Numbered from the stretch's first letter, positions 1-64,000 are shown. The stretch: DNA of 64,000 bases from an uncultured virus (IMG/VR IMGVR_UViG_3300030108_000061) (IMGVR_UViG_3300030108_000061), one strand, 5' to 3'. A program made the numbers and translations. Notes: a model not told the origin generated them from the letters alone.

Positions 1-98
1 CACTGGTAAACAAACGTTGGAATCTGGACTTAAATGTGCCTCTTTTATTAGAAGCAAAAATAGGTCCGAATTGGCTTGACACAAAGGACGTAGCCTGA
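1..98 (+). CDS. C-terminal fragment of DNA polymerase A (copy 1, truncated by window edge)
   Basis: Translates to ...NVPLLLEAKIGPNWLDTKDVA*, the same end as 49846..51897. Confidence 0.9.
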   Translation, partial: LVNKRWNLDLNVPLLLEAKIGPNWLDTKDVA

Positions 99-104
99 TA
101 TAAC
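76..104 (+). promoter_or_regulatory. Sigma70-like promoter overlapping the polymerase 3' end
   Basis: TTGACA(76-81)-N17-TATAAC(99-104)TATA; identical in the second copy at 51875-51903. Confidence 0.75.
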
Positions 105-139
105 TATACATCTGTAACAAAAGAAAAGGAGATACATAT

Positions 140-1036
140 ATGACAATGGTAGAAACATTTAATACATCAGATTACAACTCAATGGCTGCTACACTTGGGA
201 TGGCAGCAGATAATAAACCATCCCGTGATAGTTCCACACTTGCACGATTACGTATTAATCACTCACCTATCATGGGTGAGCAAGAGGTAAATGGTAAAAA
301 GGTAAAGCTAGAGGTTGTAGCTGGTGGCACGTATAAGTTGGAGATTCCTGATGGGCCAACTTACTACGCAGAATCTGCCACTATACGTCCATACATGCAA
401 AGGTTTATGTATAAACGATTTATCATGGGTAGTGATTCAGCACCTAATCGTTATGTTAAAACAATTATGGCTGACAACCTAAACATTGATCTAAAAGACA
501 ATGATGGTGGTTTCAACTGTGGTAAACCTGCAGGATGGATAGAGGACTTCAAGGCTTTGCCTCAAAAAACACAAGACTTGATCCGACAGATTAAACGTGT
601 TCGTGTAATGTTTGGCACAGTAACACTTGTTAATCCTGTAGACTTGAATGGCAACCCTGTCAATCAAAATTTAGACAATACCCCATTTATATGGGAGATT
701 GAAAACCGTGATGCTTTTAAGATGGCTGGCGGTATCTTTGCTAAGTTAGGCAAGATGCGTAGGCTACCACCGATGCACACAATCAAGTCAGCCACACAAG
801 AACGCAGTTTACCTAACGGTAACAGCTTCTTCTTACCTGATTTGGAGTTGGATATCACTAACTCGTTAGACTTAGATGCAGATGCACAAGAAACATTAAC
901 AAACTTCTTGGCTTGGATTGCAAACTACAACGAATATATATCCAATGCATGGGATGAAAACGTTAGCAAACACGAAGACATTCCATTTGATGACGTGAAT
1001 GATATCATTGACGCAGACATGGAAGAGTTTGCATGA
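140..1036 (+). CDS. Putative ssDNA-binding/annealing protein (copy 1)
   Basis: Follows the polymerase; acidic C-terminal tail ending DADMEEFA; strong RBS AAGGAG; 16 aa differences from 51939..52835 by manual count. Confidence 0.6.
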   Translation: MTMVETFNTSDYNSMAATLGMAADNKPSRDSSTLARLRINHSPIMGEQEVNGKKVKLEVVAGGTYKLEIPDGPTYYAESATIRPYMQRFMYKRFIMGSDSAPNRYVKTIMADNLNIDLKDNDGGFNCGKPAGWIEDFKALPQKTQDLIRQIKRVRVMFGTVTLVNPVDLNGNPVNQNLDNTPFIWEIENRDAFKMAGGIFAKLGKMRRLPPMHTIKSATQERSLPNGNSFFLPDLELDITNSLDLDADAQETLTNFLAWIANYNEYISNAWDENVSKHEDIPFDDVNDIIDADMEEFA

Positions 1037-1887
1037 TTAATCATCCAGCCGAACTAAAGATACATCAGTATCTGGAGAATGCAGCCAATGGTAAGTCAGA
1101 GATGTCTGATGAAACCATTGACCGTGTTGCTTCTGATATTGCTGATGCATTAAAAAGACAGTTTGGCTCTGGCAACAAACGTGATGCCTTTAAACTAAGG
1201 ATGTCCAACATTGGACGTCCTACTTGCCAACTTTGGTTTGATAAAAATAAACCAGAAACAGCATTGCCTAAACCAACTACGTTTGTATTGAATATGATGA
1301 TTGGAGACATAGTTGAGGCAGTCTTTAAAGGTGTTCTTAAAGAGGCTAATGTAGACTTTAAGGATACGAATAGAGTTACCCTTGCAGTGGGAGATATTGA
1401 TGATACATATGTCTCTGGATCTTATGATCTTATTGTAGATGGGGCAGTAGATGATATTAAATCTGCGTCCGATTACAGCTATAAATATAAGTTCGACTCA
1501 TACGAGTCACTAGAAAACAGTGATCCGTTTGGTTATATAAGCCAGCTTGCAGGTTATGCACGTGCTGCAGGTAAAAAACTTGGTGGCTGGTGGGTAATTA
1601 ACAAAGCAAGTGGGCAGTTTAAATATGTCAAGGCAAAAACAGATGTACCTAGACAGATAAATAAAATAAGAGATACGGTTGAATCATTAATTAAAAATGA
1701 TTTCAGTCGGTGTTTTTCCCCTATACCTGAAACGTTCAGGGGGAAAACAACGGGCAACTATATACTTGACGATGGTTGTAAATTTTGCGACTATAGGTTT
1801 GAATGTTGGCCTAGTCTTAGAGAGATACCCTCAAAGGTATCTAAGGCTAAAGTACCACCTATTGTTCAATACGTAGAAAAGGAGTAG
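1033..1887 (+). CDS. PD-(D/E)xK / Cas4-like exonuclease (copy 1)
   Basis: LRMSNIGRPxCQLW, GSYD...DDIKS, QLAGY and CKFCDYRFECW motifs. Confidence 0.75.
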   Translation: MINHPAELKIHQYLENAANGKSEMSDETIDRVASDIADALKRQFGSGNKRDAFKLRMSNIGRPTCQLWFDKNKPETALPKPTTFVLNMMIGDIVEAVFKGVLKEANVDFKDTNRVTLAVGDIDDTYVSGSYDLIVDGAVDDIKSASDYSYKYKFDSYESLENSDPFGYISQLAGYARAAGKKLGGWWVINKASGQFKYVKAKTDVPRQINKIRDTVESLIKNDFSRCFSPIPETFRGKTTGNYILDDGCKFCDYRFECWPSLREIPSKVSKAKVPPIVQYVEKE

Positions 1888-1889
1888 TA

Positions 1890-2114
1890 ATGATTGGAAC
1901 AGATGAAATCAAGGAAATGCAAGATATTATTGCATCAATGGAGAAAGAGCTTGCCGAAAAGAAACGGGTATTACGAGAGGCAAAGTACGCAGGATTACGT
2001 ACAGCTATGCAAGCTCGTAAAGAAGCAGATGAAGCTGTTAAACAAGAGTTAAAAGATTTAGGTTTAACACCTACAACTTTTGGAATGCCGTTTGATTTAA
2101 GCTGGAAGTTCTAG
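1890..2114 (+). CDS. Hypothetical coiled-coil protein
   Basis: RBS AAGGAG; conserved in copy 2 (53689..53916). Confidence 0.75.
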   Translation: MIGTDEIKEMQDIIASMEKELAEKKRVLREAKYAGLRTAMQARKEADEAVKQELKDLGLTPTTFGMPFDLSWKF

Positions 2115-2566
2115 TGAACCACAAACAGTTTAAAGCTGCAATGAAGCATGGGTATAGGAGTGGTCTTGAGATAAAGGTCAAAGACTTTTTAAGAGAACAT
2201 AAGATACCTATCAAGTACGAATGCTTAAAGATTGAGTGGGAAGACTTGATGTATCGTACCTATACTCCAGACTTCATTTTACCTAATGGTATTATTGTTG
2301 AGGTCAAGGGTAGATTTACTGCGACTGATAGGCGTAAACATGTTTGTATCAAGAAACAACATCCTAAGTTGGATATACGTTTCGTGTTTGAGAGTAGTAG
2401 ACGCAAGCTAAGTAAAGGTGCTAAAACTACGTATGCCTTATGGTGTGAACGTAACAAGTTTGCATACTGTGATCGTGTAATACCTATGGAGTGGCTAAAA
2501 GAAAAAGGTAAGAATATGCATCCAGAGTTTATTCAGTTTCCTTTAAAAAAAGTAAAGAGAGGTTAG
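2114..2566 (+). CDS. T7 endonuclease I-like Holliday junction resolvase
   Basis: YRSGLE, YTPDFILPNGIIVEVKGRF and LDIRFVF motifs. Confidence 0.9.
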   Translation: MNHKQFKAAMKHGYRSGLEIKVKDFLREHKIPIKYECLKIEWEDLMYRTYTPDFILPNGIIVEVKGRFTATDRRKHVCIKKQHPKLDIRFVFESSRRKLSKGAKTTYALWCERNKFAYCDRVIPMEWLKEKGKNMHPEFIQFPLKKVKRG

Positions 2567-2567
2567 C

Positions 2568-2888
2568 ATGGGTACAGTATTTCAACAGTTTGATGACAAC
2601 GATATATTAATACGTCTGTCTCCCTTCCTAGATGAAAAAGATGGGTGGACAGGTGAGGTATTGGTAGGTATAGCAACATCAGAGGATAACTACCTTAGTG
2701 AAAATGATTACTTTCATATTATGCAGTTAGGATCTATGTTATGTGCAGCCGTTCCTTTAATGGAAGAAAGTGAGACTTTTAGAAAAATGCTTTACGAGTA
2801 TACACAAAATGTGTTAGAAGAGGAGAGAAAAGAAAAAAAGAAAAAAGTAGTAGAAAAACACGACAATATAATCAAGGTAAACTTTTGA
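2568..2888 (+). CDS. Hypothetical protein
   Basis: RBS GAGG; conserved in copy 2 (54370..54690). Confidence 0.75.
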   Translation: MGTVFQQFDDNDILIRLSPFLDEKDGWTGEVLVGIATSEDNYLSENDYFHIMQLGSMLCAAVPLMEESETFRKMLYEYTQNVLEEERKEKKKKVVEKHDNIIKVNF

Positions 2889-3142
2889 GAGGAGCACGAA
2901 TGTTTGACAATGTAAACAATCCAAAACATTATAACCAAGCAGGTATTGAATGCATTGATGCCATTCGTGCCGCCACTGGTGAAGGTTTTGAATACTATCT
3001 ACAGGGCAATATATTAAAGTATTTGTGGAGATATCGGTACAAGAATGGGGTAGAGGATCTCAATAAAGCACAATGGTATCTCAAGCTATTGATTGAGGAA
3101 AAAAATGCGAGTAAAAATATTTCTGACAATAGAACTGGATGA
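2885..3142 (+). CDS. DUF3310 protein (T7 gp1.7-like, putative nucleotide kinase); likely start is ATG 2900
   Basis: DNVNNPKHY...IECIDAI...GNILKYLWRY..KNGVEDLNKAQWYL. Confidence 0.85.
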   Translation: MRGARMFDNVNNPKHYNQAGIECIDAIRAATGEGFEYYLQGNILKYLWRYRYKNGVEDLNKAQWYLKLLIEEKNASKNISDNRTG

Positions 3143-3263
3143 AGAGGATTACCCCATACCTGTAGATGGTATGGTAGAAGAGGATGTGGATGAAACTATA
3201 CGTAATCTCATTCACGATGTAGACGGTGTTACCGTTAAGTCTGTAAAAGTAATAGTGGAGTAA
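3105..3263 (+). CDS. Small acidic hypothetical protein, 52 aa (not in ORF track)
   Basis: MRVKIFLTIELDEEDYPIPVDG...; RBS GAGG; conserved at 54907..55065. Confidence 0.75.
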   Translation: MRVKIFLTIELDEEDYPIPVDGMVEEDVDETIRNLIHDVDGVTVKSVKVIVE

Positions 3264-3266
3264 ATA

Positions 3267-5028
3267 ATGATATTAGAAAAACCGACAGAAACCTATGGCC
3301 CAACACTTAATATCTCTGAGGAGATACATTCCATGAAATATCGTGGAAAGAACGAGTCATTTAAAGAGGCTATGAAACGTGTAGCTGAAGCATTAAAAGA
3401 TGATGAGTCACACTTTTTAAACTTTAAATCTATACTGTACAATCAAAGATTCCTACCTGCTGGACGTGTGCAATCAGCAATGGGTGCACCAAGACGTGTA
3501 ACACCTTATAATTGTTTCGTGTCCACTACCATACAAGATAGTATGCAAGGCATTATGGAAGCCGCCACAAGAGCCGCAGAGACTATGAGGCTTGGTGGTG
3601 GTATTGGATACGACTTTTCTACGTTACGTCCACGAGGGGCTATGATACGCAGCCTAGAGAGCAAGTCCTCTGGCCCTATATCTTTTATGAATGTGTTCGA
3701 TGCAGTGTGTGGCACAATCTCAAGTGCAGGGCATAGACGTGGAGCACAAATGGGTGTGCTACGTGTAGACCATCCCGATATTGAAGAGTTTGTACGTGCA
3801 AAGAACAACAGTACTGACCTAACTAACTTCAATGTGTCGGTGGGTATTACAGATAAGTTTATGGAAGCAGTAAAATCGGACAGTGACTTTGACCTAGTAT
3901 TTGAAGGCACAATCTACAACACTATCAGTGCTCGTGCATTATGGGATGATATCTTACGCAGCACTTGGGATTGGGCAGAACCTGGGATACTATTTATTGA
4001 TAGAATAAATAAAAAGAATAACTTACGTTACTGTGAAACAATCGCAGCAACCAATCCATGTGGTGAGCAACCATTGCCACCTAATGGTGCATGTTTACTT
4101 GGATCTTTTAACTTAGTTAAATATATAGTTAAAATAAATGACAAGTACGTGTTCAATATTAATCAACTACGCAATGACATACCTTACGTTGTACGTGCTA
4201 TGGATAACGTAGTAGATCGTGCAGTTTATCCACTAAGCCAACAAGAACAAGAGGCTAAGTCAAAACGCCGCATGGGTTTAGGCGTAACAGGTGTTGCTAA
4301 TGCAATAGAGGCACTTGGTTTTGAGTATGGATCATCTGCATTCATCACACAATTAGAAATAATAATGGAGGTAATACGTGATACAGCATATAAAAGTTCT
4401 ATTTCTTTGGCCTTGGAAAAAGGTCCGTTCCCTTTGTNNNNNNNNNNAGAGGTACTTGGATTCCGATTTTGCGAAGACTTTACCAGACGACATTAGGCAG
4501 GATATTTCTAATTATGGCATTCGCAACAGCCATCTACTATCTGTGGCCCCCACAGGAACAATCAGTCTCTCAGCAGATAATGTCTCCAGTGGGATCGAAC
4601 CTGTCTTCTCCTACTATTACGACAGAACCATTATCACCTTCGATGGACCCCAGACAGAACGAGTAGAGGACTACGGCTACAGGGTGTTTGATGTCAAGGG
4701 CAGGACTGCAGACGATCTGTCGGTGTTCGATCACGTAAAAGTGCTCAATGCAGCCAGCAAATATGTTGACAGTGCCTGTTCCAAGACATGCAATGTTGGT
4801 GATGATGTATCATGGGAAGATTTTAAGGATGTGTACATGCAAGCATATGAAGGTGGTGCATCTGGATGTACAACTTTTCGTGCATCAGGAAAACGGTATG
4901 GCATTCTTAATGCATCCTCTGTAGAAAATGTTGCAGAGGAAGAAATTATAGAAGATACAAAAGATTTTGTTGACGAGGGAACAGCTTGCTATTATGATAT
5001 GGAAACTGGTCTTCGTAAATGTGAATGA
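3267..5028 (+). CDS. nrdJ: Class II (adenosylcobalamin-dependent) ribonucleotide reductase, copy 1; split only by the assembly gap
   Basis: TNPCGEQPL..NGACLLGS and APTGTIS motifs; no small-subunit gene nearby; intact 585-aa homolog at 55069..56826. Confidence 0.85.
4438..4447. other. Scaffold gap (10 N)
   Basis: Copy 2 has 6 nt (TCGATC) between the same flanks. Confidence 0.98.
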
Positions 5029-5041
5029 AAGGAGTGACTAA

Positions 5042-5260
5042 ATGACAACAGTAAATATAAATGATGTAGATTATGATACAGAGGATTTTAATGAGGATCA
5101 AATGGCCTTGTACAATGAGATCATGTATGCTACAAGTGTAGTCAATAATCTTACCTATCAAATGCAGTGTGTAAAAACAATGCAAGCTAGTGTAGCAAAT
5201 AAACTAACTAAATCTTTACAAGATAAAGGAGATGATAATGCCAGTACGGAAGAAGTTTAG
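5042..5260 (+). CDS. Small hypothetical protein
   Basis: RBS AAGGAG; distant homolog at 56841..57038 (shared I.D..YD..DF...Q.A and QCV pattern). Confidence 0.7.
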   Translation: MTTVNINDVDYDTEDFNEDQMALYNEIMYATSVVNNLTYQMQCVKTMQASVANKLTKSLQDKGDDNASTEEV

Positions 5261-5693
5261 AAGAGATTGGTACAACAGGTATGACTCACCTGCCAAACAA
5301 ACCCTCGTGCAATACCTAGAAAGTATCGGACACGAGATAACCGAAACTAAAGAAAATTACACTGTGGATATTGTTTCAACAAAAGAAGACCACACGTATT
5401 TTAACGAGGCAGAGGTCAAAGTTTCTTGGACAGGTGATTGGCCTACCGAGTGGAAGGAGATACGTATACCAGAACGTAAGACTCGACTACTTGACAGGTA
5501 CAAAGATGCCAATGGTGTACTAAACTTCTACGTCTTTCGTAGAGACTTAAAGCAGGTATGGCGTATCAAAGATACCAGCCTGACAAAAGAACGGTTACGT
5601 GAAGCAAAAGGTAGAAACATCACAAAGGGAGAACACTTTTATCACATCCCTTACACAGAAGCAAAACTAATTAATATAGGAGAAGCAGCATGA
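5232..5693 (+). CDS. Putative PD-(D/E)xK-fold nuclease
   Basis: VDIV....FNEAEVK resembles D...(D/E)xK catalytic spacing; function inferred. Confidence 0.5.
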   Translation: MIMPVRKKFRRDWYNRYDSPAKQTLVQYLESIGHEITETKENYTVDIVSTKEDHTYFNEAEVKVSWTGDWPTEWKEIRIPERKTRLLDRYKDANGVLNFYVFRRDLKQVWRIKDTSLTKERLREAKGRNITKGEHFYHIPYTEAKLINIGEAA

Positions 5694-5947
5694 ACCCTAA
5701 GAAACTATCCCGTAAACAACGCAATCTTGGCAAACATGATGCGCCATTAAAATGGCAGTTTGACCAAGGCTTCAATGCCTTTAAACGTGGGAAGATTGTC
5801 AACCCATTCTCAGATGACACCATGCAGTCTAGAGAGTGGGAGAGAGGCTTCAATAAAGCCTACTTTGAACAGCTAAAACGGGTTAAAAAATATGAGCTTG
5901 GAAGAAGAGGCAAAGCAGTTTCTCAAGAAACGGAACACAGAGTCTGA
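5690..5947 (+). CDS. Small protein with RMF-like pattern
   Basis: GFNAFKRG...NPF......REWERGF; conserved at 57510..57767. Confidence 0.5.
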   Translation: MNPKKLSRKQRNLGKHDAPLKWQFDQGFNAFKRGKIVNPFSDDTMQSREWERGFNKAYFEQLKRVKKYELGRRGKAVSQETEHRV

Positions 5948-6023
5948 TCCAGACAGACTACGTGACGAGTTAATAAAAATGCTGGAATGGTTCATAGAAC
6001 AACTAAAGAAAAAAGGGGCTTAG
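5892..6023 (+). CDS. Small hypothetical protein, 43 aa (not in ORF track)
   Basis: MSLEEEAKQFLKKRNTESDPDRLRDELIKMLEWFIEQLKKKGA; same length and frame at 57712..57843. Confidence 0.65.
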   Translation: MSLEEEAKQFLKKRNTESDPDRLRDELIKMLEWFIEQLKKKGA

Positions 6024-6039
6024 TTGCCCCTTCTTTTTT
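6009..6039. terminator. Bidirectional intrinsic terminator between the two arms
   Basis: A-tract, GGGGC-ttagtt-GCCCC stem-loop, T-tract, lying between convergent genes. Confidence 0.85.
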
Positions 6040-9000
6040 ATAAAGCACCTTGATATGCTTTAGCTATTGCTATCAGTGCCTGTAAATGATCTGTCTCTTT
6101 TGGGTTTGGTCTAAATCCATATCGTCTTACAAACTGTTGTGTTGCAATTCTACGAAAGTTTGGCTGAACTCTTCTATATTTAATTAGAGCACGTGCATAT
6201 TCATCACCTTGTGCAATTGCACCCTCTCGTATGTCTCGTTTAAACACTTTTAAGTTTTCATCAATAAGACCTCTTACCTCATTAGTAACATATTCTTCTT
6301 CAGTAAATTCATCTCGTAATGCTTGTGGTCCATTATAGTAATCTTTTAATGTAGTTTGTTCATATTGTTTTGCAACATCCACCAATATATCCATGTATCC
6401 GTTTAACATCTGCTGTTCAAAACGTTGAATTGTGGGTACTTTTGATTTACTACCAAACTGCCTGTAATCAAACCCTAAACTTTTTAAATACTCACCAGTT
6501 TCTGAGGGACGATTAGTAAGTGTTACACCTGCAAACTTGTATAGGGGAGATACACGTTCTTTTCCATCGGGATAAAATGGGTATACCTTTTCTGGTAATT
6601 CAGCCTCTTCTTCTGCGGAAAGAAATAAACCACGTTGTTGAAATGATCTTTTTAATTCGTTACCAGCAGTTCCCAAAAAGTCTAATGTTGGATCTTTTGC
6701 AACGTCTGCATACTCACCACCTCTAAATCCTGTACCTCTTTGTAAATCTATTACTTGTGCAAGAGGAACTGCCCAAGTGGTTAAATAATTACCTAAAGTT
6801 CTACCGATTGCACGACCTGCAGCCTCTCCACCTTTTAAGTCTGTCATGTCTGCTATTTGTGCAACCTCTTCTAGTATAGAGTTACCTACACCTACTCTAA
6901 AATTACTGCCAGTAAACAACTCAAAAAATTCTCTTGCATCAAATCTTCTTCCAAATGTGCCATCTTTTAAACGTTTTGTTTGCTCACCAAGGTATTGAAA
7001 CTGTGCCATAGGATACGTTGCAGTGGTATTCATTTGCACATTACCACCTACACCCACTTCATCAAAATCTTCTGGTACATTTTCTGAGCTACGATACCAA
7101 TATGCAGCCCCAACCGCAGCCATACCCATGAGGTTACGTGTAATTCGTTGTCTGTCTTTTGCAGTAAGAGGACCACCACCAACTTTACCGAGGGTAACAA
7201 GCTCTGTTACTTTTCTTGTTAACGGTATGGATGCACCTGCTGCATATTGTCCCATAAGTTCCATACTATTAAACATAAATCTTGGAAAGGGTGCAATAAC
7301 AGTAAGACCATTACGTGTTATGATACTTGAGATTTCACGAAACAAGGGAATATCAGGTTGTTTTGCATAAGTAACATCAAGGGCTTTAGTGGTTGCATCA
7401 TCCACCAATTTAATAAAACTAGGTGCATTTTTTGGTTTTACACTAGATGAATCATTCATAAGATCTTTTAGTTTGCCTTGATTTAGTGCATCAATTAAAT
7501 CTATTTTGTAATGACGTTTTGTAAGACGTTCAAGCTCTCCAAAAAACTGTCCACGTCTTATTAAAAATTCCTGCCAACGGTTAGGAGTATTGAGAGTATC
7601 TACAACATCCTCCATACCTGTCATCACTTTATCAAATGCAGTACCTGATCCTCGTCCTGTTAGCTTTTGTATTTCATTAATGTTATTAAACATGGCATCA
7701 AATTGTTTTGCCATTTCAGGACGTTCTAGTATAAGATCTGTATATCCTTTTGCTACATCAGGGCGAGAGAACATATATTTCATATTACTAAAACTGCCAC
7801 TCCAAATGTCACGAGACAAAAGAGTACGACCTGCCCCAAGAAAACCACCTTTAGCATCTAGAATACCGCCAGAAATAGGTTGACTAAACTCGTATATAGC
7901 AGAGTCCATTACGTTTCCAAGACTTTCTAAAGGAGCACGTACTCCACCTGATGTAAGGTTACGTGCCATAGTAGCAATCTGTGAAACAAGACCACCTCTA
8001 CGTACATTTTCTATACGCATATTACCTTTACGTAAATCTCCTGCTGCACGTGCTTTTGCTTTTTCTATATCGGCATCTACTATGTTTTTTGGTTTTTTAC
8101 GTTTAACTTGTGACAGTGAATTTAATACTTTACCAGCAGCCGATCCCGACCCAACAACTGTAAGCACATAATTTTCAAAGGACAAACCATATTTATTTAA
8201 CATGTCTATCAATTCTTGACCACCTATCATATCTTGACTAACAGTCAAGTCAAGTATATTATCAATTACAGTTTTCTTATTATCAAAAGCATCAGGCCTC
8301 TTTTGTTTTAATTCTGCAGCTACAGCTACAATACCGTCAAACTTATCTGGATCAAGGATAGGAGATGTAATTGTATCAGTGCCTAAAAATAATTGTTGAA
8401 TACCTGCATCACGTTCAGTAACTCCTATTGCAGTATCTTTACCTGCTTGACGTGCTAAGTCTGGATCAATAGACAGTTTACCATCACTTTCTGTAGAAAT
8501 TACTTTACCTGTCTTAGCTTCAAACTCTCTAATCATTTGATTAGATAGTTCTACTTCTTTATCTGCAACTTTTTTAGCAGCTATACGAGCCTCTTCTGCA
8601 GCCTCTAGTGCTGCCAGTTCTGCTCCTTTAGGATTGTATCGTCTTGCAGTTTCAAGTGTTTTTGCATCACGGATTATTTTTTTACCAGATCTTCTTACAT
8701 TTTGTATTGCTACACGAGGTGCAGCCAAGCCACCAAAAACAGGTAAAGTTTCACTAAACTCTAAAAATGTACCAAACCCATCAAGTATATTACCACTTAA
8801 CTCACTAGGATTTTCTGATTCTTTATACTTACTACCAGCCATTGTTTTGTTTATAGAGTTATACAGTGGTGGTGCATATTCCTCTAGTAACTCAAGACCT
8901 GCAGTTAGTTTATCATCTGTAAAGGCTGATACTAAATCCACTGCTTTAGCAACGGCAAAAAGTTTTTTAGGATTAGTCTCTGCTAGTAAGTGTTCTATTA

Positions 9001-9535
9001 TCCCTGGTGCTCTTTGCATTCCAGATATATACTTTGGATTGCCATCTTCGTCCAGTTGAAGCATACTATTTTTTATTTGTTTTGCTTGCTCTGCTTTTTC
9101 TTCCTCTGACATTTCATCAAATGCCTGAAAAATTTGATTGTATTCTTCCTTTATTTTTTGTACAGAGGTAAGTCCTGCCTTACGATCTGCCTCTGCTTTA
9201 TACTGATCTGATAATTCTTGTGACTCTAAAGATCTAAGCAATGGTGTTTCTAGTTCTTCATCGTCTAAAATAGGGAGCATTCTTTTACTATAATATTCAA
9301 TATATTTTGGATCGTCCTCTGCTTCAGCTACAGTTCTAGCTACATCTAATGTTCTGTTTGTATCACTAATAGTATTAGGTTTTTGCGAGTTTATAAAGTT
9401 TAATATATCATCAACAGACTGATCTTCTTCCTCTAGCTCCTTTCCCATAATTATATTAGGAGGAGGTTGATTGCTAGATGCACCTTTTAAACTATTTATA
9501 TAACCTAAAATTTCTTCTACTGTTTGTTCAGCCAT
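6038..9535 (-). CDS. Large internal virion (ejection) protein, copy 1
   Basis: 1165 aa, last gene of the structural arm; shares RRG..VS, TYAKQPD and PFPRFMFNS blocks with 57840..61367; role inferred from position. Confidence 0.65.
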   Translation of the reverse strand: MAEQTVEEILGYINSLKGASSNQPPPNIIMGKELEEEDQSVDDILNFINSQKPNTISDTNRTLDVARTVAEAEDDPKYIEYYSKRMLPILDDEELETPLLRSLESQELSDQYKAEADRKAGLTSVQKIKEEYNQIFQAFDEMSEEEKAEQAKQIKNSMLQLDEDGNPKYISGMQRAPGIIEHLLAETNPKKLFAVAKAVDLVSAFTDDKLTAGLELLEEYAPPLYNSINKTMAGSKYKESENPSELSGNILDGFGTFLEFSETLPVFGGLAAPRVAIQNVRRSGKKIIRDAKTLETARRYNPKGAELAALEAAEEARIAAKKVADKEVELSNQMIREFEAKTGKVISTESDGKLSIDPDLARQAGKDTAIGVTERDAGIQQLFLGTDTITSPILDPDKFDGIVAVAAELKQKRPDAFDNKKTVIDNILDLTVSQDMIGGQELIDMLNKYGLSFENYVLTVVGSGSAAGKVLNSLSQVKRKKPKNIVDADIEKAKARAAGDLRKGNMRIENVRRGGLVSQIATMARNLTSGGVRAPLESLGNVMDSAIYEFSQPISGGILDAKGGFLGAGRTLLSRDIWSGSFSNMKYMFSRPDVAKGYTDLILERPEMAKQFDAMFNNINEIQKLTGRGSGTAFDKVMTGMEDVVDTLNTPNRWQEFLIRRGQFFGELERLTKRHYKIDLIDALNQGKLKDLMNDSSSVKPKNAPSFIKLVDDATTKALDVTYAKQPDIPLFREISSIITRNGLTVIAPFPRFMFNSMELMGQYAAGASIPLTRKVTELVTLGKVGGGPLTAKDRQRITRNLMGMAAVGAAYWYRSSENVPEDFDEVGVGGNVQMNTTATYPMAQFQYLGEQTKRLKDGTFGRRFDAREFFELFTGSNFRVGVGNSILEEVAQIADMTDLKGGEAAGRAIGRTLGNYLTTWAVPLAQVIDLQRGTGFRGGEYADVAKDPTLDFLGTAGNELKRSFQQRGLFLSAEEEAELPEKVYPFYPDGKERVSPLYKFAGVTLTNRPSETGEYLKSLGFDYRQFGSKSKVPTIQRFEQQMLNGYMDILVDVAKQYEQTTLKDYYNGPQALRDEFTEEEYVTNEVRGLIDENLKVFKRDIREGAIAQGDEYARALIKYRRVQPNFRRIATQQFVRRYGFRPNPKETDHLQALIAIAKAYQGAL

Positions 9536-9546
9536 AATTGTACCAT

Positions 9547-10737
9547 TTATCGTATTAGATAAGCAGAAAATCTATTATCTTTAGCAAAGGGATCTTGATA
9601 ACCATGATACACATAAAGAAAAGTTCCATCCGTAATAACAGATCCTGTTTTATACTTTCTTTGTTGCACATTTCTTGCAAAATCATTTTCGTTTTCTTCC
9701 ACTATCACTTGAGGAATAAGTGGTATAAGTTTACCGTCTTTGTCTTTTGGTGGATTATTTTTATTTTCCATATCTGCATTATATTTTTCAAAAGCATATT
9801 CAGCTAATTGATCATTAGCTGTATCATACATACCTCTAATAGCAGCCGATAAAGCAGTTGATTTAATATCTGCATTTCTTGTGGTAAGTTCTTTAGCTGC
9901 ACCTATTGCTGCCATACTGGCAAAATGTTGTTGACCATCTTTCATGTTTTCTATTTCATTATTAATTCCTAATTTAAAACCATAAGGGGCTAATACTCTA
10001 GCATACACACCTTTTATTTGTGATGGAACGTTTTTAGCTCCAAATGCCTCTCCCTCTTCACCTGTTTTATCTCGTTTTGCATCTTCATATGTAGCTAATC
10101 TTTTTAATAATGTTTGTTCTTCAGCTATTAATGCATCGTATTTATCTTTACCCATCACTGATCCATCAGGATCACGAGCTATTTCTTGCCCTATTACAGC
10201 TAATCTTGTACCAAAACTATTTTCTATTTTATCTGGTTCTGCATATAAATCTTTATAGACTGTTGGATTTATACCAAATCCTGATAATATAGAATCATTA
10301 TCTTGAGTTAACGTTGTTTCTGTAGTTGTAATATCCCCTACTTTTGCTGGACTTGCAGCATTAATTGTAGTATTAATAATACTCTGATCATTTTCATTCA
10401 GATCACCAGAAACAGATGGTAAATTTAAAACAGTCATAGGATCAATATCTTTTTTAATTGCACGTTGACCTATATCAAGATATATTTCTGCTGCAGTTGC
10501 ACCTTTTTTAGCTAGTTTTCTTGCTGTATCATCATCATAAAACACAGACAATGCACCCATTAACTCTTCCGTAATGGCATTTTTTTTATCACGTTCAGCT
10601 TTACGGGCAGAACGTAGCCTCATAGCCTCTGTCTCAGCTAGATAGTCAAACCTACGTTGCTGTTCTTCCTCTTCCTCTATGCTTTTAACAATAGATTGAG
10701 ACATACCATTTAAAAAACCACCAAAATTAAAAGACAT
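9547..10737 (-). CDS. Putative internal virion protein
   Basis: MSFNFGGFL N-terminus followed by coiled coil; position in the ejection block; homolog 61368..62540. Confidence 0.6.
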   Translation of the reverse strand: MSFNFGGFLNGMSQSIVKSIEEEEEQQRRFDYLAETEAMRLRSARKAERDKKNAITEELMGALSVFYDDDTARKLAKKGATAAEIYLDIGQRAIKKDIDPMTVLNLPSVSGDLNENDQSIINTTINAASPAKVGDITTTETTLTQDNDSILSGFGINPTVYKDLYAEPDKIENSFGTRLAVIGQEIARDPDGSVMGKDKYDALIAEEQTLLKRLATYEDAKRDKTGEEGEAFGAKNVPSQIKGVYARVLAPYGFKLGINNEIENMKDGQQHFASMAAIGAAKELTTRNADIKSTALSAAIRGMYDTANDQLAEYAFEKYNADMENKNNPPKDKDGKLIPLIPQVIVEENENDFARNVQQRKYKTGSVITDGTFLYVYHGYQDPFAKDNRFSAYLIR

Positions 10738-11258
10738 TACATTCTCCTAGACATTAGGCCACCTTCTTTGGGTGGCTCTTCTGTTTCAAATACTTCTTCT
10801 ACCTGACTCATTGGAGAAACAGGCTCCTCTTTACCAGCCTCTTCTCTTTTCTTACGGATCTTATTTAAAGCAAGGGCTATAGATGACTCTGAAGGAGTAT
10901 CATCAGTTTTTAGCTTTGTACCCATATTATATTTTACACCTTGTTCCTCTGCAAGATATGCCAGTGTTTCCATAAGCACAGGTATAATTAATATTCCTAC
11001 ATCTACACTATGCTTGCCTTGCATAACTGCACCACTTTGCAAAGTCTCTGCTATAATAGTAAGAGGCACACCTGTTTCTATCACATTCATTAAATCTTCT
11101 TGCATATCAGGATCAATGATACGTGGTATGTGAAACTGTATAGCTTCTTCTACAGTAGAAAACTGTGGTGGTTGTTGCCAAGGTCTATTACCTAGTTCAT
11201 GTGTTAACCCTTGACCTGCAATAGGGGCATCAAGAGGTATCTCTAATGCTTTAGTCAT
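10737..11258 (-). CDS. Conserved virion-associated protein
   Basis: GQGLTHELGNRPWQQPPQ; homolog 62540..63085. Confidence 0.7.
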   Translation of the reverse strand: MTKALEIPLDAPIAGQGLTHELGNRPWQQPPQFSTVEEAIQFHIPRIIDPDMQEDLMNVIETGVPLTIIAETLQSGAVMQGKHSVDVGILIIPVLMETLAYLAEEQGVKYNMGTKLKTDDTPSESSIALALNKIRKKREEAGKEEPVSPMSQVEEVFETEEPPKEGGLMSRRM

Positions 11259-11457
11259 TTTTTAGTTCCCGTCTTCCATTACGTATTTCCATTACATAAT
11301 TTGCAATCCTTTGTCTTGGCTCTAGCTCAGACTTTTTATTTTGATTTTTAGGTCTAGGGCCACGAGACAACAACCCCATAGTTGTATCGTCTTGTTTTTT
11401 AACTTTTGCTCTAGGCAAAGGTAAATTAGCATATGCTTTTAATGCTGTATTATACAT
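11251..11457 (-). CDS. Small basic hypothetical protein
   Basis: Homolog 63078..63278 (GLLSR, LEPRxRIAxYVMEIR). Confidence 0.7.
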   Translation of the reverse strand: MYNTALKAYANLPLPRAKVKKQDDTTMGLLSRGPRPKNQNKKSELEPRQRIANYVMEIRNGRRELKND

Positions 11458-11466
11458 ACTTTTCTC

Positions 11467-14400
11467 CTATCCGAATAAATCAATATCAAATACTTCTCCA
11501 AGAATAGTTCCACCAAGTGTTTGTGTAAGATCTGTAGTAAGTATCTTGCCTATTAAAGAACCAAAACCTACAGAAGTTGCATAGTCCTCTTTTAAAGTTG
11601 CTAAATCTAATTCTGTATCAGCACGAAGTTGTGCCTCTGCCAAGTTCATAAAACGAGTTTTTTCATTTTCAGAGGCAGTCCAAGCCCATTCCATATTGTC
11701 AGAATAATATTGCCACAAATTATTATACGCATCACGAGATACACCTAATAGTGACTCTGCATTTATTTCATTTGCTCTGTTAACAGCCTCTGTAGCTGCA
11801 GTTGCAATTTGCCTACGCCACGTTGCGTTAGCCTGATCAATTACTAAACGATTAGTAGCATTAAATTGTTCTCGTTGATTATTTATTTCAGTGTTAAATC
11901 TTTCAACTACGTTTGTTTGTCCTGCATTAAACTGAGCCTGTGCATTAGCTTGAGATGCATTAAACTGTGCAGTTTGATTAGCTAGGCTTGCAAAAAACTG
12001 ATCTGTTTGATTTTGTGAACTTGCATTAAACTGTGCAGTAGCATTCATAGCTGCTTGATCGGTAAACAAAGATTGTATACGTTGTTGTGCCTGAAATAAT
12101 TCTGTTTGTTGTTTATTAGATAAGTTAGCCATATCCATTTGCAAAAAGTTCTGTGCATTTTGTACAGCAGCTTGTTGTCTATTAGATAAATTAGCCATGT
12201 CAAGATTTGCAAGTGCAGCAGCCTCTGCCATAACCATAGCTTGACTATTACTTAGATTAGCTAGATCTACACTATTAGTAATACGGGCATTTTCTAATGC
12301 TATCTGTTGCTCTGCAGTAAAGTTCATATTTGCTACGTCACTAACTTTAGCTGCATTAGCTACACGTGATTGAAATGCTTGGTCAAACTCTTGACCTATA
12401 AACTGTGCTCTTTGTTGTGCTGCAAGCATAGCACGTTGCTGACGATTTGACAAGTTCTGTTGTTCAAAACTTGCAGTTACAGATGCATCAGCTTGTGCAA
12501 TAGGCAAAGCAGATTCCATAGCTGCTTGTACAAGTGCTTGCCCTGCTATACTACTAGCACCTAATCCTCGTGCTGCCATTTGTGCACTTACTGCTCTCAT
12601 TGCACCAGCAGCCCATGCAGGGGTAGCACCGCCTTCAAAGTCCTGCATAAGACCTTCTAGCTGCCCTTGTACGGTAGCTTTTTGACTTGGCATAGCTTGT
12701 GCAGCTTGCACTTGTTCCGTAAACTTAGCTGCTTTCTCTGCGTCTGCAGCACCTGTTATAAGCTCACCACTTTGTATCTCACGAGTAACAGGATTATTTA
12801 TTAGTGTAGCTGTACCCTGTGCAGCCTCTAATCCTGTTATACTTGAATCCGTTTGTTGAGCAGCCCCCACTCGTGCTTGGTCACTAACAGTGCCTTGTGC
12901 AGCCTGTGTTCCTTCAGCAACATCTGCAACTGCACCTGCAACTGTAGTTGTACCTGCAAGTGTAGTTCCTGTAGCTGTAGGCATACCTGCTTGAGTAGTT
13001 CCTGCTAATGCAGTGGGAACAGCAGCAGCCCCCGATACTTGACCAGAACGTGGATCTATAAACTGCCCTGCTTCCATTGTTGTTTTAACTGGTACAACTG
13101 TAGCACCTACTGGTAAACCTGGAGTTACAGCTTGTAATGCAAATACATCTTCTAAAGAACCTGATTCAGGAAGAGTTTGTGGTGGTATATATTGTTGACC
13201 AACAGGAGTAGGATCAGGAGTACCGCCAGATTGAAACTTTTGAACCATACCACCTTGAGCCATTTGCATAGCCTTTTGATTGTACATATCCATCTTTTGT
13301 TTTTTATCAGGATTATTATTAAGATAATCATTAAATCCAGACATGTCACCTTGATATCCTAAACTACCTGCAATTTTTTGCATTGCCTGTGGTTTAAATC
13401 CACCAAAAGATTGTGTCATTGGCATAGTTTGTTGATTTTGTTGTTGCATGTTTGAAACCATCCCACCTTGTTGATATTGAAATGTTGGCGTATATCCAGT
13501 TTGTATAGGTATGGTAGGATTATAGTTATAAGAACTTGCTTGCCCTACTACACCAGTAGATATTTGAGGCACATTAAATTGAATATTACTAGGAGTAAAA
13601 CCCATATTTTGTTGTAGCTGATATGTTCCAGTATTTGGATTAACAGCAGGTCCAGTAAATTGAGGTTGAGTTACATTTGGAGACTGATATGTAAAACCAC
13701 TAGGAATTGGTTGTGTAGTCATTTGTTGTATGGGCATAGTTTGTGTTTGAGGTGTAACTGGTGCCACATTAGATACAGGAGTGTCCACTATATTTTGTTG
13801 AGGTTGAATTTCTTGTTGTTCAACCTGATCGACAGAACTAATAATATTTTCTACTGGATCAAATACATCCTCTACATTTTCCTCAGAGTCTAAAAAATCT
13901 GGTTCTGTTTCACTTATAGGCTCTACTGTTTCTGTAGTTTCTATAGTTTCTACAGGATCAGTAATTGTTTCTTCTACAACTCCTGTTTGTGTTCCTATGT
14001 TTTCTTGATGAAAAGAACTTAATGTATCAGCTACCTTTTCATTAGTTTCAAGTCCTTGATTATGTCTTAATGTAGCAATTGTATCTTGTATTGTTATTGA
14101 ACCATCATTATTAAAATCATATTGATCTATTTCATCTGCAGATATTTTATCTAAACCAACAATATCTTTTTGTATTTTTTCTACCATTGCCTTAGAAGAA
14201 AGCTCTGGACTATTTTCTATAAAATTACTAAAGGCACTCGTTATCTTATTATTTATTTCTTCTGTCTGCCCAAGGTTTTTAAAGCCTCTTAATACGTTTA
14301 CAGTATCTCCAATTCCAATGCTACCATCACCATTTATATCATAAATAGATAATTGATCTGTAGGTATTTCTTTTAATCCAACTATATGTTCTTGTAGCTT

Positions 14401-14775
14401 TTTAAGAAAAGCAGATTTAACTTCAGGATCTGCTGAAGGTGGTACTTTTGTTATTGTATCATTTTCTACAATGTATCCTTTTTGTGTTAAAGAATCTGCT
14501 ACCTCTCTCATATTTTGAGTTATTTTAGTGCCTTCAGGAATATCTAATCCTGCAGTAATATATGCCTGTGCATTAGCACGTTGCGCAGATGGTGTGCCAA
14601 GATCGGCTTCTGTTAAATTAGTAAAATTACCTTGTGCTTGAGATTTTCTAAATTGATCTCCTGCCTTTAAACTAGCAAGGAAATCATTAGGAGCATCTAC
14701 ACTAATAGTATTTCCAGTAGGTAGTGTATATGTGTAACTATTTAGTATAGTTCCTATGCCGTATTCATTTTCCAT
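11467..14775 (-). CDS. Internal virion protein with Q/A/N-rich coiled-coil C-terminus and two dockerin-like repeats
   Basis: Repeated (D)MANLSNxQQ and AQFNA units; YDINGDGSIGIGD and YDFNNDGSITIQD. Confidence 0.7.
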   Translation of the reverse strand: MENEYGIGTILNSYTYTLPTGNTISVDAPNDFLASLKAGDQFRKSQAQGNFTNLTEADLGTPSAQRANAQAYITAGLDIPEGTKITQNMREVADSLTQKGYIVENDTITKVPPSADPEVKSAFLKKLQEHIVGLKEIPTDQLSIYDINGDGSIGIGDTVNVLRGFKNLGQTEEINNKITSAFSNFIENSPELSSKAMVEKIQKDIVGLDKISADEIDQYDFNNDGSITIQDTIATLRHNQGLETNEKVADTLSSFHQENIGTQTGVVEETITDPVETIETTETVEPISETEPDFLDSEENVEDVFDPVENIISSVDQVEQQEIQPQQNIVDTPVSNVAPVTPQTQTMPIQQMTTQPIPSGFTYQSPNVTQPQFTGPAVNPNTGTYQLQQNMGFTPSNIQFNVPQISTGVVGQASSYNYNPTIPIQTGYTPTFQYQQGGMVSNMQQQNQQTMPMTQSFGGFKPQAMQKIAGSLGYQGDMSGFNDYLNNNPDKKQKMDMYNQKAMQMAQGGMVQKFQSGGTPDPTPVGQQYIPPQTLPESGSLEDVFALQAVTPGLPVGATVVPVKTTMEAGQFIDPRSGQVSGAAAVPTALAGTTQAGMPTATGTTLAGTTTVAGAVADVAEGTQAAQGTVSDQARVGAAQQTDSSITGLEAAQGTATLINNPVTREIQSGELITGAADAEKAAKFTEQVQAAQAMPSQKATVQGQLEGLMQDFEGGATPAWAAGAMRAVSAQMAARGLGASSIAGQALVQAAMESALPIAQADASVTASFEQQNLSNRQQRAMLAAQQRAQFIGQEFDQAFQSRVANAAKVSDVANMNFTAEQQIALENARITNSVDLANLSNSQAMVMAEAAALANLDMANLSNRQQAAVQNAQNFLQMDMANLSNKQQTELFQAQQRIQSLFTDQAAMNATAQFNASSQNQTDQFFASLANQTAQFNASQANAQAQFNAGQTNVVERFNTEINNQREQFNATNRLVIDQANATWRRQIATAATEAVNRANEINAESLLGVSRDAYNNLWQYYSDNMEWAWTASENEKTRFMNLAEAQLRADTELDLATLKEDYATSVGFGSLIGKILTTDLTQTLGGTILGEVFDIDLFG

Positions 14776-15236
14776 TATCTAGTTCCTAACCAAACAAAGC
14801 CAAACAAAAAGCCAACACAACACAAAAATAAAAGGATACCCGATGTCCATTCAATAATTGCTTGTTTGATTTCCATTTGCCTGTGTTCATGTTCTCTCTT
14901 TTGTTTTCTTAAATCTGCTTCTATCTCTAATATTTCTTGCCATTTAGAAGGTCCATACATAACTGATATATAATCTTTCAATTCTTTTCTCATGGACTCA
15001 GCCTTTTGTTTAGCTGCAAATATTTCCATAGCCTGTGATTCAATACCACCACCTAATGCTTTATACCAAGGTGGTTTTTGGTTTTGTCTATCTGCAAAAT
15101 CTAGATCAGCTATAGCACCAGCCCACTTAGCCATAGTGCCACCCATGTCTTGCAGGTCTTTGCCAACCTGTATGCCTTTTTTTAGTGTGTTAAAGGCAGC
15201 AGTAGCACCTGCAATAGCCGTTATGGGATCTATCAT
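14775..15236 (-). CDS. Hypothetical protein with C-terminal transmembrane segment
   Basis: MIDPITAIAGATAAF N-terminus; hydrophobic C-terminus. Confidence 0.7.
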   Translation of the reverse strand: MIDPITAIAGATAAFNTLKKGIQVGKDLQDMGGTMAKWAGAIADLDFADRQNQKPPWYKALGGGIESQAMEIFAAKQKAESMRKELKDYISVMYGPSKWQEILEIEADLRKQKREHEHRQMEIKQAIIEWTSGILLFLCCVGFLFGFVWLGTR

Positions 15237-15438
15237 CTTCTCTCTATAATTCTATCTAGTTTTGCGTCTAGAGCCTCCAGNNNNNNNNNNTAGTCATATA
15301 GTCACGAGCCATTTCTTCTCGTGTTTTATTTAGTAGGACTTGCATACGTTGTGTTTCTGTGTGTTGGCTACGGATAACCCAACCTACTATACCAAGTAGG
15401 CCAGTTAGTCCAGCACTCCATAGCAACTCCATTTCCAT
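15233..15438 (-). CDS. Small membrane-anchored coiled-coil protein interrupted by the assembly gap (not in ORF track)
   Basis: MEMELLWSAGLTGLLGIVGWVIRSQHTETQRMQVLLNKTREEMARDYMT-[N gap]-LEALDAKLDRIIERR*. Confidence 0.6.
15281..15290. other. Scaffold gap (10 N); probable junction between two related phage genomes
   Basis: N run; the sequence to the right is gap-free to the window end and contains its own copies of the genes on the left. Confidence 0.9.
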
Positions 15439-15439
15439 C

Positions 15440-15763
15440 TTACCAAGGTACTTCTTTTATTTGTGCAGTTATAGGTGGGTTTTTAAGTAAATTTATTCTA
15501 CTAGCTATACTGTTTTCTACGTTTGCAATGTATTCATCACCTAAAATATTTTTTATCCACCCAACTACATCTGATTCTTTTAAATCAGCAAAAGCTATAA
15601 AAGAGTCACCTTCTTTTAAATCTGAAATTAAATCTGAAGTTTTGCTTGAATAATTATCTGAATCTACTCCTTCACATTGCCAAGATATTTTAGTTACAAA
15701 GTTTTCTTTTGGGGTTTGTAAAACATAAAGTCTTTTTACTCCCCATGTATAAGTTATAGCCAT
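15440..15763 (-). CDS. Tail-fiber-associated small protein
   Basis: MAITYTW...FIAFADLKESDVVGWIK...PW pattern typical of genes following marine phage tail fibers. Confidence 0.6.
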   Translation of the reverse strand: MAITYTWGVKRLYVLQTPKENFVTKISWQCEGVDSDNYSSKTSDLISDLKEGDSFIAFADLKESDVVGWIKNILGDEYIANVENSIASRINLLKNPPITAQIKEVPW

Positions 15764-15765
15764 GT

Positions 15766-16077
15766 TTATGCTCCTGCCTCAATCATAGCTTTGTAGGCCG
15801 TTTTAACTGAGTCTGTCCATGCTGCATTAGCTATAGCTTGCACACTTGCATCCTCACCTGAGATGTCTGTAGCTGTATGTGTCCATGCACCATTTTCATT
15901 TTGTGTAGAATTAAAAGGCACTAGCACATGCCTGTGAAAGCTACGGCTGATTTCTGTTTTTGCGCCATCTGCACCCTCTTCCATAATTACATTAGCTTGG
16001 CGAACATGGATGTTCCATTTGTTTGCTACTTCTATTCTATCGTATTCTATCTCTTTTGTTATGTCGCCTTGTGCCAT
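15766..16077 (-). CDS. Putative tail fiber assembly chaperone
   Basis: EISRSFHRHVL...DISGEDASVQAIANAAWT; directly after the tail fiber; RBS AGGAGG. Confidence 0.65.
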   Translation of the reverse strand: MAQGDITKEIEYDRIEVANKWNIHVRQANVIMEEGADGAKTEISRSFHRHVLVPFNSTQNENGAWTHTATDISGEDASVQAIANAAWTDSVKTAYKAMIEAGA

Positions 16078-16125
16078 TGTTACCTCCTTTGGCTTGGACT
16101 GTCCGACCCAATGCTATGCAGTGAG

Positions 16126-19100
16126 TTATACTATATATGAAATACTTGCACATATAAAATCATTAGCAGATACATCAGAAACTTGCACTGTTCTCTGTGA
16201 ATTGCTTCCTGATTGGAAATGAAATCTTCCAAAACTATTACCATTAACCATTTCAAAAACTACTGGTATGTCGTTTGATCCACCAAGACCCTGACTTCTT
16301 ACCGCACCTTGTGATTGTATAAAAGTTGAGTTGCTTGCAAAAGGAAAACCAACTATAAAAAAGTTACCCGACATACTTCCTACACTACTAACTGATAGAC
16401 TAAAATCAGCAAATACTCTATTACCAATTCTTGTATATCTTCCTACATTACTTCCTGCCGATCCTCCACTTCCTGATGCACTTCCAACACTTGGAGTAAA
16501 TGTGCCTTCTTCGTAATGGTCTAAAACTTCAGAGTTTGTAGTTGCACCACTCGCACTTGTGGCTGTTTGTGCAGAAAAATCGATACCGTGACCTGCTGTG
16601 CCTATTATAAGGTCACCATCAACAATTTCTAAATCACCTCCACTGTGCATTTTAATTTTTTGTGCAAGATCACTAACGTTATTACCATTTGCACCAGTTA
16701 GAAATCTAATTTGTCCATTTTCAACTTGTATAGCTGCATCATTTTGACCACCTGTAGTGTCGTGAAAGAACATAGCAGGTATTGCAGCACCAAGAGTTAG
16801 TTGAGCATCATTTGCCTGAGAGCCAGCACCTAACCCAGCAGAAATTGCACCGTTTGGAACCGAAACATTTCCAGAGCTATCGATACGCATATTTTCTGCA
16901 ATATTATCTGCACTGCTGGTTCTAAAAGTTATAAAACCATCGTCTTTATTAGTAGTATCAGCACCTGCTTGAAATAAAATCTGAGCTACACTCGTACCGT
17001 TCCATTTACCTGTCACTCCTAACAGAGCAGCATCTGCACTACTACGATTAGCATCCCCAGCTATTTCATTGCTTGTGTCGCCTGTTGATTTGACTAAAAT
17101 ACCCTCATCACCCGAATCAGTACGTATTTCTAAATTTTTTGCTATACTGTCAGTTCCGGTTCCAATTCCAACATTGCCAGAAGCATCTATGGTCATACGT
17201 GTCGTATTATTTGTCGTAATATTTAAACCTGCATTTTCACGTTGCTCAATATTAGCAGTGCCATTGGTAGCTATACCTATCTGAAAACCGTCACCATCTG
17301 AACTACTGCCAGTAGTTGAGTTTGTTATTTGAAGTTTAACGGATTCACTACCGCCATTAATATGGAGAAGGCGTTTTGGAGAAGTTGCCCCAATACCCAC
17401 ATTGCCATCACCTGTTATAGATAACCTCTCATCCGTTGTAGCATCACCAGCAACTGAACCAACAAAAAACCCAAGCCTTCTACTAGCTTGAGTGGCATGG
17501 TTAAACGACATAATGTACATATCTTGCTGGTTGCCGCCAAACGAAAGAGCATTGTAAATACCGTTGCCTACACCACCGTTTGTTAGTTTAAGAGTTTCAT
17601 TACTATTAGCTGCGGTTACATCAGTCGAGGTGTGTGACGTTACAACATGAAATGGTGCGGCTGGACTTGTGGTTCCAATTCCCATGTTGCCGTTTTCGTC
17701 GATGATTACTTGGGGGGTATCTGCCTCTAAATTGCCTATACCCGTGTAAAATCGCAGGTCCATGTTTCCAGATGTGTCTGCAGCTTCACTCCTGATCCCT
17801 GCGTAATGTGGAACACTTCCTGTACTACTATCTATATTCTTAAAAGCTATTGCCCCAACGTGCGCCCCAGCACCTATATTGCTAGATGCGTTGTTTCCTA
17901 TTATTAAATCGCCACCATCGCCACCAGATATTTCTAAAACTTTAGCAAGGCTGTGTATACCTGTCGGACTTGAAGTGCCTACTCCCAAGGCTCCTACTAC
18001 ATTAGTTATAGAGCCAGTGCCACTGCCAATAGTTACATCTACTTCATCCTCTGCATCACCATCTCTTATTTCTAATCCTGATTGAGTTTCACCATCATGT
18101 GATGCTACTCTAAACTTCATGTATCCACCTGCACTTGCAGCAGCAGCAGCACTAATATGTGTTTCTATTGAGCCATAATTAACGTCAGCATTATTTTCTG
18201 CATTTCTACCTACAAAAAGTATTCTGCCTATTTCATCATCACTAGCAGCACTTGCAGATTCTCTTTCAAATACCATTACAGGTCCAACAGAAGCATCTGC
18301 ATCTGTAGATTTAAGAGTAAGTTGAGTAGAGTTATCAGAAGTTACAACTTCAACAGAGGTGTTAAAAACTGCAGAGCCACTAACATCTAGAGTACCATTA
18401 ATATCAATATCTGTAGCAGTAAGATCAATTTCATCAGTAGCACCTAGTGACAATACGGTTCCACTAGAACCTTGAATAAACTGACTTGCGTCATTAAACA
18501 TGATCTTATTAGTAGAGTTTAGTGTAAGTCCAGAACCATCAGTGTGTGTAAGAGTAGTATCACCATCATCACCAAATGATAACACTGCATTATCTGAGTC
18601 AAGAAACAAATCATCTGCTATAGTTAAATCACCTGTAGAGCTTAGTGTCATTTTAGCAGTGGCACTAGCAGCAGCAGTTTCAGATGCACCAGTAGTAAAA
18701 ACTAATTTAGTAGAGTTAACACTAGAGGTAAACTCTGCCTCTGCTATAGCATGTATACCTGCAGCCACAGTAGCAGCATCTGTACCACTATCATCCCCTG
18801 CAGCAAACTCAATAGAACCAATAACTTCATTTGCAGTTATTTCATTTTCTTTAGATTTAAGTTGTATTACTATTGGTTTATTATCATCTGTATTAGTGTT
18901 AGTAATTGTCAAACCTGTATCTGCTACATGAGTAACAGTTATTTCACTATCTGCACCAAATGATAATACAGAGGCATCAGATAAAAGTTTAAAATCATTA
19001 CCAAGCACTGCATCTTTAGCTACAGACAAACCACCATCTGTTTGTAAAGAACCATCTGTTGTAGATGTTGCATCTGTAGCATCATCTGTTTTAAGAATAC

Positions 19101-19707
19101 CTGCAGCAGTTATTGTCCCTGCAGCAGACACATTAGCTCCACTAAATGTAAGTGCAGTTGTAGTTCCTGATTTAATTATTAGATTGCCTGATGTATTAGT
19201 TAGTGCAGCATACTGTGTAGCATTAGCTTTAAAAAATACATCACCACCAGCAGCATCAAGCACAATATCATCTGCAGTATCAAGTATTAAATCACCAGTA
19301 TCGTTTACAATGTAAGAGTTTGTTCCACCATGATATAAATTAAGATCTTCACTTGCTCCTAATGTTATACGTCCAACAGCACTATCACCTGTAAGATCAT
19401 CTGCATCTGCATCTACCGTAATTTTAATTGTACGAATAAACATATCTTTAAATGTCAGGCTAGATGTACCTAAGTCTAATGTATTATTTGATTTAGGTGT
19501 TACTGTTGTAGCACTAACAACAAAATCTTGTGCTGGACCCAATACAGATACTGGTCCACCTTCAGCAGATGTACCATCATGTGTGTGACCACTTGTAGAA
19601 AATGCAGTTACAATGGCATCAAACTCTCCATCAAAGTCTGCAGCATTAATAACATTACCGTCAGCAATATTATTGTCTGTATCGTTTCTTGTATAACCTG
19701 TTCCCAT
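16126..19707 (-). CDS. Tail fiber protein
   Basis: N-terminal GYTR..NNIADGNVINA.D.D.EF...GHTHDG; repeated GNVGIGTxSP units; C-terminal LDHYEEGTFTP...GRYTRIG. Confidence 0.9.
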   Translation of the reverse strand: MGTGYTRNDTDNNIADGNVINAADFDGEFDAIVTAFSTSGHTHDGTSAEGGPVSVLGPAQDFVVSATTVTPKSNNTLDLGTSSLTFKDMFIRTIKITVDADADDLTGDSAVGRITLGASEDLNLYHGGTNSYIVNDTGDLILDTADDIVLDAAGGDVFFKANATQYAALTNTSGNLIIKSGTTTALTFSGANVSAAGTITAAGILKTDDATDATSTTDGSLQTDGGLSVAKDAVLGNDFKLLSDASVLSFGADSEITVTHVADTGLTITNTNTDDNKPIVIQLKSKENEITANEVIGSIEFAAGDDSGTDAATVAAGIHAIAEAEFTSSVNSTKLVFTTGASETAAASATAKMTLSSTGDLTIADDLFLDSDNAVLSFGDDGDTTLTHTDGSGLTLNSTNKIMFNDASQFIQGSSGTVLSLGATDEIDLTATDIDINGTLDVSGSAVFNTSVEVVTSDNSTQLTLKSTDADASVGPVMVFERESASAASDDEIGRILFVGRNAENNADVNYGSIETHISAAAAASAGGYMKFRVASHDGETQSGLEIRDGDAEDEVDVTIGSGTGSITNVVGALGVGTSSPTGIHSLAKVLEISGGDGGDLIIGNNASSNIGAGAHVGAIAFKNIDSSTGSVPHYAGIRSEAADTSGNMDLRFYTGIGNLEADTPQVIIDENGNMGIGTTSPAAPFHVVTSHTSTDVTAANSNETLKLTNGGVGNGIYNALSFGGNQQDMYIMSFNHATQASRRLGFFVGSVAGDATTDERLSITGDGNVGIGATSPKRLLHINGGSESVKLQITNSTTGSSSDGDGFQIGIATNGTANIEQRENAGLNITTNNTTRMTIDASGNVGIGTGTDSIAKNLEIRTDSGDEGILVKSTGDTSNEIAGDANRSSADAALLGVTGKWNGTSVAQILFQAGADTTNKDDGFITFRTSSADNIAENMRIDSSGNVSVPNGAISAGLGAGSQANDAQLTLGAAIPAMFFHDTTGGQNDAAIQVENGQIRFLTGANGNNVSDLAQKIKMHSGGDLEIVDGDLIIGTAGHGIDFSAQTATSASGATTNSEVLDHYEEGTFTPSVGSASGSGGSAGSNVGRYTRIGNRVFADFSLSVSSVGSMSGNFFIVGFPFASNSTFIQSQGAVRSQGLGGSNDIPVVFEMVNGNSFGRFHFQSGSNSQRTVQVSDVSANDFICASISYIV

Positions 19708-19711
19708 TGTT

Positions 19712-22150
19712 TTACCTTCTTGTATTTGTACCGTACTCTAATGTCACCGTGTCAAGTGAAAAAGGTGGATCTGTACTATTACTTCTAAATTGTATTGCTG
19801 TTGTAAATCCCGTACCTACTGTTTGTGTTTTAAATAAGTTTTGAACTTTACCACCAAACACAGAACCTGCATCTGTAATTCTAACATTACTTATAGTTTG
19901 TGTCAAAGCATTGCTTATAGTTATTGGTGTACTTTTAAATGTTAGATCTACATTATCAGATAATACTTGATTATTAGATAATGTAATATTATTCTGATCT
20001 GTTACAGTTGTAACTACAGTATCACTAGCCACTCCAGTTCCTGATACACCCATACCAACTGCAATTGTACCAGAGTTATTATCTAAAACTATTTCTTTTA
20101 AATTAGATTTTCCTAATGCTGCATATGCAGATAATGATACTTCTCCATTTACTTTAGCTGTTGCAGTTGTTGTTGTTCCTACGCCATCAGTATTAATAAT
20201 AGTATTACTAGGTATGCCTGTGCCTGAAATAGTATCTCCTCCTGACATATTACCAGATTCAGCAACAGTTAATGTAGTACCGCCACTAGTACCAGATCCT
20301 CTAGTAGAAAATTTAGCAAAACTATTTACACCTATAAAAGATATTTGTGAAGTTTCATTAGAAAAAGATATTGTTGCAGGTTGCACAGAGTTTAATTCAT
20401 CAAAATCAAACTTTAAATTAAAATCAAAATTAACTGCACCCTGTGGGTCTGTAAATAAATTTGCTTTGTATACAGTTTTACGAACTCTTGGATCATTTAT
20501 TGGTAAATATGGAGATAAATATTCTGCAGATATATTAGATCCATCAAAACTATTACCGTCTTCCATTTTATAAAGAAAACCATTATCACCAGAAAAAACA
20601 ATAACTTCGTTTGCACCTACCATTTTACTTGATGCAGAAAATACTTCCATGCCTCTTATTTCTGCAAATTGAAAGTCTGTGCCACCTTGAGGAGAAAACT
20701 GTGTAGCTATTACACCTTTAGCTGCAGCACCAACTTGATCAGGATTAAATGCAAACAATCTATACTGTGACTTAGCTCTAATAGTTAAACTGGTAAATAA
20801 ACTAGCAGACCTAATAAAATCACCCAAAGTAGACTGTATGGCTTTTGATATAATTCCTAAACCAAAGTCATTATTACGATCTGTAGCACTTAGTAATCTT
20901 AAACCATCTGCAGTAAGAAACATAACATCACCGCCTATTTCTTGAACGGTGTCACCATCAATACAACCTATATCTTCACTAATCGGTGCCAATGCAAAAT
21001 TAGCTAATGACGTACCTGTTATTTGTTGTATTGTTTTATCTGTAAATATTATAAGAGATTCTCTAAAAGGTATTAATGCTGTAACATTACCACCGACTCT
21101 AAAATTACCACCACCATTACCTGATGTAAAATCACTATCCAATAATGGTCCTGTAAAAGAAACTACATCTCCCTTTCCATAAAATATATGTGTTTTAAAA
21201 GTAGTTACGTGTGTCGCAGATAATACATCAGATGGAGCACCTGTAAGCTCTACAAAGCTAGTACCATCATACAATGCAGGTGGGTTAGCTCCATCAACTA
21301 TTGCAACCTTACGTGTTCCTGTAAAGTTATATTCAGCAAATCTAGTTCTACCTGCACCCTCTCTATTTAAACTTATAAATGTTACAGCAGTATTATCTGA
21401 TACATTAGCTGTTAATGCAGGACTTATAGTTAAAGTTTGTCCTCCTGTACCCCCTGCATCTGCAGTAACTGTATAAACTCTATCTATTCCAGATATAGTA
21501 AACATATCACCATTTTGAGGAGCAACTGTAAGACCATCAACTGGTAAAGAAGTAGCACCAGAGGATACAGGACTACTTGGAGAGTTTACTAATACCGTGC
21601 CATATGCAGGTACGTTTACTTTTGTAAAGCCACTACCAGATGTTTTATACAAGTCTGAGTTTAGTGCTACAATAATATCATCACCAAAAACTTCTACCCC
21701 TTGTGTTCTATAGGGTGTGCTATAAGTTTTAAATGTTATAACAGCACCATTTGCAGGACTAGATTGTAATGTAGTAGAAGTTTTTAATGTTATTTGAGTT
21801 CTATTTGTTGGAGCATCAAATGCTACACTTCCTATCTCATAAGTAGTAGTATCCCCTGCTATAGTAAAAGTATCACCTATTACAGGTGTAGTATGTGTTC
21901 TTGCTATTAATAACGTATCAGAACCAGAGGACTGTGCACCATCTACAACTGCTAGTCCGTATGGTGGTATCTTGTTAGCATCAAACTTACTAAACCCAAG
22001 TATTCTCCTATACCCACCAACAATAGATGGCTCAAAGTTTTTTAAAGTTATTGCAGATCCAGGCATATTAATACCTTGTTGCAACGGACTTATATTTGTT
22101 ACAAGCCCACCTCTAAACTCTACAGGAAACGTTTGTCGTTTAGTTGGCAT
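19712..22150 (-). CDS. Tail nozzle (tail tubular protein B-like) with inserted beta-rich domains
   Basis: GGLVTN..PL, NFEPS..GGYRRI.G and IGC....TVQEIGGD..FL..DGLR motifs; position after the adaptor. Confidence 0.75.
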   Translation of the reverse strand: MPTKRQTFPVEFRGGLVTNISPLQQGINMPGSAITLKNFEPSIVGGYRRILGFSKFDANKIPPYGLAVVDGAQSSGSDTLLIARTHTTPVIGDTFTIAGDTTTYEIGSVAFDAPTNRTQITLKTSTTLQSSPANGAVITFKTYSTPYRTQGVEVFGDDIIVALNSDLYKTSGSGFTKVNVPAYGTVLVNSPSSPVSSGATSLPVDGLTVAPQNGDMFTISGIDRVYTVTADAGGTGGQTLTISPALTANVSDNTAVTFISLNREGAGRTRFAEYNFTGTRKVAIVDGANPPALYDGTSFVELTGAPSDVLSATHVTTFKTHIFYGKGDVVSFTGPLLDSDFTSGNGGGNFRVGGNVTALIPFRESLIIFTDKTIQQITGTSLANFALAPISEDIGCIDGDTVQEIGGDVMFLTADGLRLLSATDRNNDFGLGIISKAIQSTLGDFIRSASLFTSLTIRAKSQYRLFAFNPDQVGAAAKGVIATQFSPQGGTDFQFAEIRGMEVFSASSKMVGANEVIVFSGDNGFLYKMEDGNSFDGSNISAEYLSPYLPINDPRVRKTVYKANLFTDPQGAVNFDFNLKFDFDELNSVQPATISFSNETSQISFIGVNSFAKFSTRGSGTSGGTTLTVAESGNMSGGDTISGTGIPSNTIINTDGVGTTTTATAKVNGEVSLSAYAALGKSNLKEIVLDNNSGTIAVGMGVSGTGVASDTVVTTVTDQNNITLSNNQVLSDNVDLTFKSTPITISNALTQTISNVRITDAGSVFGGKVQNLFKTQTVGTGFTTAIQFRSNSTDPPFSLDTVTLEYGTNTRR

Positions 22151-22153
22151 GGA

Positions 22154-23098
22154 TTACAATACTCTGCTTGGTAGTATCTTAGTGTTCATTGCTCCTGATG
22201 CTATAGCTGTAGAACGAACATAGTCATATCTATTAATGTAAAGAGTACGCATGTTTTTAATACCATCATCAAAAGCACTTTTTAAAATCATAGCTTCTTG
22301 TGTTTCACCTCTAAACATGTAAGCCATATACATAGCTCCATCTACAATTACATATCTAAACTGCACAGGAAGACTAGGTACATCTGTAGCTGCAGATAAA
22401 TTTGTAGGTAGCTTGTAATAATCAAACTCCAATACATATTGTTTATCAGGATATGGATACAATAAGTAATTATTATCGGGGGTTCTTACTATAGCTCTAG
22501 GCACTTCACCTTCTGTAAACTGTGTTACTACTGTGCTATTAGCTATAGTGGCTGCAGTTGTACTATTTGCACCTCTAGTACATCCTGTAAAATCGTTACC
22601 TAATATACCTGTATAGGTTATTTGTTCTGCACCTATGTGTAGTGTACCAGTAGATGTAAATCCTGTTGTTGATGCGACAGTTATTGTTGTTACAGATGCA
22701 GACAATCCAGAGGATGCATTAATAGTTGTTGATGATATGGGGTCTTCTTGATTAGCATAGTTCTTAGATATATACTCTTTGTAGTCTAATACATTTAATT
22801 TATTGCCAGTTACAGTTAGATCTGCATCTTTTTTAATTCTTGCTGTACCATAGTCTACAGACTTTGCATCTGTAGGTATAGAGTATCTTACTACACCTGC
22901 AGTTAAAGTTTTTGTTTCTGTATCATGGTTAAATGGAAAACCATATTCATGTTGATTAATATATCTTATAGATGCATTTATAGCATCCTTTACCATAGCA
23001 TACTCACCTATAGCAGAGGTAAAGTTACTAGAAGTAAGTTCAACCTCGTTTAGTCTTCTATTAACATCATTAACTAAACCTAAATAATCGTATGCCAT
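22154..23098 (-). CDS. Head-tail adaptor (tail tubular protein A-like)
   Basis: YLGLVNDVNRRLNEV, FPFN, YPYPDKQY and VIVDGAMY..Y.FRG motifs. Confidence 0.75.
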   Translation of the reverse strand: MAYDYLGLVNDVNRRLNEVELTSSNFTSAIGEYAMVKDAINASIRYINQHEYGFPFNHDTETKTLTAGVVRYSIPTDAKSVDYGTARIKKDADLTVTGNKLNVLDYKEYISKNYANQEDPISSTTINASSGLSASVTTITVASTTGFTSTGTLHIGAEQITYTGILGNDFTGCTRGANSTTAATIANSTVVTQFTEGEVPRAIVRTPDNNYLLYPYPDKQYVLEFDYYKLPTNLSAATDVPSLPVQFRYVIVDGAMYMAYMFRGETQEAMILKSAFDDGIKNMRTLYINRYDYVRSTAIASGAMNTKILPSRVL

Positions 23099-23121
23099 TT
23101 TATTTCCTTAGATCAAGCTAA

Positions 23122-23145
23122 AGGGGCCAACCTAAGTTAGCCCCT
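23122..23145 (-). terminator. Probable terminator after the capsid genes
   Basis: Minus strand AGGGGCUAAC-uuag-GUUGGCCCCU followed by a short U-rich tail. Confidence 0.6.
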
Positions 23146-23152
23146 AAAGTTT

Positions 23153-23692
23153 TTATGCGAGTAGATCACGATCCACTTCATTAGCAGAGCTAGACTGTGA
23201 TACTTCATCCAAGAGTATGCACACGGCAAACACACGAATAATACCACCAGTAATAGTTCCACTGGATGCCTGAATCTCTACATCAATAGTATCTGCTGAT
23301 GCAGTAAATGCTGGTACATTAGCAACAACACCACTTGATAAACCTGCAGGAGGAGTAATAGCTCCTGCTGAAGCTCCATCTAAGTCAAATGACGCAGCAA
23401 ACAAGTCTACGTCTGTTCCTGTAATACCAACATGAAACTCAGAGTCTGTAGTAGTACCTGCCATTGCAGTGACAACTTTGAAACCTGCATATAGGATCAT
23501 AGTGTTTGCAGGGACAGCAATAGCTTCAATGATATCATTTGCTGCTAGTGCAGTACCACCGTTTTGTAGGATAGCATCTGCAAGATCAATATCGTTCTGC
23601 AGAGTTACTAAACTTCCACGAAGCTGCTTATTGCCAGTACCGCCATTATTGGAAGTAGAGGCTGAGTTCGTGCTCATTGTAATTGTAGCCAT
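23153..23692 (-). CDS. Putative capsid decoration/cement protein
   Basis: Immediately after the MCP; small and beta-rich; RBS GGAGG. Confidence 0.6.
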   Translation of the reverse strand: MATITMSTNSASTSNNGGTGNKQLRGSLVTLQNDIDLADAILQNGGTALAANDIIEAIAVPANTMILYAGFKVVTAMAGTTTDSEFHVGITGTDVDLFAASFDLDGASAGAITPPAGLSSGVVANVPAFTASADTIDVEIQASSGTITGGIIRVFAVCILLDEVSQSSSANEVDRDLLA

Positions 23693-23706
23693 AATTCAAT
23701 CCTCCC

Positions 23707-24780
23707 TTACGCTGCGTTATACTTGGCAGTAACGATTGCTTCTGGACGAAGTATCTTCCTACCATATAGATGCATACCACGAACAATGTCAGCAAAGCTG
23801 TCAGGGTCACGATATGTTTCTGTCTTATTAATCTGCTCTGCAGTTGCAACAGCAGATTCATGTCCAGCAACTAACACTCCAAAATTTGAGTTCTGGTTAG
23901 CTGTTCCTGATGTGCCTGGGCCTGTGCCTACGGCAGGGAGGTTTGAGGATACATACAAACGGAACCCATGAAAGTTGTTGATCACTAGACCATTACGTAG
24001 TCCACCTGAATCACCATAGTCGCCATTCATGAAGCGGCTATCTTCGTCAGAAAGGATTTCCATAAATACAGGGTCAATGACAAGCCATCTCCCTTGTGTA
24101 TCAACTTGTTGTTGATCAAGCAAACGTTTCATACGTGCTACAATCATAGCAGGTGAAACAGTTGCAGTTGGAAGGGATGTGGCCCCAGGCATACGAGCAG
24201 TTACTGGAATCGAATGATCGCCAGCAGATGTCGTAGTGATGTTACCAAAATCACCCTTCTTTAGTTTCATGCTTGAAAGCAGTTCATCATCACCTGCGGT
24301 CAAAACAGCTTTTTCACCACTTGCGGTATCATTTGCTGTATCTGCTTTTGCATGTAATGCTGACTGTTTAAAGCCTGACATGTAGCCAAGAACTTCTTGG
24401 TCATACTGATCAGCTAGGCGATAAGCTGCACGATCTGTTGCCAGATCCATGAAGTTCACGTGACTGTGTGCCTCTTCGATGTCATCCATCTTAAAAGCAA
24501 AGTAGTTACTTTTGTCAACTACCAATGTGAAATCTTCATCATCCAAGTCTTGTGCAGTGACAGTTGTGCCACGTGTGTAAGACTGAACTGAGATTTCAGG
24601 TTCTTTGATAATACGAACAGTATCACCTTGAGCAGAAATCTCCCCAAAATAATCTGAGTTCGTAATATCCCCAACAGTAGCAGACTTGCGAAATGCAAGC
24701 TGTACCTGTTTGGAATAGATTACAGGACTAAAATTACCGTTAGGTAAGTTCCCATAACCCGATGCTGATGAAAAAGCCAT
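23707..24780 (-). CDS. Major capsid protein
   Basis: NLPNGNFSPVIYSK, ITNSDYFGEI..QGDTVRIIKEP and E.YRDPDSFADIVRG.HLYG.K.LRPEA motifs; RBS AGGAGG. Confidence 0.92.
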   Translation of the reverse strand: MAFSSASGYGNLPNGNFSPVIYSKQVQLAFRKSATVGDITNSDYFGEISAQGDTVRIIKEPEISVQSYTRGTTVTAQDLDDEDFTLVVDKSNYFAFKMDDIEEAHSHVNFMDLATDRAAYRLADQYDQEVLGYMSGFKQSALHAKADTANDTASGEKAVLTAGDDELLSSMKLKKGDFGNITTTSAGDHSIPVTARMPGATSLPTATVSPAMIVARMKRLLDQQQVDTQGRWLVIDPVFMEILSDEDSRFMNGDYGDSGGLRNGLVINNFHGFRLYVSSNLPAVGTGPGTSGTANQNSNFGVLVAGHESAVATAEQINKTETYRDPDSFADIVRGMHLYGRKILRPEAIVTAKYNAA

Positions 24781-24816
24781 GATATAATCCTCCTATAAGT
24801 TTGGCTTCACTATGAG

Positions 24817-24976
24817 CTAAACATATTAAGTAGAGGCTGATTGATCTAATAGGGTGCATACTCCACTGATTGGCCTATCAGTATTGTACGGGCCTATACA
24901 CAAACAGGTAAGTCTTTTTGTTTAGGCTAATATTAAGTATAAATGTTAAAAGGTAGACCATTCGGTGGCTTTTAAC
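24817..24976 (-). ncRNA. Structured 5' leader of the MCP mRNA (putative cis-regulatory RNA)
   Basis: One hairpin (24945-24976) and one long stem (24817-24925) carrying three CC / C(U)nAC internal loops; folded by hand. Confidence 0.6.
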
Positions 24977-24989
24977 TAGTATACATATA

Positions 24990-25017
24990 GTTATACTGTA
25001 AAATTTTTATTTGTCAA
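24990..25017 (-). promoter_or_regulatory. Promoter for the MCP operon
   Basis: TTGACA-N16-TATAACTATA on the minus strand. Confidence 0.75.
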
Positions 25018-25024
25018 CAGTATT

Positions 25025-25882
25025 TTATCGTGCAGACCCAGACATGTCATAAACAAATTTTCCAGATCTAATTGACTCCATGATAGCATCTGCAGCTTTT
25101 TCATATTGCTGCGCTGTCATTTTGGCAACTTGCGATTCTTTAAACGAACCTGATTTATCTTCTGTCTCAGGCTCATTGTTACTTGTTCTTTTATTTACAG
25201 AACGAGCGGCATCTTTTCCATTAACTTTTTTAGTGGGTTTAATATTACGATCTGCTTTATACAAGTCAATTGCTCTTGCTGCAGACCTTGCATCTGTATC
25301 ATTTTCATACAATGCATCTTGTACCCACTTAGGCTGTTCTTCTGCCCACTCATGAAAATCGTCACTCTCTCTAATCTCTCCAAAATCAGGGTGAGCTTTC
25401 ATAAGTTCTACCTCTGCTTTTTCACGAGATGCAGTAGCACGTAATTGATCTATTTCCTTTACTTTATCTTCTAATCCTGCAGATTGTTCTCTAGCTTTTT
25501 TAATTGCAATAGTTTCTACAATAGCTGCAACATCAGGATGTTGTTTTGCCCAAGCATCAATATCTTCATCTGACTTAGGTAATTTTATCTCTTTACGTGT
25601 TACCTCTTGTAACTGACCCTCAAGGGTTTTAAATTTTTCTTCCCAATCTTTTTCTTTTTGTTGCATATGGCGACGAAGATCACCATATCGTTTTTTAAAA
25701 CTTTTTTCTTCTGGACTAGTAGGTTCCTCTTCTTTAACCTCTTCTGTAGTAGCTTCTTTACGATCCTTAAGAAGTTCTTTTAGTTCCTGTTCATCGTTTT
25801 CTATCCTGTCTAAATTAGCATTTTTTCTATTCATAAATGCAACTTTTTTTGGTTCTTCTTTAATCATTACTGCTTCAGTCAT
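25025..25882 (-). CDS. Capsid scaffolding protein (start reassigned to ATG 25882)
   Basis: Charged coiled coil, FKKRYGDLRRH, HPDF..I..S..F..W; directly upstream of the MCP; RBS AGAGGA precedes MTEAVM. Confidence 0.8.
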   Translation of the reverse strand: MTEAVMIKEEPKKVAFMNRKNANLDRIENDEQELKELLKDRKEATTEEVKEEEPTSPEEKSFKKRYGDLRRHMQQKEKDWEEKFKTLEGQLQEVTRKEIKLPKSDEDIDAWAKQHPDVAAIVETIAIKKAREQSAGLEDKVKEIDQLRATASREKAEVELMKAHPDFGEIRESDDFHEWAEEQPKWVQDALYENDTDARSAARAIDLYKADRNIKPTKKVNGKDAARSVNKRTSNNEPETEDKSGSFKESQVAKMTAQQYEKAADAIMESIRSGKFVYDMSGSAR

Positions 25883-25895
25883 TTTATTTCCTCTA

Positions 25896-25940
25896 ACTGG
25901 GGCCACCGTAGCCATGTTGGATGGGGGATGAGTAGCCAGC
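25896..25940 (-). ncRNA. Hairpin in the scaffold-gene leader (putative cis-regulatory RNA)
   Basis: GCUGG-CUAC-UCAUC-CC-CCAU-ccaac-AUGG-CUAC-GGUGG-CC-CCAGU, ending just before the RBS. Confidence 0.6.
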
Positions 25941-25952
25941 GTATATAGCAGA

Positions 25953-28181
25953 TTACTTACGTGCTGCTATGCCACGATTCTTGGGGGTAACTTTTTTCTT
26001 TTTAGATCTACTTACAAGACCACCTTCTTTAAAACCATAACCTCCTACGTATCCTTTACCTGCCATTTGCCCTGCTTGAACTGCTCTTTTTTGTCTATCA
26101 GCATCAATACGATCAGCTACAGCCCTTGCCTGTGCTGCAGATGCTTGTCCTCCTGCTACAGATTTTTGAGTTAGTGCTGCATTTTGTCTTGCTCTTGTTA
26201 TATCTGCAGCAGATGTTCTGTCCCTATCTGTTCTACCTCTTTCACCAAAATCTATGGGGGCTGTTGGTGCTGATGGTCCTGCTGGTGCAGGAGTAAAGCT
26301 ATCTATACCTGCAGGTTCTGTTGCAAATGTTGGTGGTGGTGCGACAGGTGTTGCAGTAGCTGCAGGTGGTGCTACAGTTGTTGGAGTAAATCCTCTATCT
26401 GTTTCTTGTCTTGCACGTATAGTTCTTTCAAATTTATCTATCTCATAGTTAGAATAGCCTTCTGCTTCTAAATCTGCTTTAGTATATGTGCCTTTTATGC
26501 TTGCTAGTCTAGCTGCAGCACTTGCTATATCTTCTTCTTTTTGCGCTGTAGATGGTGTTGTTTCATCAACAGTAGTTGCAGTAGCTGCAGGTGGCGCAGT
26601 AAGATCTAAACTAATAGGATCAAATCCTCTAATAGATGTTTCTCCATAGAACTCAGGTTCTGTAGGTTTACCTGCTGTAGCTACCACTGTTTGTAAAGAT
26701 GCCTGTACAGCATCAGCATCAGCACTTTGCAAACTACCTATTACAGAGGTAGTAGGAACACCTAATACTTGAGGTCTAATTGGAGTACCTGCCTCTATAC
26801 CTGCTTTTAAAATATCAGATACGGGTCTACCCATCTCATAATCAGCCACTGTTTGCATAGCTCTAGGCAGTAGTGATCCTTTAGGATCAAACCCTTCATC
26901 TGTAGTAATTTTTATAACACCCTCATTCTTAGCAGTTCCATCTTTTTCATTATTATTCTCATCTGATGCATATTCAATAGCAGCAGTTGTTGCTGCCTCT
27001 GTATCTTCTTTATTTAAACTTAATGCACTTGAAACATCTTTAATTACATCATTTATTAATCCAATAGCAGCCATTCCAAGGCCACCACCTTTTTCTGTTT
27101 TTTCTTTTAATGTAGCTAATTCTTCTTTCAAATCATCTAGCTTACCAGCATCTTTCATTTTGTTTACAAAAGTTTGATCATTTTTTATTTTATCTTGTAA
27201 TTTTTCAAGCGTGTTTATTTTATTCATACGCATCATAGCTGCAGAGGCTAATCCAAAAGCAGGATTAATTACACTAGCAATAGCTACAAATACATTTCCT
27301 ACAGAGCTATTAATCTTTCCTACTTCGTTTACTATTTCTTCTGCACTTGCTGCATCGTAATCAAAAGGCTTTGGTGGGGGAAGTGGATCACGATCATTAT
27401 CATCTCGAACACTTGTAGTAGGTGTTGTAGTAGGATCAGTTGTTACATCATCAGTATCGTCTGATATTTCATCTCCCTCTTGATAAGGTATATAACCATC
27501 TGGAATTGGCGTTATAGGATTGCCTTTATAAAAAGTAAACTTTCTTATATCGCCAGTTTCTGGATTGTAGTACTCTACTTCGTAATAATCTAAAAGTTGA
27601 TTTGCTGTAACTACTGGCTTTGGAGATCCTGTAACTGTTTCATAATTTACACCTTGTTCTACAAATGCAGGTCTGTATCCTGATGTAGTTGTCTGCCCTG
27701 TATTATAAGTTATAGGTCTAAAAGAACTTGCAGGGGGAGTATATGTAGGAATATTTGCAGGTGGATTTGAATACACAGAGGGTCTAGTAATTAATGTACC
27801 TGCTTGCGCTTTAACTACCCCACCAGTATATTTTTTCTTAGGCTTTTGTTTTGGCTCTCCTATAATAATTAAATCAGCCATATCAAACGGAAGATCATCA
27901 GGTATAATAGCCTCATCAGAATTACCCATCTGACCCATAGCTTCCATCTTTTTTAAGCCCATCTTAGCATCTTGTCTTAACTGCATTAATTTATCAAGAC
28001 CAATATAACGAACTACATCTTCTGGAAAAACAAACTCACCTTCACTTATCATAGCAGGTATATCATCACGTACACCTTTTTTAGTTCCCCCTATAGGAAC
28101 TTTATTACCAGACACTTCATCTATTTCACCACCCTCATCTTCAAGGCCACCTTTACGAAATAAATCTAATTGCTGTTCCAT
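25953..28181 (-). CDS. Head-module protein of unknown function (conserved N-terminal domain, low-complexity remainder)
   Basis: DDIPAMISEGEFVFPEDVVRYIG domain; located between portal and scaffold; P/T/A-rich C-terminal half. Confidence 0.7.
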   Translation of the reverse strand: MEQQLDLFRKGGLEDEGGEIDEVSGNKVPIGGTKKGVRDDIPAMISEGEFVFPEDVVRYIGLDKLMQLRQDAKMGLKKMEAMGQMGNSDEAIIPDDLPFDMADLIIIGEPKQKPKKKYTGGVVKAQAGTLITRPSVYSNPPANIPTYTPPASSFRPITYNTGQTTTSGYRPAFVEQGVNYETVTGSPKPVVTANQLLDYYEVEYYNPETGDIRKFTFYKGNPITPIPDGYIPYQEGDEISDDTDDVTTDPTTTPTTSVRDDNDRDPLPPPKPFDYDAASAEEIVNEVGKINSSVGNVFVAIASVINPAFGLASAAMMRMNKINTLEKLQDKIKNDQTFVNKMKDAGKLDDLKEELATLKEKTEKGGGLGMAAIGLINDVIKDVSSALSLNKEDTEAATTAAIEYASDENNNEKDGTAKNEGVIKITTDEGFDPKGSLLPRAMQTVADYEMGRPVSDILKAGIEAGTPIRPQVLGVPTTSVIGSLQSADADAVQASLQTVVATAGKPTEPEFYGETSIRGFDPISLDLTAPPAATATTVDETTPSTAQKEEDIASAAARLASIKGTYTKADLEAEGYSNYEIDKFERTIRARQETDRGFTPTTVAPPAATATPVAPPPTFATEPAGIDSFTPAPAGPSAPTAPIDFGERGRTDRDRTSAADITRARQNAALTQKSVAGGQASAAQARAVADRIDADRQKRAVQAGQMAGKGYVGGYGFKEGGLVSRSKKKKVTPKNRGIAARK

Positions 28182-28187
28182 TATAAG

Positions 28188-28412
28188 TTACTCACTTTTT
28201 AAAACCTCATCACGCAGTAATTTTAATCTACGTAGTTGATATATTGCACCTTGTGCTCTATACATTATTTGAATATTGTCTGTCTGTTCTATATTACGAT
28301 GCTGCTGTTCAATAAGCATATCTAAATATTTACTGAACTGGTCCCATTGCTTCTGGTTGCTCACCAGCCCCTTCAGCTTGTTGAGGTGCTCCTTGTTGTT
28401 GTTCATTACCAC
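28188..28412 (-). CDS. Small conserved post-portal protein
   Basis: YRAQG....LRRLK.LRDEV pattern; overlaps the portal 3' end. Confidence 0.65.
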   Translation of the reverse strand: MVMNNNKEHLNKLKGLVSNQKQWDQFSKYLDMLIEQQHRNIEQTDNIQIMYRAQGAIYQLRRLKLLRDEVLKSE

Positions 28413-30468
28413 TAAATCCTTGTTCTTGCGGTGTTGGTGCTTGTCCTGTGCCTATAGTGCCACCCCCTGCTCCTGTCGGGTCTGCAGGGTCAGCACCTGC
28501 TGGTGCTTGTTCAGGTTGCTGTTGTTGAAAACCTTTCATTAGTTCTGCTTGTAATGCAGCTTCATCCATATTATTAGTTACTTTATCTGGGTCAAGATCA
28601 AGAGACTTTGCAATCTCTCTAATAATATATTGAAACTTAGCAAATGGTGCTAAAGCTGGACTAGAGGCAATTTGCATAAACTGCATTAATCTTTGACTAC
28701 GTACTTCATTAGCCATAAGACTTTCTGTACCACGTGCCTTTACTTCTAAATCCCCTTTTATTTCTGGGTCGTAATCAAATTGCATATTAAATCTAAATAA
28801 ACCCTCACCAAGAGGGCGTAATAAATAGTCATCTACATTTTTAATTACGTTTTTTATACCGCCTTGAGCAGCACCCATAAGCATACTGATACCAGAAGCA
28901 GTACGGCCCACACCACTGACGCCTGTTTGACCATGTGCAAAAGATGGGAATCCAGTTGATTCATCTGCTAATACCCTCGCTTTATCAAATAGTTGCAAAT
29001 TTTCTGCGGCAACATTAGGAAACTTTGTGCCAAAGATAGCTTGACCTGGAGCACCACCTTGTCTCCTAAATATCTTGCCTGGATATACACTAAGGTCTTG
29101 GCCTGGGACTAAATTAGTTTCATCTACCTCTATAAGAAGATTACCTGATAGCACAGCATTATCTACCGCCATACGCATGAACCCATTCATAAGAGTCTGT
29201 GTATCATCCATATTTTCTGCTATGCCTACCCCAAAGAATGAATAAGGATTTAATTCATACGGTGCAGCCATATATGGGATATTAGCAGGTTTAAATGGAT
29301 TAAGAACCATACGCAATAATTTGCCGTTACAAATCCAAATATTCGCTTGTAACTCATCTACATCTTGTAAGTCATCTGGTATATCTACGCCTTGCTCTAA
29401 AAGCATAGCAGTATCTGCTGTACCCCAATATTCTAAAACCTCATAGCGATATGTGCCATAGTCAGACATATAATCTTCTAGGTCATTTTCCCAATATTCT
29501 TTTTGATAATTTTCACCTAGTTCTATTGCTTCTTCAATAACTGTAGGTCTAAAATAAGGTCTGCGCTTTAATGCACGTAATTGTGAGCGAGACATCTTAT
29601 GCCTTTCAATTACATACTGTGCCTCTTCTATATTAATAGCATCAGGATCAGGATAAAAGTTCCACACAGAAACATGTGATACTTGTGGTATAGTTTTTAT
29701 TAAAGGAGAATATTCACCTGTTTCATCCCAATTAGGATATTCTTTATCAATAGCAAATGGCCCCTTCATCACACCAGTTCCAAATAGCGCCATTTCAAAC
29801 GCTGTACTACGTAAATGTTTACTAGCTCCAGATTCCTCTAGTTGATCGTGTATCTTTTTTTGCATCATTTTAGCCGCCACCATAGCAGGGCTAAATGTAA
29901 TTGAAGTAGGTGTTTTACCTACGCCTTCACGTAATCCTTCAATATCACCTAGTTTATCTTTTAGTGGCCCTAAACTTTCTAATAAAGTTTTTTGTGTTGC
30001 TCCTGCTGGCAAATCATTGCCATCTCCCTTAAATCCATATGGGCTAACAGGATCATTTATAGTATTCTCTTTTAATTGTTCTGGTTCTTTAGGGTCGAAG
30101 TTAACATCTGCAACTACGCCATCAGGTAATTCTGTTGGATCTACTGTTAATGGAAACTTTTGACTTGCAAATAATACATCTACAATTTGACCATATGCTG
30201 CAAGTGTTTTTGTTTTAGTTACCTTAATAAATACTCTTGACCTTTCTGCCTCTGTAAACTGAACGTCAGGGCCATATAAACCTCTATAATTTCTATAAGC
30301 TCTTAGCCAACGATGCTCGTCTTGTTGCCTAGATGTTTCTGCACGATTATATCGTTCCATAACATATGGAATAATATTAGATGTCTCATAGTCCTCTGTA
30401 GCAGAATCCTCACTATCCGCTAAGACAACTGCATCATCCTCTATAAAACCTTGATCATTATCTTCCAT
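28330..30468 (-). CDS. Portal protein
   Basis: RWLRAYRNYRG, SRVFIKVTKTK, FGTGVMKGP and RTASGISML motifs; follows the terminase. Confidence 0.9.
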   Translation of the reverse strand: MEDNDQGFIEDDAVVLADSEDSATEDYETSNIIPYVMERYNRAETSRQQDEHRWLRAYRNYRGLYGPDVQFTEAERSRVFIKVTKTKTLAAYGQIVDVLFASQKFPLTVDPTELPDGVVADVNFDPKEPEQLKENTINDPVSPYGFKGDGNDLPAGATQKTLLESLGPLKDKLGDIEGLREGVGKTPTSITFSPAMVAAKMMQKKIHDQLEESGASKHLRSTAFEMALFGTGVMKGPFAIDKEYPNWDETGEYSPLIKTIPQVSHVSVWNFYPDPDAINIEEAQYVIERHKMSRSQLRALKRRPYFRPTVIEEAIELGENYQKEYWENDLEDYMSDYGTYRYEVLEYWGTADTAMLLEQGVDIPDDLQDVDELQANIWICNGKLLRMVLNPFKPANIPYMAAPYELNPYSFFGVGIAENMDDTQTLMNGFMRMAVDNAVLSGNLLIEVDETNLVPGQDLSVYPGKIFRRQGGAPGQAIFGTKFPNVAAENLQLFDKARVLADESTGFPSFAHGQTGVSGVGRTASGISMLMGAAQGGIKNVIKNVDDYLLRPLGEGLFRFNMQFDYDPEIKGDLEVKARGTESLMANEVRSQRLMQFMQIASSPALAPFAKFQYIIREIAKSLDLDPDKVTNNMDEAALQAELMKGFQQQQPEQAPAGADPADPTGAGGGTIGTGQAPTPQEQGFSGNEQQQGAPQQAEGAGEQPEAMGPVQ

Positions 30469-30480
30469 TAGTTTTCCTTA

Positions 30481-32055
30481 TTAATATCCAAACACTGAAT
30501 CTGCAACTTGCATCCCTTGTGATGGTACGCCCATGGGATCATAATCAAATATACTAAATCGTGGTCTTGACATTATACCGTATCTTAGTGCATCGTACAA
30601 GTGATCTTCTGATGCGGTATCAATATCTTCAGGATTCTTTTTATCAATAGGCAAAGCTGGCAATTGAGATATTAGATTTGTACAAGTATTAAAAAATACT
30701 AATCTAGGTTCTTCTGTAAACTCATCCACCTGCAAACGTCTGTGTACTTCATTTTTTCCTGCAACTCTAGAGCCTTTTGATCTATCAGAGGGACGCCATC
30801 TACATCCTCTTATAATCATCTGTTCAGCAAGAGTAGGACCAGTATCGCCCCTACGATGCCACAAAGAAGAATCCAAAACTCCATATTTAATATTTCCATC
30901 TCCTGCCTCTAGATCTAGCACCATATCCGCTAAATCTGTAGCAAGAATTTTACTTACGTATAGTTCTCTGTAAACAACTAACTGCTCACTTGGAGATACT
31001 GCAAACCAAATCACCCCTGATTTACTACCATAACCATAGTCACAAGCTCTAAACTTTACCCAATTATTAGGTATATCATATGGCTCTACTACATGTATCT
31101 TTCTATCAAACTCTGTAAACGCTGCACCTTCTTTAATATCCCAATCACCGTCTAGTAACTGTCTACGTTGTTGTTCAGGCAACGATAGTAGCATTGCCTC
31201 ATAGTCACCTTGATTGGCTAGGTAAGGATTATCGGTAAGACGGGCAGGTATAAACCTACGCTTGAATAAAGGTTTGCCAGCTTTCGCATGTCCAGCAGGA
31301 TAACGTAAAACCTCACCCGTTTCAATATCCGTAGCATTAAAAGACTCTCCATGCGGTGCAGGATCAATAAACATTTTTTTGACCCAATGATGGCCCCGAC
31401 CTCCTGGGTTAGTAGTTGCCCTCATGTATACGGGCAGGTCGGGTGCAGTGGACCGTAGACGTGATCTCATGTAGTTCCACGAAAAGGGTGAAGGCCACTG
31501 AGTTAACTCGTCAAAGCCTATCCAGCTAAATGCTAGACCTTGGTATCGCAGGACGTCATCTTCCCTGTCTAGGTAGGACATCCACAATCTCGCACCAGAG
31601 GGCGCGGTCCACTGCATTTTTCGTTCAGACCACTTAATACCTTTCCAAATCTTAGGGTACATCTCCTGTGATTTAAATATAAGTTCTCTAAGTTCTTCTG
31701 TGGTATGACGTAAAAGTAACCCTGAAAAATCTGGATGTCCCATATATCGTAGAGGATCAGCTAACATTGCGTATGACTTACCACCACCAGCCGAACCACC
31801 ATATAATACTTCACGTTCACCTGCTGCAAGAAAGTCTGTCTGGGGGCCATCGTTAGGTTTAAAAACTACGTTGTGCTGTTCTTCTACAGGTATTTCAGTT
31901 AATATAGTGTTAGGCTGCGTCTGCGCTGTCCTCTTTCTTTTTACTGTCGATTCTTTTTTGTTCAAGGGCTTCCGCTTTGGCGATTGCCTTTTTCGCATAT
32001 TCTGCCCATCTGCGTAGGCTTCTAGCTTTGTTGTTCCTTGTTCGCTCATTATCAA
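30481..32055 (-). CDS. terL: Terminase large subunit (exact start uncertain)
   Basis: Walker A YGGSAGGGKS, Walker B IGFDE, ATTNPGG, nuclease-domain DYG and DHLYDALRY. Confidence 0.95.
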   Translation of the reverse strand: MIMSEQGTTKLEAYADGQNMRKRQSPKRKPLNKKESTVKRKRTAQTQPNTILTEIPVEEQHNVVFKPNDGPQTDFLAAGEREVLYGGSAGGGKSYAMLADPLRYMGHPDFSGLLLRHTTEELRELIFKSQEMYPKIWKGIKWSERKMQWTAPSGARLWMSYLDREDDVLRYQGLAFSWIGFDELTQWPSPFSWNYMRSRLRSTAPDLPVYMRATTNPGGRGHHWVKKMFIDPAPHGESFNATDIETGEVLRYPAGHAKAGKPLFKRRFIPARLTDNPYLANQGDYEAMLLSLPEQQRRQLLDGDWDIKEGAAFTEFDRKIHVVEPYDIPNNWVKFRACDYGYGSKSGVIWFAVSPSEQLVVYRELYVSKILATDLADMVLDLEAGDGNIKYGVLDSSLWHRRGDTGPTLAEQMIIRGCRWRPSDRSKGSRVAGKNEVHRRLQVDEFTEEPRLVFFNTCTNLISQLPALPIDKKNPEDIDTASEDHLYDALRYGIMSRPRFSIFDYDPMGVPSQGMQVADSVFGY

Positions 32056-32326
32056 GCCGCTTCCTTAATCCTACATGAGAAATATACCTACCTGTATTTT
32101 TAGATAGCCAGTTAGCAACTTCACGATATGAATATTGCTTTAAATATTTCTTAGCCTGTTGTAACTTATCTAGCTGGTCGGGTATAGGTGCTAGAACATC
32201 ATTATCTTCAGGGTGTAGTTCATAGCCAAACGGGACAGTTCGTGCGATGCGAGGGATTTCTATCCACTCATTGTCTTCTTGTATATCTGTTGGTTGAGGT
32301 AATTTCCAACGTCCTGTTTTAATCAA
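31910..32326 (-). CDS. Putative HTH DNA-binding protein in the packaging module
   Basis: RTVPFGY and YSYREVANWL...GRYISHVGLRKR. Confidence 0.6.
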   Translation of the reverse strand: MIKTGRWKLPQPTDIQEDNEWIEIPRIARTVPFGYELHPEDNDVLAPIPDQLDKLQQAKKYLKQYSYREVANWLSKNTGRYISHVGLRKRLDNERTRNNKARSLRRWAEYAKKAIAKAEALEQKRIDSKKKEDSADAA

Positions 32327-32691
32327 TCTTCTTCTACCTGTTTAGGTGGCATAAGCATAACTCCACCCTTTGCTTCCACTTGCATTTTCTCTGTCTTAAC
32401 AAGACCTGTGCGGTCTAACAACTCTTTTGCTGCTTGCATCTTATCACGTATACCTAACTCTGTTGGGTCCATTAGTGCTCCTACCATTGCAACTGCTGCA
32501 CGTGGTGCATTACGTGACATATACATTTGTGTAGCTTCAAGTATCTCTTCTTTTAAACTATTAACAATGTGTGTAGTAGATGTAGTCTCAGCATAGCCAG
32601 CTAGTTTTTTAGCTTGAGCCACACTACCTGCTGCCTGATCAAACAATGCATCTAAAAACTTTTGTTGTTGTTCTGTTAATTTTCTAGCCAT
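32323..32691 (-). CDS. Putative terminase small subunit
   Basis: LTEQQQKFLD..F...A...AGY N-terminus, AAKELLDRTG, C-terminal LMPPK. Confidence 0.6.
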   Translation of the reverse strand: MARKLTEQQQKFLDALFDQAAGSVAQAKKLAGYAETTSTTHIVNSLKEEILEATQMYMSRNAPRAAVAMVGALMDPTELGIRDKMQAAKELLDRTGLVKTEKMQVEAKGGVMLMPPKQVEED

Positions 32692-33143
32692 TACATCATC
32701 TCAAAATGTGGTGCATCAATAAAAGGTCTGCGTCCTTGTGATCTACGCAAGTCTATATAGTTATTCATTGCGTCCTCTGCAGTCCCTTGATACATTCTAA
32801 TATCACCCTCTGACCAAGCTGCACCCCACTTGATAGGAATTGATATACGTCTAGCTGCCTCTGCAAATGCATCACAGATATCATCATATACATTTAGTTC
32901 CCAAGAAATATCAGAACCAAAATATGCTACAACATCTACGGCTCTACCATCAAGATGTTTAGATTTCATAGTTTGTGATCTGCCAGAGTCAAATAGCTTT
33001 TGCTGCTCTTCTAGTGTACGTAAACCATAGGTCACACCAAAGTCTACCTTAGTTAACTTAATAGCTTCCATAACTACAGCTACAAGATCTTTCTCTACAC
33101 CTTCTAATTTACGAATACTTCTTGCACTTAATTTAAATGTCAT
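32691..33143 (-). CDS. Endolysin, peptidase M15 family
   Basis: GLRT..EQ, SKHLDGRAVD, WG and DAPHFE motifs. Confidence 0.9.
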   Translation of the reverse strand: MTFKLSARSIRKLEGVEKDLVAVVMEAIKLTKVDFGVTYGLRTLEEQQKLFDSGRSQTMKSKHLDGRAVDVVAYFGSDISWELNVYDDICDAFAEAARRISIPIKWGAAWSEGDIRMYQGTAEDAMNNYIDLRRSQGRRPFIDAPHFEMM

Positions 33144-33529
33144 TTATTTTTCCCAAAAAACTTAGTAGCTGATCTTACACCAAAACTAGCAGCCACAATA
33201 ACTCCAAGTGTGTATTGATACCACTCTGGCATAGACTCAAGTGCTACAAAACCATTAGCAACTATCTCTCTACCCCAATCTCCTGTAAACACAAGTACAA
33301 GAGGTATTGAAAATAAAATTGTCAGCCACTCGTCTTTCCACGAAGACTGACTTCCTTGTGCCATAATTTTTTCCCAATCAGCCTCAGATGTTGCGGCTGA
33401 CTTCATTATAGTTGCTTTTGCCTCTGCCTCTACAAGTTTAAGATTACTTGCCGCAGCTTGTACATCTGCTTTACCTTTTAACCAACCACCAGCTAGTTCT
33501 GCTATTGGTCCTATTAACGCTTGGATCAT
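33140..33529 (-). CDS. Holin (GTA-type 3TM-like)
   Basis: SWKDEW, MPEWYQY and ASFGVR motifs; TM segments; adjacent to the endolysin. Confidence 0.75.
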   Translation of the reverse strand: MIQALIGPIAELAGGWLKGKADVQAAASNLKLVEAEAKATIMKSAATSEADWEKIMAQGSQSSWKDEWLTILFSIPLVLVFTGDWGREIVANGFVALESMPEWYQYTLGVIVAASFGVRSATKFFGKNK

Positions 33530-33735
33530 AATGCTATTCCTTTTGATTCTTTAGCAAAAGACATTTCTACACACTTAGTAATTACAAAAGAGTCTGGAGT
33601 AGGTTTAGAAACTTCTAGTTTTTGTAATAATACTACCTCTGCAACTTCACACATCTCTTGATTTGGATATAATATTTGATCTGAAGCTACCTTGTGATCT
33701 CCACCTGCAAACATTAATAAAACAATTACATACAT
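33526..33735 (-). CDS. Small protein with hydrophobic N-terminus and two Cys
   Basis: Translationally coupled ORF in the lysis block. Confidence 0.55.
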   Translation of the reverse strand: MYVIVLLMFAGGDHKVASDQILYPNQEMCEVAEVVLLQKLEVSKPTPDSFVITKCVEMSFAKESKGIAL

Positions 33736-33950
33736 TATTTTGTACCTCTATCAGTCTTAGCTTCTTTATTCATCCAGATGCCAAAGCATCCTGTTAAAGC
33801 TCCCATACAAACAGATACAAGTCCTGCTTGTCCATTAGTAGGATCGGGTAAAGACATATACCAATGAACAGATTGATATGTTAATATAGTTACAACTAAC
33901 ATCATTAGTCTTGGAAATATTTTATAGTCATCTATTATTGTACTTGCCAT
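33735..33950 (-). CDS. Small two-TM membrane protein
   Basis: FPRLMM...WYMSLPDPT..QAGLVSV..GA.TG.FGIW. Confidence 0.7.
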   Translation of the reverse strand: MASTIIDDYKIFPRLMMLVVTILTYQSVHWYMSLPDPTNGQAGLVSVCMGALTGCFGIWMNKEAKTDRGTK

Positions 33951-33959
33951 ACTATTTTC

Positions 33960-34190
33960 CTATGCCACAACAAAGTCTACATTGCGTCCCTGTCTAGGAT
34001 ACATTTTGTTTCTATTGTGTGGATGATATGCATATGCATCCTCATACCTATATTTATCTGCTTTTTTATCCATGGCTGTTTTTGAAGCCTCAACTATTTC
34101 TTGTTTAGTTGTAGACTCTGTTGTTTTTGTTTTATTAAAAGGCATTTGTGGCAAAGGCAAATAATCTAATAAACCTGTACTTATATTCAC
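33960..34190 (-). CDS. Hypothetical protein
   Basis: ORF fits the operon spacing. Confidence 0.55.
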   Translation of the reverse strand: MNISTGLLDYLPLPQMPFNKTKTTESTTKQEIVEASKTAMDKKADKYRYEDAYAYHPHNRNKMYPRQGRNVDFVVA

Positions 34191-34193
34191 GGT

Positions 34194-34439
34194 TTAAGTC
34201 CTTCTAAATCTAGCAGTTTTCTTTGCGATCTTTTTAGGTTGAGCCACAAACTGCTTACCTGCCTTCGTGCCTTTTCGTTTGGCTCTTGAAGTAGCTGCAT
34301 ACTCAGCAGCACTGAGAGACTTAATAGCAGCAGTAGGGAGATAACGTTCTCCCGTTTTAGCGCTGGGCTTGCCACTCTTAGTTCTCCACTTTTGTTTAGT
34401 CCAATCCTTTAGACTTTTTTGAGATTTTTTTAGGGCCAT
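34194..34439 (-). CDS. Small basic protein (C-terminal half of DUF5872-like proteins)
   Basis: SQKSLKDWTKQKWRTKSGK....GERYLP..A. Confidence 0.7.
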   Translation of the reverse strand: MALKKSQKSLKDWTKQKWRTKSGKPSAKTGERYLPTAAIKSLSAAEYAATSRAKRKGTKAGKQFVAQPKKIAKKTARFRRT

Positions 34440-34514
34440 TTAACAACAGTCACACTCTGGATTACACTTACGATTAATTAAAGCACACCAAAGTCTTTTT
34501 AAATAACGCATCAT
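34440..34514 (-). CDS. 24-aa Cys-rich micro-ORF (not in ORF track)
   Basis: MMRYLKRLWCALINRKCNPECDCC*; start overlaps the upstream stop and stop abuts the downstream start. Confidence 0.55.
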   Translation of the reverse strand: MMRYLKRLWCALINRKCNPECDCC

Positions 34515-34693
34515 TATTTGTATCCCCCTCCTGCTTTTTTATAAGCAGAGGCCAGCATTTGAGCTTTTCTTGCCGACCACTGCCCAGGTTTACCGCCCTT
34601 GCTGCCAGCTTTTATTCTGGCAAATTGTCTTTTACGCATGGCTGGCTTAGTGTAGTTTCCAGCCTTGTTTACTGTAGATTTACTTTTAGCCAT
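34514..34693 (-). CDS. 59-aa basic protein, DUF5872-like (not in ORF track)
   Basis: NYTKPAMRK...KGGKPGQWSARKAQMLASAYKKAGGGYK. Confidence 0.75.
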   Translation of the reverse strand: MAKSKSTVNKAGNYTKPAMRKRQFARIKAGSKGGKPGQWSARKAQMLASAYKKAGGGYK

Positions 34694-35124
34694 TAAAACC
34701 TCTCGACATACTTAGCTATCTGCGAACAAAAAGGTAATAAAGCTATTGCCATCATTAAGTTTGCACCTGTATGTATTATAGCTATTCTTAGTGTATCGCC
34801 TTTTGGCATACCGTCACTAACGAAAAAACCTGCAAGCCAAATTGTTCCAGTTGTTCCTATGTTTGCTCCAAGCACTGCTGCTATTGCAGCAGGTAAAGGT
34901 AAAGCACCAGAAGCAACTAAAGCTATGATCGCAGTAGTGCTAAGAGAGCTAGACTGCCAAGCTAGGGTCATTGCTATCCCACCTATGAACATATAGATAG
35001 GGTTGCCTAGAAACCATTGCAAGTGTTCTATATTACCCATGTTTTTCATGCCACCACTAAATAATTTTAGTCCTACATAAAAAACAAATAAACCGCCTAA
35101 AGCTTGTATTGGTGGTGATAGCAT
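34693..35124 (-). CDS. Half-size Na+/phosphate cotransporter (NptA/SLC34 family, single repeat)
   Basis: QSSSLST and GANIGTT signature motifs in a hydrophobic 143-aa protein; RBS AGAGGA. Confidence 0.8.
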   Translation of the reverse strand: MLSPPIQALGGLFVFYVGLKLFSGGMKNMGNIEHLQWFLGNPIYMFIGGIAMTLAWQSSSLSTTAIIALVASGALPLPAAIAAVLGANIGTTGTIWLAGFFVSDGMPKGDTLRIAIIHTGANLMMAIALLPFCSQIAKYVERF

Positions 35125-35140
35125 TTCATTTATCCTCTAC

Positions 35141-35302
35141 TTAATATGGTTTCCAGCTTTGTTCACCGTAGATTTTCTGATAAATTTCGCAACGACTTAT
35201 CCCTATATCTTTTAATGCCCTATTTGACATATTTTGCAGTTGCCAATAAGCAACTCTATTTTCTTGTGATTTTTTTAAATAATTATATATTCTTTTTAGC
35301 AT
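35141..35302 (-). CDS. DUF1127 (YjiS-like) small protein, 53 aa (not in ORF track)
   Basis: ...QLQNMSNRALKDIGISRCEI... matches the L..MSD..L.DIG.SR.EI pattern; RBS AAGGAG. Confidence 0.8.
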   Translation of the reverse strand: MLKRIYNYLKKSQENRVAYWQLQNMSNRALKDIGISRCEIYQKIYGEQSWKPY

Positions 35303-35342
35303 TTCTATCTCCTTAATTTGTAAGCCTCAACTTACTAGAGAT

Positions 35343-35387
35343 AGTTATAACATATTTAGTTATAACATAAAATGCACAATGTTGCAA
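35343..35387 (-). promoter_or_regulatory. Promoter-like element with tandem GTTATAAC palindromes upstream of the DUF1127 gene
   Basis: TTGCAA-N17-TATAACTA; ATGTTATAACTA repeated twice with a 15-nt period. Confidence 0.5.
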
Positions 35388-35410
35388 CCCCGTTATGATA
35401 GGATTGCAAC
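35381..35410 (-). terminator. Hairpin after 35435..35950, possible terminator
   Basis: GUUGCAAUCC / GGGUUGCAAC stem on the minus strand; weak U-tail. Confidence 0.35.
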
Positions 35411-35434
35411 TGTTTTAAATTACTATGACCTCAT

Positions 35435-35950
35435 TTAGTCAAAGTTATGGGTTACAGTACCATCACCAAATAGATGTCCTGTTACCATCCAAATAGCATC
35501 AGTGATAGCCACGCAACTTACGTAACCACCAAGAAAACGTCCATCTGCATCTGAGTTTAAAATCAACTGATGGTCTGCGGCAGCAGGTACGTTAAAACCA
35601 TTTGTATCTACATTTTCATTAAGAGCAACTGCAGTACCTACATCATCTTTATCCATATGCAAAATTACACCTTGCATAGTATCTGCATCACTTGCAGCAG
35701 AAATAGTGTAGCTATTTGATGTGCCTGTTGTTCCAATATGAAAGTCATAATACAATCCTGCCTCTGCAGCAGGAAGTGTTACCACAATACCTGCAGCACG
35801 ATTCAGAGTAAAAATTGTGCCTGATTCTGCTGCTGTTACTGTTTTAGTTGCATCAGTAAGACTAGTTACTGTTCGTTTCATTGTTGTAAAAGAAATGTTT
35901 GGGTTTTGATAAACCTCAATACCTTCCTCTCGTGTTACTGATAGTGACAT
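35435..35950 (-). CDS. Putative virion decoration/fiber-like protein
   Basis: TKTVTAAESGTIFTL..AAGIVVTLPAA..GL.Y.F beta-rich pattern; RBS AAGGAGG. Confidence 0.55.
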   Translation of the reverse strand: MSLSVTREEGIEVYQNPNISFTTMKRTVTSLTDATKTVTAAESGTIFTLNRAAGIVVTLPAAEAGLYYDFHIGTTGTSNSYTISAASDADTMQGVILHMDKDDVGTAVALNENVDTNGFNVPAAADHQLILNSDADGRFLGGYVSCVAITDAIWMVTGHLFGDGTVTHNFD

Positions 35951-35964
35951 ATATTAAACCCTCC

Positions 35965-36165
35965 TTACACTTTCACCAGCTTATAGCCTTTGGCTTTAGC
36001 TGCTGCACGAATTTTTGCAAGTGTCATCATAGCAGAACCACCTTTTGCGTAACCCTTCTTCTTCATGCCGCCTCGTGCCATACCTTTCTTTTTCATACCA
36101 CCACGAGCCATACCTTTTTTCTTCATGCCTCCACGTGCCATGCCTTTCTTTTTATGCATTGCCAT
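35965..36165 (-). CDS. Small basic repeat protein (KKKGMARGGM)n
   Basis: Three MARGG units plus YAKGG; nucleotide repeats differ at synonymous positions; RBS AAGGAG. Confidence 0.8.
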   Translation of the reverse strand: MAMHKKKGMARGGMKKKGMARGGMKKKGMARGGMKKKGYAKGGSAMMTLAKIRAAAKAKGYKLVKV

Positions 36166-36167
36166 AG

Positions 36168-36851
36168 CTATTCATCTCCTTCGCTATATAAATTATTAAA
36201 CACTCGTTGCGTATCCCAAACGTAATTCACGTCTTCTTTCGAGTGAAATATATTTTGATTGGGCTTAAAATCAGGTGCGCCCTCTCCCATTTCAAACCAT
36301 GCAGGGTGAGTTACTCTCACTCTATTATTGGGTAACGCAACCATGTTACCAGTATATTCCCCTGCATCCAACAACTCAAGGACGTGAGATTGTTTATGTT
36401 GAGCAGGATCATCAGCTACTTCACTATCTGTGTAGTCTACAGTAAAATAATATTTAGCAGGATAGAACTCGTCATCTATCTTGGCAATCCAAGGTGCAGG
36501 AGTTGCACGATCTATTTTATAGACTGAATGCCAGTGGGACATACAGTCCCAAGGTTGCGCTAAATATGTAGGCAATGGCATAGGCCATTGTTCTAGTGGA
36601 GTATCTGCCACCAATGCTGTTAGTGGCATTCTAGCCCACATTGCACCGCCATGCACGTTAGGGCTATCTTCTTCATCGTCAGATTCACAACCTGTAAATA
36701 TGACCTGAAAACTTAATGTTCTGTTTGGCATTGTGGTGACTGCTACCACCATGCAATGTAAAAATTCACCATGATATTCCGACATATTCTTAGTATATTC
36801 ACGGCGTACCCATGCTTTGAAATAGGGTATGTTACTTTGTAGATACGGCAT
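36168..36851 (-). CDS. Conserved hypothetical phage protein (likely start ATG 36851)
   Basis: [32 protein letters not shown] and ALPNNRVR blocks. Confidence 0.7.
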   Translation of the reverse strand: MPYLQSNIPYFKAWVRREYTKNMSEYHGEFLHCMVVAVTTMPNRTLSFQVIFTGCESDDEEDSPNVHGGAMWARMPLTALVADTPLEQWPMPLPTYLAQPWDCMSHWHSVYKIDRATPAPWIAKIDDEFYPAKYYFTVDYTDSEVADDPAQHKQSHVLELLDAGEYTGNMVALPNNRVRVTHPAWFEMGEGAPDFKPNQNIFHSKEDVNYVWDTQRVFNNLYSEGDE

Positions 36852-37137
36852 TCTTTTTATGTTTCCTTCGCAAGTCTGATTTCCCTTGTTTAAAGACATT
36901 GGCTATGGCTGTCTTTCCCATAACTTTAGCACGTTGTTCACCAACTGTCAATATCTGAATCTTTCTTGCATAAGGTTTATTTATTCTTTTTACTTTTGCA
37001 ACTGTAGCTTTTGCATCTGCCATAGTTGCAAACTTAATAGGCACCGTATCTTTAGGGTTTTCGTCTGTATACAGCCTACGTCCAGACCCTTTAGGCTTTT
37101 TACCTGTTCCTACTTTTGGGTCTTTTCTTTTTGCCAT
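36832..37137 (-). CDS. Small basic hypothetical protein
   Basis: [32 protein letters not shown]. Confidence 0.7.
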
Positions 37138-37261
37138 TTTTATTTTTACCTGCAGTGGTTAAAGCTATAGCTACAGCTTGCTTTTGTGGTTTGCCCTCTT
37201 TACGTAACATACTTATATTAGAGCTTATAGTCTTATTACTTTTTCCTTTTTTTAGTGGCAT
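37100..37261 (-). CDS. 53-aa basic protein (not in ORF track)
   Basis: [34 protein letters not shown]..., a pattern common in phage late regions. Confidence 0.7.
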
Positions 37262-37263
37262 TA

Positions 37264-37599
37264 TTAACGTCTTCGTGCTTGAACTCTTTGTCCACCTCTT
37301 GCCCCTCTAAGCATAGCTCTCTGTAAAGCACCAGCCCTACGCCCAAAAGGACTTCTTCTTCTTGGTGTTGGTCTTCCACCACGACTTGCTACTGCACCTG
37401 ATACTCTACCTCTTTGAGCACTTGCTCTATTACCACCAGCAGCTGCCTGTGTTGCTGCTGCTCGCTGTAAAGCCCCTGTTTTTTGCTTATTTGCTGTTGC
37501 TCTAGCTGCTTTTCTTTGGCGTAATGCACCCAACCCAGCAATCTTTTTTCCTCGCATTGAACCTACTGCACGTTTAGTGCGACCTCTTCCTCCAAGCAT
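37264..37599 (-). CDS. Arg/Gly/Ala-rich protamine-like protein
   Basis: 111 aa with no D or E; GALQRA repeated; RBS AAGGAG. Confidence 0.7.
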
Positions 37600-37614
37600 A
37601 GTTTCTCTCCTTAA

Positions 37615-38070
37615 CTATTTATAAAACATGCCACCTTTACGCATGTCATTATTCCCAGACTTCATCATACCACCACGTTTCATGTAGCCCATTTTGTTAC
37701 GCACTGCAGTAGGTAGTTTCTTCAAGCCTTTTTGATCTGCTGTGGGTTTTTTTAATGCGCCACCAGCTTGCATCTCAAAAGGAGCTTTTGGCAAAGTAAC
37801 TTTATCTTTCATTTTTTTATCACGAGCTTTTTGCTGCATAGAGCGTCCAGCTTTAGTAGATTCTTCTGCCATTTCATTCTCAACATCTTTTAGTTGACGT
37901 TTCATATTCTTTAATTCAGTTTTTTCTTCTGCAGATAATTTATCTTTACCTTCTAACTTACGTATCTTAGTTTGTAATTTAACCTTTACACCTGCTAAAG
38001 ATTTAGCGGTCATTGTTGTACCTTTACCTGTAATACTAGATACAAGTTCTACTAAACTTTTCTTTCCCAT
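37615..38070 (-). CDS. Lys-rich protein with three MxxGG motifs
   Basis: MQAGG, MKRGG, MRKGG; RBS AAGGA. Confidence 0.7.
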   Translation of the reverse strand: MGKKSLVELVSSITGKGTTMTAKSLAGVKVKLQTKIRKLEGKDKLSAEEKTELKNMKRQLKDVENEMAEESTKAGRSMQQKARDKKMKDKVTLPKAPFEMQAGGALKKPTADQKGLKKLPTAVRNKMGYMKRGGMMKSGNNDMRKGGMFYK

Positions 38071-38089
38071 CAGTTTATTCCTTTATGGT

Positions 38090-38398
38090 TTAACATCTCC
38101 AACGCCTACGAGCCTGTCTCAACCTTGAGTTAGGATCTTTTGCAGCCTTGGGAAACTTTTTCATTTGTCCTGCTGATCTAGCACAAAAAGACTTACGTCT
38201 TTTAGCTCTAGATTTAGAAGGGTTCTTTTCGGTTACAGCAGTCTTAAGTTTAGATCCAGGGTTCTTACGTCTATACGCCCTAACACCTTTCTCTGTCATA
38301 CCTGCACCAGACTTTGTAGAACGTTTATGACCACCTTTAATGGTCAGTCCTTTCATGCCTGTGCCTTTACGTGACTTTTTCCCGCTCTTTGTCGCCAT
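38090..38398 (-). CDS. Basic protein, DUF6321-like
   Basis: NPGSKLK...RRKSFCARS.G......DPNSR...ARRRWRC. Confidence 0.7.
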   Translation of the reverse strand: MATKSGKKSRKGTGMKGLTIKGGHKRSTKSGAGMTEKGVRAYRRKNPGSKLKTAVTEKNPSKSRAKRRKSFCARSAGQMKKFPKAAKDPNSRLRQARRRWRC

Positions 38399-38603
38399 CA
38401 GTCCACCCCTCTGCCCTCATAGCCCACTCTACATGTTCCAAAGTAAACGGTCTGCCATAATAATTCTGTACAGCTTCACGAACATAAAAGACATCACTGT
38501 GGGGAATGTGTAGATTTTCAATGTTATTGTTGAGTACGTGCTTATAGAACTCATCAAGAACATTATCTGTGTATAGTTTTACTGATTTTTTAGGCATTGT
38601 CAA
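38367..38603 (-). CDS. Hypothetical protein, first gene of the late arm (likely start ATG 38597)
   Basis: LHIPHSDVFYVR; overlaps a promoter-like sequence. Confidence 0.55.
   Translation of the reverse strand: MTMPKKSVKLYTDNVLDEFYKHVLNNNIENLHIPHSDVFYVREAVQNYYGRPFTLEHVEWAMRAEGWTDGDKEREKVT
38576..38603 (-). promoter_or_regulatory. Promoter-like element
   Basis: TTGACA-N16-TAAAACTATA. Confidence 0.55.
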
Positions 38604-38609
38604 TACTTA

Positions 38610-39440
38610 TTTATAAAAAATACTAATTTATATCACTTAACATACAGTTTAAGTGTTATCATTGTACGTGATTTAGCTAATGTATTTATAAAGTAAGTTA
38701 ATGTAGCGTTATAAATGTATCATTGTACGTGATACAGTTAAAGTGTAGGCCACCAAAAACTGTTATATATAGTTTTACACATTCTAAGACCCCTGTCAAT
38801 CCCTAAAATACATTTAATCACATTATTGTAACAATTGTAACGTATTGTGATATACATTCTATATGTAAACCACTATATATGTAATGTGGTTAACACTCTA
38901 TTTTTCCAGATCTGTGTGTATACTCATGCACATATCTACGTACCCCCGTGTGGCCCCTGCACGTACGCACACATGACGTGTGTCTGGGCGCATGACAGGC
39001 ACTTGCAGCGCAGGTGAAAGCGCATAATGCGTGACCATCCACCATGCTACAGAAAAACCCTTTACTTTCAGTAACATATTAACCACCGACAACTGTTATG
39101 CAATCAGTTGCCATGCTAAAGCATGAAAAAAAGGGTGGGATTTTCACGGTGGGGCTGTGTTGTAAGGCCGATGCACAAACTACTACACCCCTACGGGGTG
39201 GGGTGTCCAATGTTGGACAGTAGAACAAACAGTGAACTAGCCTCACGAGTTTCGCGCACGAACTGCGGTATCGAAGATACCTGTAGTCACACGGGAAACG
39301 GCAAGCGCAGAGGATCGCGTGAGGTCACTTTCAACAACTCTATCTACTAATGTTACACAGATAATTTCTATCTCTCCCTTTAGGGTGAGAGAGATATAAA
39401 TTCTCTTAAGTGTAACAGTAGATAGAGAAAGGGCCAAACC
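38610..39440. other. Non-coding divergence region; candidate genome termini/origin
   Basis: Gene orientation switches here; AT-rich repeat block followed by a GC-richer block; no convincing ORF. Confidence 0.6.
38772..38799 (-). promoter_or_regulatory. Promoter for the late arm
   Basis: TTGACA-N16-TAAAACTATA in the intergenic region. Confidence 0.7.
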
Positions 39441-40040
39441 ATGGCAAACTCAACAGCAAAACCACAAGTTGAAGGTACTTCAATCAAAGCTGATCAGGAT
39501 GAAGGCAAAGCCTTGTTACGGATTTGGAACCAGACTAACAGTCTGAAGAACACCATAAAACCTAACGGTTTTGATACTAGGCTGGGTAAACTTCTTCAGA
39601 AGTTGAAGGCTCAGTCACCACTAGATAGTGGTCAGATTAGCCGCCAGACTTTGACAACATACCATGTTGACAAGATTGATCGTCGTAGACGGTCTGAGGC
39701 TCTGTGGTTCGTTGAAAACGAAGTTGAGATCCGTGACTTCATCAAAGCCTCTGGCTTCAAAGGTTCATCCCTCACAGCTTTACAAGCTGCAATGCGTAAA
39801 GCTGCCAAAGGCAGTGAGCCACAAGCTGAACAACCTGCTAAAGCAGAACCGTCCAATGTTGGACAATCTGAACCTACAGAACAGCCAAAGGCTGAACGCC
39901 CTAAGATCACCCAGAGTGTAATGGTAAATACCATTGTTAAGCAAGCTCATCTTAATAACCTTGATCTCGAAGAGATTGTTCTTGATCTCATGGCGGTTCT
40001 TGAGAACCGTCAAAAGGGTAATGCAAAGGCGGCAGCATGA
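39441..40040 (+). CDS. First early protein, unknown function
   Basis: 199 aa; IDRRRRSEALWF; ends AKAAA. Confidence 0.75.
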   Translation: MANSTAKPQVEGTSIKADQDEGKALLRIWNQTNSLKNTIKPNGFDTRLGKLLQKLKAQSPLDSGQISRQTLTTYHVDKIDRRRRSEALWFVENEVEIRDFIKASGFKGSSLTALQAAMRKAAKGSEPQAEQPAKAEPSNVGQSEPTEQPKAERPKITQSVMVNTIVKQAHLNNLDLEEIVLDLMAVLENRQKGNAKAAA

Positions 40041-40276
40041 TCCACCGTCACACACATCAAACCAGTGTTAGGTATCTTATACCTAGCACTAAACGTGGCC
40101 TTGCACAGTGGCAGCTTGATGCAGCTACTGAACAATTCTATGAATTGGCTGCGCAGGAAACAAACCGTCCAATATTGGACACTTTGAATGAGATCACCAG
40201 ATCGCCTGAAGAAATGTACAGACGATCACCTACACTTGTTCATGACAGTGGATGGAAGGACGTAAGCAATGAATAA
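40037..40276 (+). CDS. Early hypothetical protein
   Basis: ATGA overlap with the upstream stop. Confidence 0.55.
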   Translation: MIHRHTHQTSVRYLIPSTKRGLAQWQLDAATEQFYELAAQETNRPILDTLNEITRSPEEMYRRSPTLVHDSGWKDVSNE

Positions 40277-40421
40277 AACATTATATGTTGTTATTGTGCT
40301 TGATAATAATGAGCCTTACGTATGGGCTGATTATCTAAGCATAGATGATGCCAATTGTTCAGCTATGGAAGCTGCCCATGAAACAGGTTTTAACTGTATA
40401 GTTAGAACAGTTAATATATAA
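40269..40421 (+). CDS. Early hypothetical protein, 50 aa (not in ORF track)
   Basis: RBS AAGGA; MNKTLYVVIVLDNNEPYVWADY... Confidence 0.5.
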   Translation: MNKTLYVVIVLDNNEPYVWADYLSIDDANCSAMEAAHETGFNCIVRTVNI

Positions 40422-40434
40422 TTGAGGATGTAAC

Positions 40435-40566
40435 ATGACTAGACGTGAGATCAAACGTATGAACCGTAACCGAGCCATAGGCTGGTTCTTCTTAGGTGTA
40501 AGCTGGACTGCTTTTGCCATCTTATTAGCCTCAATGCCGATGATTTACGAATTAATTGTCTTATAG
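40435..40566 (+). CDS. Early single-TM protein, 43 aa (not in ORF track)
   Basis: RBS GAGG; basic N-terminus then a hydrophobic stretch. Confidence 0.55.
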   Translation: MTRREIKRMNRNRAIGWFFLGVSWTAFAILLASMPMIYELIVL

Positions 40567-40605
40567 TTATATAACACTTGACTATTTATGAAAGTGTTAT
40601 ATAAC
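40566..40605 (+). promoter_or_regulatory. Promoter embedded in a 14-bp inverted repeat
   Basis: GTTATATAACACTT-N12-AAGTGTTATATAAC containing TTGACT-N16-TATAAC. Confidence 0.6.
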
Positions 40606-40635
40606 ATATATAGACATTAACAATGGAGTTTTGAA

Positions 40636-40905
40636 ATGATTAGCCGATTTGACGTAGTTTTTCAAGAATACAGTGATGCCTACAAATCGTATCACGGTGT
40701 TCGTCCTCGTATTTGGAACGCAAGTTCCATCGAAGAAATGGAGGAATGGACTAATCGTTATTACGATTGGATCGCAGAAGATCTGGCACAAGAACGTGCC
40801 GATGAGGATGCAAGCATAAATGCTTGTATGGAAGCTGGTGCACCTGACATAGACACTGCAATGCGGTGGCTTGAAGATGCCAATATCCACTCACAGTGGG
40901 TTTAA
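40636..40905 (+). CDS. Early hypothetical protein
   Basis: YSDAYKS.HGVRPR motif and GAPDIDTAMRWL; RBS GGAG. Confidence 0.75.
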   Translation: MISRFDVVFQEYSDAYKSYHGVRPRIWNASSIEEMEEWTNRYYDWIAEDLAQERADEDASINACMEAGAPDIDTAMRWLEDANIHSQWV

Positions 40906-40947
40906 TTAAAACCGTCCAATGTTGGACACTTTACAAGGAACTTGTAG

Positions 40948-41634
40948 ATGACTTACCAAGTACATACCACAATCAAATCTAATAACCGTAAGGTTGGCAA
41001 GATACCTGTGACCACTACAAGTGCAGCTACCTGCCCTGATGCTTGCCCTTTTAACAATGCAAACGAAGGTGGTTGCTATGCAAATGGTGGGCCACTTGCT
41101 ATGCACTGGGCAAAGGTAACACGTGGTGAACGTGGTGATGGTTGGCATACTTTTATTGCCAAGGTTACTACCTTCAAGGACGGTCAGTTGTGGCGTCACA
41201 ACCAAGCAGGTGATCTGGCAGGTGATGGCAAACGTCTAGATGCCAAAGCAAACGATCAGCTTGCTGATGCCAACACTGGCAAACGTGGCTTCACCTATAC
41301 TCACTATCCTGTATTGACTAGCAAGCATAATGCAAAGGTAGTCAAACGCATGAATGAGAAAGGTTTTGTGGTCAATCTGTCAGCCAACAATGTTAAACAT
41401 GCAGATGCACTGTATGACTTGGGCATTGGACCTGTAGCAACTGTGTTGCCAGAAACACAAACCACCAATACCACTACACCTAAAGGTCGTAAGGTAATTG
41501 TTTGCCCTGCCACAGTCAAAGACGATGTGTCATGTGCAACATGTCAACTGTGTGCTAGGAAACGTGATGCAATCATTGGCTTCCCTGCACATGGATCAAG
41601 TAAACGCAAAGCTGATAAGGTAGCAGCAGCATGA
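40948..41634 (+). CDS. Conserved Cys-rich early protein (Gp88-like)
   Basis: TCPDACPF...GCYA, WRHNQAGD, FTYTH and CPA......CATCQLC motifs. Confidence 0.7.
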   Translation: MTYQVHTTIKSNNRKVGKIPVTTTSAATCPDACPFNNANEGGCYANGGPLAMHWAKVTRGERGDGWHTFIAKVTTFKDGQLWRHNQAGDLAGDGKRLDAKANDQLADANTGKRGFTYTHYPVLTSKHNAKVVKRMNEKGFVVNLSANNVKHADALYDLGIGPVATVLPETQTTNTTTPKGRKVIVCPATVKDDVSCATCQLCARKRDAIIGFPAHGSSKRKADKVAAA

Positions 41635-41786
41635 AACAAACTGTAACATATCGTAATCCTGTGGCTAAAGCCATGCTACAGGAACGCAAGTCGCCACAGG
41701 TCGTGCCACCCAAAAAGGGTGGTAAGGCTAAACGTAACCGCAAACAGGAGAAACTACATGCGATACGAGATCAAGAACTTCGTTAA
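41631..41786 (+). CDS. Small basic protein, 51 aa, weakly ArfA-like (not in ORF track)
   Basis: RNPVAKAML....PQVVPPKKGGKAKRNRK; ATGA coupled to the upstream gene. Confidence 0.55.
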   Translation: MKQTVTYRNPVAKAMLQERKSPQVVPPKKGGKAKRNRKQEKLHAIRDQELR

Positions 41787-41901
41787 GTTTACTAAACGAA
41801 AAGTGTCCAATGTTGGACAGAAACCCAAACGTGACGATTGGAAACGTAATCGTAAGATCGCACGTCAAACTAAAATTAACCTTCGTAAATCAGTAGCGTA
41901 A
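41758..41901 (+). CDS. Small basic early protein
   Basis: RBS AGGAG before ATG 41758. Confidence 0.55.
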   Translation: MRYEIKNFVKFTKRKVSNVGQKPKRDDWKRNRKIARQTKINLRKSVA

Positions 41902-41915
41902 AAGGAGCTATCAAA

Positions 41916-42257
41916 ATGACAAACTCAAACGACATCATTGCACCCAAAGTAAAAGCAGCCCACCCAGAACTGTATGCAGAGCATACGTTTCACATGAAGA
42001 AAGCTGTATCTTACACATACAATTACACTGTAATTGATGAGGTGATCCTTGAGTGTTGGGATGAAATGACAATGGCAGAGATAGCATTTGCGCTAAACGA
42101 ATACCCTAATCGTATTGAATATCGTGTGCAAGTTCTTAAGACCCTTGGCATGATTAAGGGCAAGTACAATATGGAACGTGCCAATCTAAAACGTCAACGT
42201 AAAGAGGCTGTTACATGGCTAAAAGATATTGACAGTAAACTGGCACAGTGTTCATAG
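41916..42257 (+). CDS. Putative HTH protein
   Basis: MTMAEIAFALNEYPNRIEYRVQVL resembles a helix-turn-helix; RBS AAGGAG. Confidence 0.55.
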   Translation: MTNSNDIIAPKVKAAHPELYAEHTFHMKKAVSYTYNYTVIDEVILECWDEMTMAEIAFALNEYPNRIEYRVQVLKTLGMIKGKYNMERANLKRQRKEAVTWLKDIDSKLAQCS

Positions 42258-42420
42258 CCTTAGCTGGAATTGTTGCATACCTGTTGGTGCTCCTTACCGT
42301 TGGTAGTGGATCATCAGCAGGTTTTAATATAAAACAAATAGACGCAATGGATTTATGGATAATTTACTTTCAAGTAATTATCATAGTACAAGTATTGCGT
42401 TATCTGAAAGGTAAAATGTA

Positions 42421-42621
42421 ATGCACGGAATGAACATGAATAATATTGTTTTACATCATGGTGATAGAGTTATATCTATTGCTCAACACAAAGACGAATC
42501 GGGTACGGTTGTATGCTCCGAAATGCTTGACATAACGGATGGGTATGATAAAGATCCAATACAATTTGTCGATTCGACCAAGTCTTTTTTAGATGCTTTA
42601 GAGGAGATCATGTTAACATGA
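42421..42621 (+). CDS. Early hypothetical protein
   Basis: ORF coupled to the downstream gene. Confidence 0.55.
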   Translation: MHGMNMNNIVLHHGDRVISIAQHKDESGTVVCSEMLDITDGYDKDPIQFVDSTKSFLDALEEIMLT

Positions 42622-42992
42622 GAGTAGAAGTATACTTCAACCTACACAAACACACATTTTCTATTCGTTCTTGTAAGACAGGCAAGGTAATGTGTCATGC
42701 TGATCGTGTGCACATCAAAGACCCTGAGTTTGTGGTACGTCAATCAGGACGTGAACGTGTGTTACGTGAAGGCAAGAAGAATGTTCATGCCTTTGTACGT
42801 GGTGAGGCTACGTGCTTCACAGACTTTGAGTACGAAAAGTGTCCAACATTGGACAGTATTCGATACAATCCCTACAAATATGCAGGTTTCGTAAGAATGC
42901 CTGACGAAAAACTAGTACACAGTGCTGATCGTGCATATATGCAGGTCAGTGATGGTAGACCATCTATACATGCAAAAGGAGTAAACGATTGA
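42618..42992 (+). CDS. Conserved phage hypothetical protein
   Basis: VYFNLHK..FS, GRERVLREGKKNVHAFV.G and YNPYK motifs. Confidence 0.75.
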   Translation: MRVEVYFNLHKHTFSIRSCKTGKVMCHADRVHIKDPEFVVRQSGRERVLREGKKNVHAFVRGEATCFTDFEYEKCPTLDSIRYNPYKYAGFVRMPDEKLVHSADRAYMQVSDGRPSIHAKGVND

Positions 42993-43225
42993 CGATTAAA
43001 TCATACGAGATTACTTTACGGATTAATGGTATGGATAGTAGTATCACATTAGATGATACCTTTCCTTCCGTTGAAGATTGGATAAGTGCTTGCAACATGG
43101 CAGTGCTTATGGCAAAGCATGTGCACCCAAGCAAAGAGATAGAGTTTGTCTCTTGCTCAGAGTACATTGACGATATATACGAGGACTTTGATTACATTGC
43201 CCCTGCCTCATTCACAATACATTAA
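42989..43225 (+). CDS. Early hypothetical protein (TTG start)
   Basis: RBS AAGGAG upstream. Confidence 0.55.
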   Translation: MTIKSYEITLRINGMDSSITLDDTFPSVEDWISACNMAVLMAKHVHPSKEIEFVSCSEYIDDIYEDFDYIAPASFTIH

Positions 43226-43236
43226 GGAGAATACCT

Positions 43237-43596
43237 ATGGAAGCTAAGATTAAACTAACTAAGACGATGCTAGACAAGAGCATTATAGATGCCAACAAAA
43301 CTGTGCAAAAGTTTTTGCTAGAAGATTTTGGAATGGATTATAATAATCAGTTCTTTGTTGATCGCAATAAATTTATTATAACTGGTGAATATGGTGATGG
43401 CACAGAGGCCAATGTCACCTTCTATCGCACTGGCACACGTGGAGACAAACGTATCAGCATACAAAAGTTAAAACAGTATGCCGATGTAGGTGATGAGGTA
43501 AGTCTATCATCTGACAGTGAGGATGTTCTAGGTGGTGATGGGATGCGGATCTTTATCCAAGTTCATAGGCCACTGGAAAATGACGATGCTGCTTAG
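43237..43596 (+). CDS. Small protein resembling a stand-alone DNA-recognition domain of restriction-enzyme-like proteins
   Basis: LTKTMLDKSIIDA...FYR..TRGDKRI...LKQYA..GD; RBS AAGGAG. Confidence 0.5.
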   Translation: MEAKIKLTKTMLDKSIIDANKTVQKFLLEDFGMDYNNQFFVDRNKFIITGEYGDGTEANVTFYRTGTRGDKRISIQKLKQYADVGDEVSLSSDSEDVLGGDGMRIFIQVHRPLENDDAA

Positions 43597-43981
43597 TGCA
43601 GCTTTGACATGTCTGGCGTTGAATATTTATCACGAGGCACGTAATGATACAGACACAGGTCAATATGCTGTAGCACACGTGGTGTTGAATCGTGTGCAGC
43701 ATGACAGATGGCCTGACGATGTGTGCAAGGTTGTCAAACAAGGCTATCACAAAGGCAAGCACAAGTGTCAGTTCAGTTGGTATTGTGACGGTAAGTCAGA
43801 CAAGCCTTATGAGGAAGTGTCTTGGGCAAAGGCTATACTTGTGGCTAATGATGTATTGTCAGGTATAGCTGACGATGTGACACATGGTGCTACGCACTAT
43901 CATGCACGATATGTCAAGCCCTATTGGGCTAAACACTTGACTAAAACTGTGGCTATTGGGTCACACATATACTATAAATAG
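43532..43981 (+). CDS. SleB-like cell wall hydrolase (Hydrolase_2); true start probably near 43580-43586
   Basis: CLALNIYHEAR, VAHVVLNRV, CQFSWYCDG, GATHYHA.YV.PYW and HIYY motifs. Confidence 0.9.
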   Translation: MVMGCGSLSKFIGHWKMTMLLSAALTCLALNIYHEARNDTDTGQYAVAHVVLNRVQHDRWPDDVCKVVKQGYHKGKHKCQFSWYCDGKSDKPYEEVSWAKAILVANDVLSGIADDVTHGATHYHARYVKPYWAKHLTKTVAIGSHIYYK

Positions 43982-44061
43982 CTTATCGTTACTAGTATAG
44001 GGATGATAGGTGTGATATAACACGGCATCAGTTGCCATAATCAAATGAAAAGGAGATCAAT

Positions 44062-44931
44062 ATGCCATTTGATATTACAAATTTTGACAATTCAAACAGT
44101 AAACCTTTCGATGTTCCACACTATCTGGACTTCCCTGTGGAGTTTGAACCCACTAAAGTGAAGGACAAGAAGTATGTTATCAACGGAGAGACAGGCGACT
44201 ACCTTGGTGTAGTCGGTGATAAGTTTACCTGTGCATCACATGGTGACTTCTATCGTGGTGTCTATGACACAATCACTGAAAACCTAATGCCAGAAGAGAT
44301 GATGAATGCACAGTTTACGTGGCGGTCTGCCCGTAACAATGCGTGGTCTATGTTAGACATCTCATTACCTGATATGCAGGTAGAGATTAGCACAGATAAT
44401 CATACAACTACGTTGGGCAATCGTATCATCTCATTACATGGTATTGATGGATCATGCAGCAATCAAGCATTCTTTGGTGCTATTGATTACTTTTGTACCA
44501 ATGGGCAGATCCGTGGTGAGTACGACAAAGTGCGTAAGAAGAATACATCCAACTTTACACTGGATGGTTTTATCTACGAACTAAGACGTGCGAGAACTGA
44601 CTTCTATGAAGAGACTGCCAAGATGCAGGTGTGGGCGCAGACTTCCACAAAGTATGTGGACATACAGTCTTTGCTTGAGGAGATGATTTCTTCCAAACGT
44701 AAGGCAGAGAAAATGTTTAGTCTGTACTGTGCAGAGGCAAGCACACGTGGTCACAACAAGTGGGCATTGTATTCTGCCTTTACCAACTATGCCAGCTATG
44801 CTGATGAACGTAACGGGTTTAACCTGCGCAACACTGGCAATGATACACGTGCTATCAGCATGTTCAGCCGTGAGCAAGAGGTAAGCAAGTGGGTATCGGA
44901 TGATCGTTTCATCCAGTTGGAAGCTGCTTAA
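44062..44931 (+). CDS. DUF932-family protein
   Basis: LGVVG..F....H, HGIDGS, FCTNG and WALYSAFTNYAS motifs. Confidence 0.7.
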   Translation: MPFDITNFDNSNSKPFDVPHYLDFPVEFEPTKVKDKKYVINGETGDYLGVVGDKFTCASHGDFYRGVYDTITENLMPEEMMNAQFTWRSARNNAWSMLDISLPDMQVEISTDNHTTTLGNRIISLHGIDGSCSNQAFFGAIDYFCTNGQIRGEYDKVRKKNTSNFTLDGFIYELRRARTDFYEETAKMQVWAQTSTKYVDIQSLLEEMISSKRKAEKMFSLYCAEASTRGHNKWALYSAFTNYASYADERNGFNLRNTGNDTRAISMFSREQEVSKWVSDDRFIQLEAA

Positions 44932-46067
44932 TGCCAAGGCTACCACGGTATGTACAAGAACGAGTGTCACCTTCTGGTGGCATCTCGTATCGTTTTAATC
45001 CACCACAGATACTAGTGGACGAAGGTGTAGTAAAAAGAGAGTCTTACGGGTCAGACTTAAAGCAGGTTCGTAAGATCGTCAAGCAACACAATGAAAACAT
45101 TGACAAATGGAGAGAAGAGCAGTTGATGACTGTTCGTATGAACAAGGTCACAGATCTGATCAACTTTTATTATCAATCTAATGATTTCAGTATGTTACGT
45201 GATACAACTAAAGTGGATTACCGATACTTCCTGACCATCTTGCACCAGACTATGGGCTGGCGTAAGTATGACAAGATTACACCTAAAATTGCCAAGCAAG
45301 CCTATGAAGATTGGGTTAGACGTGGCATCAGCTTTGCCAATCATGCAGCTACTTGTGCTAGTAGAGTATACAACTATGCAATAATGATGGAGTATGCTAC
45401 GCAGAATCCTTGGGCTAATATCAAACGCAAGACTAGTAAGCAACGTAAGGTTACGTGGTCACACGGTGAGATCATCAAGTTCCTTGACATGGCCTATACA
45501 GATTTTGAGTACAGGAACATAGGACTAATAGTCCAAATGGCTTACGAGTGGTGTCAGAGGTTAGGAGACATGCGCAATTTACAGTGGGACAATATAGACT
45601 TTACCTACGGTAGATTAGAACTAGAGCAAAGCAAACGCAGGGCAGAGGTAAGTCTGCCTATATCTGGTAATCTATTGCACATGTTACGAGAACAACGTGA
45701 AGACTTTGGATTCCAAAAATACGTAGCTCCACATCCTAGACCTGTGAACGGGGTGTACAGTCCGTATGCTATGGAACGGCTATCTAAGGTAGGTAGACGG
45801 GTCATGCGACTAGCTGGTTTACCAGAAGAGTTAAGACTTATGGACATACGTAGAACAGGAGTAACACAAATGGATAAGGAAGGTGTGCCGATTAACCAGA
45901 TTATGTCTGTTACAGGGCATAGCCATATGGCCTCTGTAAAGCCTTATTTAAAGCATTCTTATGATAGCGCAAACAGTGCCTTGACAATGCGCAATGTAAG
46001 TGTATCCTTGAGTGAAACGAACAACATAGAAAGTGATACATATGAGTGTAAGAAATATAATCAATGA
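44931..46067 (+). CDS. int: Tyrosine integrase/recombinase
   Basis: QRLGDM (R), QSKR (K), DIRRT (HxxR variant), TGH and downstream Y. Confidence 0.88.
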   Translation: MPRLPRYVQERVSPSGGISYRFNPPQILVDEGVVKRESYGSDLKQVRKIVKQHNENIDKWREEQLMTVRMNKVTDLINFYYQSNDFSMLRDTTKVDYRYFLTILHQTMGWRKYDKITPKIAKQAYEDWVRRGISFANHAATCASRVYNYAIMMEYATQNPWANIKRKTSKQRKVTWSHGEIIKFLDMAYTDFEYRNIGLIVQMAYEWCQRLGDMRNLQWDNIDFTYGRLELEQSKRRAEVSLPISGNLLHMLREQREDFGFQKYVAPHPRPVNGVYSPYAMERLSKVGRRVMRLAGLPEELRLMDIRRTGVTQMDKEGVPINQIMSVTGHSHMASVKPYLKHSYDSANSALTMRNVSVSLSETNNIESDTYECKKYNQ

Positions 46068-46833
46068 CATATCACTTAGTAATGGTGAGACAAAACGTAT
46101 GAACTGCCCTGAGTGTGGTGGCTACAAGACGTTTACCATTACAAACAATATGGGATCATTGTTGTGGAACTGCTACAAGGCAGGGTGTTCTGTGTCTGGG
46201 GGTAAACGTGTGCACCTATCTGCCGATGATATACGTAACTCCCTTGGTAGTGTTGCCAAAGAGACACACTCTGTAGGTTTTGAAAAACCTGATTGGATTG
46301 TAAAAGACTACAAAGCTATTGAGCATTTCTGTGTTCAGTGGGATATTGACCCCAACAAGTTGGGTCTGTTGTATGATGTGAAAGAACATCGTGTAGTGTT
46401 CCCTATTATGCAGGGCAATGTCATGGTAGATGCTACGGGACGTAGTTTGTCAAAAAGATTGCCTAAGTGGAAAAGATATGGAAAAAGTATGTTGCCATAC
46501 TCGTATGGTTGTGGTACAACTGCTGTAGTTGTTGAGGACTGTGTGAGTGCAGCTATTGTTGGTGCGACAGACAGACTTGGATGCTCTAGTGGTGGTGTAT
46601 ATGTCGGGGTAGCAGTGTTGGGTACATCACTATCGGAGGTACATAAGCAGTACTTATCACAGTTCTCAACGGCAGTGATTGCCCTAGACCCCGATGCCCT
46701 ACCAAAGACACTGGCTATTGCAAAAGAATTACGTGGTCATGTATCTAACGTAAAGGTGCTACGACTGCATGACGATCTAAAGTATCGTTACCAAACCGAC
46801 TTCGACGATTTACAACACTTAGGAGAAACATAA
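46033..46833 (+). CDS. DNA primase (zinc finger + TOPRIM)
   Basis: CPECGG...WNCYKAGC, VVVED and ALDPDA motifs. Confidence 0.85.
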   Translation: MIHMSVRNIINDISLSNGETKRMNCPECGGYKTFTITNNMGSLLWNCYKAGCSVSGGKRVHLSADDIRNSLGSVAKETHSVGFEKPDWIVKDYKAIEHFCVQWDIDPNKLGLLYDVKEHRVVFPIMQGNVMVDATGRSLSKRLPKWKRYGKSMLPYSYGCGTTAVVVEDCVSAAIVGATDRLGCSSGGVYVGVAVLGTSLSEVHKQYLSQFSTAVIALDPDALPKTLAIAKELRGHVSNVKVLRLHDDLKYRYQTDFDDLQHLGET

Positions 46834-48057
46834 ATGGAATTATCACTTGTACGTAGTTTGATGGACAAAGAGTTCTACGATGAGCATCGTGGTGCTAGAT
46901 GTCCTGACAGACTATTCAGTAAAGATGTACGTAAGATCAAGCAGTCTATTGATACTGCTATGGATCGTTATGAACGTACCGTAACACCAGATGAGATTGA
47001 AGCCCTGTTCATGGCTAACAATCCCACACTTACCACTGCACAAAAACAAGCATACTCACACTTGTTTATGCAAGTTAAACGTGAGACACCTATGGGCGGT
47101 GACGTAGCACAAGAGGTGCTATCTAAACTATTCCAACAAGTGGTGGGAGAGGACATTGCAAACCTTGGGTTTGACTATGTAAATGGTGACAAGTCTAGTC
47201 TTGAGCCACTACGTAATTTGCTTGAGCAATATGGTGATGACTTCACTCCAAACCTAAAGGTTGAGTGGGAAGACATTAGTCTTGATACTATACTTGCAAT
47301 GACTGACCTTGAGTCACAGTGGACATTTAACATACCCACACTTACTCGCAAAGTAGAGGGTGTAAATGCAGGTCACTTGATTGAGGTGGGTGCAAGACCA
47401 AACACAGGCAAGACCTCATTCCATGCCTCTCTTGTTGCCAGTGAGGGTGGTTTTGCATGGCAAGGTGCTAAATGTATTGTGTTGTGTAATGAAGAGGCTC
47501 ATTGGCGTGTAGCCCATCGTTACATTACAGCAGCTACAAACATGGACAAGCACAAAGTCAGTAAAAATAAAGATGTAGCTATGCGTGTATTTGATCAGAT
47601 ACGTAGTAAAATTATGTTTAAAGATTCATCTGGACGTGACATGAATTGGGTAGAGTCTGTGTGTAAATCATACAAGCCAGACATTGTGATCCTAGACATG
47701 GGTGACAAGTTTGCTAGGACTAGTGGCTTTGCTAGACCTGATGAAGCACTCAAGGCTAATGCTGTACATGCTAGGCAGATTGCCAAGCAGCATAATTGTG
47801 CTATCTTTTACATGTCTCAGCTATCGGCTGATGCAGAGGGTAAGGTCGTACTAAACCAAGCCATGATGGAAGGTAGTCGTACAGGTAAGGCAGCAGAGGC
47901 AGATCTAATGATTATGATTAGCAAGAACCCTACGGTAGAGGGGCAAGAAGAAGAGGATAATATGAGACACATTAACATTGTTAAAAACAAGTTGTCTGGT
48001 TGGCATGGCATAGTGCACTGTGACCTAGACTATCACACTGCGAGGTACATCCCATGA
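46834..48057 (+). CDS. Replicative SF4 (DnaB/T7 gp4-like) helicase
   Basis: Walker A GARPNTGKTS, NEE, ILD, SQLS and KNK motifs. Confidence 0.92.
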   Translation: MELSLVRSLMDKEFYDEHRGARCPDRLFSKDVRKIKQSIDTAMDRYERTVTPDEIEALFMANNPTLTTAQKQAYSHLFMQVKRETPMGGDVAQEVLSKLFQQVVGEDIANLGFDYVNGDKSSLEPLRNLLEQYGDDFTPNLKVEWEDISLDTILAMTDLESQWTFNIPTLTRKVEGVNAGHLIEVGARPNTGKTSFHASLVASEGGFAWQGAKCIVLCNEEAHWRVAHRYITAATNMDKHKVSKNKDVAMRVFDQIRSKIMFKDSSGRDMNWVESVCKSYKPDIVILDMGDKFARTSGFARPDEALKANAVHARQIAKQHNCAIFYMSQLSADAEGKVVLNQAMMEGSRTGKAAEADLMIMISKNPTVEGQEEEDNMRHINIVKNKLSGWHGIVHCDLDYHTARYIP

Positions 48058-48470
48058 AAAAATATCTTGATAAAATGCCTGATTTTTGTCTTAGTCACTG
48101 GCTTTTAAGAATACCCTTGGCTATTGTATTCATACAACAAGGTCTGTCTAAGTTCCCGATTACTGCTGACGACGCTAGTGCTTTCGATTTACCTTACATT
48201 GTGTGGTGGTTTGCGGCATACGGAGAGTTAGGGGCAGGTATAGGACTACTAGTGGGTGGTCTAATATCTTTTACCTACCTACACTTAGACCACCCTTGGG
48301 TAGAAGATATAGTAACAAGGTTTAGTGGTATAGTTATATGCTGTATTATGACAGGTGTGATATGGGTGGGCGAACCTGATAGCCTGTTGGATGTGTTACT
48401 ATATGATAACTTACATGTGTTATTGTGGGTTGGTGGTTTGTTCTTTGCACTCAGAGGTAGACTAGCATGA
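48054..48470 (+). CDS. DoxX-family membrane protein
   Basis: LLRIPLAIVFIQQGLSKF...AYGELGAGIGLLVG...TRFSG; four TM segments. Confidence 0.7.
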   Translation: MKKYLDKMPDFCLSHWLLRIPLAIVFIQQGLSKFPITADDASAFDLPYIVWWFAAYGELGAGIGLLVGGLISFTYLHLDHPWVEDIVTRFSGIVICCIMTGVIWVGEPDSLLDVLLYDNLHVLLWVGGLFFALRGRLA

Positions 48471-48737
48471 GAAGGTTTGACACCGTTGAATGCCCTTGGT
48501 GCAAAGAAATATTTAACTGGAAAAAGCATAATACTTGCCCACACTGCAAGGATAAATACCAGTGTGTTAGTTGTGGAGCACCAACTAAGAATACATGGTG
48601 CAGTTTTTGTTTGGAGGAAGAATGATGAGTGAACAATATCACATAAAGGGTGCCTTTGGTGCCTTCCTAGTGTGTGCCTTTTTAATTTTAGGTGTACCAA
48701 TAATACTTAACCTTTTATTTTGGCCTGATATAGGTGT

Positions 48738-49025
48738 TTGGAGTTTCTTACGATGAAGTGGTATGCAATAGTATTCTTTTTATCTTGGAATGAAGATGGA
48801 ACAAGAGACACGTTTGTGTTTACAAACCCAGTTTATAATACTGAGGCTGAATGTAGGGTTACACTCACTGACAGAACAAGCATAATGAATTATGTGCATG
48901 GATTAATGGTCTTCTACAATGGTATGCTACCTGGTGCAGTAGAGATGGTTAACTGCATAGATCAAAATGAGTTTGATGAACTTCAAGGATTGAAAAACCA
49001 ACAGGAGGGTAAAGTTGACGCCTAG
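48738..49025 (+). CDS. Hypothetical protein with hydrophobic N-terminus and two Cys (likely start ATG 48753)
   Basis: RBS GGAG before MKWYAIVFFL. Confidence 0.55.
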   Translation: MEFLTMKWYAIVFFLSWNEDGTRDTFVFTNPVYNTEAECRVTLTDRTSIMNYVHGLMVFYNGMLPGAVEMVNCIDQNEFDELQGLKNQQEGKVDA

Positions 49026-49230
49026 AGAAGCAGCACAAATAGAAGCAGAAAAAACTTTCGACTTGTTTATTCTGTGGTCAAAGAGGGCTTTCATTTACAG
49101 CACTATATTTTTGATGGTGGTTGTATTTGGTTGTAATAATGGTGTTGAAACAGGGCCAGATAAGTCAGGCTCTCAGTATAACGGTGAAGCATACTCACCA
49201 ATGAACTTAAATGCAAAGGATAAAAAATGA
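49015..49230 (+). CDS. Small membrane protein / possible lipoprotein
   Basis: TM segment ending VVFGCN; RBS GGAGG. Confidence 0.55.
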   Translation: MTPREAAQIEAEKTFDLFILWSKRAFIYSTIFLMVVVFGCNNGVETGPDKSGSQYNGEAYSPMNLNAKDKK

Positions 49231-49580
49231 GTAACAAATTAAAGGTTGTACCTTTGAGCATTGTTAGTATCTTTGATTTATTCAAAGAGACATGGAACAG
49301 TGTGATGACAATACAGGATTCTCCGTTGCGTCACATTCAAAGACTAGACCCGATGGCTGCACATGCAGTATTTCAAATACTAGCTTACATGTGGAGTGCA
49401 ATCTTTGCACTATGGATAGGTAACATGTTCTGGTTTGCAATCAGTGGGATGGGCCACTCTTTGGTAATCGGTGGCATATTTATTACTGCAATGGTTTATA
49501 AGGAAGCTGAGAAAAACTCTAAGGTAGATCCCACCGACAATGTAACCAGTGGCAGAATGTTTGGTGGAGAGCACGATTGA
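49227..49580 (+). CDS. Conserved membrane protein
   Basis: WNSVM....SPL.HI......H...Q.LA.MW..IF pattern; two TM segments. Confidence 0.65.
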   Translation: MSNKLKVVPLSIVSIFDLFKETWNSVMTIQDSPLRHIQRLDPMAAHAVFQILAYMWSAIFALWIGNMFWFAISGMGHSLVIGGIFITAMVYKEAEKNSKVDPTDNVTSGRMFGGEHD

Positions 49581-49589
49581 GGATTAATA

Positions 49590-49838
49590 ATGATACGACC
49601 AATGACAGACAAGGAACGACAAAGAGCAAAGGAGAAACAAGTAATGAACACGGCAAGCATGAGTGCAGAGATTCAGTTGTATAACGCAATGACTCGTAAT
49701 AAGCTGAACATAAAAGAGGCGATAGAAGCTATGAATCGTTATGCAAATGACAAGGACTTCCAAAAACAGCTTGACGATTATTATGGAAGTGAGCTATACA
49801 TAGCTGACGACTTTGAAGAAGTAACATCAGACCATTAG
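49590..49838 (+). CDS. Hypothetical protein
   Basis: RBS GAGG; MIRPMT..ER. Confidence 0.6.
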   Translation: MIRPMTDKERQRAKEKQVMNTASMSAEIQLYNAMTRNKLNIKEAIEAMNRYANDKDFQKQLDDYYGSELYIADDFEEVTSDH

Positions 49839-49845
49839 GAGAACA

Positions 49846-51897
49846 ATGAAACACCTAACCCTCGACATAGAAAACACAGTTACCAAACGTAACGGCAAGT
49901 TACACCTTGATCCGTTCGAACCTGAGAATACATTGGTTATGGTGGGTATGCTAGATGATCTTGGCAACGAAGCTATTGTGACATTTGATCACGCAGAGCA
50001 TTCACCCACACAAAGGGGAGCACAGATAGTACAAGACCTACTTGACTGTGCTCCTCTTCTTATTATGCACAATGCCGCACACGATCTTGTATGGCTATGG
50101 GAATCTGGATTTACCTATGGCGGTCCTATCTTTGATACCATGCTAGGTGAATACGTATTGCAACGTGGACAGAAAGAACCTCTGTCTCTTGAGGCATGTG
50201 CAGAAAGATATGAACTTGCTACACAGAAGCAGGACACCATGAAAGAGTGGTTGAAAGCTGGTAAGCAGGTACGTGACATGCCTTATACAGAACTATCAGA
50301 TTACCTATCTGCTGACCTTGCAGCTACACAACAATTGTATTTGCGTTTAGTGACACAGTACGAGGAGTGCAGTGCATTGGAAGGAACGATACGCCTGACT
50401 AATCAGCTTGCTGTACATCTGTCACGTATATACCAACGTGGTTTTGCTGTTGATATGTCTGTGTTAGATCAGGTTAGGCAAGAGTTTACAAAAGAACGTG
50501 ACGATCTTGTGTCTAGTCTTGAGGCACAGGTGATTGATCTTATGGGGTTTAGGCCAATCAATCTTAACAGTCCAGAGCAATTGTCTTGGGTTATTTACAG
50601 TTGTAAACCTAATGATAAAAAGACATGGCCTGATATGTTTGATCAACGAATGGATAGACAAGATGTGCAACATCAGATACGCAACAACAGCACTAGGCTT
50701 TACAAACAAAAGGCAAAGCAATGCAATGTGTGCAAAGGTAATGGGAAAATACGAAAGGTAAGGAAAGATGGAACACCATACGCAAGACTTAATAATTGCA
50801 CTACGTGTAATTCCAGTGGCTTTCTTTTTCTGGATACTAATGAGATAGCTGGACTACGATTTGGTAGAACTATTGATAATCCTAAGTGGATTAGTGCCAA
50901 TGGGTTTAGCACCAGCAAAGACATCCTAGTGTACCTAGAGGGTATTGCACGTAGTAAAGGTAATACAAAGGCAGAGAAGTTTTTATCCAGTGTTCGTAGA
51001 CTGTCAGCAGTGGAAACCTACCTGTCCAGTTTTGTAGAGGGTATTGCAACCCACGTCAAGTCTGATGGTAAACTTCACGTAAGGTTGTTGCAACATCGCA
51101 CAGGCACAGGCAGACTTTCAGGCGCTGATCCTAATATGCAGAACATGCCACGTGGCGGTACGTTTCCTGTCAAACGTGTATTCAAGTCACGATGGAATGG
51201 CGGCAGTGTGATGGAAGCTGACTTTGCCCAGCTTGAGTTTCGGGTGGCTGCATTCTTATCACAGGACAAGACTGCCATTAATGAAGTGACCACAGGGTTC
51301 GATGTACACTCGTACACTGCCAAGGTTATCTCTGATGCAGGTCAACCTATTAGCAGACAGGAGGCAAAGTCCCATACTTTCGCCCCTTTATATGGGGCAA
51401 GTGGCTTTGGTAGAACAAAAGCAGAGGCTGCTTACTATCAACAGTTTACCACAAAGTATAGTGGTATCGCCAAGTGGCATGAGTCATTGGCAAATGAAGC
51501 ATTACGTACAGGCAAGATCACTACACCATCTGGACGTGAGTTTGCTTTCCCTGATGTAGAACGTAGACATTATGGGGGTGTGACATTTTTCACACAGATT
51601 AAAAATTATCCTGTGCAATCGTTTGCCACGGCTGACATTGTACCTATATCTCTGATATACATTGACAAGATGCTAGAGATAAACAAACTAAACAGCTGCA
51701 TAGTCAATACTGTACATGACAGTATTGTTATTGACGTGCATCCAAAAGAGAGGGAGAAAGTTCTTAAAATTATAAATCGTACTAATGAAGTGCTAACATC
51801 CTTGATTAACAAACGTTGGGACATTAATTTAAATGTGCCTCTATTATTAGAAGCAAAAATTGGTCCGAATTGGCTTGACACAAAGGACGTAGCCTGA
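49846..51897 (+). CDS. polA: DNA polymerase A with 3'-5' exonuclease and inserted DnaJ-type zinc finger
   Basis: DIE, HNAAHD, TGRLS..DPNMQN, ADFAQLEFRV, KSHTFAPLYG, NYPVQ and VHDS motifs; insertion CNVCKGNG...CTTCNSSG. Confidence 0.95.
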   Translation: MKHLTLDIENTVTKRNGKLHLDPFEPENTLVMVGMLDDLGNEAIVTFDHAEHSPTQRGAQIVQDLLDCAPLLIMHNAAHDLVWLWESGFTYGGPIFDTMLGEYVLQRGQKEPLSLEACAERYELATQKQDTMKEWLKAGKQVRDMPYTELSDYLSADLAATQQLYLRLVTQYEECSALEGTIRLTNQLAVHLSRIYQRGFAVDMSVLDQVRQEFTKERDDLVSSLEAQVIDLMGFRPINLNSPEQLSWVIYSCKPNDKKTWPDMFDQRMDRQDVQHQIRNNSTRLYKQKAKQCNVCKGNGKIRKVRKDGTPYARLNNCTTCNSSGFLFLDTNEIAGLRFGRTIDNPKWISANGFSTSKDILVYLEGIARSKGNTKAEKFLSSVRRLSAVETYLSSFVEGIATHVKSDGKLHVRLLQHRTGTGRLSGADPNMQNMPRGGTFPVKRVFKSRWNGGSVMEADFAQLEFRVAAFLSQDKTAINEVTTGFDVHSYTAKVISDAGQPISRQEAKSHTFAPLYGASGFGRTKAEAAYYQQFTTKYSGIAKWHESLANEALRTGKITTPSGREFAFPDVERRHYGGVTFFTQIKNYPVQSFATADIVPISLIYIDKMLEINKLNSCIVNTVHDSIVIDVHPKEREKVLKIINRTNEVLTSLINKRWDINLNVPLLLEAKIGPNWLDTKDVA

Positions 51898-51903
51898 TAT
51901 AAC
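51875..51903 (+). promoter_or_regulatory. Sigma70-like promoter (copy 2)
   Basis: TTGACA-N17-TATAACTATA. Confidence 0.75.
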
Positions 51904-51938
51904 TATACATCTGTAACAAAAGAAAAGGAGATACATAT

Positions 51939-52835
51939 ATGACTATGGTAGAAACATTTAATACGGCAGACTACAATTCAATGGCAGTTACACTTGGGAT
52001 GGCTGCGGATAACAAACCATCCCGTGATAGCTCCACTCTTGCACGTTTACGTATTAATCACTCGCCTATTATGGGTGAGCAAGAAGTAAATGGCAAGAAG
52101 GTAAAGCTAGAGGTTGTAGCTGGCGGCACATACAAGTTGGAGATTCCTGATGGCCCAACTTATTATGCCGAATCTGCTACTATACGTCCGTACATGCAAC
52201 GGTTTATGTACAAACGTTTTGTAATGGGCAACGACTCTGCCCCTAATCGTTATGTCAAAACTATCATGGCAGATAACCTTAACATTGATCTAAAGGACAA
52301 TGATGGCGGTTTTAACTGTGGTAAACCTGCTGGTTGGATTGAAGACTTCAAGGCTTTGCCTCAGAAGACACAAGACTTGATCAGGCAGATCAAACGTGTA
52401 CGTGTAATGTTTGGAACTGTTACACTAGACAATCCAGTAGACTTGAATGGCAATCCTGTCAATCAAGAACTAACGGATACGCCATTTATATGGGAGATTG
52501 AGAATCGTGATGCCTTCAAGATGGCTGGTGGTATCTTTACTAAACTTGCTAAGATGCGTAGGCTACCACCTATGCACACCATCAAATCAGGCACACAAGA
52601 ACGTAGCTTACCTAATGGTAACAGCTTTTTCCTGCCTGAGTTGGAGCTTGACATCACTAACTCGTTAGACTTAGATGCAGAGGCACAAGAAATACTTACG
52701 AACTTCTTGGCTTGGATCGCAAACTATAACGAGTATATATCTAACGCATGGGATGAAAACGTGAGTAAGCACGAGGACATTCCATTTGGTGATGTAGATG
52801 ATATCATTGACGCAGACATGGAAGAATTTGCATGA
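51939..52835 (+). CDS. Putative ssDNA-binding/annealing protein (copy 2)
   Basis: Homolog of 140..1036. Confidence 0.6.
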   Translation: MTMVETFNTADYNSMAVTLGMAADNKPSRDSSTLARLRINHSPIMGEQEVNGKKVKLEVVAGGTYKLEIPDGPTYYAESATIRPYMQRFMYKRFVMGNDSAPNRYVKTIMADNLNIDLKDNDGGFNCGKPAGWIEDFKALPQKTQDLIRQIKRVRVMFGTVTLDNPVDLNGNPVNQELTDTPFIWEIENRDAFKMAGGIFTKLAKMRRLPPMHTIKSGTQERSLPNGNSFFLPELELDITNSLDLDAEAQEILTNFLAWIANYNEYISNAWDENVSKHEDIPFGDVDDIIDADMEEFA

Positions 52836-53692
52836 TCAATCATCCAGCCGAACTAAAGATACATCAGTATCTGGAGAACGCAGCCAATGGTAAGTCAGAG
52901 ATGTCTGACGAAACCATTGACCGTGTTGCTTCTGACGTTGCTGATGCGTTAAAAAGACAGTTTGGCTCTGGCAACAAACGTGATGCCTTTAGACTGAGGA
53001 TGTCCAACATTGGGCGTCCCACTTGCCAGCTTTGGTTTGATAAAAATAAACCTGAAAAGGCATTACCTAAACCGACTACATTTGTAATGAACATGATGAT
53101 CGGAGACATAGTTGAAGCAGTCTTCAAGGGTATTCTTAAAGAGGCTGATGTGGCCTTTAAAGATACCAATAGAGTTAGCCTTGCAGTTGGAGACATTGAT
53201 AGTACTTATATTTCTGGTTCTTATGATCTCATTGTAGATGAAGCGGTGGATGACATTAAGTCTGCGTCTGACTATAGCTACAAACATAAGTTTGATTCGT
53301 ACGAGTCGTTAGAAGAGAGTGATCCGTTTGGTTATATAAGCCAACTTGCAGGTTACGCACGTGCAGCAGGTAAAAAACTTGGTGGTTGGTGGGTAATTAA
53401 CAAGGCAAGCGGTCAATTTAAATATGTAAAGGCAAAGACAGATGTTCCAAGCCAGATAAATAAGATAAGAGATACGGTTGAAACATTAATTAAAAATGAT
53501 TTCAGTCGGTGCTTTTCCCCTATACCCGAAAAGTTTCGGGGGAAAGCAACGGGCAACTATATACTTGACGATAGTTGTAAATTCTGCGACTATAGGTTTG
53601 AGTGTTGGCCTAGCTTAAAAGAGATACCATCACGTGTATCACAAGCTAAAGTGCCACCAATTGTGCAATACGTAGAAAGGAGTGATGAATGA
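52832..53692 (+). CDS. PD-(D/E)xK / Cas4-like exonuclease (copy 2)
   Basis: Homolog of 1033..1887. Confidence 0.75.
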   Translation: MINHPAELKIHQYLENAANGKSEMSDETIDRVASDVADALKRQFGSGNKRDAFRLRMSNIGRPTCQLWFDKNKPEKALPKPTTFVMNMMIGDIVEAVFKGILKEADVAFKDTNRVSLAVGDIDSTYISGSYDLIVDEAVDDIKSASDYSYKHKFDSYESLEESDPFGYISQLAGYARAAGKKLGGWWVINKASGQFKYVKAKTDVPSQINKIRDTVETLIKNDFSRCFSPIPEKFRGKATGNYILDDSCKFCDYRFECWPSLKEIPSRVSQAKVPPIVQYVERSDE

Positions 53693-53916
53693 TTGGAGAT
53701 GATGAAATTAAGGAAATGCAGGATCACATTGCTGAAATGGAACGAGAACTTGCAATCAAAAAGAAGGCCGTTAGAGAGGCAAAGTACGCAGGACTACGTG
53801 CAGCTATGCAAGCTCGTAAAGAGGCAGATGAAGCTGTTAGACAAGAGTTAAAGGACTTAGGAGTAACACAAACTACATCCTTTGGAATGCCGTTTGACTT
53901 TCACTGGAGGTTCTAG
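53689..53916 (+). CDS. Hypothetical coiled-coil protein (copy 2)
   Basis: Homolog of 1890..2114. Confidence 0.75.
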   Translation: MIGDDEIKEMQDHIAEMERELAIKKKAVREAKYAGLRAAMQARKEADEAVRQELKDLGVTQTTSFGMPFDFHWRF

Positions 53917-54368
53917 TGAATCATAAGCAGTTCAAAGCTGCTATGAAGCAGGGGTATAGGAGTGGTCTTGAGATAAAAATAAAAGACTTCCTAAGAGAAA
54001 ACAAGATACCCATCAAGTATGAATGCTTAAAGATTGAGTGGGAAGATTTGATGTATCGCACCTATACCCCTGATTTTATTCTGCCTAATGGCATCATTAT
54101 TGAGGTCAAAGGTAGATTTACTGCAAGTGACAGACGTAAACATGTGTGTATCAAGAAACAACATCCTAAGTTGGATATTCGTTTTGTATTTGAGAGTAGT
54201 AGGCGCAAGTTAAGTAAAGGCGCTAAGTCTACATATGCCACGTGGTGTGAGCGCAATAAGTTTACGTACTGTGATCGTGTAATTCCTATGGAATGGCTAA
54301 AAGAAAAGGGTAAAAATATGCACCCTGAGTTCATACAATTTCCATTGAAAAAAGTAAAGAGAGGTTAG
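53916..54368 (+). CDS. T7 endonuclease I-like resolvase (copy 2)
   Basis: YRSGLE, YTPDF and EVKGRF motifs. Confidence 0.9.
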   Translation: MNHKQFKAAMKQGYRSGLEIKIKDFLRENKIPIKYECLKIEWEDLMYRTYTPDFILPNGIIIEVKGRFTASDRRKHVCIKKQHPKLDIRFVFESSRRKLSKGAKSTYATWCERNKFTYCDRVIPMEWLKEKGKNMHPEFIQFPLKKVKRG

Positions 54369-54369
54369 C

Positions 54370-54690
54370 ATGGGTACAGTATTTCAACAATTTGATGACA
54401 ACGATATATTGATACGTCTATCTCCCTTTCTTGATGATTCAGGTGGATGGACAGGCGAACTACTCGTAGGTATAGCAAGCTCAGAGGATAATGATCTAAC
54501 AGATAATGATTATTTTCATATTATGCAACTGGGGTCTATGTTATGTGCAGCCGTTCCTCTAATGGAAGAGAGTGAAACATTTAGAAAAATGCTTTACGAG
54601 TATACACAAAAAGTGTTAGAAGAGGAGAAGAAACAAAAAAAGAAATCAGTAGTAGAGAAACACGACAACATAATCAAAGTAAATTTTTGA
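54370..54690 (+). CDS. Hypothetical protein (copy 2)
   Basis: Homolog of 2568..2888. Confidence 0.75.
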   Translation: MGTVFQQFDDNDILIRLSPFLDDSGGWTGELLVGIASSEDNDLTDNDYFHIMQLGSMLCAAVPLMEESETFRKMLYEYTQKVLEEEKKQKKKSVVEKHDNIIKVNF

Positions 54691-54944
54691 AAGGAGCACG
54701 AATGTCTGACAATGTAAACAATCCAAAACACTACAACCAAGCAGGTATTGAATGCATTGACGCCATTCGTGCCGCCACTGGTGACGGTTTTGAATACTAT
54801 CTACAAGGTAATATACTAAAGTATTTGTGGAGATATCGGTACAAAAATGGGGTAGAAGATCTCAATAAAGCACAATGGTATCTCAAACTATTGATTGAGG
54901 AAAAAGATGCGAGTAAAAATATTTCTGACAATAGAACTGGATGA
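54687..54944 (+). CDS. DUF3310 protein (copy 2)
   Basis: Homolog of 2885..3142. Confidence 0.85.
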   Translation: MKGARMSDNVNNPKHYNQAGIECIDAIRAATGDGFEYYLQGNILKYLWRYRYKNGVEDLNKAQWYLKLLIEEKDASKNISDNRTG

Positions 54945-55065
54945 AGAAGATTATCCAATACCCGTAGATGGTATGGTAGAAGAAGATGTGGATGAGACTA
55001 TACGCAATCTTATCCATGATGTAGACGGTATGTCTGTCAAGTCTGTAAAAATAATAGTGGAGTAA
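54907..55065 (+). CDS. Small acidic hypothetical protein (copy 2, not in ORF track)
   Basis: Homolog of 3105..3263. Confidence 0.75.
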   Translation: MRVKIFLTIELDEEDYPIPVDGMVEEDVDETIRNLIHDVDGMSVKSVKIIVE

Positions 55066-55068
55066 ATT

Positions 55069-56826
55069 ATGATATTAGAAAACCCAGATGAAACTTATGG
55101 CCCAACACTAAATATCTCTGAAGAGATACATTCCATGAAGTACCGTGGAAAGTACGAATCTTTTAAAGAAGCTATGGCACGTGTAGCTGAAGCATTAAAA
55201 GATGATGATGCACATTTCTTAAACTTTAAAACCATACTGTACAATCAGCGATTCTTACCTGCTGGACGTGTACAGTCAGCGATGGGTGCGCCAAGACGTG
55301 TTACACCTTATAACTGCTTTGTATCTACTACTATACAGGACAGTATGCAAGGCATCATGGAAGCTGCTACAAGAGCAGCAGAGACTATGAGACTTGGCGG
55401 TGGAATAGGATACGACTTTTCTACGTTACGTCCACGAGGGGCTATGATACGAAGCCTAGAGAGCAAATCCTCTGGCCCTATATCTTTTATGAATGTGTTT
55501 GACGCAGTGTGTGGCACGATCTCTAGTGCAGGTCATAGGCGTGGAGCACAGATGGGTGTGTTACGTGTAGACCATCCTGATATTGAAGAGTTTATACGTG
55601 CAAAGAACAACAGTACTGACCTAACTAACTTCAATGTATCGGTTGGTATCACAGATAAGTTTATGGAAGCCGTAAAAACAGACAGTGACTTTGACCTAGT
55701 ATTTGAAGGAACAATATACAATACCATCAGTGCTCGTGCATTGTGGGATGATATATTGCGCAGCACATGGGATTGGGCAGAACCAGGAATATTATTTATT
55801 GATAGAATAAATAAAAAGAATAACTTGCGCTACTGCGAAACAATTGCAGCAACCAATCCGTGCGGTGAGCAACCGTTGCCGCCCAACGGTGCATGTTTAC
55901 TTGGCTCTTTTAACTTGACTAAATACGTAGTTAAGATAAATGATAAATACGTGTTCAATATTAATCAGCTACGTAACGACATACCCTATGTTGTACGTGC
56001 TATGGATAACGTAATAGATCGTGCAGTGTATCCTCTTACGCAACAAGAACAAGAGGCTAAATCAAAACGCCGCATGGGATTAGGTGTAACAGGTGTTGCT
56101 AATGCAATAGAAGCACTTGGTTTTGAGTACGGTTCATCCGCATTCATTACACAATTAGAAACTATAATGGAGGTAATACGTGATACAGCATATAAAAGTT
56201 CTATTTCTTTGGCCTTGGAAAAAGGTCCGTTCCCTTTGTTCGATCAGAGGTACTTGGATTCCGATTTTGCGAAGACTTTACCAGACGACATTAGGCAGGA
56301 TATTTCTAATTATGGCATTCGTAACAGCCATTTATTATCTGTGGCCCCCACAGGAACAATTAGTCTCTCCGCAGATAATGTCTCCAGTGGAATCGAACCC
56401 GTCTTCTCCTACTATTACGACAGAACCATTATCACCTTTGACGGACCCAAAACTGAGAGAGTAGAGGACTATGGTTACAGAGTGTTTGGCGTAAAGGGCA
56501 GGACTGCAGACGATCTGTCTGTGTTTGACCACGTAAAAGTGCTTAATGCCGCCAGCAAGTATGTTGACAGTGCATGTTCAAAGACATGTAATGTTGGTGA
56601 TGATGTATCGTGGGAAGACTTTAAGAACGTGTACATGCAAGCATATGAAGGTGGTGCTTCTGGTTGTACAACGTTTCGTGCATCAGGAAAACGGTACGGT
56701 ATTCTTAATGCATCCTCTGCTGAAGACATAGTAGAGGAAGAAATTATAGAAAATACAAAAGATTTTGTTGACGAAGGGACCGCTTGCTATTATGATATGG
56801 AAACTGGTCTTAGAAAATGTGAGTAA
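55069..56826 (+). CDS. nrdJ: Class II ribonucleotide reductase (copy 2, intact)
   Basis: NCFV, TNPCGEQ, ACLLGS and APTGTIS motifs; C-terminal Cys pair. Confidence 0.88.
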   Translation: MILENPDETYGPTLNISEEIHSMKYRGKYESFKEAMARVAEALKDDDAHFLNFKTILYNQRFLPAGRVQSAMGAPRRVTPYNCFVSTTIQDSMQGIMEAATRAAETMRLGGGIGYDFSTLRPRGAMIRSLESKSSGPISFMNVFDAVCGTISSAGHRRGAQMGVLRVDHPDIEEFIRAKNNSTDLTNFNVSVGITDKFMEAVKTDSDFDLVFEGTIYNTISARALWDDILRSTWDWAEPGILFIDRINKKNNLRYCETIAATNPCGEQPLPPNGACLLGSFNLTKYVVKINDKYVFNINQLRNDIPYVVRAMDNVIDRAVYPLTQQEQEAKSKRRMGLGVTGVANAIEALGFEYGSSAFITQLETIMEVIRDTAYKSSISLALEKGPFPLFDQRYLDSDFAKTLPDDIRQDISNYGIRNSHLLSVAPTGTISLSADNVSSGIEPVFSYYYDRTIITFDGPKTERVEDYGYRVFGVKGRTADDLSVFDHVKVLNAASKYVDSACSKTCNVGDDVSWEDFKNVYMQAYEGGASGCTTFRASGKRYGILNASSAEDIVEEEIIENTKDFVDEGTACYYDMETGLRKCE

Positions 56827-56840
56827 AAAGGAGAACTAAC

Positions 56841-57038
56841 ATGACTAAACTAACTATTGACGAAACCGAATATGACATTGATGATTTTACAGATGAGCAA
56901 AAGGCTATCGTAAATCTAATACAGTACAACGACACTGTCGTGCGGCAACTAGAGCATGAGTTGCAGTGTGTATCTGCTGTTGGCAAAATGAAGGTAAACG
57001 AGTTGAAACAATCATTAGGCCATAAAGATGAGGAGTAA
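56841..57038 (+). CDS. Small hypothetical protein
   Basis: Distant homolog of 5042..5260. Confidence 0.7.
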   Translation: MTKLTIDETEYDIDDFTDEQKAIVNLIQYNDTVVRQLEHELQCVSAVGKMKVNELKQSLGHKDEE

Positions 57039-57513
57039 CTCTTTTAAAGAGGGTTCTGAAGCAGAGCAAGAGTTTATTGCTTTACGTGGAGGTAATATCA
57101 TTCGTAGGTCAACTAAAAAGGAGGATATACAAGAACATTGGGATGTGTTAGATAAAGAGTTTGGTAAGATAGATGTTAAGGCAGCTAAACGCAAGTATAG
57201 AAATGGTCAAGTGGATGGCACTATATGGTGGGAACTAACCACTGTAAAAAGACCTCCTCACTGGACGTCTTCAGATGGTTGGGGCGTACCTAATGGCATA
57301 GATAGGTATGTTGCAATAAAGACACATGACTATTTTTATCTTGTAAAGCCCGAAAAAGTTATCGACAAGATAAGAGAAAAATGTAAGAACTATTATCGTG
57401 GTGAATGGGGATTACACTCACGTCCAACACGTGGTGATCTAATTACTATTTTACCTTTGTCTTTTTTACAAGAACACTCAGATCATAAACTTAAAATAGG
57501 AGAAGCAGCATGA
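57028..57513 (+). CDS. Putative PD-(D/E)xK-fold nuclease, not alignable to its positional counterpart
   Basis: G..AE..F, EHWD......KIDVKAAK and WWEL pattern. Confidence 0.55.
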   Translation: MRSNSFKEGSEAEQEFIALRGGNIIRRSTKKEDIQEHWDVLDKEFGKIDVKAAKRKYRNGQVDGTIWWELTTVKRPPHWTSSDGWGVPNGIDRYVAIKTHDYFYLVKPEKVIDKIREKCKNYYRGEWGLHSRPTRGDLITILPLSFLQEHSDHKLKIGEAA

Positions 57514-57767
57514 GCCTTAAAAAATTATCTCGCAAACAACGTAACCTTGGCAAGCACGATGCCCCATTAAAATGGCAGTTTGAGCAAGGCCACAGTGCTT
57601 TTAAACGTGGGCAAATAGTAAACCCATTCTCTAGTGACACAATGCAGTGGAGAGAATGGGAGCGAGGCTTCAATAAAGCCTACTATGAGCAGCTAAAACG
57701 GATAAAAAAATATGAGCTTGGAAGAAGAGGCAAAGAGATTTCTGGAGAAACGGAATGCAGAGTCTGA
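57510..57767 (+). CDS. Small protein with RMF-like pattern (copy 2)
   Basis: Homolog of 5690..5947. Confidence 0.5.
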   Translation: MSLKKLSRKQRNLGKHDAPLKWQFEQGHSAFKRGQIVNPFSSDTMQWREWERGFNKAYYEQLKRIKKYELGRRGKEISGETECRV

Positions 57768-57843
57768 TCCAGATAAATTACGTAATGATTTAATAAAAAT
57801 GTTAGAGTGGTTCATAGAACAGTTGAAAAAAAAGGGAGCTTAG
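57712..57843 (+). CDS. Small hypothetical protein, 43 aa (copy 2, not in ORF track)
   Basis: Homolog of 5892..6023. Confidence 0.65.
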   Translation: MSLEEEAKRFLEKRNAESDPDKLRNDLIKMLEWFIEQLKKKGA

Positions 57844-57853
57844 TTGCTCCCTA
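57826..57853. terminator. Terminator between the arms (copy 2)
   Basis: A-tract, AGGGAGC-ttagtt-GCTCCCT. Confidence 0.75.
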
Positions 57854-60800
57854 AAATACGTAATACACGTAGATGCTCTATGTTACTGTAATCGGGGTTG
57901 CCAAACTGTTTTATAAAGGCACGTTCTGCTTTCTTTCTTTGCATCTTACCCATACGTCTGTAAGATAATAATTCCTGCACATATGGAGATGCTTGTCCTG
58001 CACTACCATCTTGTAGCTTTTCTTTTATTATTTTAATAGAGCTTTTAAACTTCTCTTTTGCAGCAGCCACACCAGCTTTACGTTTACTATATTTCTTTTT
58101 ATACTCTGCGCTCTGTTCGTCATACGCTGCAAGCTCATCTTTTTCTGCCAACCTAGCCATCTCAGCAGCCAATGGCAAATACTCACGTATCAAACTATTC
58201 TCAAAGTTTCTAATCGTAGGAGACTGTGATCTACTTGATATATCAAACTCTTCTAATCCAAGTGTTTTAAGATACTCTCCTGCTTTTGTTTCTCCCTTTT
58301 TCATGTTTATACCAAATAACATTCTTGTGCCTAAGCCTATTCTTTCGGCATCCTCTGTCATTATAAATTCTCTTTGAGGTAAATCTCTTTCTGTCGATGG
58401 GGCAGATAGTCCTCTTTGTTTTAAGGATCGTATAAACTCGCTTGTAAATCCAGACTCCATTGATGGCTCTGGCTTAAAGTCTGCGTATTCTGTGGGGCGC
58501 TCCCCTTGTAGACGCTGCGCATCCGACAGTTGGTATAATGGTGTAAACACACTAGCAGCTAACTGACCAAAGAATCTACCAAGAAACTCATTTCTACGAC
58601 TAGTATCTACAATGTCTTCGCTCTGCACTACAGCTTCACGCACAGTGTCAAGCATGACATTGCCTGTACCTGTACGAAATGTACTACCTAAAAATGTTTC
58701 CGCTAACTCTGTCAAATCAGGATCAAAGTTTGACCAATTTCTGTCTCCAATCATACCCTGTTTTACTGCCTCTGCTATATATGCAAATTGTCTTAGGGGA
58801 AATTGTGGAGTTATATCTATAAGATTACCATCCTCTGTACGTAATTCATTATATTTTGTTCCCTTTGCATCATCAGACATGCGATATTGATAAAAAGCAT
58901 TTGCCGCACCAAGACCTATTATATTTTGTCCAAGTAGTCTAGCATCACCACGAGTTACCTCTTTACCAGTTAGCATTTTAAACAATGGCTTTGTGCCACC
59001 TGCCATGTACTTTGTCATTAACTCTATTGAGTTAAACATAAATCTTGGAAATGGGACTACAGTTGTTAAACCTGTGCGAGTAATAAAGTTTGATATATCT
59101 TTAAACAACCAAAAGTCTGGTTGCTTTGCGTAGGTAACATCAAGAGCCTTACGTGCAGCGTCATCCATTATTGCATGTATTGACCTTGCATCTGATGGTC
59201 TGACAGTTGTAGCATCGTTTAGTATATCACGTATCTTGCCTTCATCAAGAGACTTCAATAGATCCATGTCCCATTCTTTTCGGACAAGTCTCTCTAGCTC
59301 CCCTAAAAACGTACCTCTGCGTATCATAAATTCTTGCATACGGTTTGGTATATTTACAACGCTAACCCCATCCTCAAGGACTCCATACGCCTTGTCAAAT
59401 GCCTTTCCGACAACAGTTTCTGCCTGTCCTCTACCAGTTAGTTTTTGTAGCTCATTTATGCCGCCAAATAAACTGTCATTTATATCACGTAATTCAGGTC
59501 TTTCTAATAAATACTCTGTATAATCTTTTGCTCTGAGAGGTTTTGCAAATATGTACTTCATGCCTCGCATAGCATCTGTGTAAGAACCTGTCTTGGCAAA
59601 GGGATTTATCTCTTGAAATGCTTTACCTGCTCCTACTAATTTATTTTGTTCTCTAGCAAATGCGAAGGTTGCATCTTCAAATATATCTGCCAATGCTTCT
59701 GCAGGTGCACGTATACCAAATGATGTTACGTTACGAGCAGCAGTTGCCAACGCAGATACCATTGATCCACGTCTTATATTCTCAAATCTTAAAAAATAAT
59801 TCTTCCAAAACTTACCAAGCTCAGACTTCATGTCTAACCCTGCAGCAAGTTCCGCTTGTCCTTTAGCAACAGCAGATTTTTTTCTTTTTATTTGACTTAG
59901 TTGATTAAGTATTTTACCAGCTTTTGATCCGCTACTCACCACAGATAGGATATAATCTTCAAATGATAGGCCATAATAAGATAGCAAGTCCATTAATTCT
60001 TCTGTCTGCTTCAAGTCTCCTGTAACTGTGTAGTCAAACAAGTCATCAATTACTGTGTTCTTTGTTTTCTTTCCAAAAGCATCTGGCTTACTCTCTTTAA
60101 GTTTAGATACAACAGCAGTAAGACCATCCATTTTATCAGGGTCTAGTAAAGGATTAATTAATTGATCTGTAGATTTTGCAAGATCAGAGTACCCCAGTGT
60201 GCCACCATCACCAGTTTTAAATGTTTCCTCTGTCTCTCTTATTATACCCAAAAAGTTTGTATCATATATCTCTTTTGTCTTACCTGCCCCTACCTCACGA
60301 ACTAAGTCAGGATCAATAACTAAATTACCATCCTTATCAGTCTTTGATATTCGCTGACCTGCATCAAGATTATTTTCTTCAAATGCACGTATTAAATCAT
60401 TACGTGTTTTTACATTTTTTTCTGCTACATTTATTGCACGTTCACGCATTTTAACTGCCTCTGCAGCCTCTGCATCTATTGCCTTTTGAGCACGTGTATA
60501 ATTTTCTATAGCTGCACTCTTAACGCCTAGTCTTTTACCTACCTCTTTAGCGCCTTTTTTAGTTACCCCTACAGCACCTACGAGAGGCAAGGCACTTAGC
60601 CCTGCCAAAGCTAAATTACCGCCAGCAGCACCAATCCTACCCTCTTTAAATGCCTCTTGCGCATCTCCATACAAAATAGGAACGTCAACGATAGAAGTAA
60701 CAGGGTTAAACACAGAGTCAGCTTGTATAATTGCATTTATCTCTGATATATTTGTCATGCCACTATCTACAAGTTTGTTTGCAAGTTTTCTTGTAACGGC

Positions 60801-61367
60801 ATTTGGACTAGTTAAATAACTAATTAGTCTTTCCTTTTTATCACTTGCCTTACCCACCATGACACCTGCACGTTCATATGCCTCTGTTTCTGTGTCTTTA
60901 AATAAAATACTATCAGGATTTTTTTCTTTTAACTTTTCTAAGGCTTGTTCTCTAGTTAAATTTCCATATAATTTATCTAGTGTAGCAAAGTTTTCTTTCT
61001 TTTCATTTTCTATTTGTGTTATATAATTCTGTATCTGCTCATCACTAGCGGCTAAATCAAGTCTACGATTTTCCTCTATTTTAAATAACTCTTCTACACG
61101 TGCTCTTGCATCTTGCATTACCTCTTCATTTTTGTTCTCTATGTCTATCTGTGTGGCTATAGAGTTATCTTCAGGCACAGATGTATTGTTCTCTAAACCA
61201 GAGGGCAATGTAAATTTATTATTTTGTTTGGGGGATTCTTGAGAATCTTTAGGTAAAGCAAACTGATTGTTTGTAAATACCTCTTCTTTCTCATCAGGTA
61301 TTCGCATACCTTGTGGGGGCATTGTGCCAGCCTCAAAACCTTCAGGCAATACAAAATTATTAGCCAT
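57840..61367 (-). CDS. Large internal virion (ejection) protein, copy 2
   Basis: Shares conserved blocks with 6038..9535. Confidence 0.65.
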   Translation of the reverse strand: MANNFVLPEGFEAGTMPPQGMRIPDEKEEVFTNNQFALPKDSQESPKQNNKFTLPSGLENNTSVPEDNSIATQIDIENKNEEVMQDARARVEELFKIEENRRLDLAASDEQIQNYITQIENEKKENFATLDKLYGNLTREQALEKLKEKNPDSILFKDTETEAYERAGVMVGKASDKKERLISYLTSPNAVTRKLANKLVDSGMTNISEINAIIQADSVFNPVTSIVDVPILYGDAQEAFKEGRIGAAGGNLALAGLSALPLVGAVGVTKKGAKEVGKRLGVKSAAIENYTRAQKAIDAEAAEAVKMRERAINVAEKNVKTRNDLIRAFEENNLDAGQRISKTDKDGNLVIDPDLVREVGAGKTKEIYDTNFLGIIRETEETFKTGDGGTLGYSDLAKSTDQLINPLLDPDKMDGLTAVVSKLKESKPDAFGKKTKNTVIDDLFDYTVTGDLKQTEELMDLLSYYGLSFEDYILSVVSSGSKAGKILNQLSQIKRKKSAVAKGQAELAAGLDMKSELGKFWKNYFLRFENIRRGSMVSALATAARNVTSFGIRAPAEALADIFEDATFAFAREQNKLVGAGKAFQEINPFAKTGSYTDAMRGMKYIFAKPLRAKDYTEYLLERPELRDINDSLFGGINELQKLTGRGQAETVVGKAFDKAYGVLEDGVSVVNIPNRMQEFMIRRGTFLGELERLVRKEWDMDLLKSLDEGKIRDILNDATTVRPSDARSIHAIMDDAARKALDVTYAKQPDFWLFKDISNFITRTGLTTVVPFPRFMFNSIELMTKYMAGGTKPLFKMLTGKEVTRGDARLLGQNIIGLGAANAFYQYRMSDDAKGTKYNELRTEDGNLIDITPQFPLRQFAYIAEAVKQGMIGDRNWSNFDPDLTELAETFLGSTFRTGTGNVMLDTVREAVVQSEDIVDTSRRNEFLGRFFGQLAASVFTPLYQLSDAQRLQGERPTEYADFKPEPSMESGFTSEFIRSLKQRGLSAPSTERDLPQREFIMTEDAERIGLGTRMLFGINMKKGETKAGEYLKTLGLEEFDISSRSQSPTIRNFENSLIREYLPLAAEMARLAEKDELAAYDEQSAEYKKKYSKRKAGVAAAKEKFKSSIKIIKEKLQDGSAGQASPYVQELLSYRRMGKMQRKKAERAFIKQFGNPDYSNIEHLRVLRILGSN

Positions 61368-62540
61368 TTAAGAACCTACTTGATAAAATGGAAAACTAGC
61401 ACTAACACCATCAAGTGGTGCATTAGCACCTACATAAACTAATAACTTACCGTTAAAATTTACAACATCACTAAGTCTATATTGAATATCTTCAAGAGCA
61501 GCTAAGTTAGATACATTCCCTCTAAACCTATTATAATCAAATTTTGTTCCACCAGTTAAACTCTCTGGATCAGTTGCTCTACCTGCAGCAGCTACCCTTT
61601 TTGCATATGTAGTTAAATCTGATTTAGCAGTGTTTATTTCACTAGATATATGTGCAGTAAGTTTAGTATCTGAGGTAGGCACTGCGTTGTTTAAAGTCAT
61701 AAGAGAGTTAGCACCACGTAGTCGTGCTATACTAACTAAACCCCCTTTACCCTGTAAATTACCAGCTATTGTCTCTGATATGTCATCATATTTAAGACCA
61801 AACTGTATAAGATTGTCCTTAAAAGCCCTGCTTGAATTTAGCAAAACATTTTCTGCAGTCATCCAGTTGTCAGGCTCTTTGCCCTTCTTTTCATCATCTT
61901 TTTGTTTGAGTGCAATTTTACCTAATATAAATTCTTCTTGTGTTTTTAGTTGAGATAATTCATTTTCGTCAGTAGTTCGCATCATCTTTTGTACAATAGA
62001 AGCATGAGCAGCATCTAAACTAGCGTATTCTTTTGGCGGTTTACCAAACGCAGCTTTTAAATATGCAGCCTTTTGATTATTTGTAGCGGTAGGCGCAGTA
62101 GGTTGTGTTAATGTTGTTTGAGATAATGCTGGAACCTCTGCAGTTTTAACTGCGGCGTCACCTGCAGCATTCATATCATTTACAACATCCTCTGGTGTTG
62201 CATTAGGACCAGCCATTTCAAACATAACATTAGGATCAAAAAAGTCTGTCTTACCAAAATTATTTTTTGCGGCATCAATATATAACTTTGAAGCTCCTAT
62301 CCCTTGACCAAGAGCTAGTTCAATATTTTTATCATTAATACCTAGTGCTTCCATTGTACCAGCGAGTTCCTCCATGATAGCATTCTTTTTATCACGTTCA
62401 GCTTTCTTTGCTGCACGTGCTCTCATAGATTCTGTCTCAGCTAAATACTGAAATCTACGCTGTTGTTCCTCTTCTGCCTCTATTTTATCTACAATAGACT
62501 CAGACATCCCAGCTAAAAAACCACCAAAGTTAAACGACAT
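61368..62540 (-). CDS. Putative internal virion protein (copy 2)
   Basis: N-terminus nearly identical to 9547..10737, remainder strongly diverged. Confidence 0.6.
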   Translation of the reverse strand: MSFNFGGFLAGMSESIVDKIEAEEEQQRRFQYLAETESMRARAAKKAERDKKNAIMEELAGTMEALGINDKNIELALGQGIGASKLYIDAAKNNFGKTDFFDPNVMFEMAGPNATPEDVVNDMNAAGDAAVKTAEVPALSQTTLTQPTAPTATNNQKAAYLKAAFGKPPKEYASLDAAHASIVQKMMRTTDENELSQLKTQEEFILGKIALKQKDDEKKGKEPDNWMTAENVLLNSSRAFKDNLIQFGLKYDDISETIAGNLQGKGGLVSIARLRGANSLMTLNNAVPTSDTKLTAHISSEINTAKSDLTTYAKRVAAAGRATDPESLTGGTKFDYNRFRGNVSNLAALEDIQYRLSDVVNFNGKLLVYVGANAPLDGVSASFPFYQVGS

Positions 62541-63085
62541 TACATTCTCCTAGCCATCAATCCTGTTTGTGGAGGTGCTTCCTCTTCCATAGGCTCATCT
62601 TGTTGCATTGCTGCATCCAATGAAACTCTTTCTACTGGAGTTTCTTCTTCTTCCAGACCACGCATAGCCTTCTTTCTTTTACGTATCTTACTCATGGCTA
62701 CAGCAATTGAAGACTCAGATGGTGTGTCTTCTGTTTTTAACTCTGTACCCATATTATATTCTACATCTAACTCTTCTGCGAGATATGCTAATGTTTCCAT
62801 AAGCACAGGTATAATTAATATACCTACATCAACACTATGCTTGCCTTGCATAACAGCACCACTCTGTAATGACTCAGCAATAATAGTAAGAGGCACACCC
62901 GTTTCTATTACATTCATCAAATCTTCTTGCAAATCAGGATGCGTTATACGAGGAATATGATACTGTAATGCTTGCTCTACAGTTGTATACTGTGGGGGTT
63001 GCTGCCATGGTCTATTACCCAACTCATGTGTTAATCCCTGACCTGGTAATGCCCTTTCAAATGATACTTGTGGTACTTCAGCCAT
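62540..63085 (-). CDS. Conserved virion-associated protein (copy 2)
   Basis: Homolog of 10737..11258. Confidence 0.7.
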   Translation of the reverse strand: MAEVPQVSFERALPGQGLTHELGNRPWQQPPQYTTVEQALQYHIPRITHPDLQEDLMNVIETGVPLTIIAESLQSGAVMQGKHSVDVGILIIPVLMETLAYLAEELDVEYNMGTELKTEDTPSESSIAVAMSKIRKRKKAMRGLEEEETPVERVSLDAAMQQDEPMEEEAPPQTGLMARRM

Positions 63086-63278
63086 TCTTTAATTCCTGTC
63101 TTGCTTTTCGTATTTCCATAACATACTTTGCAATACGCTCTCTTGGTTCTAATTTATCATTAGTATTTTGCTGTGGCATACTAGGACTACGAGATAATAA
63201 TCCTGTGCTTTGCACTGGTTGTTTTTTCTGTTTAGGCATTTGTAAATTTTTATATGCTTTAAAACCTGCGTTATACAT
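63078..63278 (-). CDS. Small basic hypothetical protein (copy 2)
   Basis: Homolog of 11251..11457. Confidence 0.7.
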   Translation of the reverse strand: MYNAGFKAYKNLQMPKQKKQPVQSTGLLSRSPSMPQQNTNDKLEPRERIAKYVMEIRKARQELKNG

Positions 63279-63289
63279 TCTTATACCTC

Positions 63290-64000
63290 TTACTCTGGTG
63301 CATCTGTGCTAAATATATCAAATACTGGACCTAAAATAGAACCACCCAGTGTGCCTGTAAGATCAGATGTTAATATTTTACCAATTAATGATCCAAATCC
63401 TACACTTGTACTATAGTCTTGTTTCATTTCTGCAAGGTCATACTGAGTATTTGATGCTATGTTTTGAATGGCAAGTCGTGTCATGCGATCTTTTTCACTC
63501 TCTGCGGCAGTCCATGCTTGCTCCATGTTATCAGAATAGAATTGCCACAGGTCATTGTATGCATCACGTGACATATCTAACAAAGCCTCAGAGTTTATTT
63601 CATTAGCACGATTAACTGCAGCCGTATCAGACGTTGCAATCTCTCTACGCCACTGTGCATTTGCCTGATCTATAACTAAACGATTAGTAGCATTAAACTG
63701 CTCACGTTGATTGTTTACCTCAGTATTAAATCTTTCAATAACATTTACCTGACCTGCGTTAAATTGTGACTGTGCATTAGATTGTGTCGCATTAAACTGA
63801 GCAGTTGAGTTTGCAAGACTAGCAAAAAATTGATCTACCTGATTTTGTGAACTAGCATTAAATTGTGCAGCAGCATTCTGTGCAGCCTGATCGCTAAACA
63901 AAGATTGTGTGCGCTGCTGACCTTTAAATAGCTCCATCTGTTGTCTATTAGATAGATTTGCCATGTCCATTTGTAAAAAGTTTTGTGCATTTTGTACAAC
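63290..64000 (-). CDS. C-terminal part of the internal virion protein (truncated by window edge)
   Basis: Homologous to the C-terminus of 11467..14775. Confidence 0.85.
   Translation of the reverse strand, partial: VVQNAQNFLQMDMANLSNRQQMELFKGQQRTQSLFSDQAAQNAAAQFNASSQNQVDQFFASLANSTAQFNATQSNAQSQFNAGQVNVIERFNTEVNNQREQFNATNRLVIDQANAQWRREIATSDTAAVNRANEINSEALLDMSRDAYNDLWQFYSDNMEQAWTAAESEKDRMTRLAIQNIASNTQYDLAEMKQDYSTSVGFGSLIGKILTSDLTGTLGGSILGPVFDIFSTDAPE

Follow-up and report, generated by a model that had tools for sequence, protein, structure and literature searches.

The early arm of an uncultured virus carries an array of perfect palindromes which, on balance, are probably double-stranded DNA operators of a phage-encoded, symmetric homodimeric regulator, most likely the product of the first early gene, gp01. 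The window analysed here (the whole 64 000 nucleotide stretch IMGVR_UViG_3300030108_000061) derives from an HMO-2011-type podophage with 74% identity to Roseobacter phage CRP-345, HMO-2011-type phages being among the most abundant phage groups in the ocean. Positions 9–5046 and 51808–56845 are 88.6% identical, so the window covers approximately 1.2 genome lengths and holds two variant copies. The structural arm occupies 6038–38600 on the minus strand, and a divergent intergenic region (38600–39440) adjoins the array. An Rfam search of 38400–43400 gave no match at or above the gathering score (best match 25 bits vs a 47-bit threshold), and no tRNA genes were found in a tRNA search.

The palindrome, GTCCAANNTTGGAC (GTCCAA-NN-TTGGAC), occurs in seven exact copies in the window against 0 expected, none of 100 dinucleotide-preserving shuffles yielding a match. 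Six copies lie within 39205–42854 (3.65 kb), at the start of the early genes (39205, 39851, 40167, 40914, 41805 and 42841); all six had been listed in an earlier note made from the sequence alone, which missed the seventh at 1203. Allowing up to two mismatches added only 53002 (one mismatch) and 6680 (two mismatches), with 1.9 matches in total expected by chance in the window at this level. The sites are not spread evenly over the genome, being clustered in the early arm with no palindrome site in the structural arm, and the spacings between the six array sites (646, 316, 747, 891 and 1036 bases) agree with the roughly 0.3–1 kb noted earlier, the measured range being 316–1036 bases.

Arrays of a like kind and location, with three to nine sites per locus, were found in the early regions of related phages. 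CRP-345 contains six exact sites, with none in the approximately 40 kb between 14482 and 54485, and HMO-2011 contains five sites within 3.4 kb, spanning the record origin. The half-site is GTCCA in class A, GTCCG in classes B and C, and GTGGT in class D. Switching between classes is concerted: six of the seven sites align between L148 and L107 and all six show A5/T10 replaced by G5/C10, the same switch occurs at four of the four sites aligned between L145 and L150, and between L176 and L182 four sites switched while one was already G. Site class changes at least seven times on the gp01 tree, and the switches occur between close relatives (72–88% nucleotide identity). Concerted switching and this number of class changes therefore imply a trans-acting reader that must change alongside the sites. 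As a point against the DNA-operator reading, an A5–T10 to G5–C10 replacement would also be expected of a compensatory change in a stem.

Site 1 (GTCCAATGTTGGAC, 39205–39218, exact match) sits 236 nt ahead of the gp01 start codon, in the long leader of that gene, and has an orthologue upstream of gp01 in 15 of the 15 genomes aligned, of the same class as the rest of each genome and located 152–456 nt before the gp01 start (217–302 nt in 13 of them). Site 2 (39851–39864, exact match) falls within the disordered linker of gp01, where it encodes SNVGQ; class B genomes encode SDVGQ at this position, and the gp01 residue there thus follows the DNA motif. Site 3 (GTCCAATATTGGAC, 40167–40180, exact match) lies within ORF 40037–40276 and is orthologous in L008, L016 and L029. 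Site 4 (40914–40927, exact), the only one in the window near a gene start, falls between genes, the start codon of a DUF7227 gene (40948–41634) following 21 nt later; it is the most widely kept slot among class A genomes, and its equivalent in L010 and L014 comes directly after a promoter-like module. Site 5 (41805–41818, exact) encodes VSNVGQ within a small basic ORF (41719/41759–41901), its N codon being replaced by D in class B relatives, and site 6 (GTCCAACATTGGAC, 42841–42854, exact match) is within an L5 gp82-like gene (42618–42992). Site 7 (1203–1216, exact) belongs to the other genome copy, within a Cas4-like PD-(D/E)XK exonuclease gene (1033–1887), and has an exact orthologue in CRP-345 at 14469. 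Its decayed homologue (GTCCAACATTGGGC, 53002–53015) is broken by a single synonymous mismatch (GGA to GGG), with MSNIGRP encoded at both 1203 and 53002, and CRP-1 carries a variant identical to that of 53002 at 13621. Four of the seven window sites are deep within coding sequence, and the peptides previously read from intragenic sites (PSNVGQ, RPILDT, VSNVGQ and CPTLDS) are correct, with frame offsets of 2, 1, 2 and 1.

The arms of the palindrome are near-invariant (322 unique exact sites vs 14 unique one-mismatch sites in 109 loci), whereas the central two bases vary (TG, CG, CA, GG, CC and TA). Positions 6 and 9 are complementary (A…T) in 231 of 231 class A sites. The symmetry that had been seen to reach into the flanks holds at one pair and fades at the others: among flank pairs 1–12, only −3/+3 was clearly above expectation (57 of 86 unique class A sites vs 40.5 expected), no covariation was seen in the site flanks, and native flanks gave no gain in folding energy over shuffled flanks in classes A–D (mean z per genome −1.2 to +0.7). 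Because the arms are invariant, the centre variable and the flanks fold-neutral, double-stranded DNA read by a symmetric dimer fits better than an RNA hairpin, which indirectly supports the earlier proposal of DNA-level targets for a dimeric sequence-specific protein. True hairpin elements of related genomes, such as the class E elements of other phages (L030 and L084; z of about −5) and the promoter-like modules described below, display the reverse pattern, a conserved loop and a covarying stem. The palindrome lacks this combination of loop (or bulge) conservation and stem covariation, which characterises RNA-hairpin operators.

The centre of the sites is biased between strands (TG 132 vs CA 35; GG 19 vs CC 3), and in class C sites the asymmetric ACAG centre nearly always points the same way (33 vs 2). 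Neither the bias nor the one-way ACAG is predicted by a symmetric DNA reader. We ascribe the centre bias to the descent of duplicated modules together with coding constraint; it is also compatible with a role at the RNA level.

That the sites function as RNA hairpins (a 5-bp stem and a tetraloop) in early transcripts, bound by gp01 or another phage protein for control of translation, mRNA stability or antitermination as in lambda N/nut or translational operators, is unlikely. Such hairpins would suit the strand bias of the centre and the fixed orientation of ACAG, as well as the location of many relatives' sites in 5′ untranslated regions, 2–10 nt before the Shine-Dalgarno sequence. The A-rich sense-strand sequence on both flanks in classes B and D, the real covarying hairpins in the same early regions, the U–G wobble pair retained in the 53002 variant and an invariant Arg-Arg in a helix of gp01 point the same way. 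Invariant arms around a variable ‘loop’ are nevertheless the reverse of hairpin recognition, one-mismatch sites show no bias towards wobble pairs (3 vs 3), and positions 6 and 9, despite their complementarity, are unable to pair around a 2-nt loop. Hairpin folding is weak at five of the seven sites (−6.4 to −9.5 kcal/mol) and the flanks add no stability; the depth of four sites in coding sequence and the symmetric homodimer predicted for gp01 also argue against RNA as the target. In phage lambda, the boxB element of N/nut is read as RNA, has a conserved loop and occurs at two sites per genome. The two systems share an Arg-rich phage early protein and short palindromes in early transcripts, with specificities that differ among relatives; unlike boxB, the elements described here have a variable centre and invariant arms and number 5–9 per genome.

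As the candidate reader of the palindromes, gp01 (39441–40040, plus strand; 199 amino acids), the first gene of the early arm, is the most likely one. It was present in 19 of 19 array-bearing loci (GTCC-type) and in 0 of 47 loci without a GTCC array, and the sites always flank gp01 or fall within it. The protein comprises a helical N-domain (residues 13–122), a disordered linker (125–154) and a C-terminal helical hairpin (158–198). It was predicted to form a homodimer with ipSAE values of 0.81, 0.80 and 0.80 against 0.00 for the best control, at least 75% of contacts agreeing between runs and partner pLDDT being at least 74; when the method was calibrated, the homodimer mark was reached by 20 of 30 solved one-chain pairs and by 1 of 23 solved single chains. 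No match to the gp01 structure was found with Foldseek and no Pfam family covers the protein, whose fold does not clearly mark it as DNA-binding. Of the three binders proposed earlier, the product of 39441 (gp01) is favoured, while those of 41916 and 43237 fare worse, being absent from 5/15 and 4/15 class A loci, respectively; neither had a Pfam match.

At residue 112, gp01 has T in 59 of 60 sequences from class A, S in 10 of 10 from class B and K in 7 of 8 from class C. Of 81 sequences, 79 carry the residue matching their site class (L026 and L177 are discordant), a correlation that could be partly linkage because residue 112 lies approximately 75 nt from the site within gp01. Across five independent pairs the change was in the same direction in four to five and opposite in none (sign test, median p 0.125, not significant). 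Class-specific columns are T/S at 112, A/K at 116 and R/[ANSY] at 119, and of the eight ORF families represented in four or more genomes of class A and likewise of class B, gp01 alone shows clean class-specific columns outside site-encoded positions. These class-tracking residues sit in the last helix of the N-domain, the putative specificity helix (111–122, SLTALQAAMRKA), and not in the Arg-rich helix 81–92.

A promoter-like inverted-repeat module (CACTTGACTATTTATGAAAGTG then TTATATAAC) has its only full copy in the window at 40575–40606 (plus strand), with no palindrome after it. Of 28 such modules in relatives, 20 have the palindrome of their own genome 24–40 nt further on, with a Shine-Dalgarno sequence and ATG beyond it, which places the palindrome downstream of the −10 element of the putative promoter, where a bound protein represses. 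The arms of the module covary in a hairpin-like manner in a 15-genome alignment, its promoter role being putative. The same alignment delimits a conserved gp01 leader (39000–39440, plus strand) containing site 1, a module variant (39000–39022), a hairpin resembling the module (39370–39396) and covarying hairpins. Since many of the relatives' sites sit between promoter-like module and ribosome-binding site, the most likely role of the sites is negative control of early transcription. Among the roles suggested in the earlier note, roadblock or operator-type repression best fits the site positions, and it may act in lysogeny or as an early shut-off during lytic growth.

In the mechanism we propose, gp01 would be made first after infection and each subunit would read one GTCCA half-site via helix 111–122, A at base 5 corresponding to Thr112 and G to Ser or Lys. 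Occupancy would extend to the gp01 leader, the gp01 gene, the stretches separating promoter-like modules from ribosome-binding sites, and a few early genes, and bound gp01 would block RNA polymerase at or soon after transcription start. As a result, gp01 would regulate its own synthesis and turn off the first 4 kb of early genes, or this region would be silenced in a lysogen.

The array is of the dispersed-operator kind (‘stoperators’, the OB sites of KorB) in a new form for which we infer binding by gp01: many copies above chance lie in transcribed phage DNA, and consensus and gp01 change together. In the excerpts of PMC6550527 and PMC9283540 that describe them, the immunity repressors of cluster A mycobacteriophages (L5 gp71, Bxb1, Trixie) read operators and stoperators, the latter being 13-bp asymmetric sites oriented with transcription, numbering up to approximately 30 per genome in both arms, bound by a two-domain monomer and thought to stop elongating RNA polymerase. 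As in that description, one phage-encoded protein (here a candidate) is paired with many identical short sites across transcribed DNA, most of them outside promoters and some intragenic, and site consensus and repressor differ together between related phages (heteroimmunity in cluster A). Unlike the stoperators so described, the present sites are perfect 5+5 (6+6) palindromes, fewer (5–9 per genome) and restricted to the early arm, and their candidate reader is a predicted homodimer of an unrelated, unannotated family encoded by the first gene of the early operon, the cluster A repressor gene being separately transcribed. Membership in the cluster A repressor/stoperator system was rejected on the palindromic sites and the predicted homodimer.

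A structural array, that is, a KorB/ParB-like or nucleoid-like nucleoprotein bridging or marking the early genome end for replication start, packaging, prophage-plasmid partition or DNA-entry control, we consider rather improbable. The IncP-1 plasmid RK2/RP4 carries 12 OB sites for KorB. Excerpts of PMC11790492 and PMC5577506 describe KorB as a dimer that reads a short, dispersed palindrome (OB), some sites being near promoters and others kilobases away. The dispersal of our sites at 0.3–1 kb, some of them intragenic, is in keeping with such an array, as are its location beside the divergent intergenic region and the domain logic of gp01, whose helical domain, disordered linker and predicted dimerisation part parallel the DNA-binding domain, disordered linker and dimerisation domain given for KorB in the excerpt of PMC5577506. 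The best, though weak, fold match of gp01 was also the helix-turn-helix DNA-binding domain of KorB (1r71_A; KorB/Spo0J fold), which ranked top or second (Z 5.1, rmsd 3.9, 91 aligned; Z 5.0, rmsd 3.2, 85 aligned), scores that are tied with those of unrelated helical chains and within noise for helical proteins; 1vz0_A gave Z 3.9, and Pfam KorB matched weakly (E 0.099) in 1 of 19 gp01 family members. Against a structural array, Pfam scans of gp01 and 19 family members revealed no ParB/Srx CTP-binding domain and a search for extended homologues found no longer or fused forms, findings that also tell against the parS-like loading array suggested earlier. In relatives, moreover, the sites are linked to gene starts and promoter-like modules, the early gene products checked include no partition ATPase, and the terminase genes (30481–32691) are far from the array. 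Unlike KorB, gp01 lacks a beta-barrel dimerisation domain, has no known KorA-like partner and belongs to a phage rather than a plasmid. The N-terminal ParB/Srx domain that marks the ParB/KorB family is thus absent from gp01, a protein of only 199 amino acids.

It is very unlikely that a host transcription factor binds the sites and that the classes mirror different hosts. Class A isolates do infect RCA roseobacters and the class C isolate HMO-2011 infects SAR116, but the class switches among close relatives, the tracking of site class by a phage protein residue and the lack of any array without gp01 all argue against a host factor. That the sites are weak intrinsic terminators which stop antisense transcripts of the early arm is hardly credible. 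A terminator-like scan did flag four of the six array sites on the antisense (minus) strand, where a T-rich tail follows the hairpin, but none was flagged on the sense strand, and the stable G+C-rich stem and U-tract of intrinsic terminators on the transcribed strand are missing. The stems are weak with only 5–6 pairs, the unflagged sites 39205 and 39851 have no T-tail, and in class C the left flank is not A-rich and so would not supply one. Terminators, moreover, have no need of the same sequence at each site or of a concerted switch of class.

Returning to operators read by gp01, we raise only tentatively the possibility that protein and palindromes together act as a code for immunity or exclusion, reset repeatedly via one helix, which leaves co-circulating relatives insensitive to one another's regulator. 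Specificity would be reset by one or a few substitutions in this helix (A at base 5 going with T112, G with S or K), and symmetric rewriting of every operator in the genome would come after the helix change. If so, the array would record an ongoing phage-against-phage arms race, and gp01 would represent a new family of compact, dimeric DNA-reading proteins whose residue-to-base rule is simple and can be transferred. In the temperate Streptomyces phage phiC31, the c repressor binds 17-bp conserved inverted repeats (CIRs), many of them in the early region, which are intergenic with some intragenic; the present array resembles the CIRs in placing inverted repeats at many positions of the early region, the protein family and the host being different.

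Exact copies of GTCCAANNTTGGAC occupy all six places between 39205 and 42854 at which the earlier note had described a GTCCAA-NN-TTGGAC palindrome, and a further exact copy lies at 1203; no match appeared in any of 100 shuffles. The peptides and reading frames assigned to the intragenic sites are correct, and the palindromes themselves stand, but the claimed extension of their symmetry into the flanks is not reliable. The only near-copies in the window are at 6680 (two mismatches) and 53002 (one mismatch), the latter being the homologue of the 1203 site in the other genome copy, where a synonymous change breaks the palindrome. The uneven spread of sites was borne out, with no site found by exact motif scan anywhere in the structural arm. 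A decayed site with 5 mismatches was seen within the integrase gene (45782-45795), where CRP-345, CRP-1 and the relatives L010 and L012-L015 carry the orthologous exact site GTCCAAGGTTGGAC.

The window matches the Roseobacter phages CRP-345 (74% identity) and CRP-1 (71%) and, more distantly, Puniceispirillum phage HMO-2011, and is therefore an HMO-2011-type podophage, one of the most abundant phage groups in seawater. Its early and replication arm (39441-57767, plus strand) encodes gp01 (the 199-aa product of the first early gene, 39441-40040), a DUF7227 protein, an L5 gp82-like protein, a cell-wall hydrolase, a DUF932 protein and an integrase, as well as primase, DnaB helicase, DNA polymerase A, a Cas4-like nuclease, endonuclease I and ribonucleotide reductase. 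The structural arm extends on the minus strand from ~38600 down to 6038. Since the overlapping ends are similar (9-5046 and 51808-56845, 88.6% identity; also 5671-6031 and 57491-57852, 85.5%), the window comprises ~1.2 genome lengths in two variant copies, and its sequence has the appearance of two strain variants joined together, as in a chimeric or concatemer-like assembly, the period being ~51.8 kb. Runs of N are present at 4438-4447 and 15281-15290. The divergent intergenic region between the arms contains two copies of TATCATTGTACGTGAT (38656-38672 and 38718-38734), a partial palindrome (ATCAnnGTACnnTGAT), and this pair may serve as another operator or as part of an origin.

The array is conserved in related phages, as the earlier note would have it, with 6 exact sites in CRP-345 and 5 in CRP-1 at matching places (upstream of gp01, in gp01, before the DUF7227 gene, and in a small basic ORF, the integrase gene and the Cas4-like gene). 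HMO-2011 has no copy of GTCCAANNTTGGAC; instead, GTCCG-NNNN-CGGAC is found five times within 3.4 kb at the same genomic place. A de novo palindrome scan of 80 viral-contig loci carrying a DUF7227 relative revealed arrays in which the 5-4-5 layout is kept and the arms differ, and which we divide into class A (GTCCA-A..T-TGGAC; the window, CRP-345, CRP-1, L008-17, L021, L025, L027 and L029), class B (GTCCG-ATGT-CGGAC; L018-L020), class C (GTCCG-ACAG-CGGAC; HMO-2011, L024 and L026), class D (GTGGT-A..T-ACCAC; L028) and class E (GTATC-TTRC-GATAC; L030 and L084). Among the scanned loci, no array was present where the DUF7227 protein is less than ~62% identical to that of the window. Site classes are mixed in L176 (site at 2419), L138 and L183, such genomes having either 4-5 class A sites and one GTCCG site or three GTCCG sites and one of class A; these may be intermediates of a specificity switch.

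Between genomes at 72-88% DNA identity, orthologous sites display a symmetric change from A5/T10 to G5/C10 with unchanged flanks. Six of the seven sites align between L148 and L107 and all six have switched, as have all four aligned sites between L145 and L150; for L176 and L182 four have switched, and at one more L176 already had G. The class changes seven times or more on a tree built from 81 distinct gp01 sequences. A concerted change of sites across a whole genome is not explicable by local structure and needs a reader with changed specificity. Judged from these sequence comparisons, a trans-acting reader must exist, and the sites are very probably the targets of a phage-encoded specific factor.

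An RNA-level role of the palindromes is the main rival to their being read as DNA, and it draws on a strand bias at the centre of the sites. The two central bases of class A sites are TG (132), CG (40), CA (35), GG (19), CC (3) or TA (2), with TG exceeding CA and GG exceeding CC, and the class C centre ACAG occurs in one orientation in 33 cases against 2. This bias is, however, explicable by duplicated modules of a site plus a ribosome-binding site and by coding constraint (SNVG requires AAY GTT). Across 109 array-bearing loci (1.12 Mb including overlaps), 322 unique sites were exact and only 14 had one arm mismatch, and these 14 showed no preference for wobble-compatible changes on either strand (3 vs 3, with 8 others). 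Positions 6 and 9 are A...T in 231 of 231 class A sites, even though a 2-nt loop would not allow them to pair. Shuffling the flanks of classes A-D did not indicate a lowered folding energy (per-genome mean z of -1.2 to +0.7), and five of seven hairpins were weak (-6.4 to -9.5 kcal/mol). Scans of the region for Rfam families and tRNAs gave nothing above threshold.

Class E elements reached z ~ -5 in the same flank-shuffle analysis, and their six different outer stems covary (CTCTA/TAGAG, CTGTA/TACAG, CCATA/TATGG, TTACA/TGTAA and ATGTA/TACAT among them), behaviour shared by the conserved-loop modules of the early region. As these covary and the class A-D sites do not, real hairpins look different in these phages. 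The combination of invariant arms and a free centre in classes A-D is what a symmetric dimer reading duplex DNA would be expected to leave, and we consider it quite likely that the target is DNA rather than RNA. Class E elements are located at 8106, 8483, 9390, 10698 and 11284 in L030 and at 7449, 7723, 8598 and 10293 in L084. In each, an outer stem of variable sequence, with matching strands, encloses a constant GTAGA bulge and an inner hairpin (GTATC-TTRC-GATAC); they occupy an equivalent genomic place, being intergenic and always upstream of a gene start, and are of a different kind from the class A-D sites.

The factor is fairly likely to be gp01. Homologues recovered by iterated profile search are confined to classes A, B and C, and of the 66 loci that extend 2.3 kb or more upstream of the DUF7227 gene, 19 had a GTCC-type array together with gp01 and 47 lacked both, with no mixed case, a clade-level correlation rather than 66 independent trials. 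Sites always flank gp01 or fall inside its gene. The internal site lies in a hypervariable linker predicted to be disordered (pLDDT <50); its peptide is SNVGQ in class A but SDVGQ in class B, which means that here the amino-acid sequence is led by the DNA. Class is also tracked by the last helix of the N-domain: residue 112 is Thr in 59 of 60 class A, Ser in 10 of 10 class B and Lys in 7 of 8 class C sequences, and agrees with class in 79 of 81 sequences. Class B proteins additionally have Lys116 and have lost a basic residue at 119 (three lineages with close A/B pairs). In independent pairs on well-supported branches, residue 112 went the same way in 4-5 and the opposite way in none (median p 0.125), significance being out of reach for this test with only five pairs. 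Residue 112 is encoded ~75 nt from the internal site, and linkage thus contributes to the class correlation, although it would leave the agreement of all other sites unexplained.

Eight ORF families are common to at least four class A and at least four class B genomes, and gp01 alone among them has clean class-specific columns not encoded by a site. One other family, which is missing from the window, showed only ragged class differences of the sort expected at 33-47% identity. The Arg-rich helix 81-92 (DRRRR vs PKQRR) was rejected as the specificity element, identical helices being found with both site classes; it is also only loosely tied to the linker peptide. The first protein of L028 (class D) has no detectable kinship to gp01 (hhalign probability 0.3), and Pfam held no family for the proteins beside class D and E arrays or for the 41916, 43237 and 40037 products of the window.

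In the AlphaFold model of gp01, a linker joins a helical N-domain to a hairpin of helices at the C terminus; mean pLDDT was 75 over the full length and 89 for the N-domain when this was modelled with 71 sequences. A symmetric homodimer was predicted with ipSAE values of 0.81, 0.80 and 0.80, compared with 0.00 for three controls, at least 75% of contacts agreeing between runs and partner pLDDT being at least 74; in the calibration of the tool, 20 of 30 solved same-chain pairs and 1 of 23 solved single chains reached the mark. The predicted interface involves residues 18-55, 73-83 and 155-187, and residues 111-122 are absent from its confident contacts.

The gp01 family is large (174 clusters at 50% identity, 2895 at 90%), and neither Pfam nor PHROGs gave a counterpart. 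When solved structures were searched by sequence (profiles A1 and A2), only chance-level rows came back, Foldseek gave no PDB match at E <=0.001 for either model, and its sole match among viral models was a homologue itself without annotation. With an exhaustive structural aligner, the operator-bound DNA-binding domain of KorB (1r71_A) ranked first against the full model (Z 5.1, rmsd 3.9, 91 aligned) and second against the N-domain (Z 5.0, rmsd 3.2, 85 aligned), and Spo0J scored Z 3.9; these scores are tied with unrelated helical proteins and within the common range, and are therefore a lead only. The Pfam KorB match (E 0.099) concerned one of 19 family members, and no ParB/Srx domain was found in gp01. 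A lead from the ESM Atlas was DUF3102, in 29% of the members of one cluster. Single-protein scans returned no match for P0143 and only its own contig for the L021 protein. No longer fused forms of gp01 turned up, an absence that the tool itself rates as weak evidence.

We propose that gp01 dimers would bind the palindromes in their double-stranded form and repress transcription of gp01 and the first 4 kb of early genes, promoter-proximal sites acting as operators and intragenic sites as roadblocks. We lean towards a negative effect of the specific factor, and the whole chain, from gp01 dimers on duplex palindromes to repression of early transcription, is slightly favoured. A module conserved in relatives (CACTTGA-N7-9-GTGAAAGTG followed by TTATATAAC or TATTACAC) reads as a -35 element (TTGAnn), a spacer of 16-17 nt and a -10 element (TATAAC or TACACT), that is, as a putative sigma-70-like or CTTGAA-type promoter. 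In 20 of 28 plus-strand modules of class A-C loci, the palindrome of that same genome's class follows 24-40 nt after GTGAAAGTG and precedes a Shine-Dalgarno sequence and an ATG; at such a place, a bound protein would cover ~+10 to +37, a repressing position. The sole full module in the window (40575-40606) has no site after it, an extra gene (40636-40905) lying between it and site 4 (40914), which directly precedes the DUF7227 gene, and a module variant at 39000 precedes the 440-nt gp01 leader that holds site 1 (39205). Sigma-70 promoters at a fixed distance from the window sites were not seen, the scan giving 21 promoter-like sites against 20.3 expected.

Rather than a promoter, the module could be an attenuator-like RNA or DNA hairpin, its arms covarying like those of a hairpin (ACACTT/AAGTGT, CCCCTT/AAGGGG, CCCTCT/AGAGGG and TCTCTC/GAGAGA). 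The left-arm sequence often repeats just downstream, so that two alternative hairpins are possible. Module-like copies in the window, at 40575-40606 and 39370-39396, have a near-constant centre, GAAyTTTAGTGA or CCTTTAGGGT. The gp01 leader (39000-39440) is kept across classes A-C and includes an invariant element, CAACTGTTATGNAATCAGTTGCCA, at ~39089-39112. Its GC-rich stretch (~39240-39325) forms a hairpin with compensatory stem changes between genomes (GGTATCGAAGATACC, GTAATCTTAGATTAC, GGAATAAC..GTTATTCC); the leader has no Rfam match and may be an unrecognised structured RNA.

For the repression proposed here, the closest functional analogue would be the repressor-stoperator systems of Cluster A mycobacteriophages, in which many identical sites occur in transcribed DNA, mostly away from promoters, and in which heteroimmune relatives differ in the site consensus and, with it, in the repressor (PMC6550527; PMC9283540). 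Unlike the sites described here, stoperators are asymmetric, have an orientation and are recognised by a monomer. Another analogue is the set of conserved inverted repeats in phiC31. KorB-OB of RK2 is alike in its dimer, short palindrome and dispersed sites, and the KorB order of DNA-binding domain, disordered linker and dimerisation domain is also that of gp01 (PMC5577506, PMC11790492), but KorB is a CTP-dependent sliding clamp and gp01 is without the needed domain.

The subgroups with arrays are those that bear an integrase. We know of no regulatory circuit described for HMO-2011-type phages. Integration into a host tRNA-Met gene has been reported for a relative, CRP-3 (PMC6918029), and 64 bacterial-genome loci with DUF7227 relatives included no integrated copy with gp01 and no GTCC array. 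The terms palindrom-, promoter and repressor are absent from the main text of the group's main genome papers (PMC9038755, PMC6918029), and among titles retrieved for HMO-2011 and palindromic none concerned a site array in this group. What is new here is that a globally abundant phage group has a candidate dispersed-operator regulon, with a regulator from a family of unknown fold, and an unusually clear natural record of specificity switching. The system yields a defined cis-element, names a candidate regulator in an unannotated family, and provides both a testable residue-to-base rule and a natural series of switches in specificity. Should gp01 prove to be a repressor, the integrase-bearing subgroups would have their missing function of immunity or early shut-off, and site classes would predict cross-regulation among co-occurring phages; as a compact source, the system would also provide orthogonal DNA-binding protein/operator pairs.

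Two overlapping small and very basic ORFs (41631-41786 and 41759-41901) are kept across classes A-D, with the conserved patterns NPVAKA..RR....VPDK.KYNRKKDK and KP..KRD.W...NK.K...R and a weak DUF7230 match (E 0.009); the first we take to resemble the ribosome-rescue factor ArfA. In the early arm of the class B relative L020, a 369-aa ORF (9262-10371) has, by eye from its N-terminal motif, the look of a cytosine-C5 DNA methyltransferase. A bacterial contig with a DUF7227 relative (L189, from a Verrucomicrobiota MAG) has, at 16717-19309, a CRISPR-like array in which 36 repeats recur every ~73 bp.
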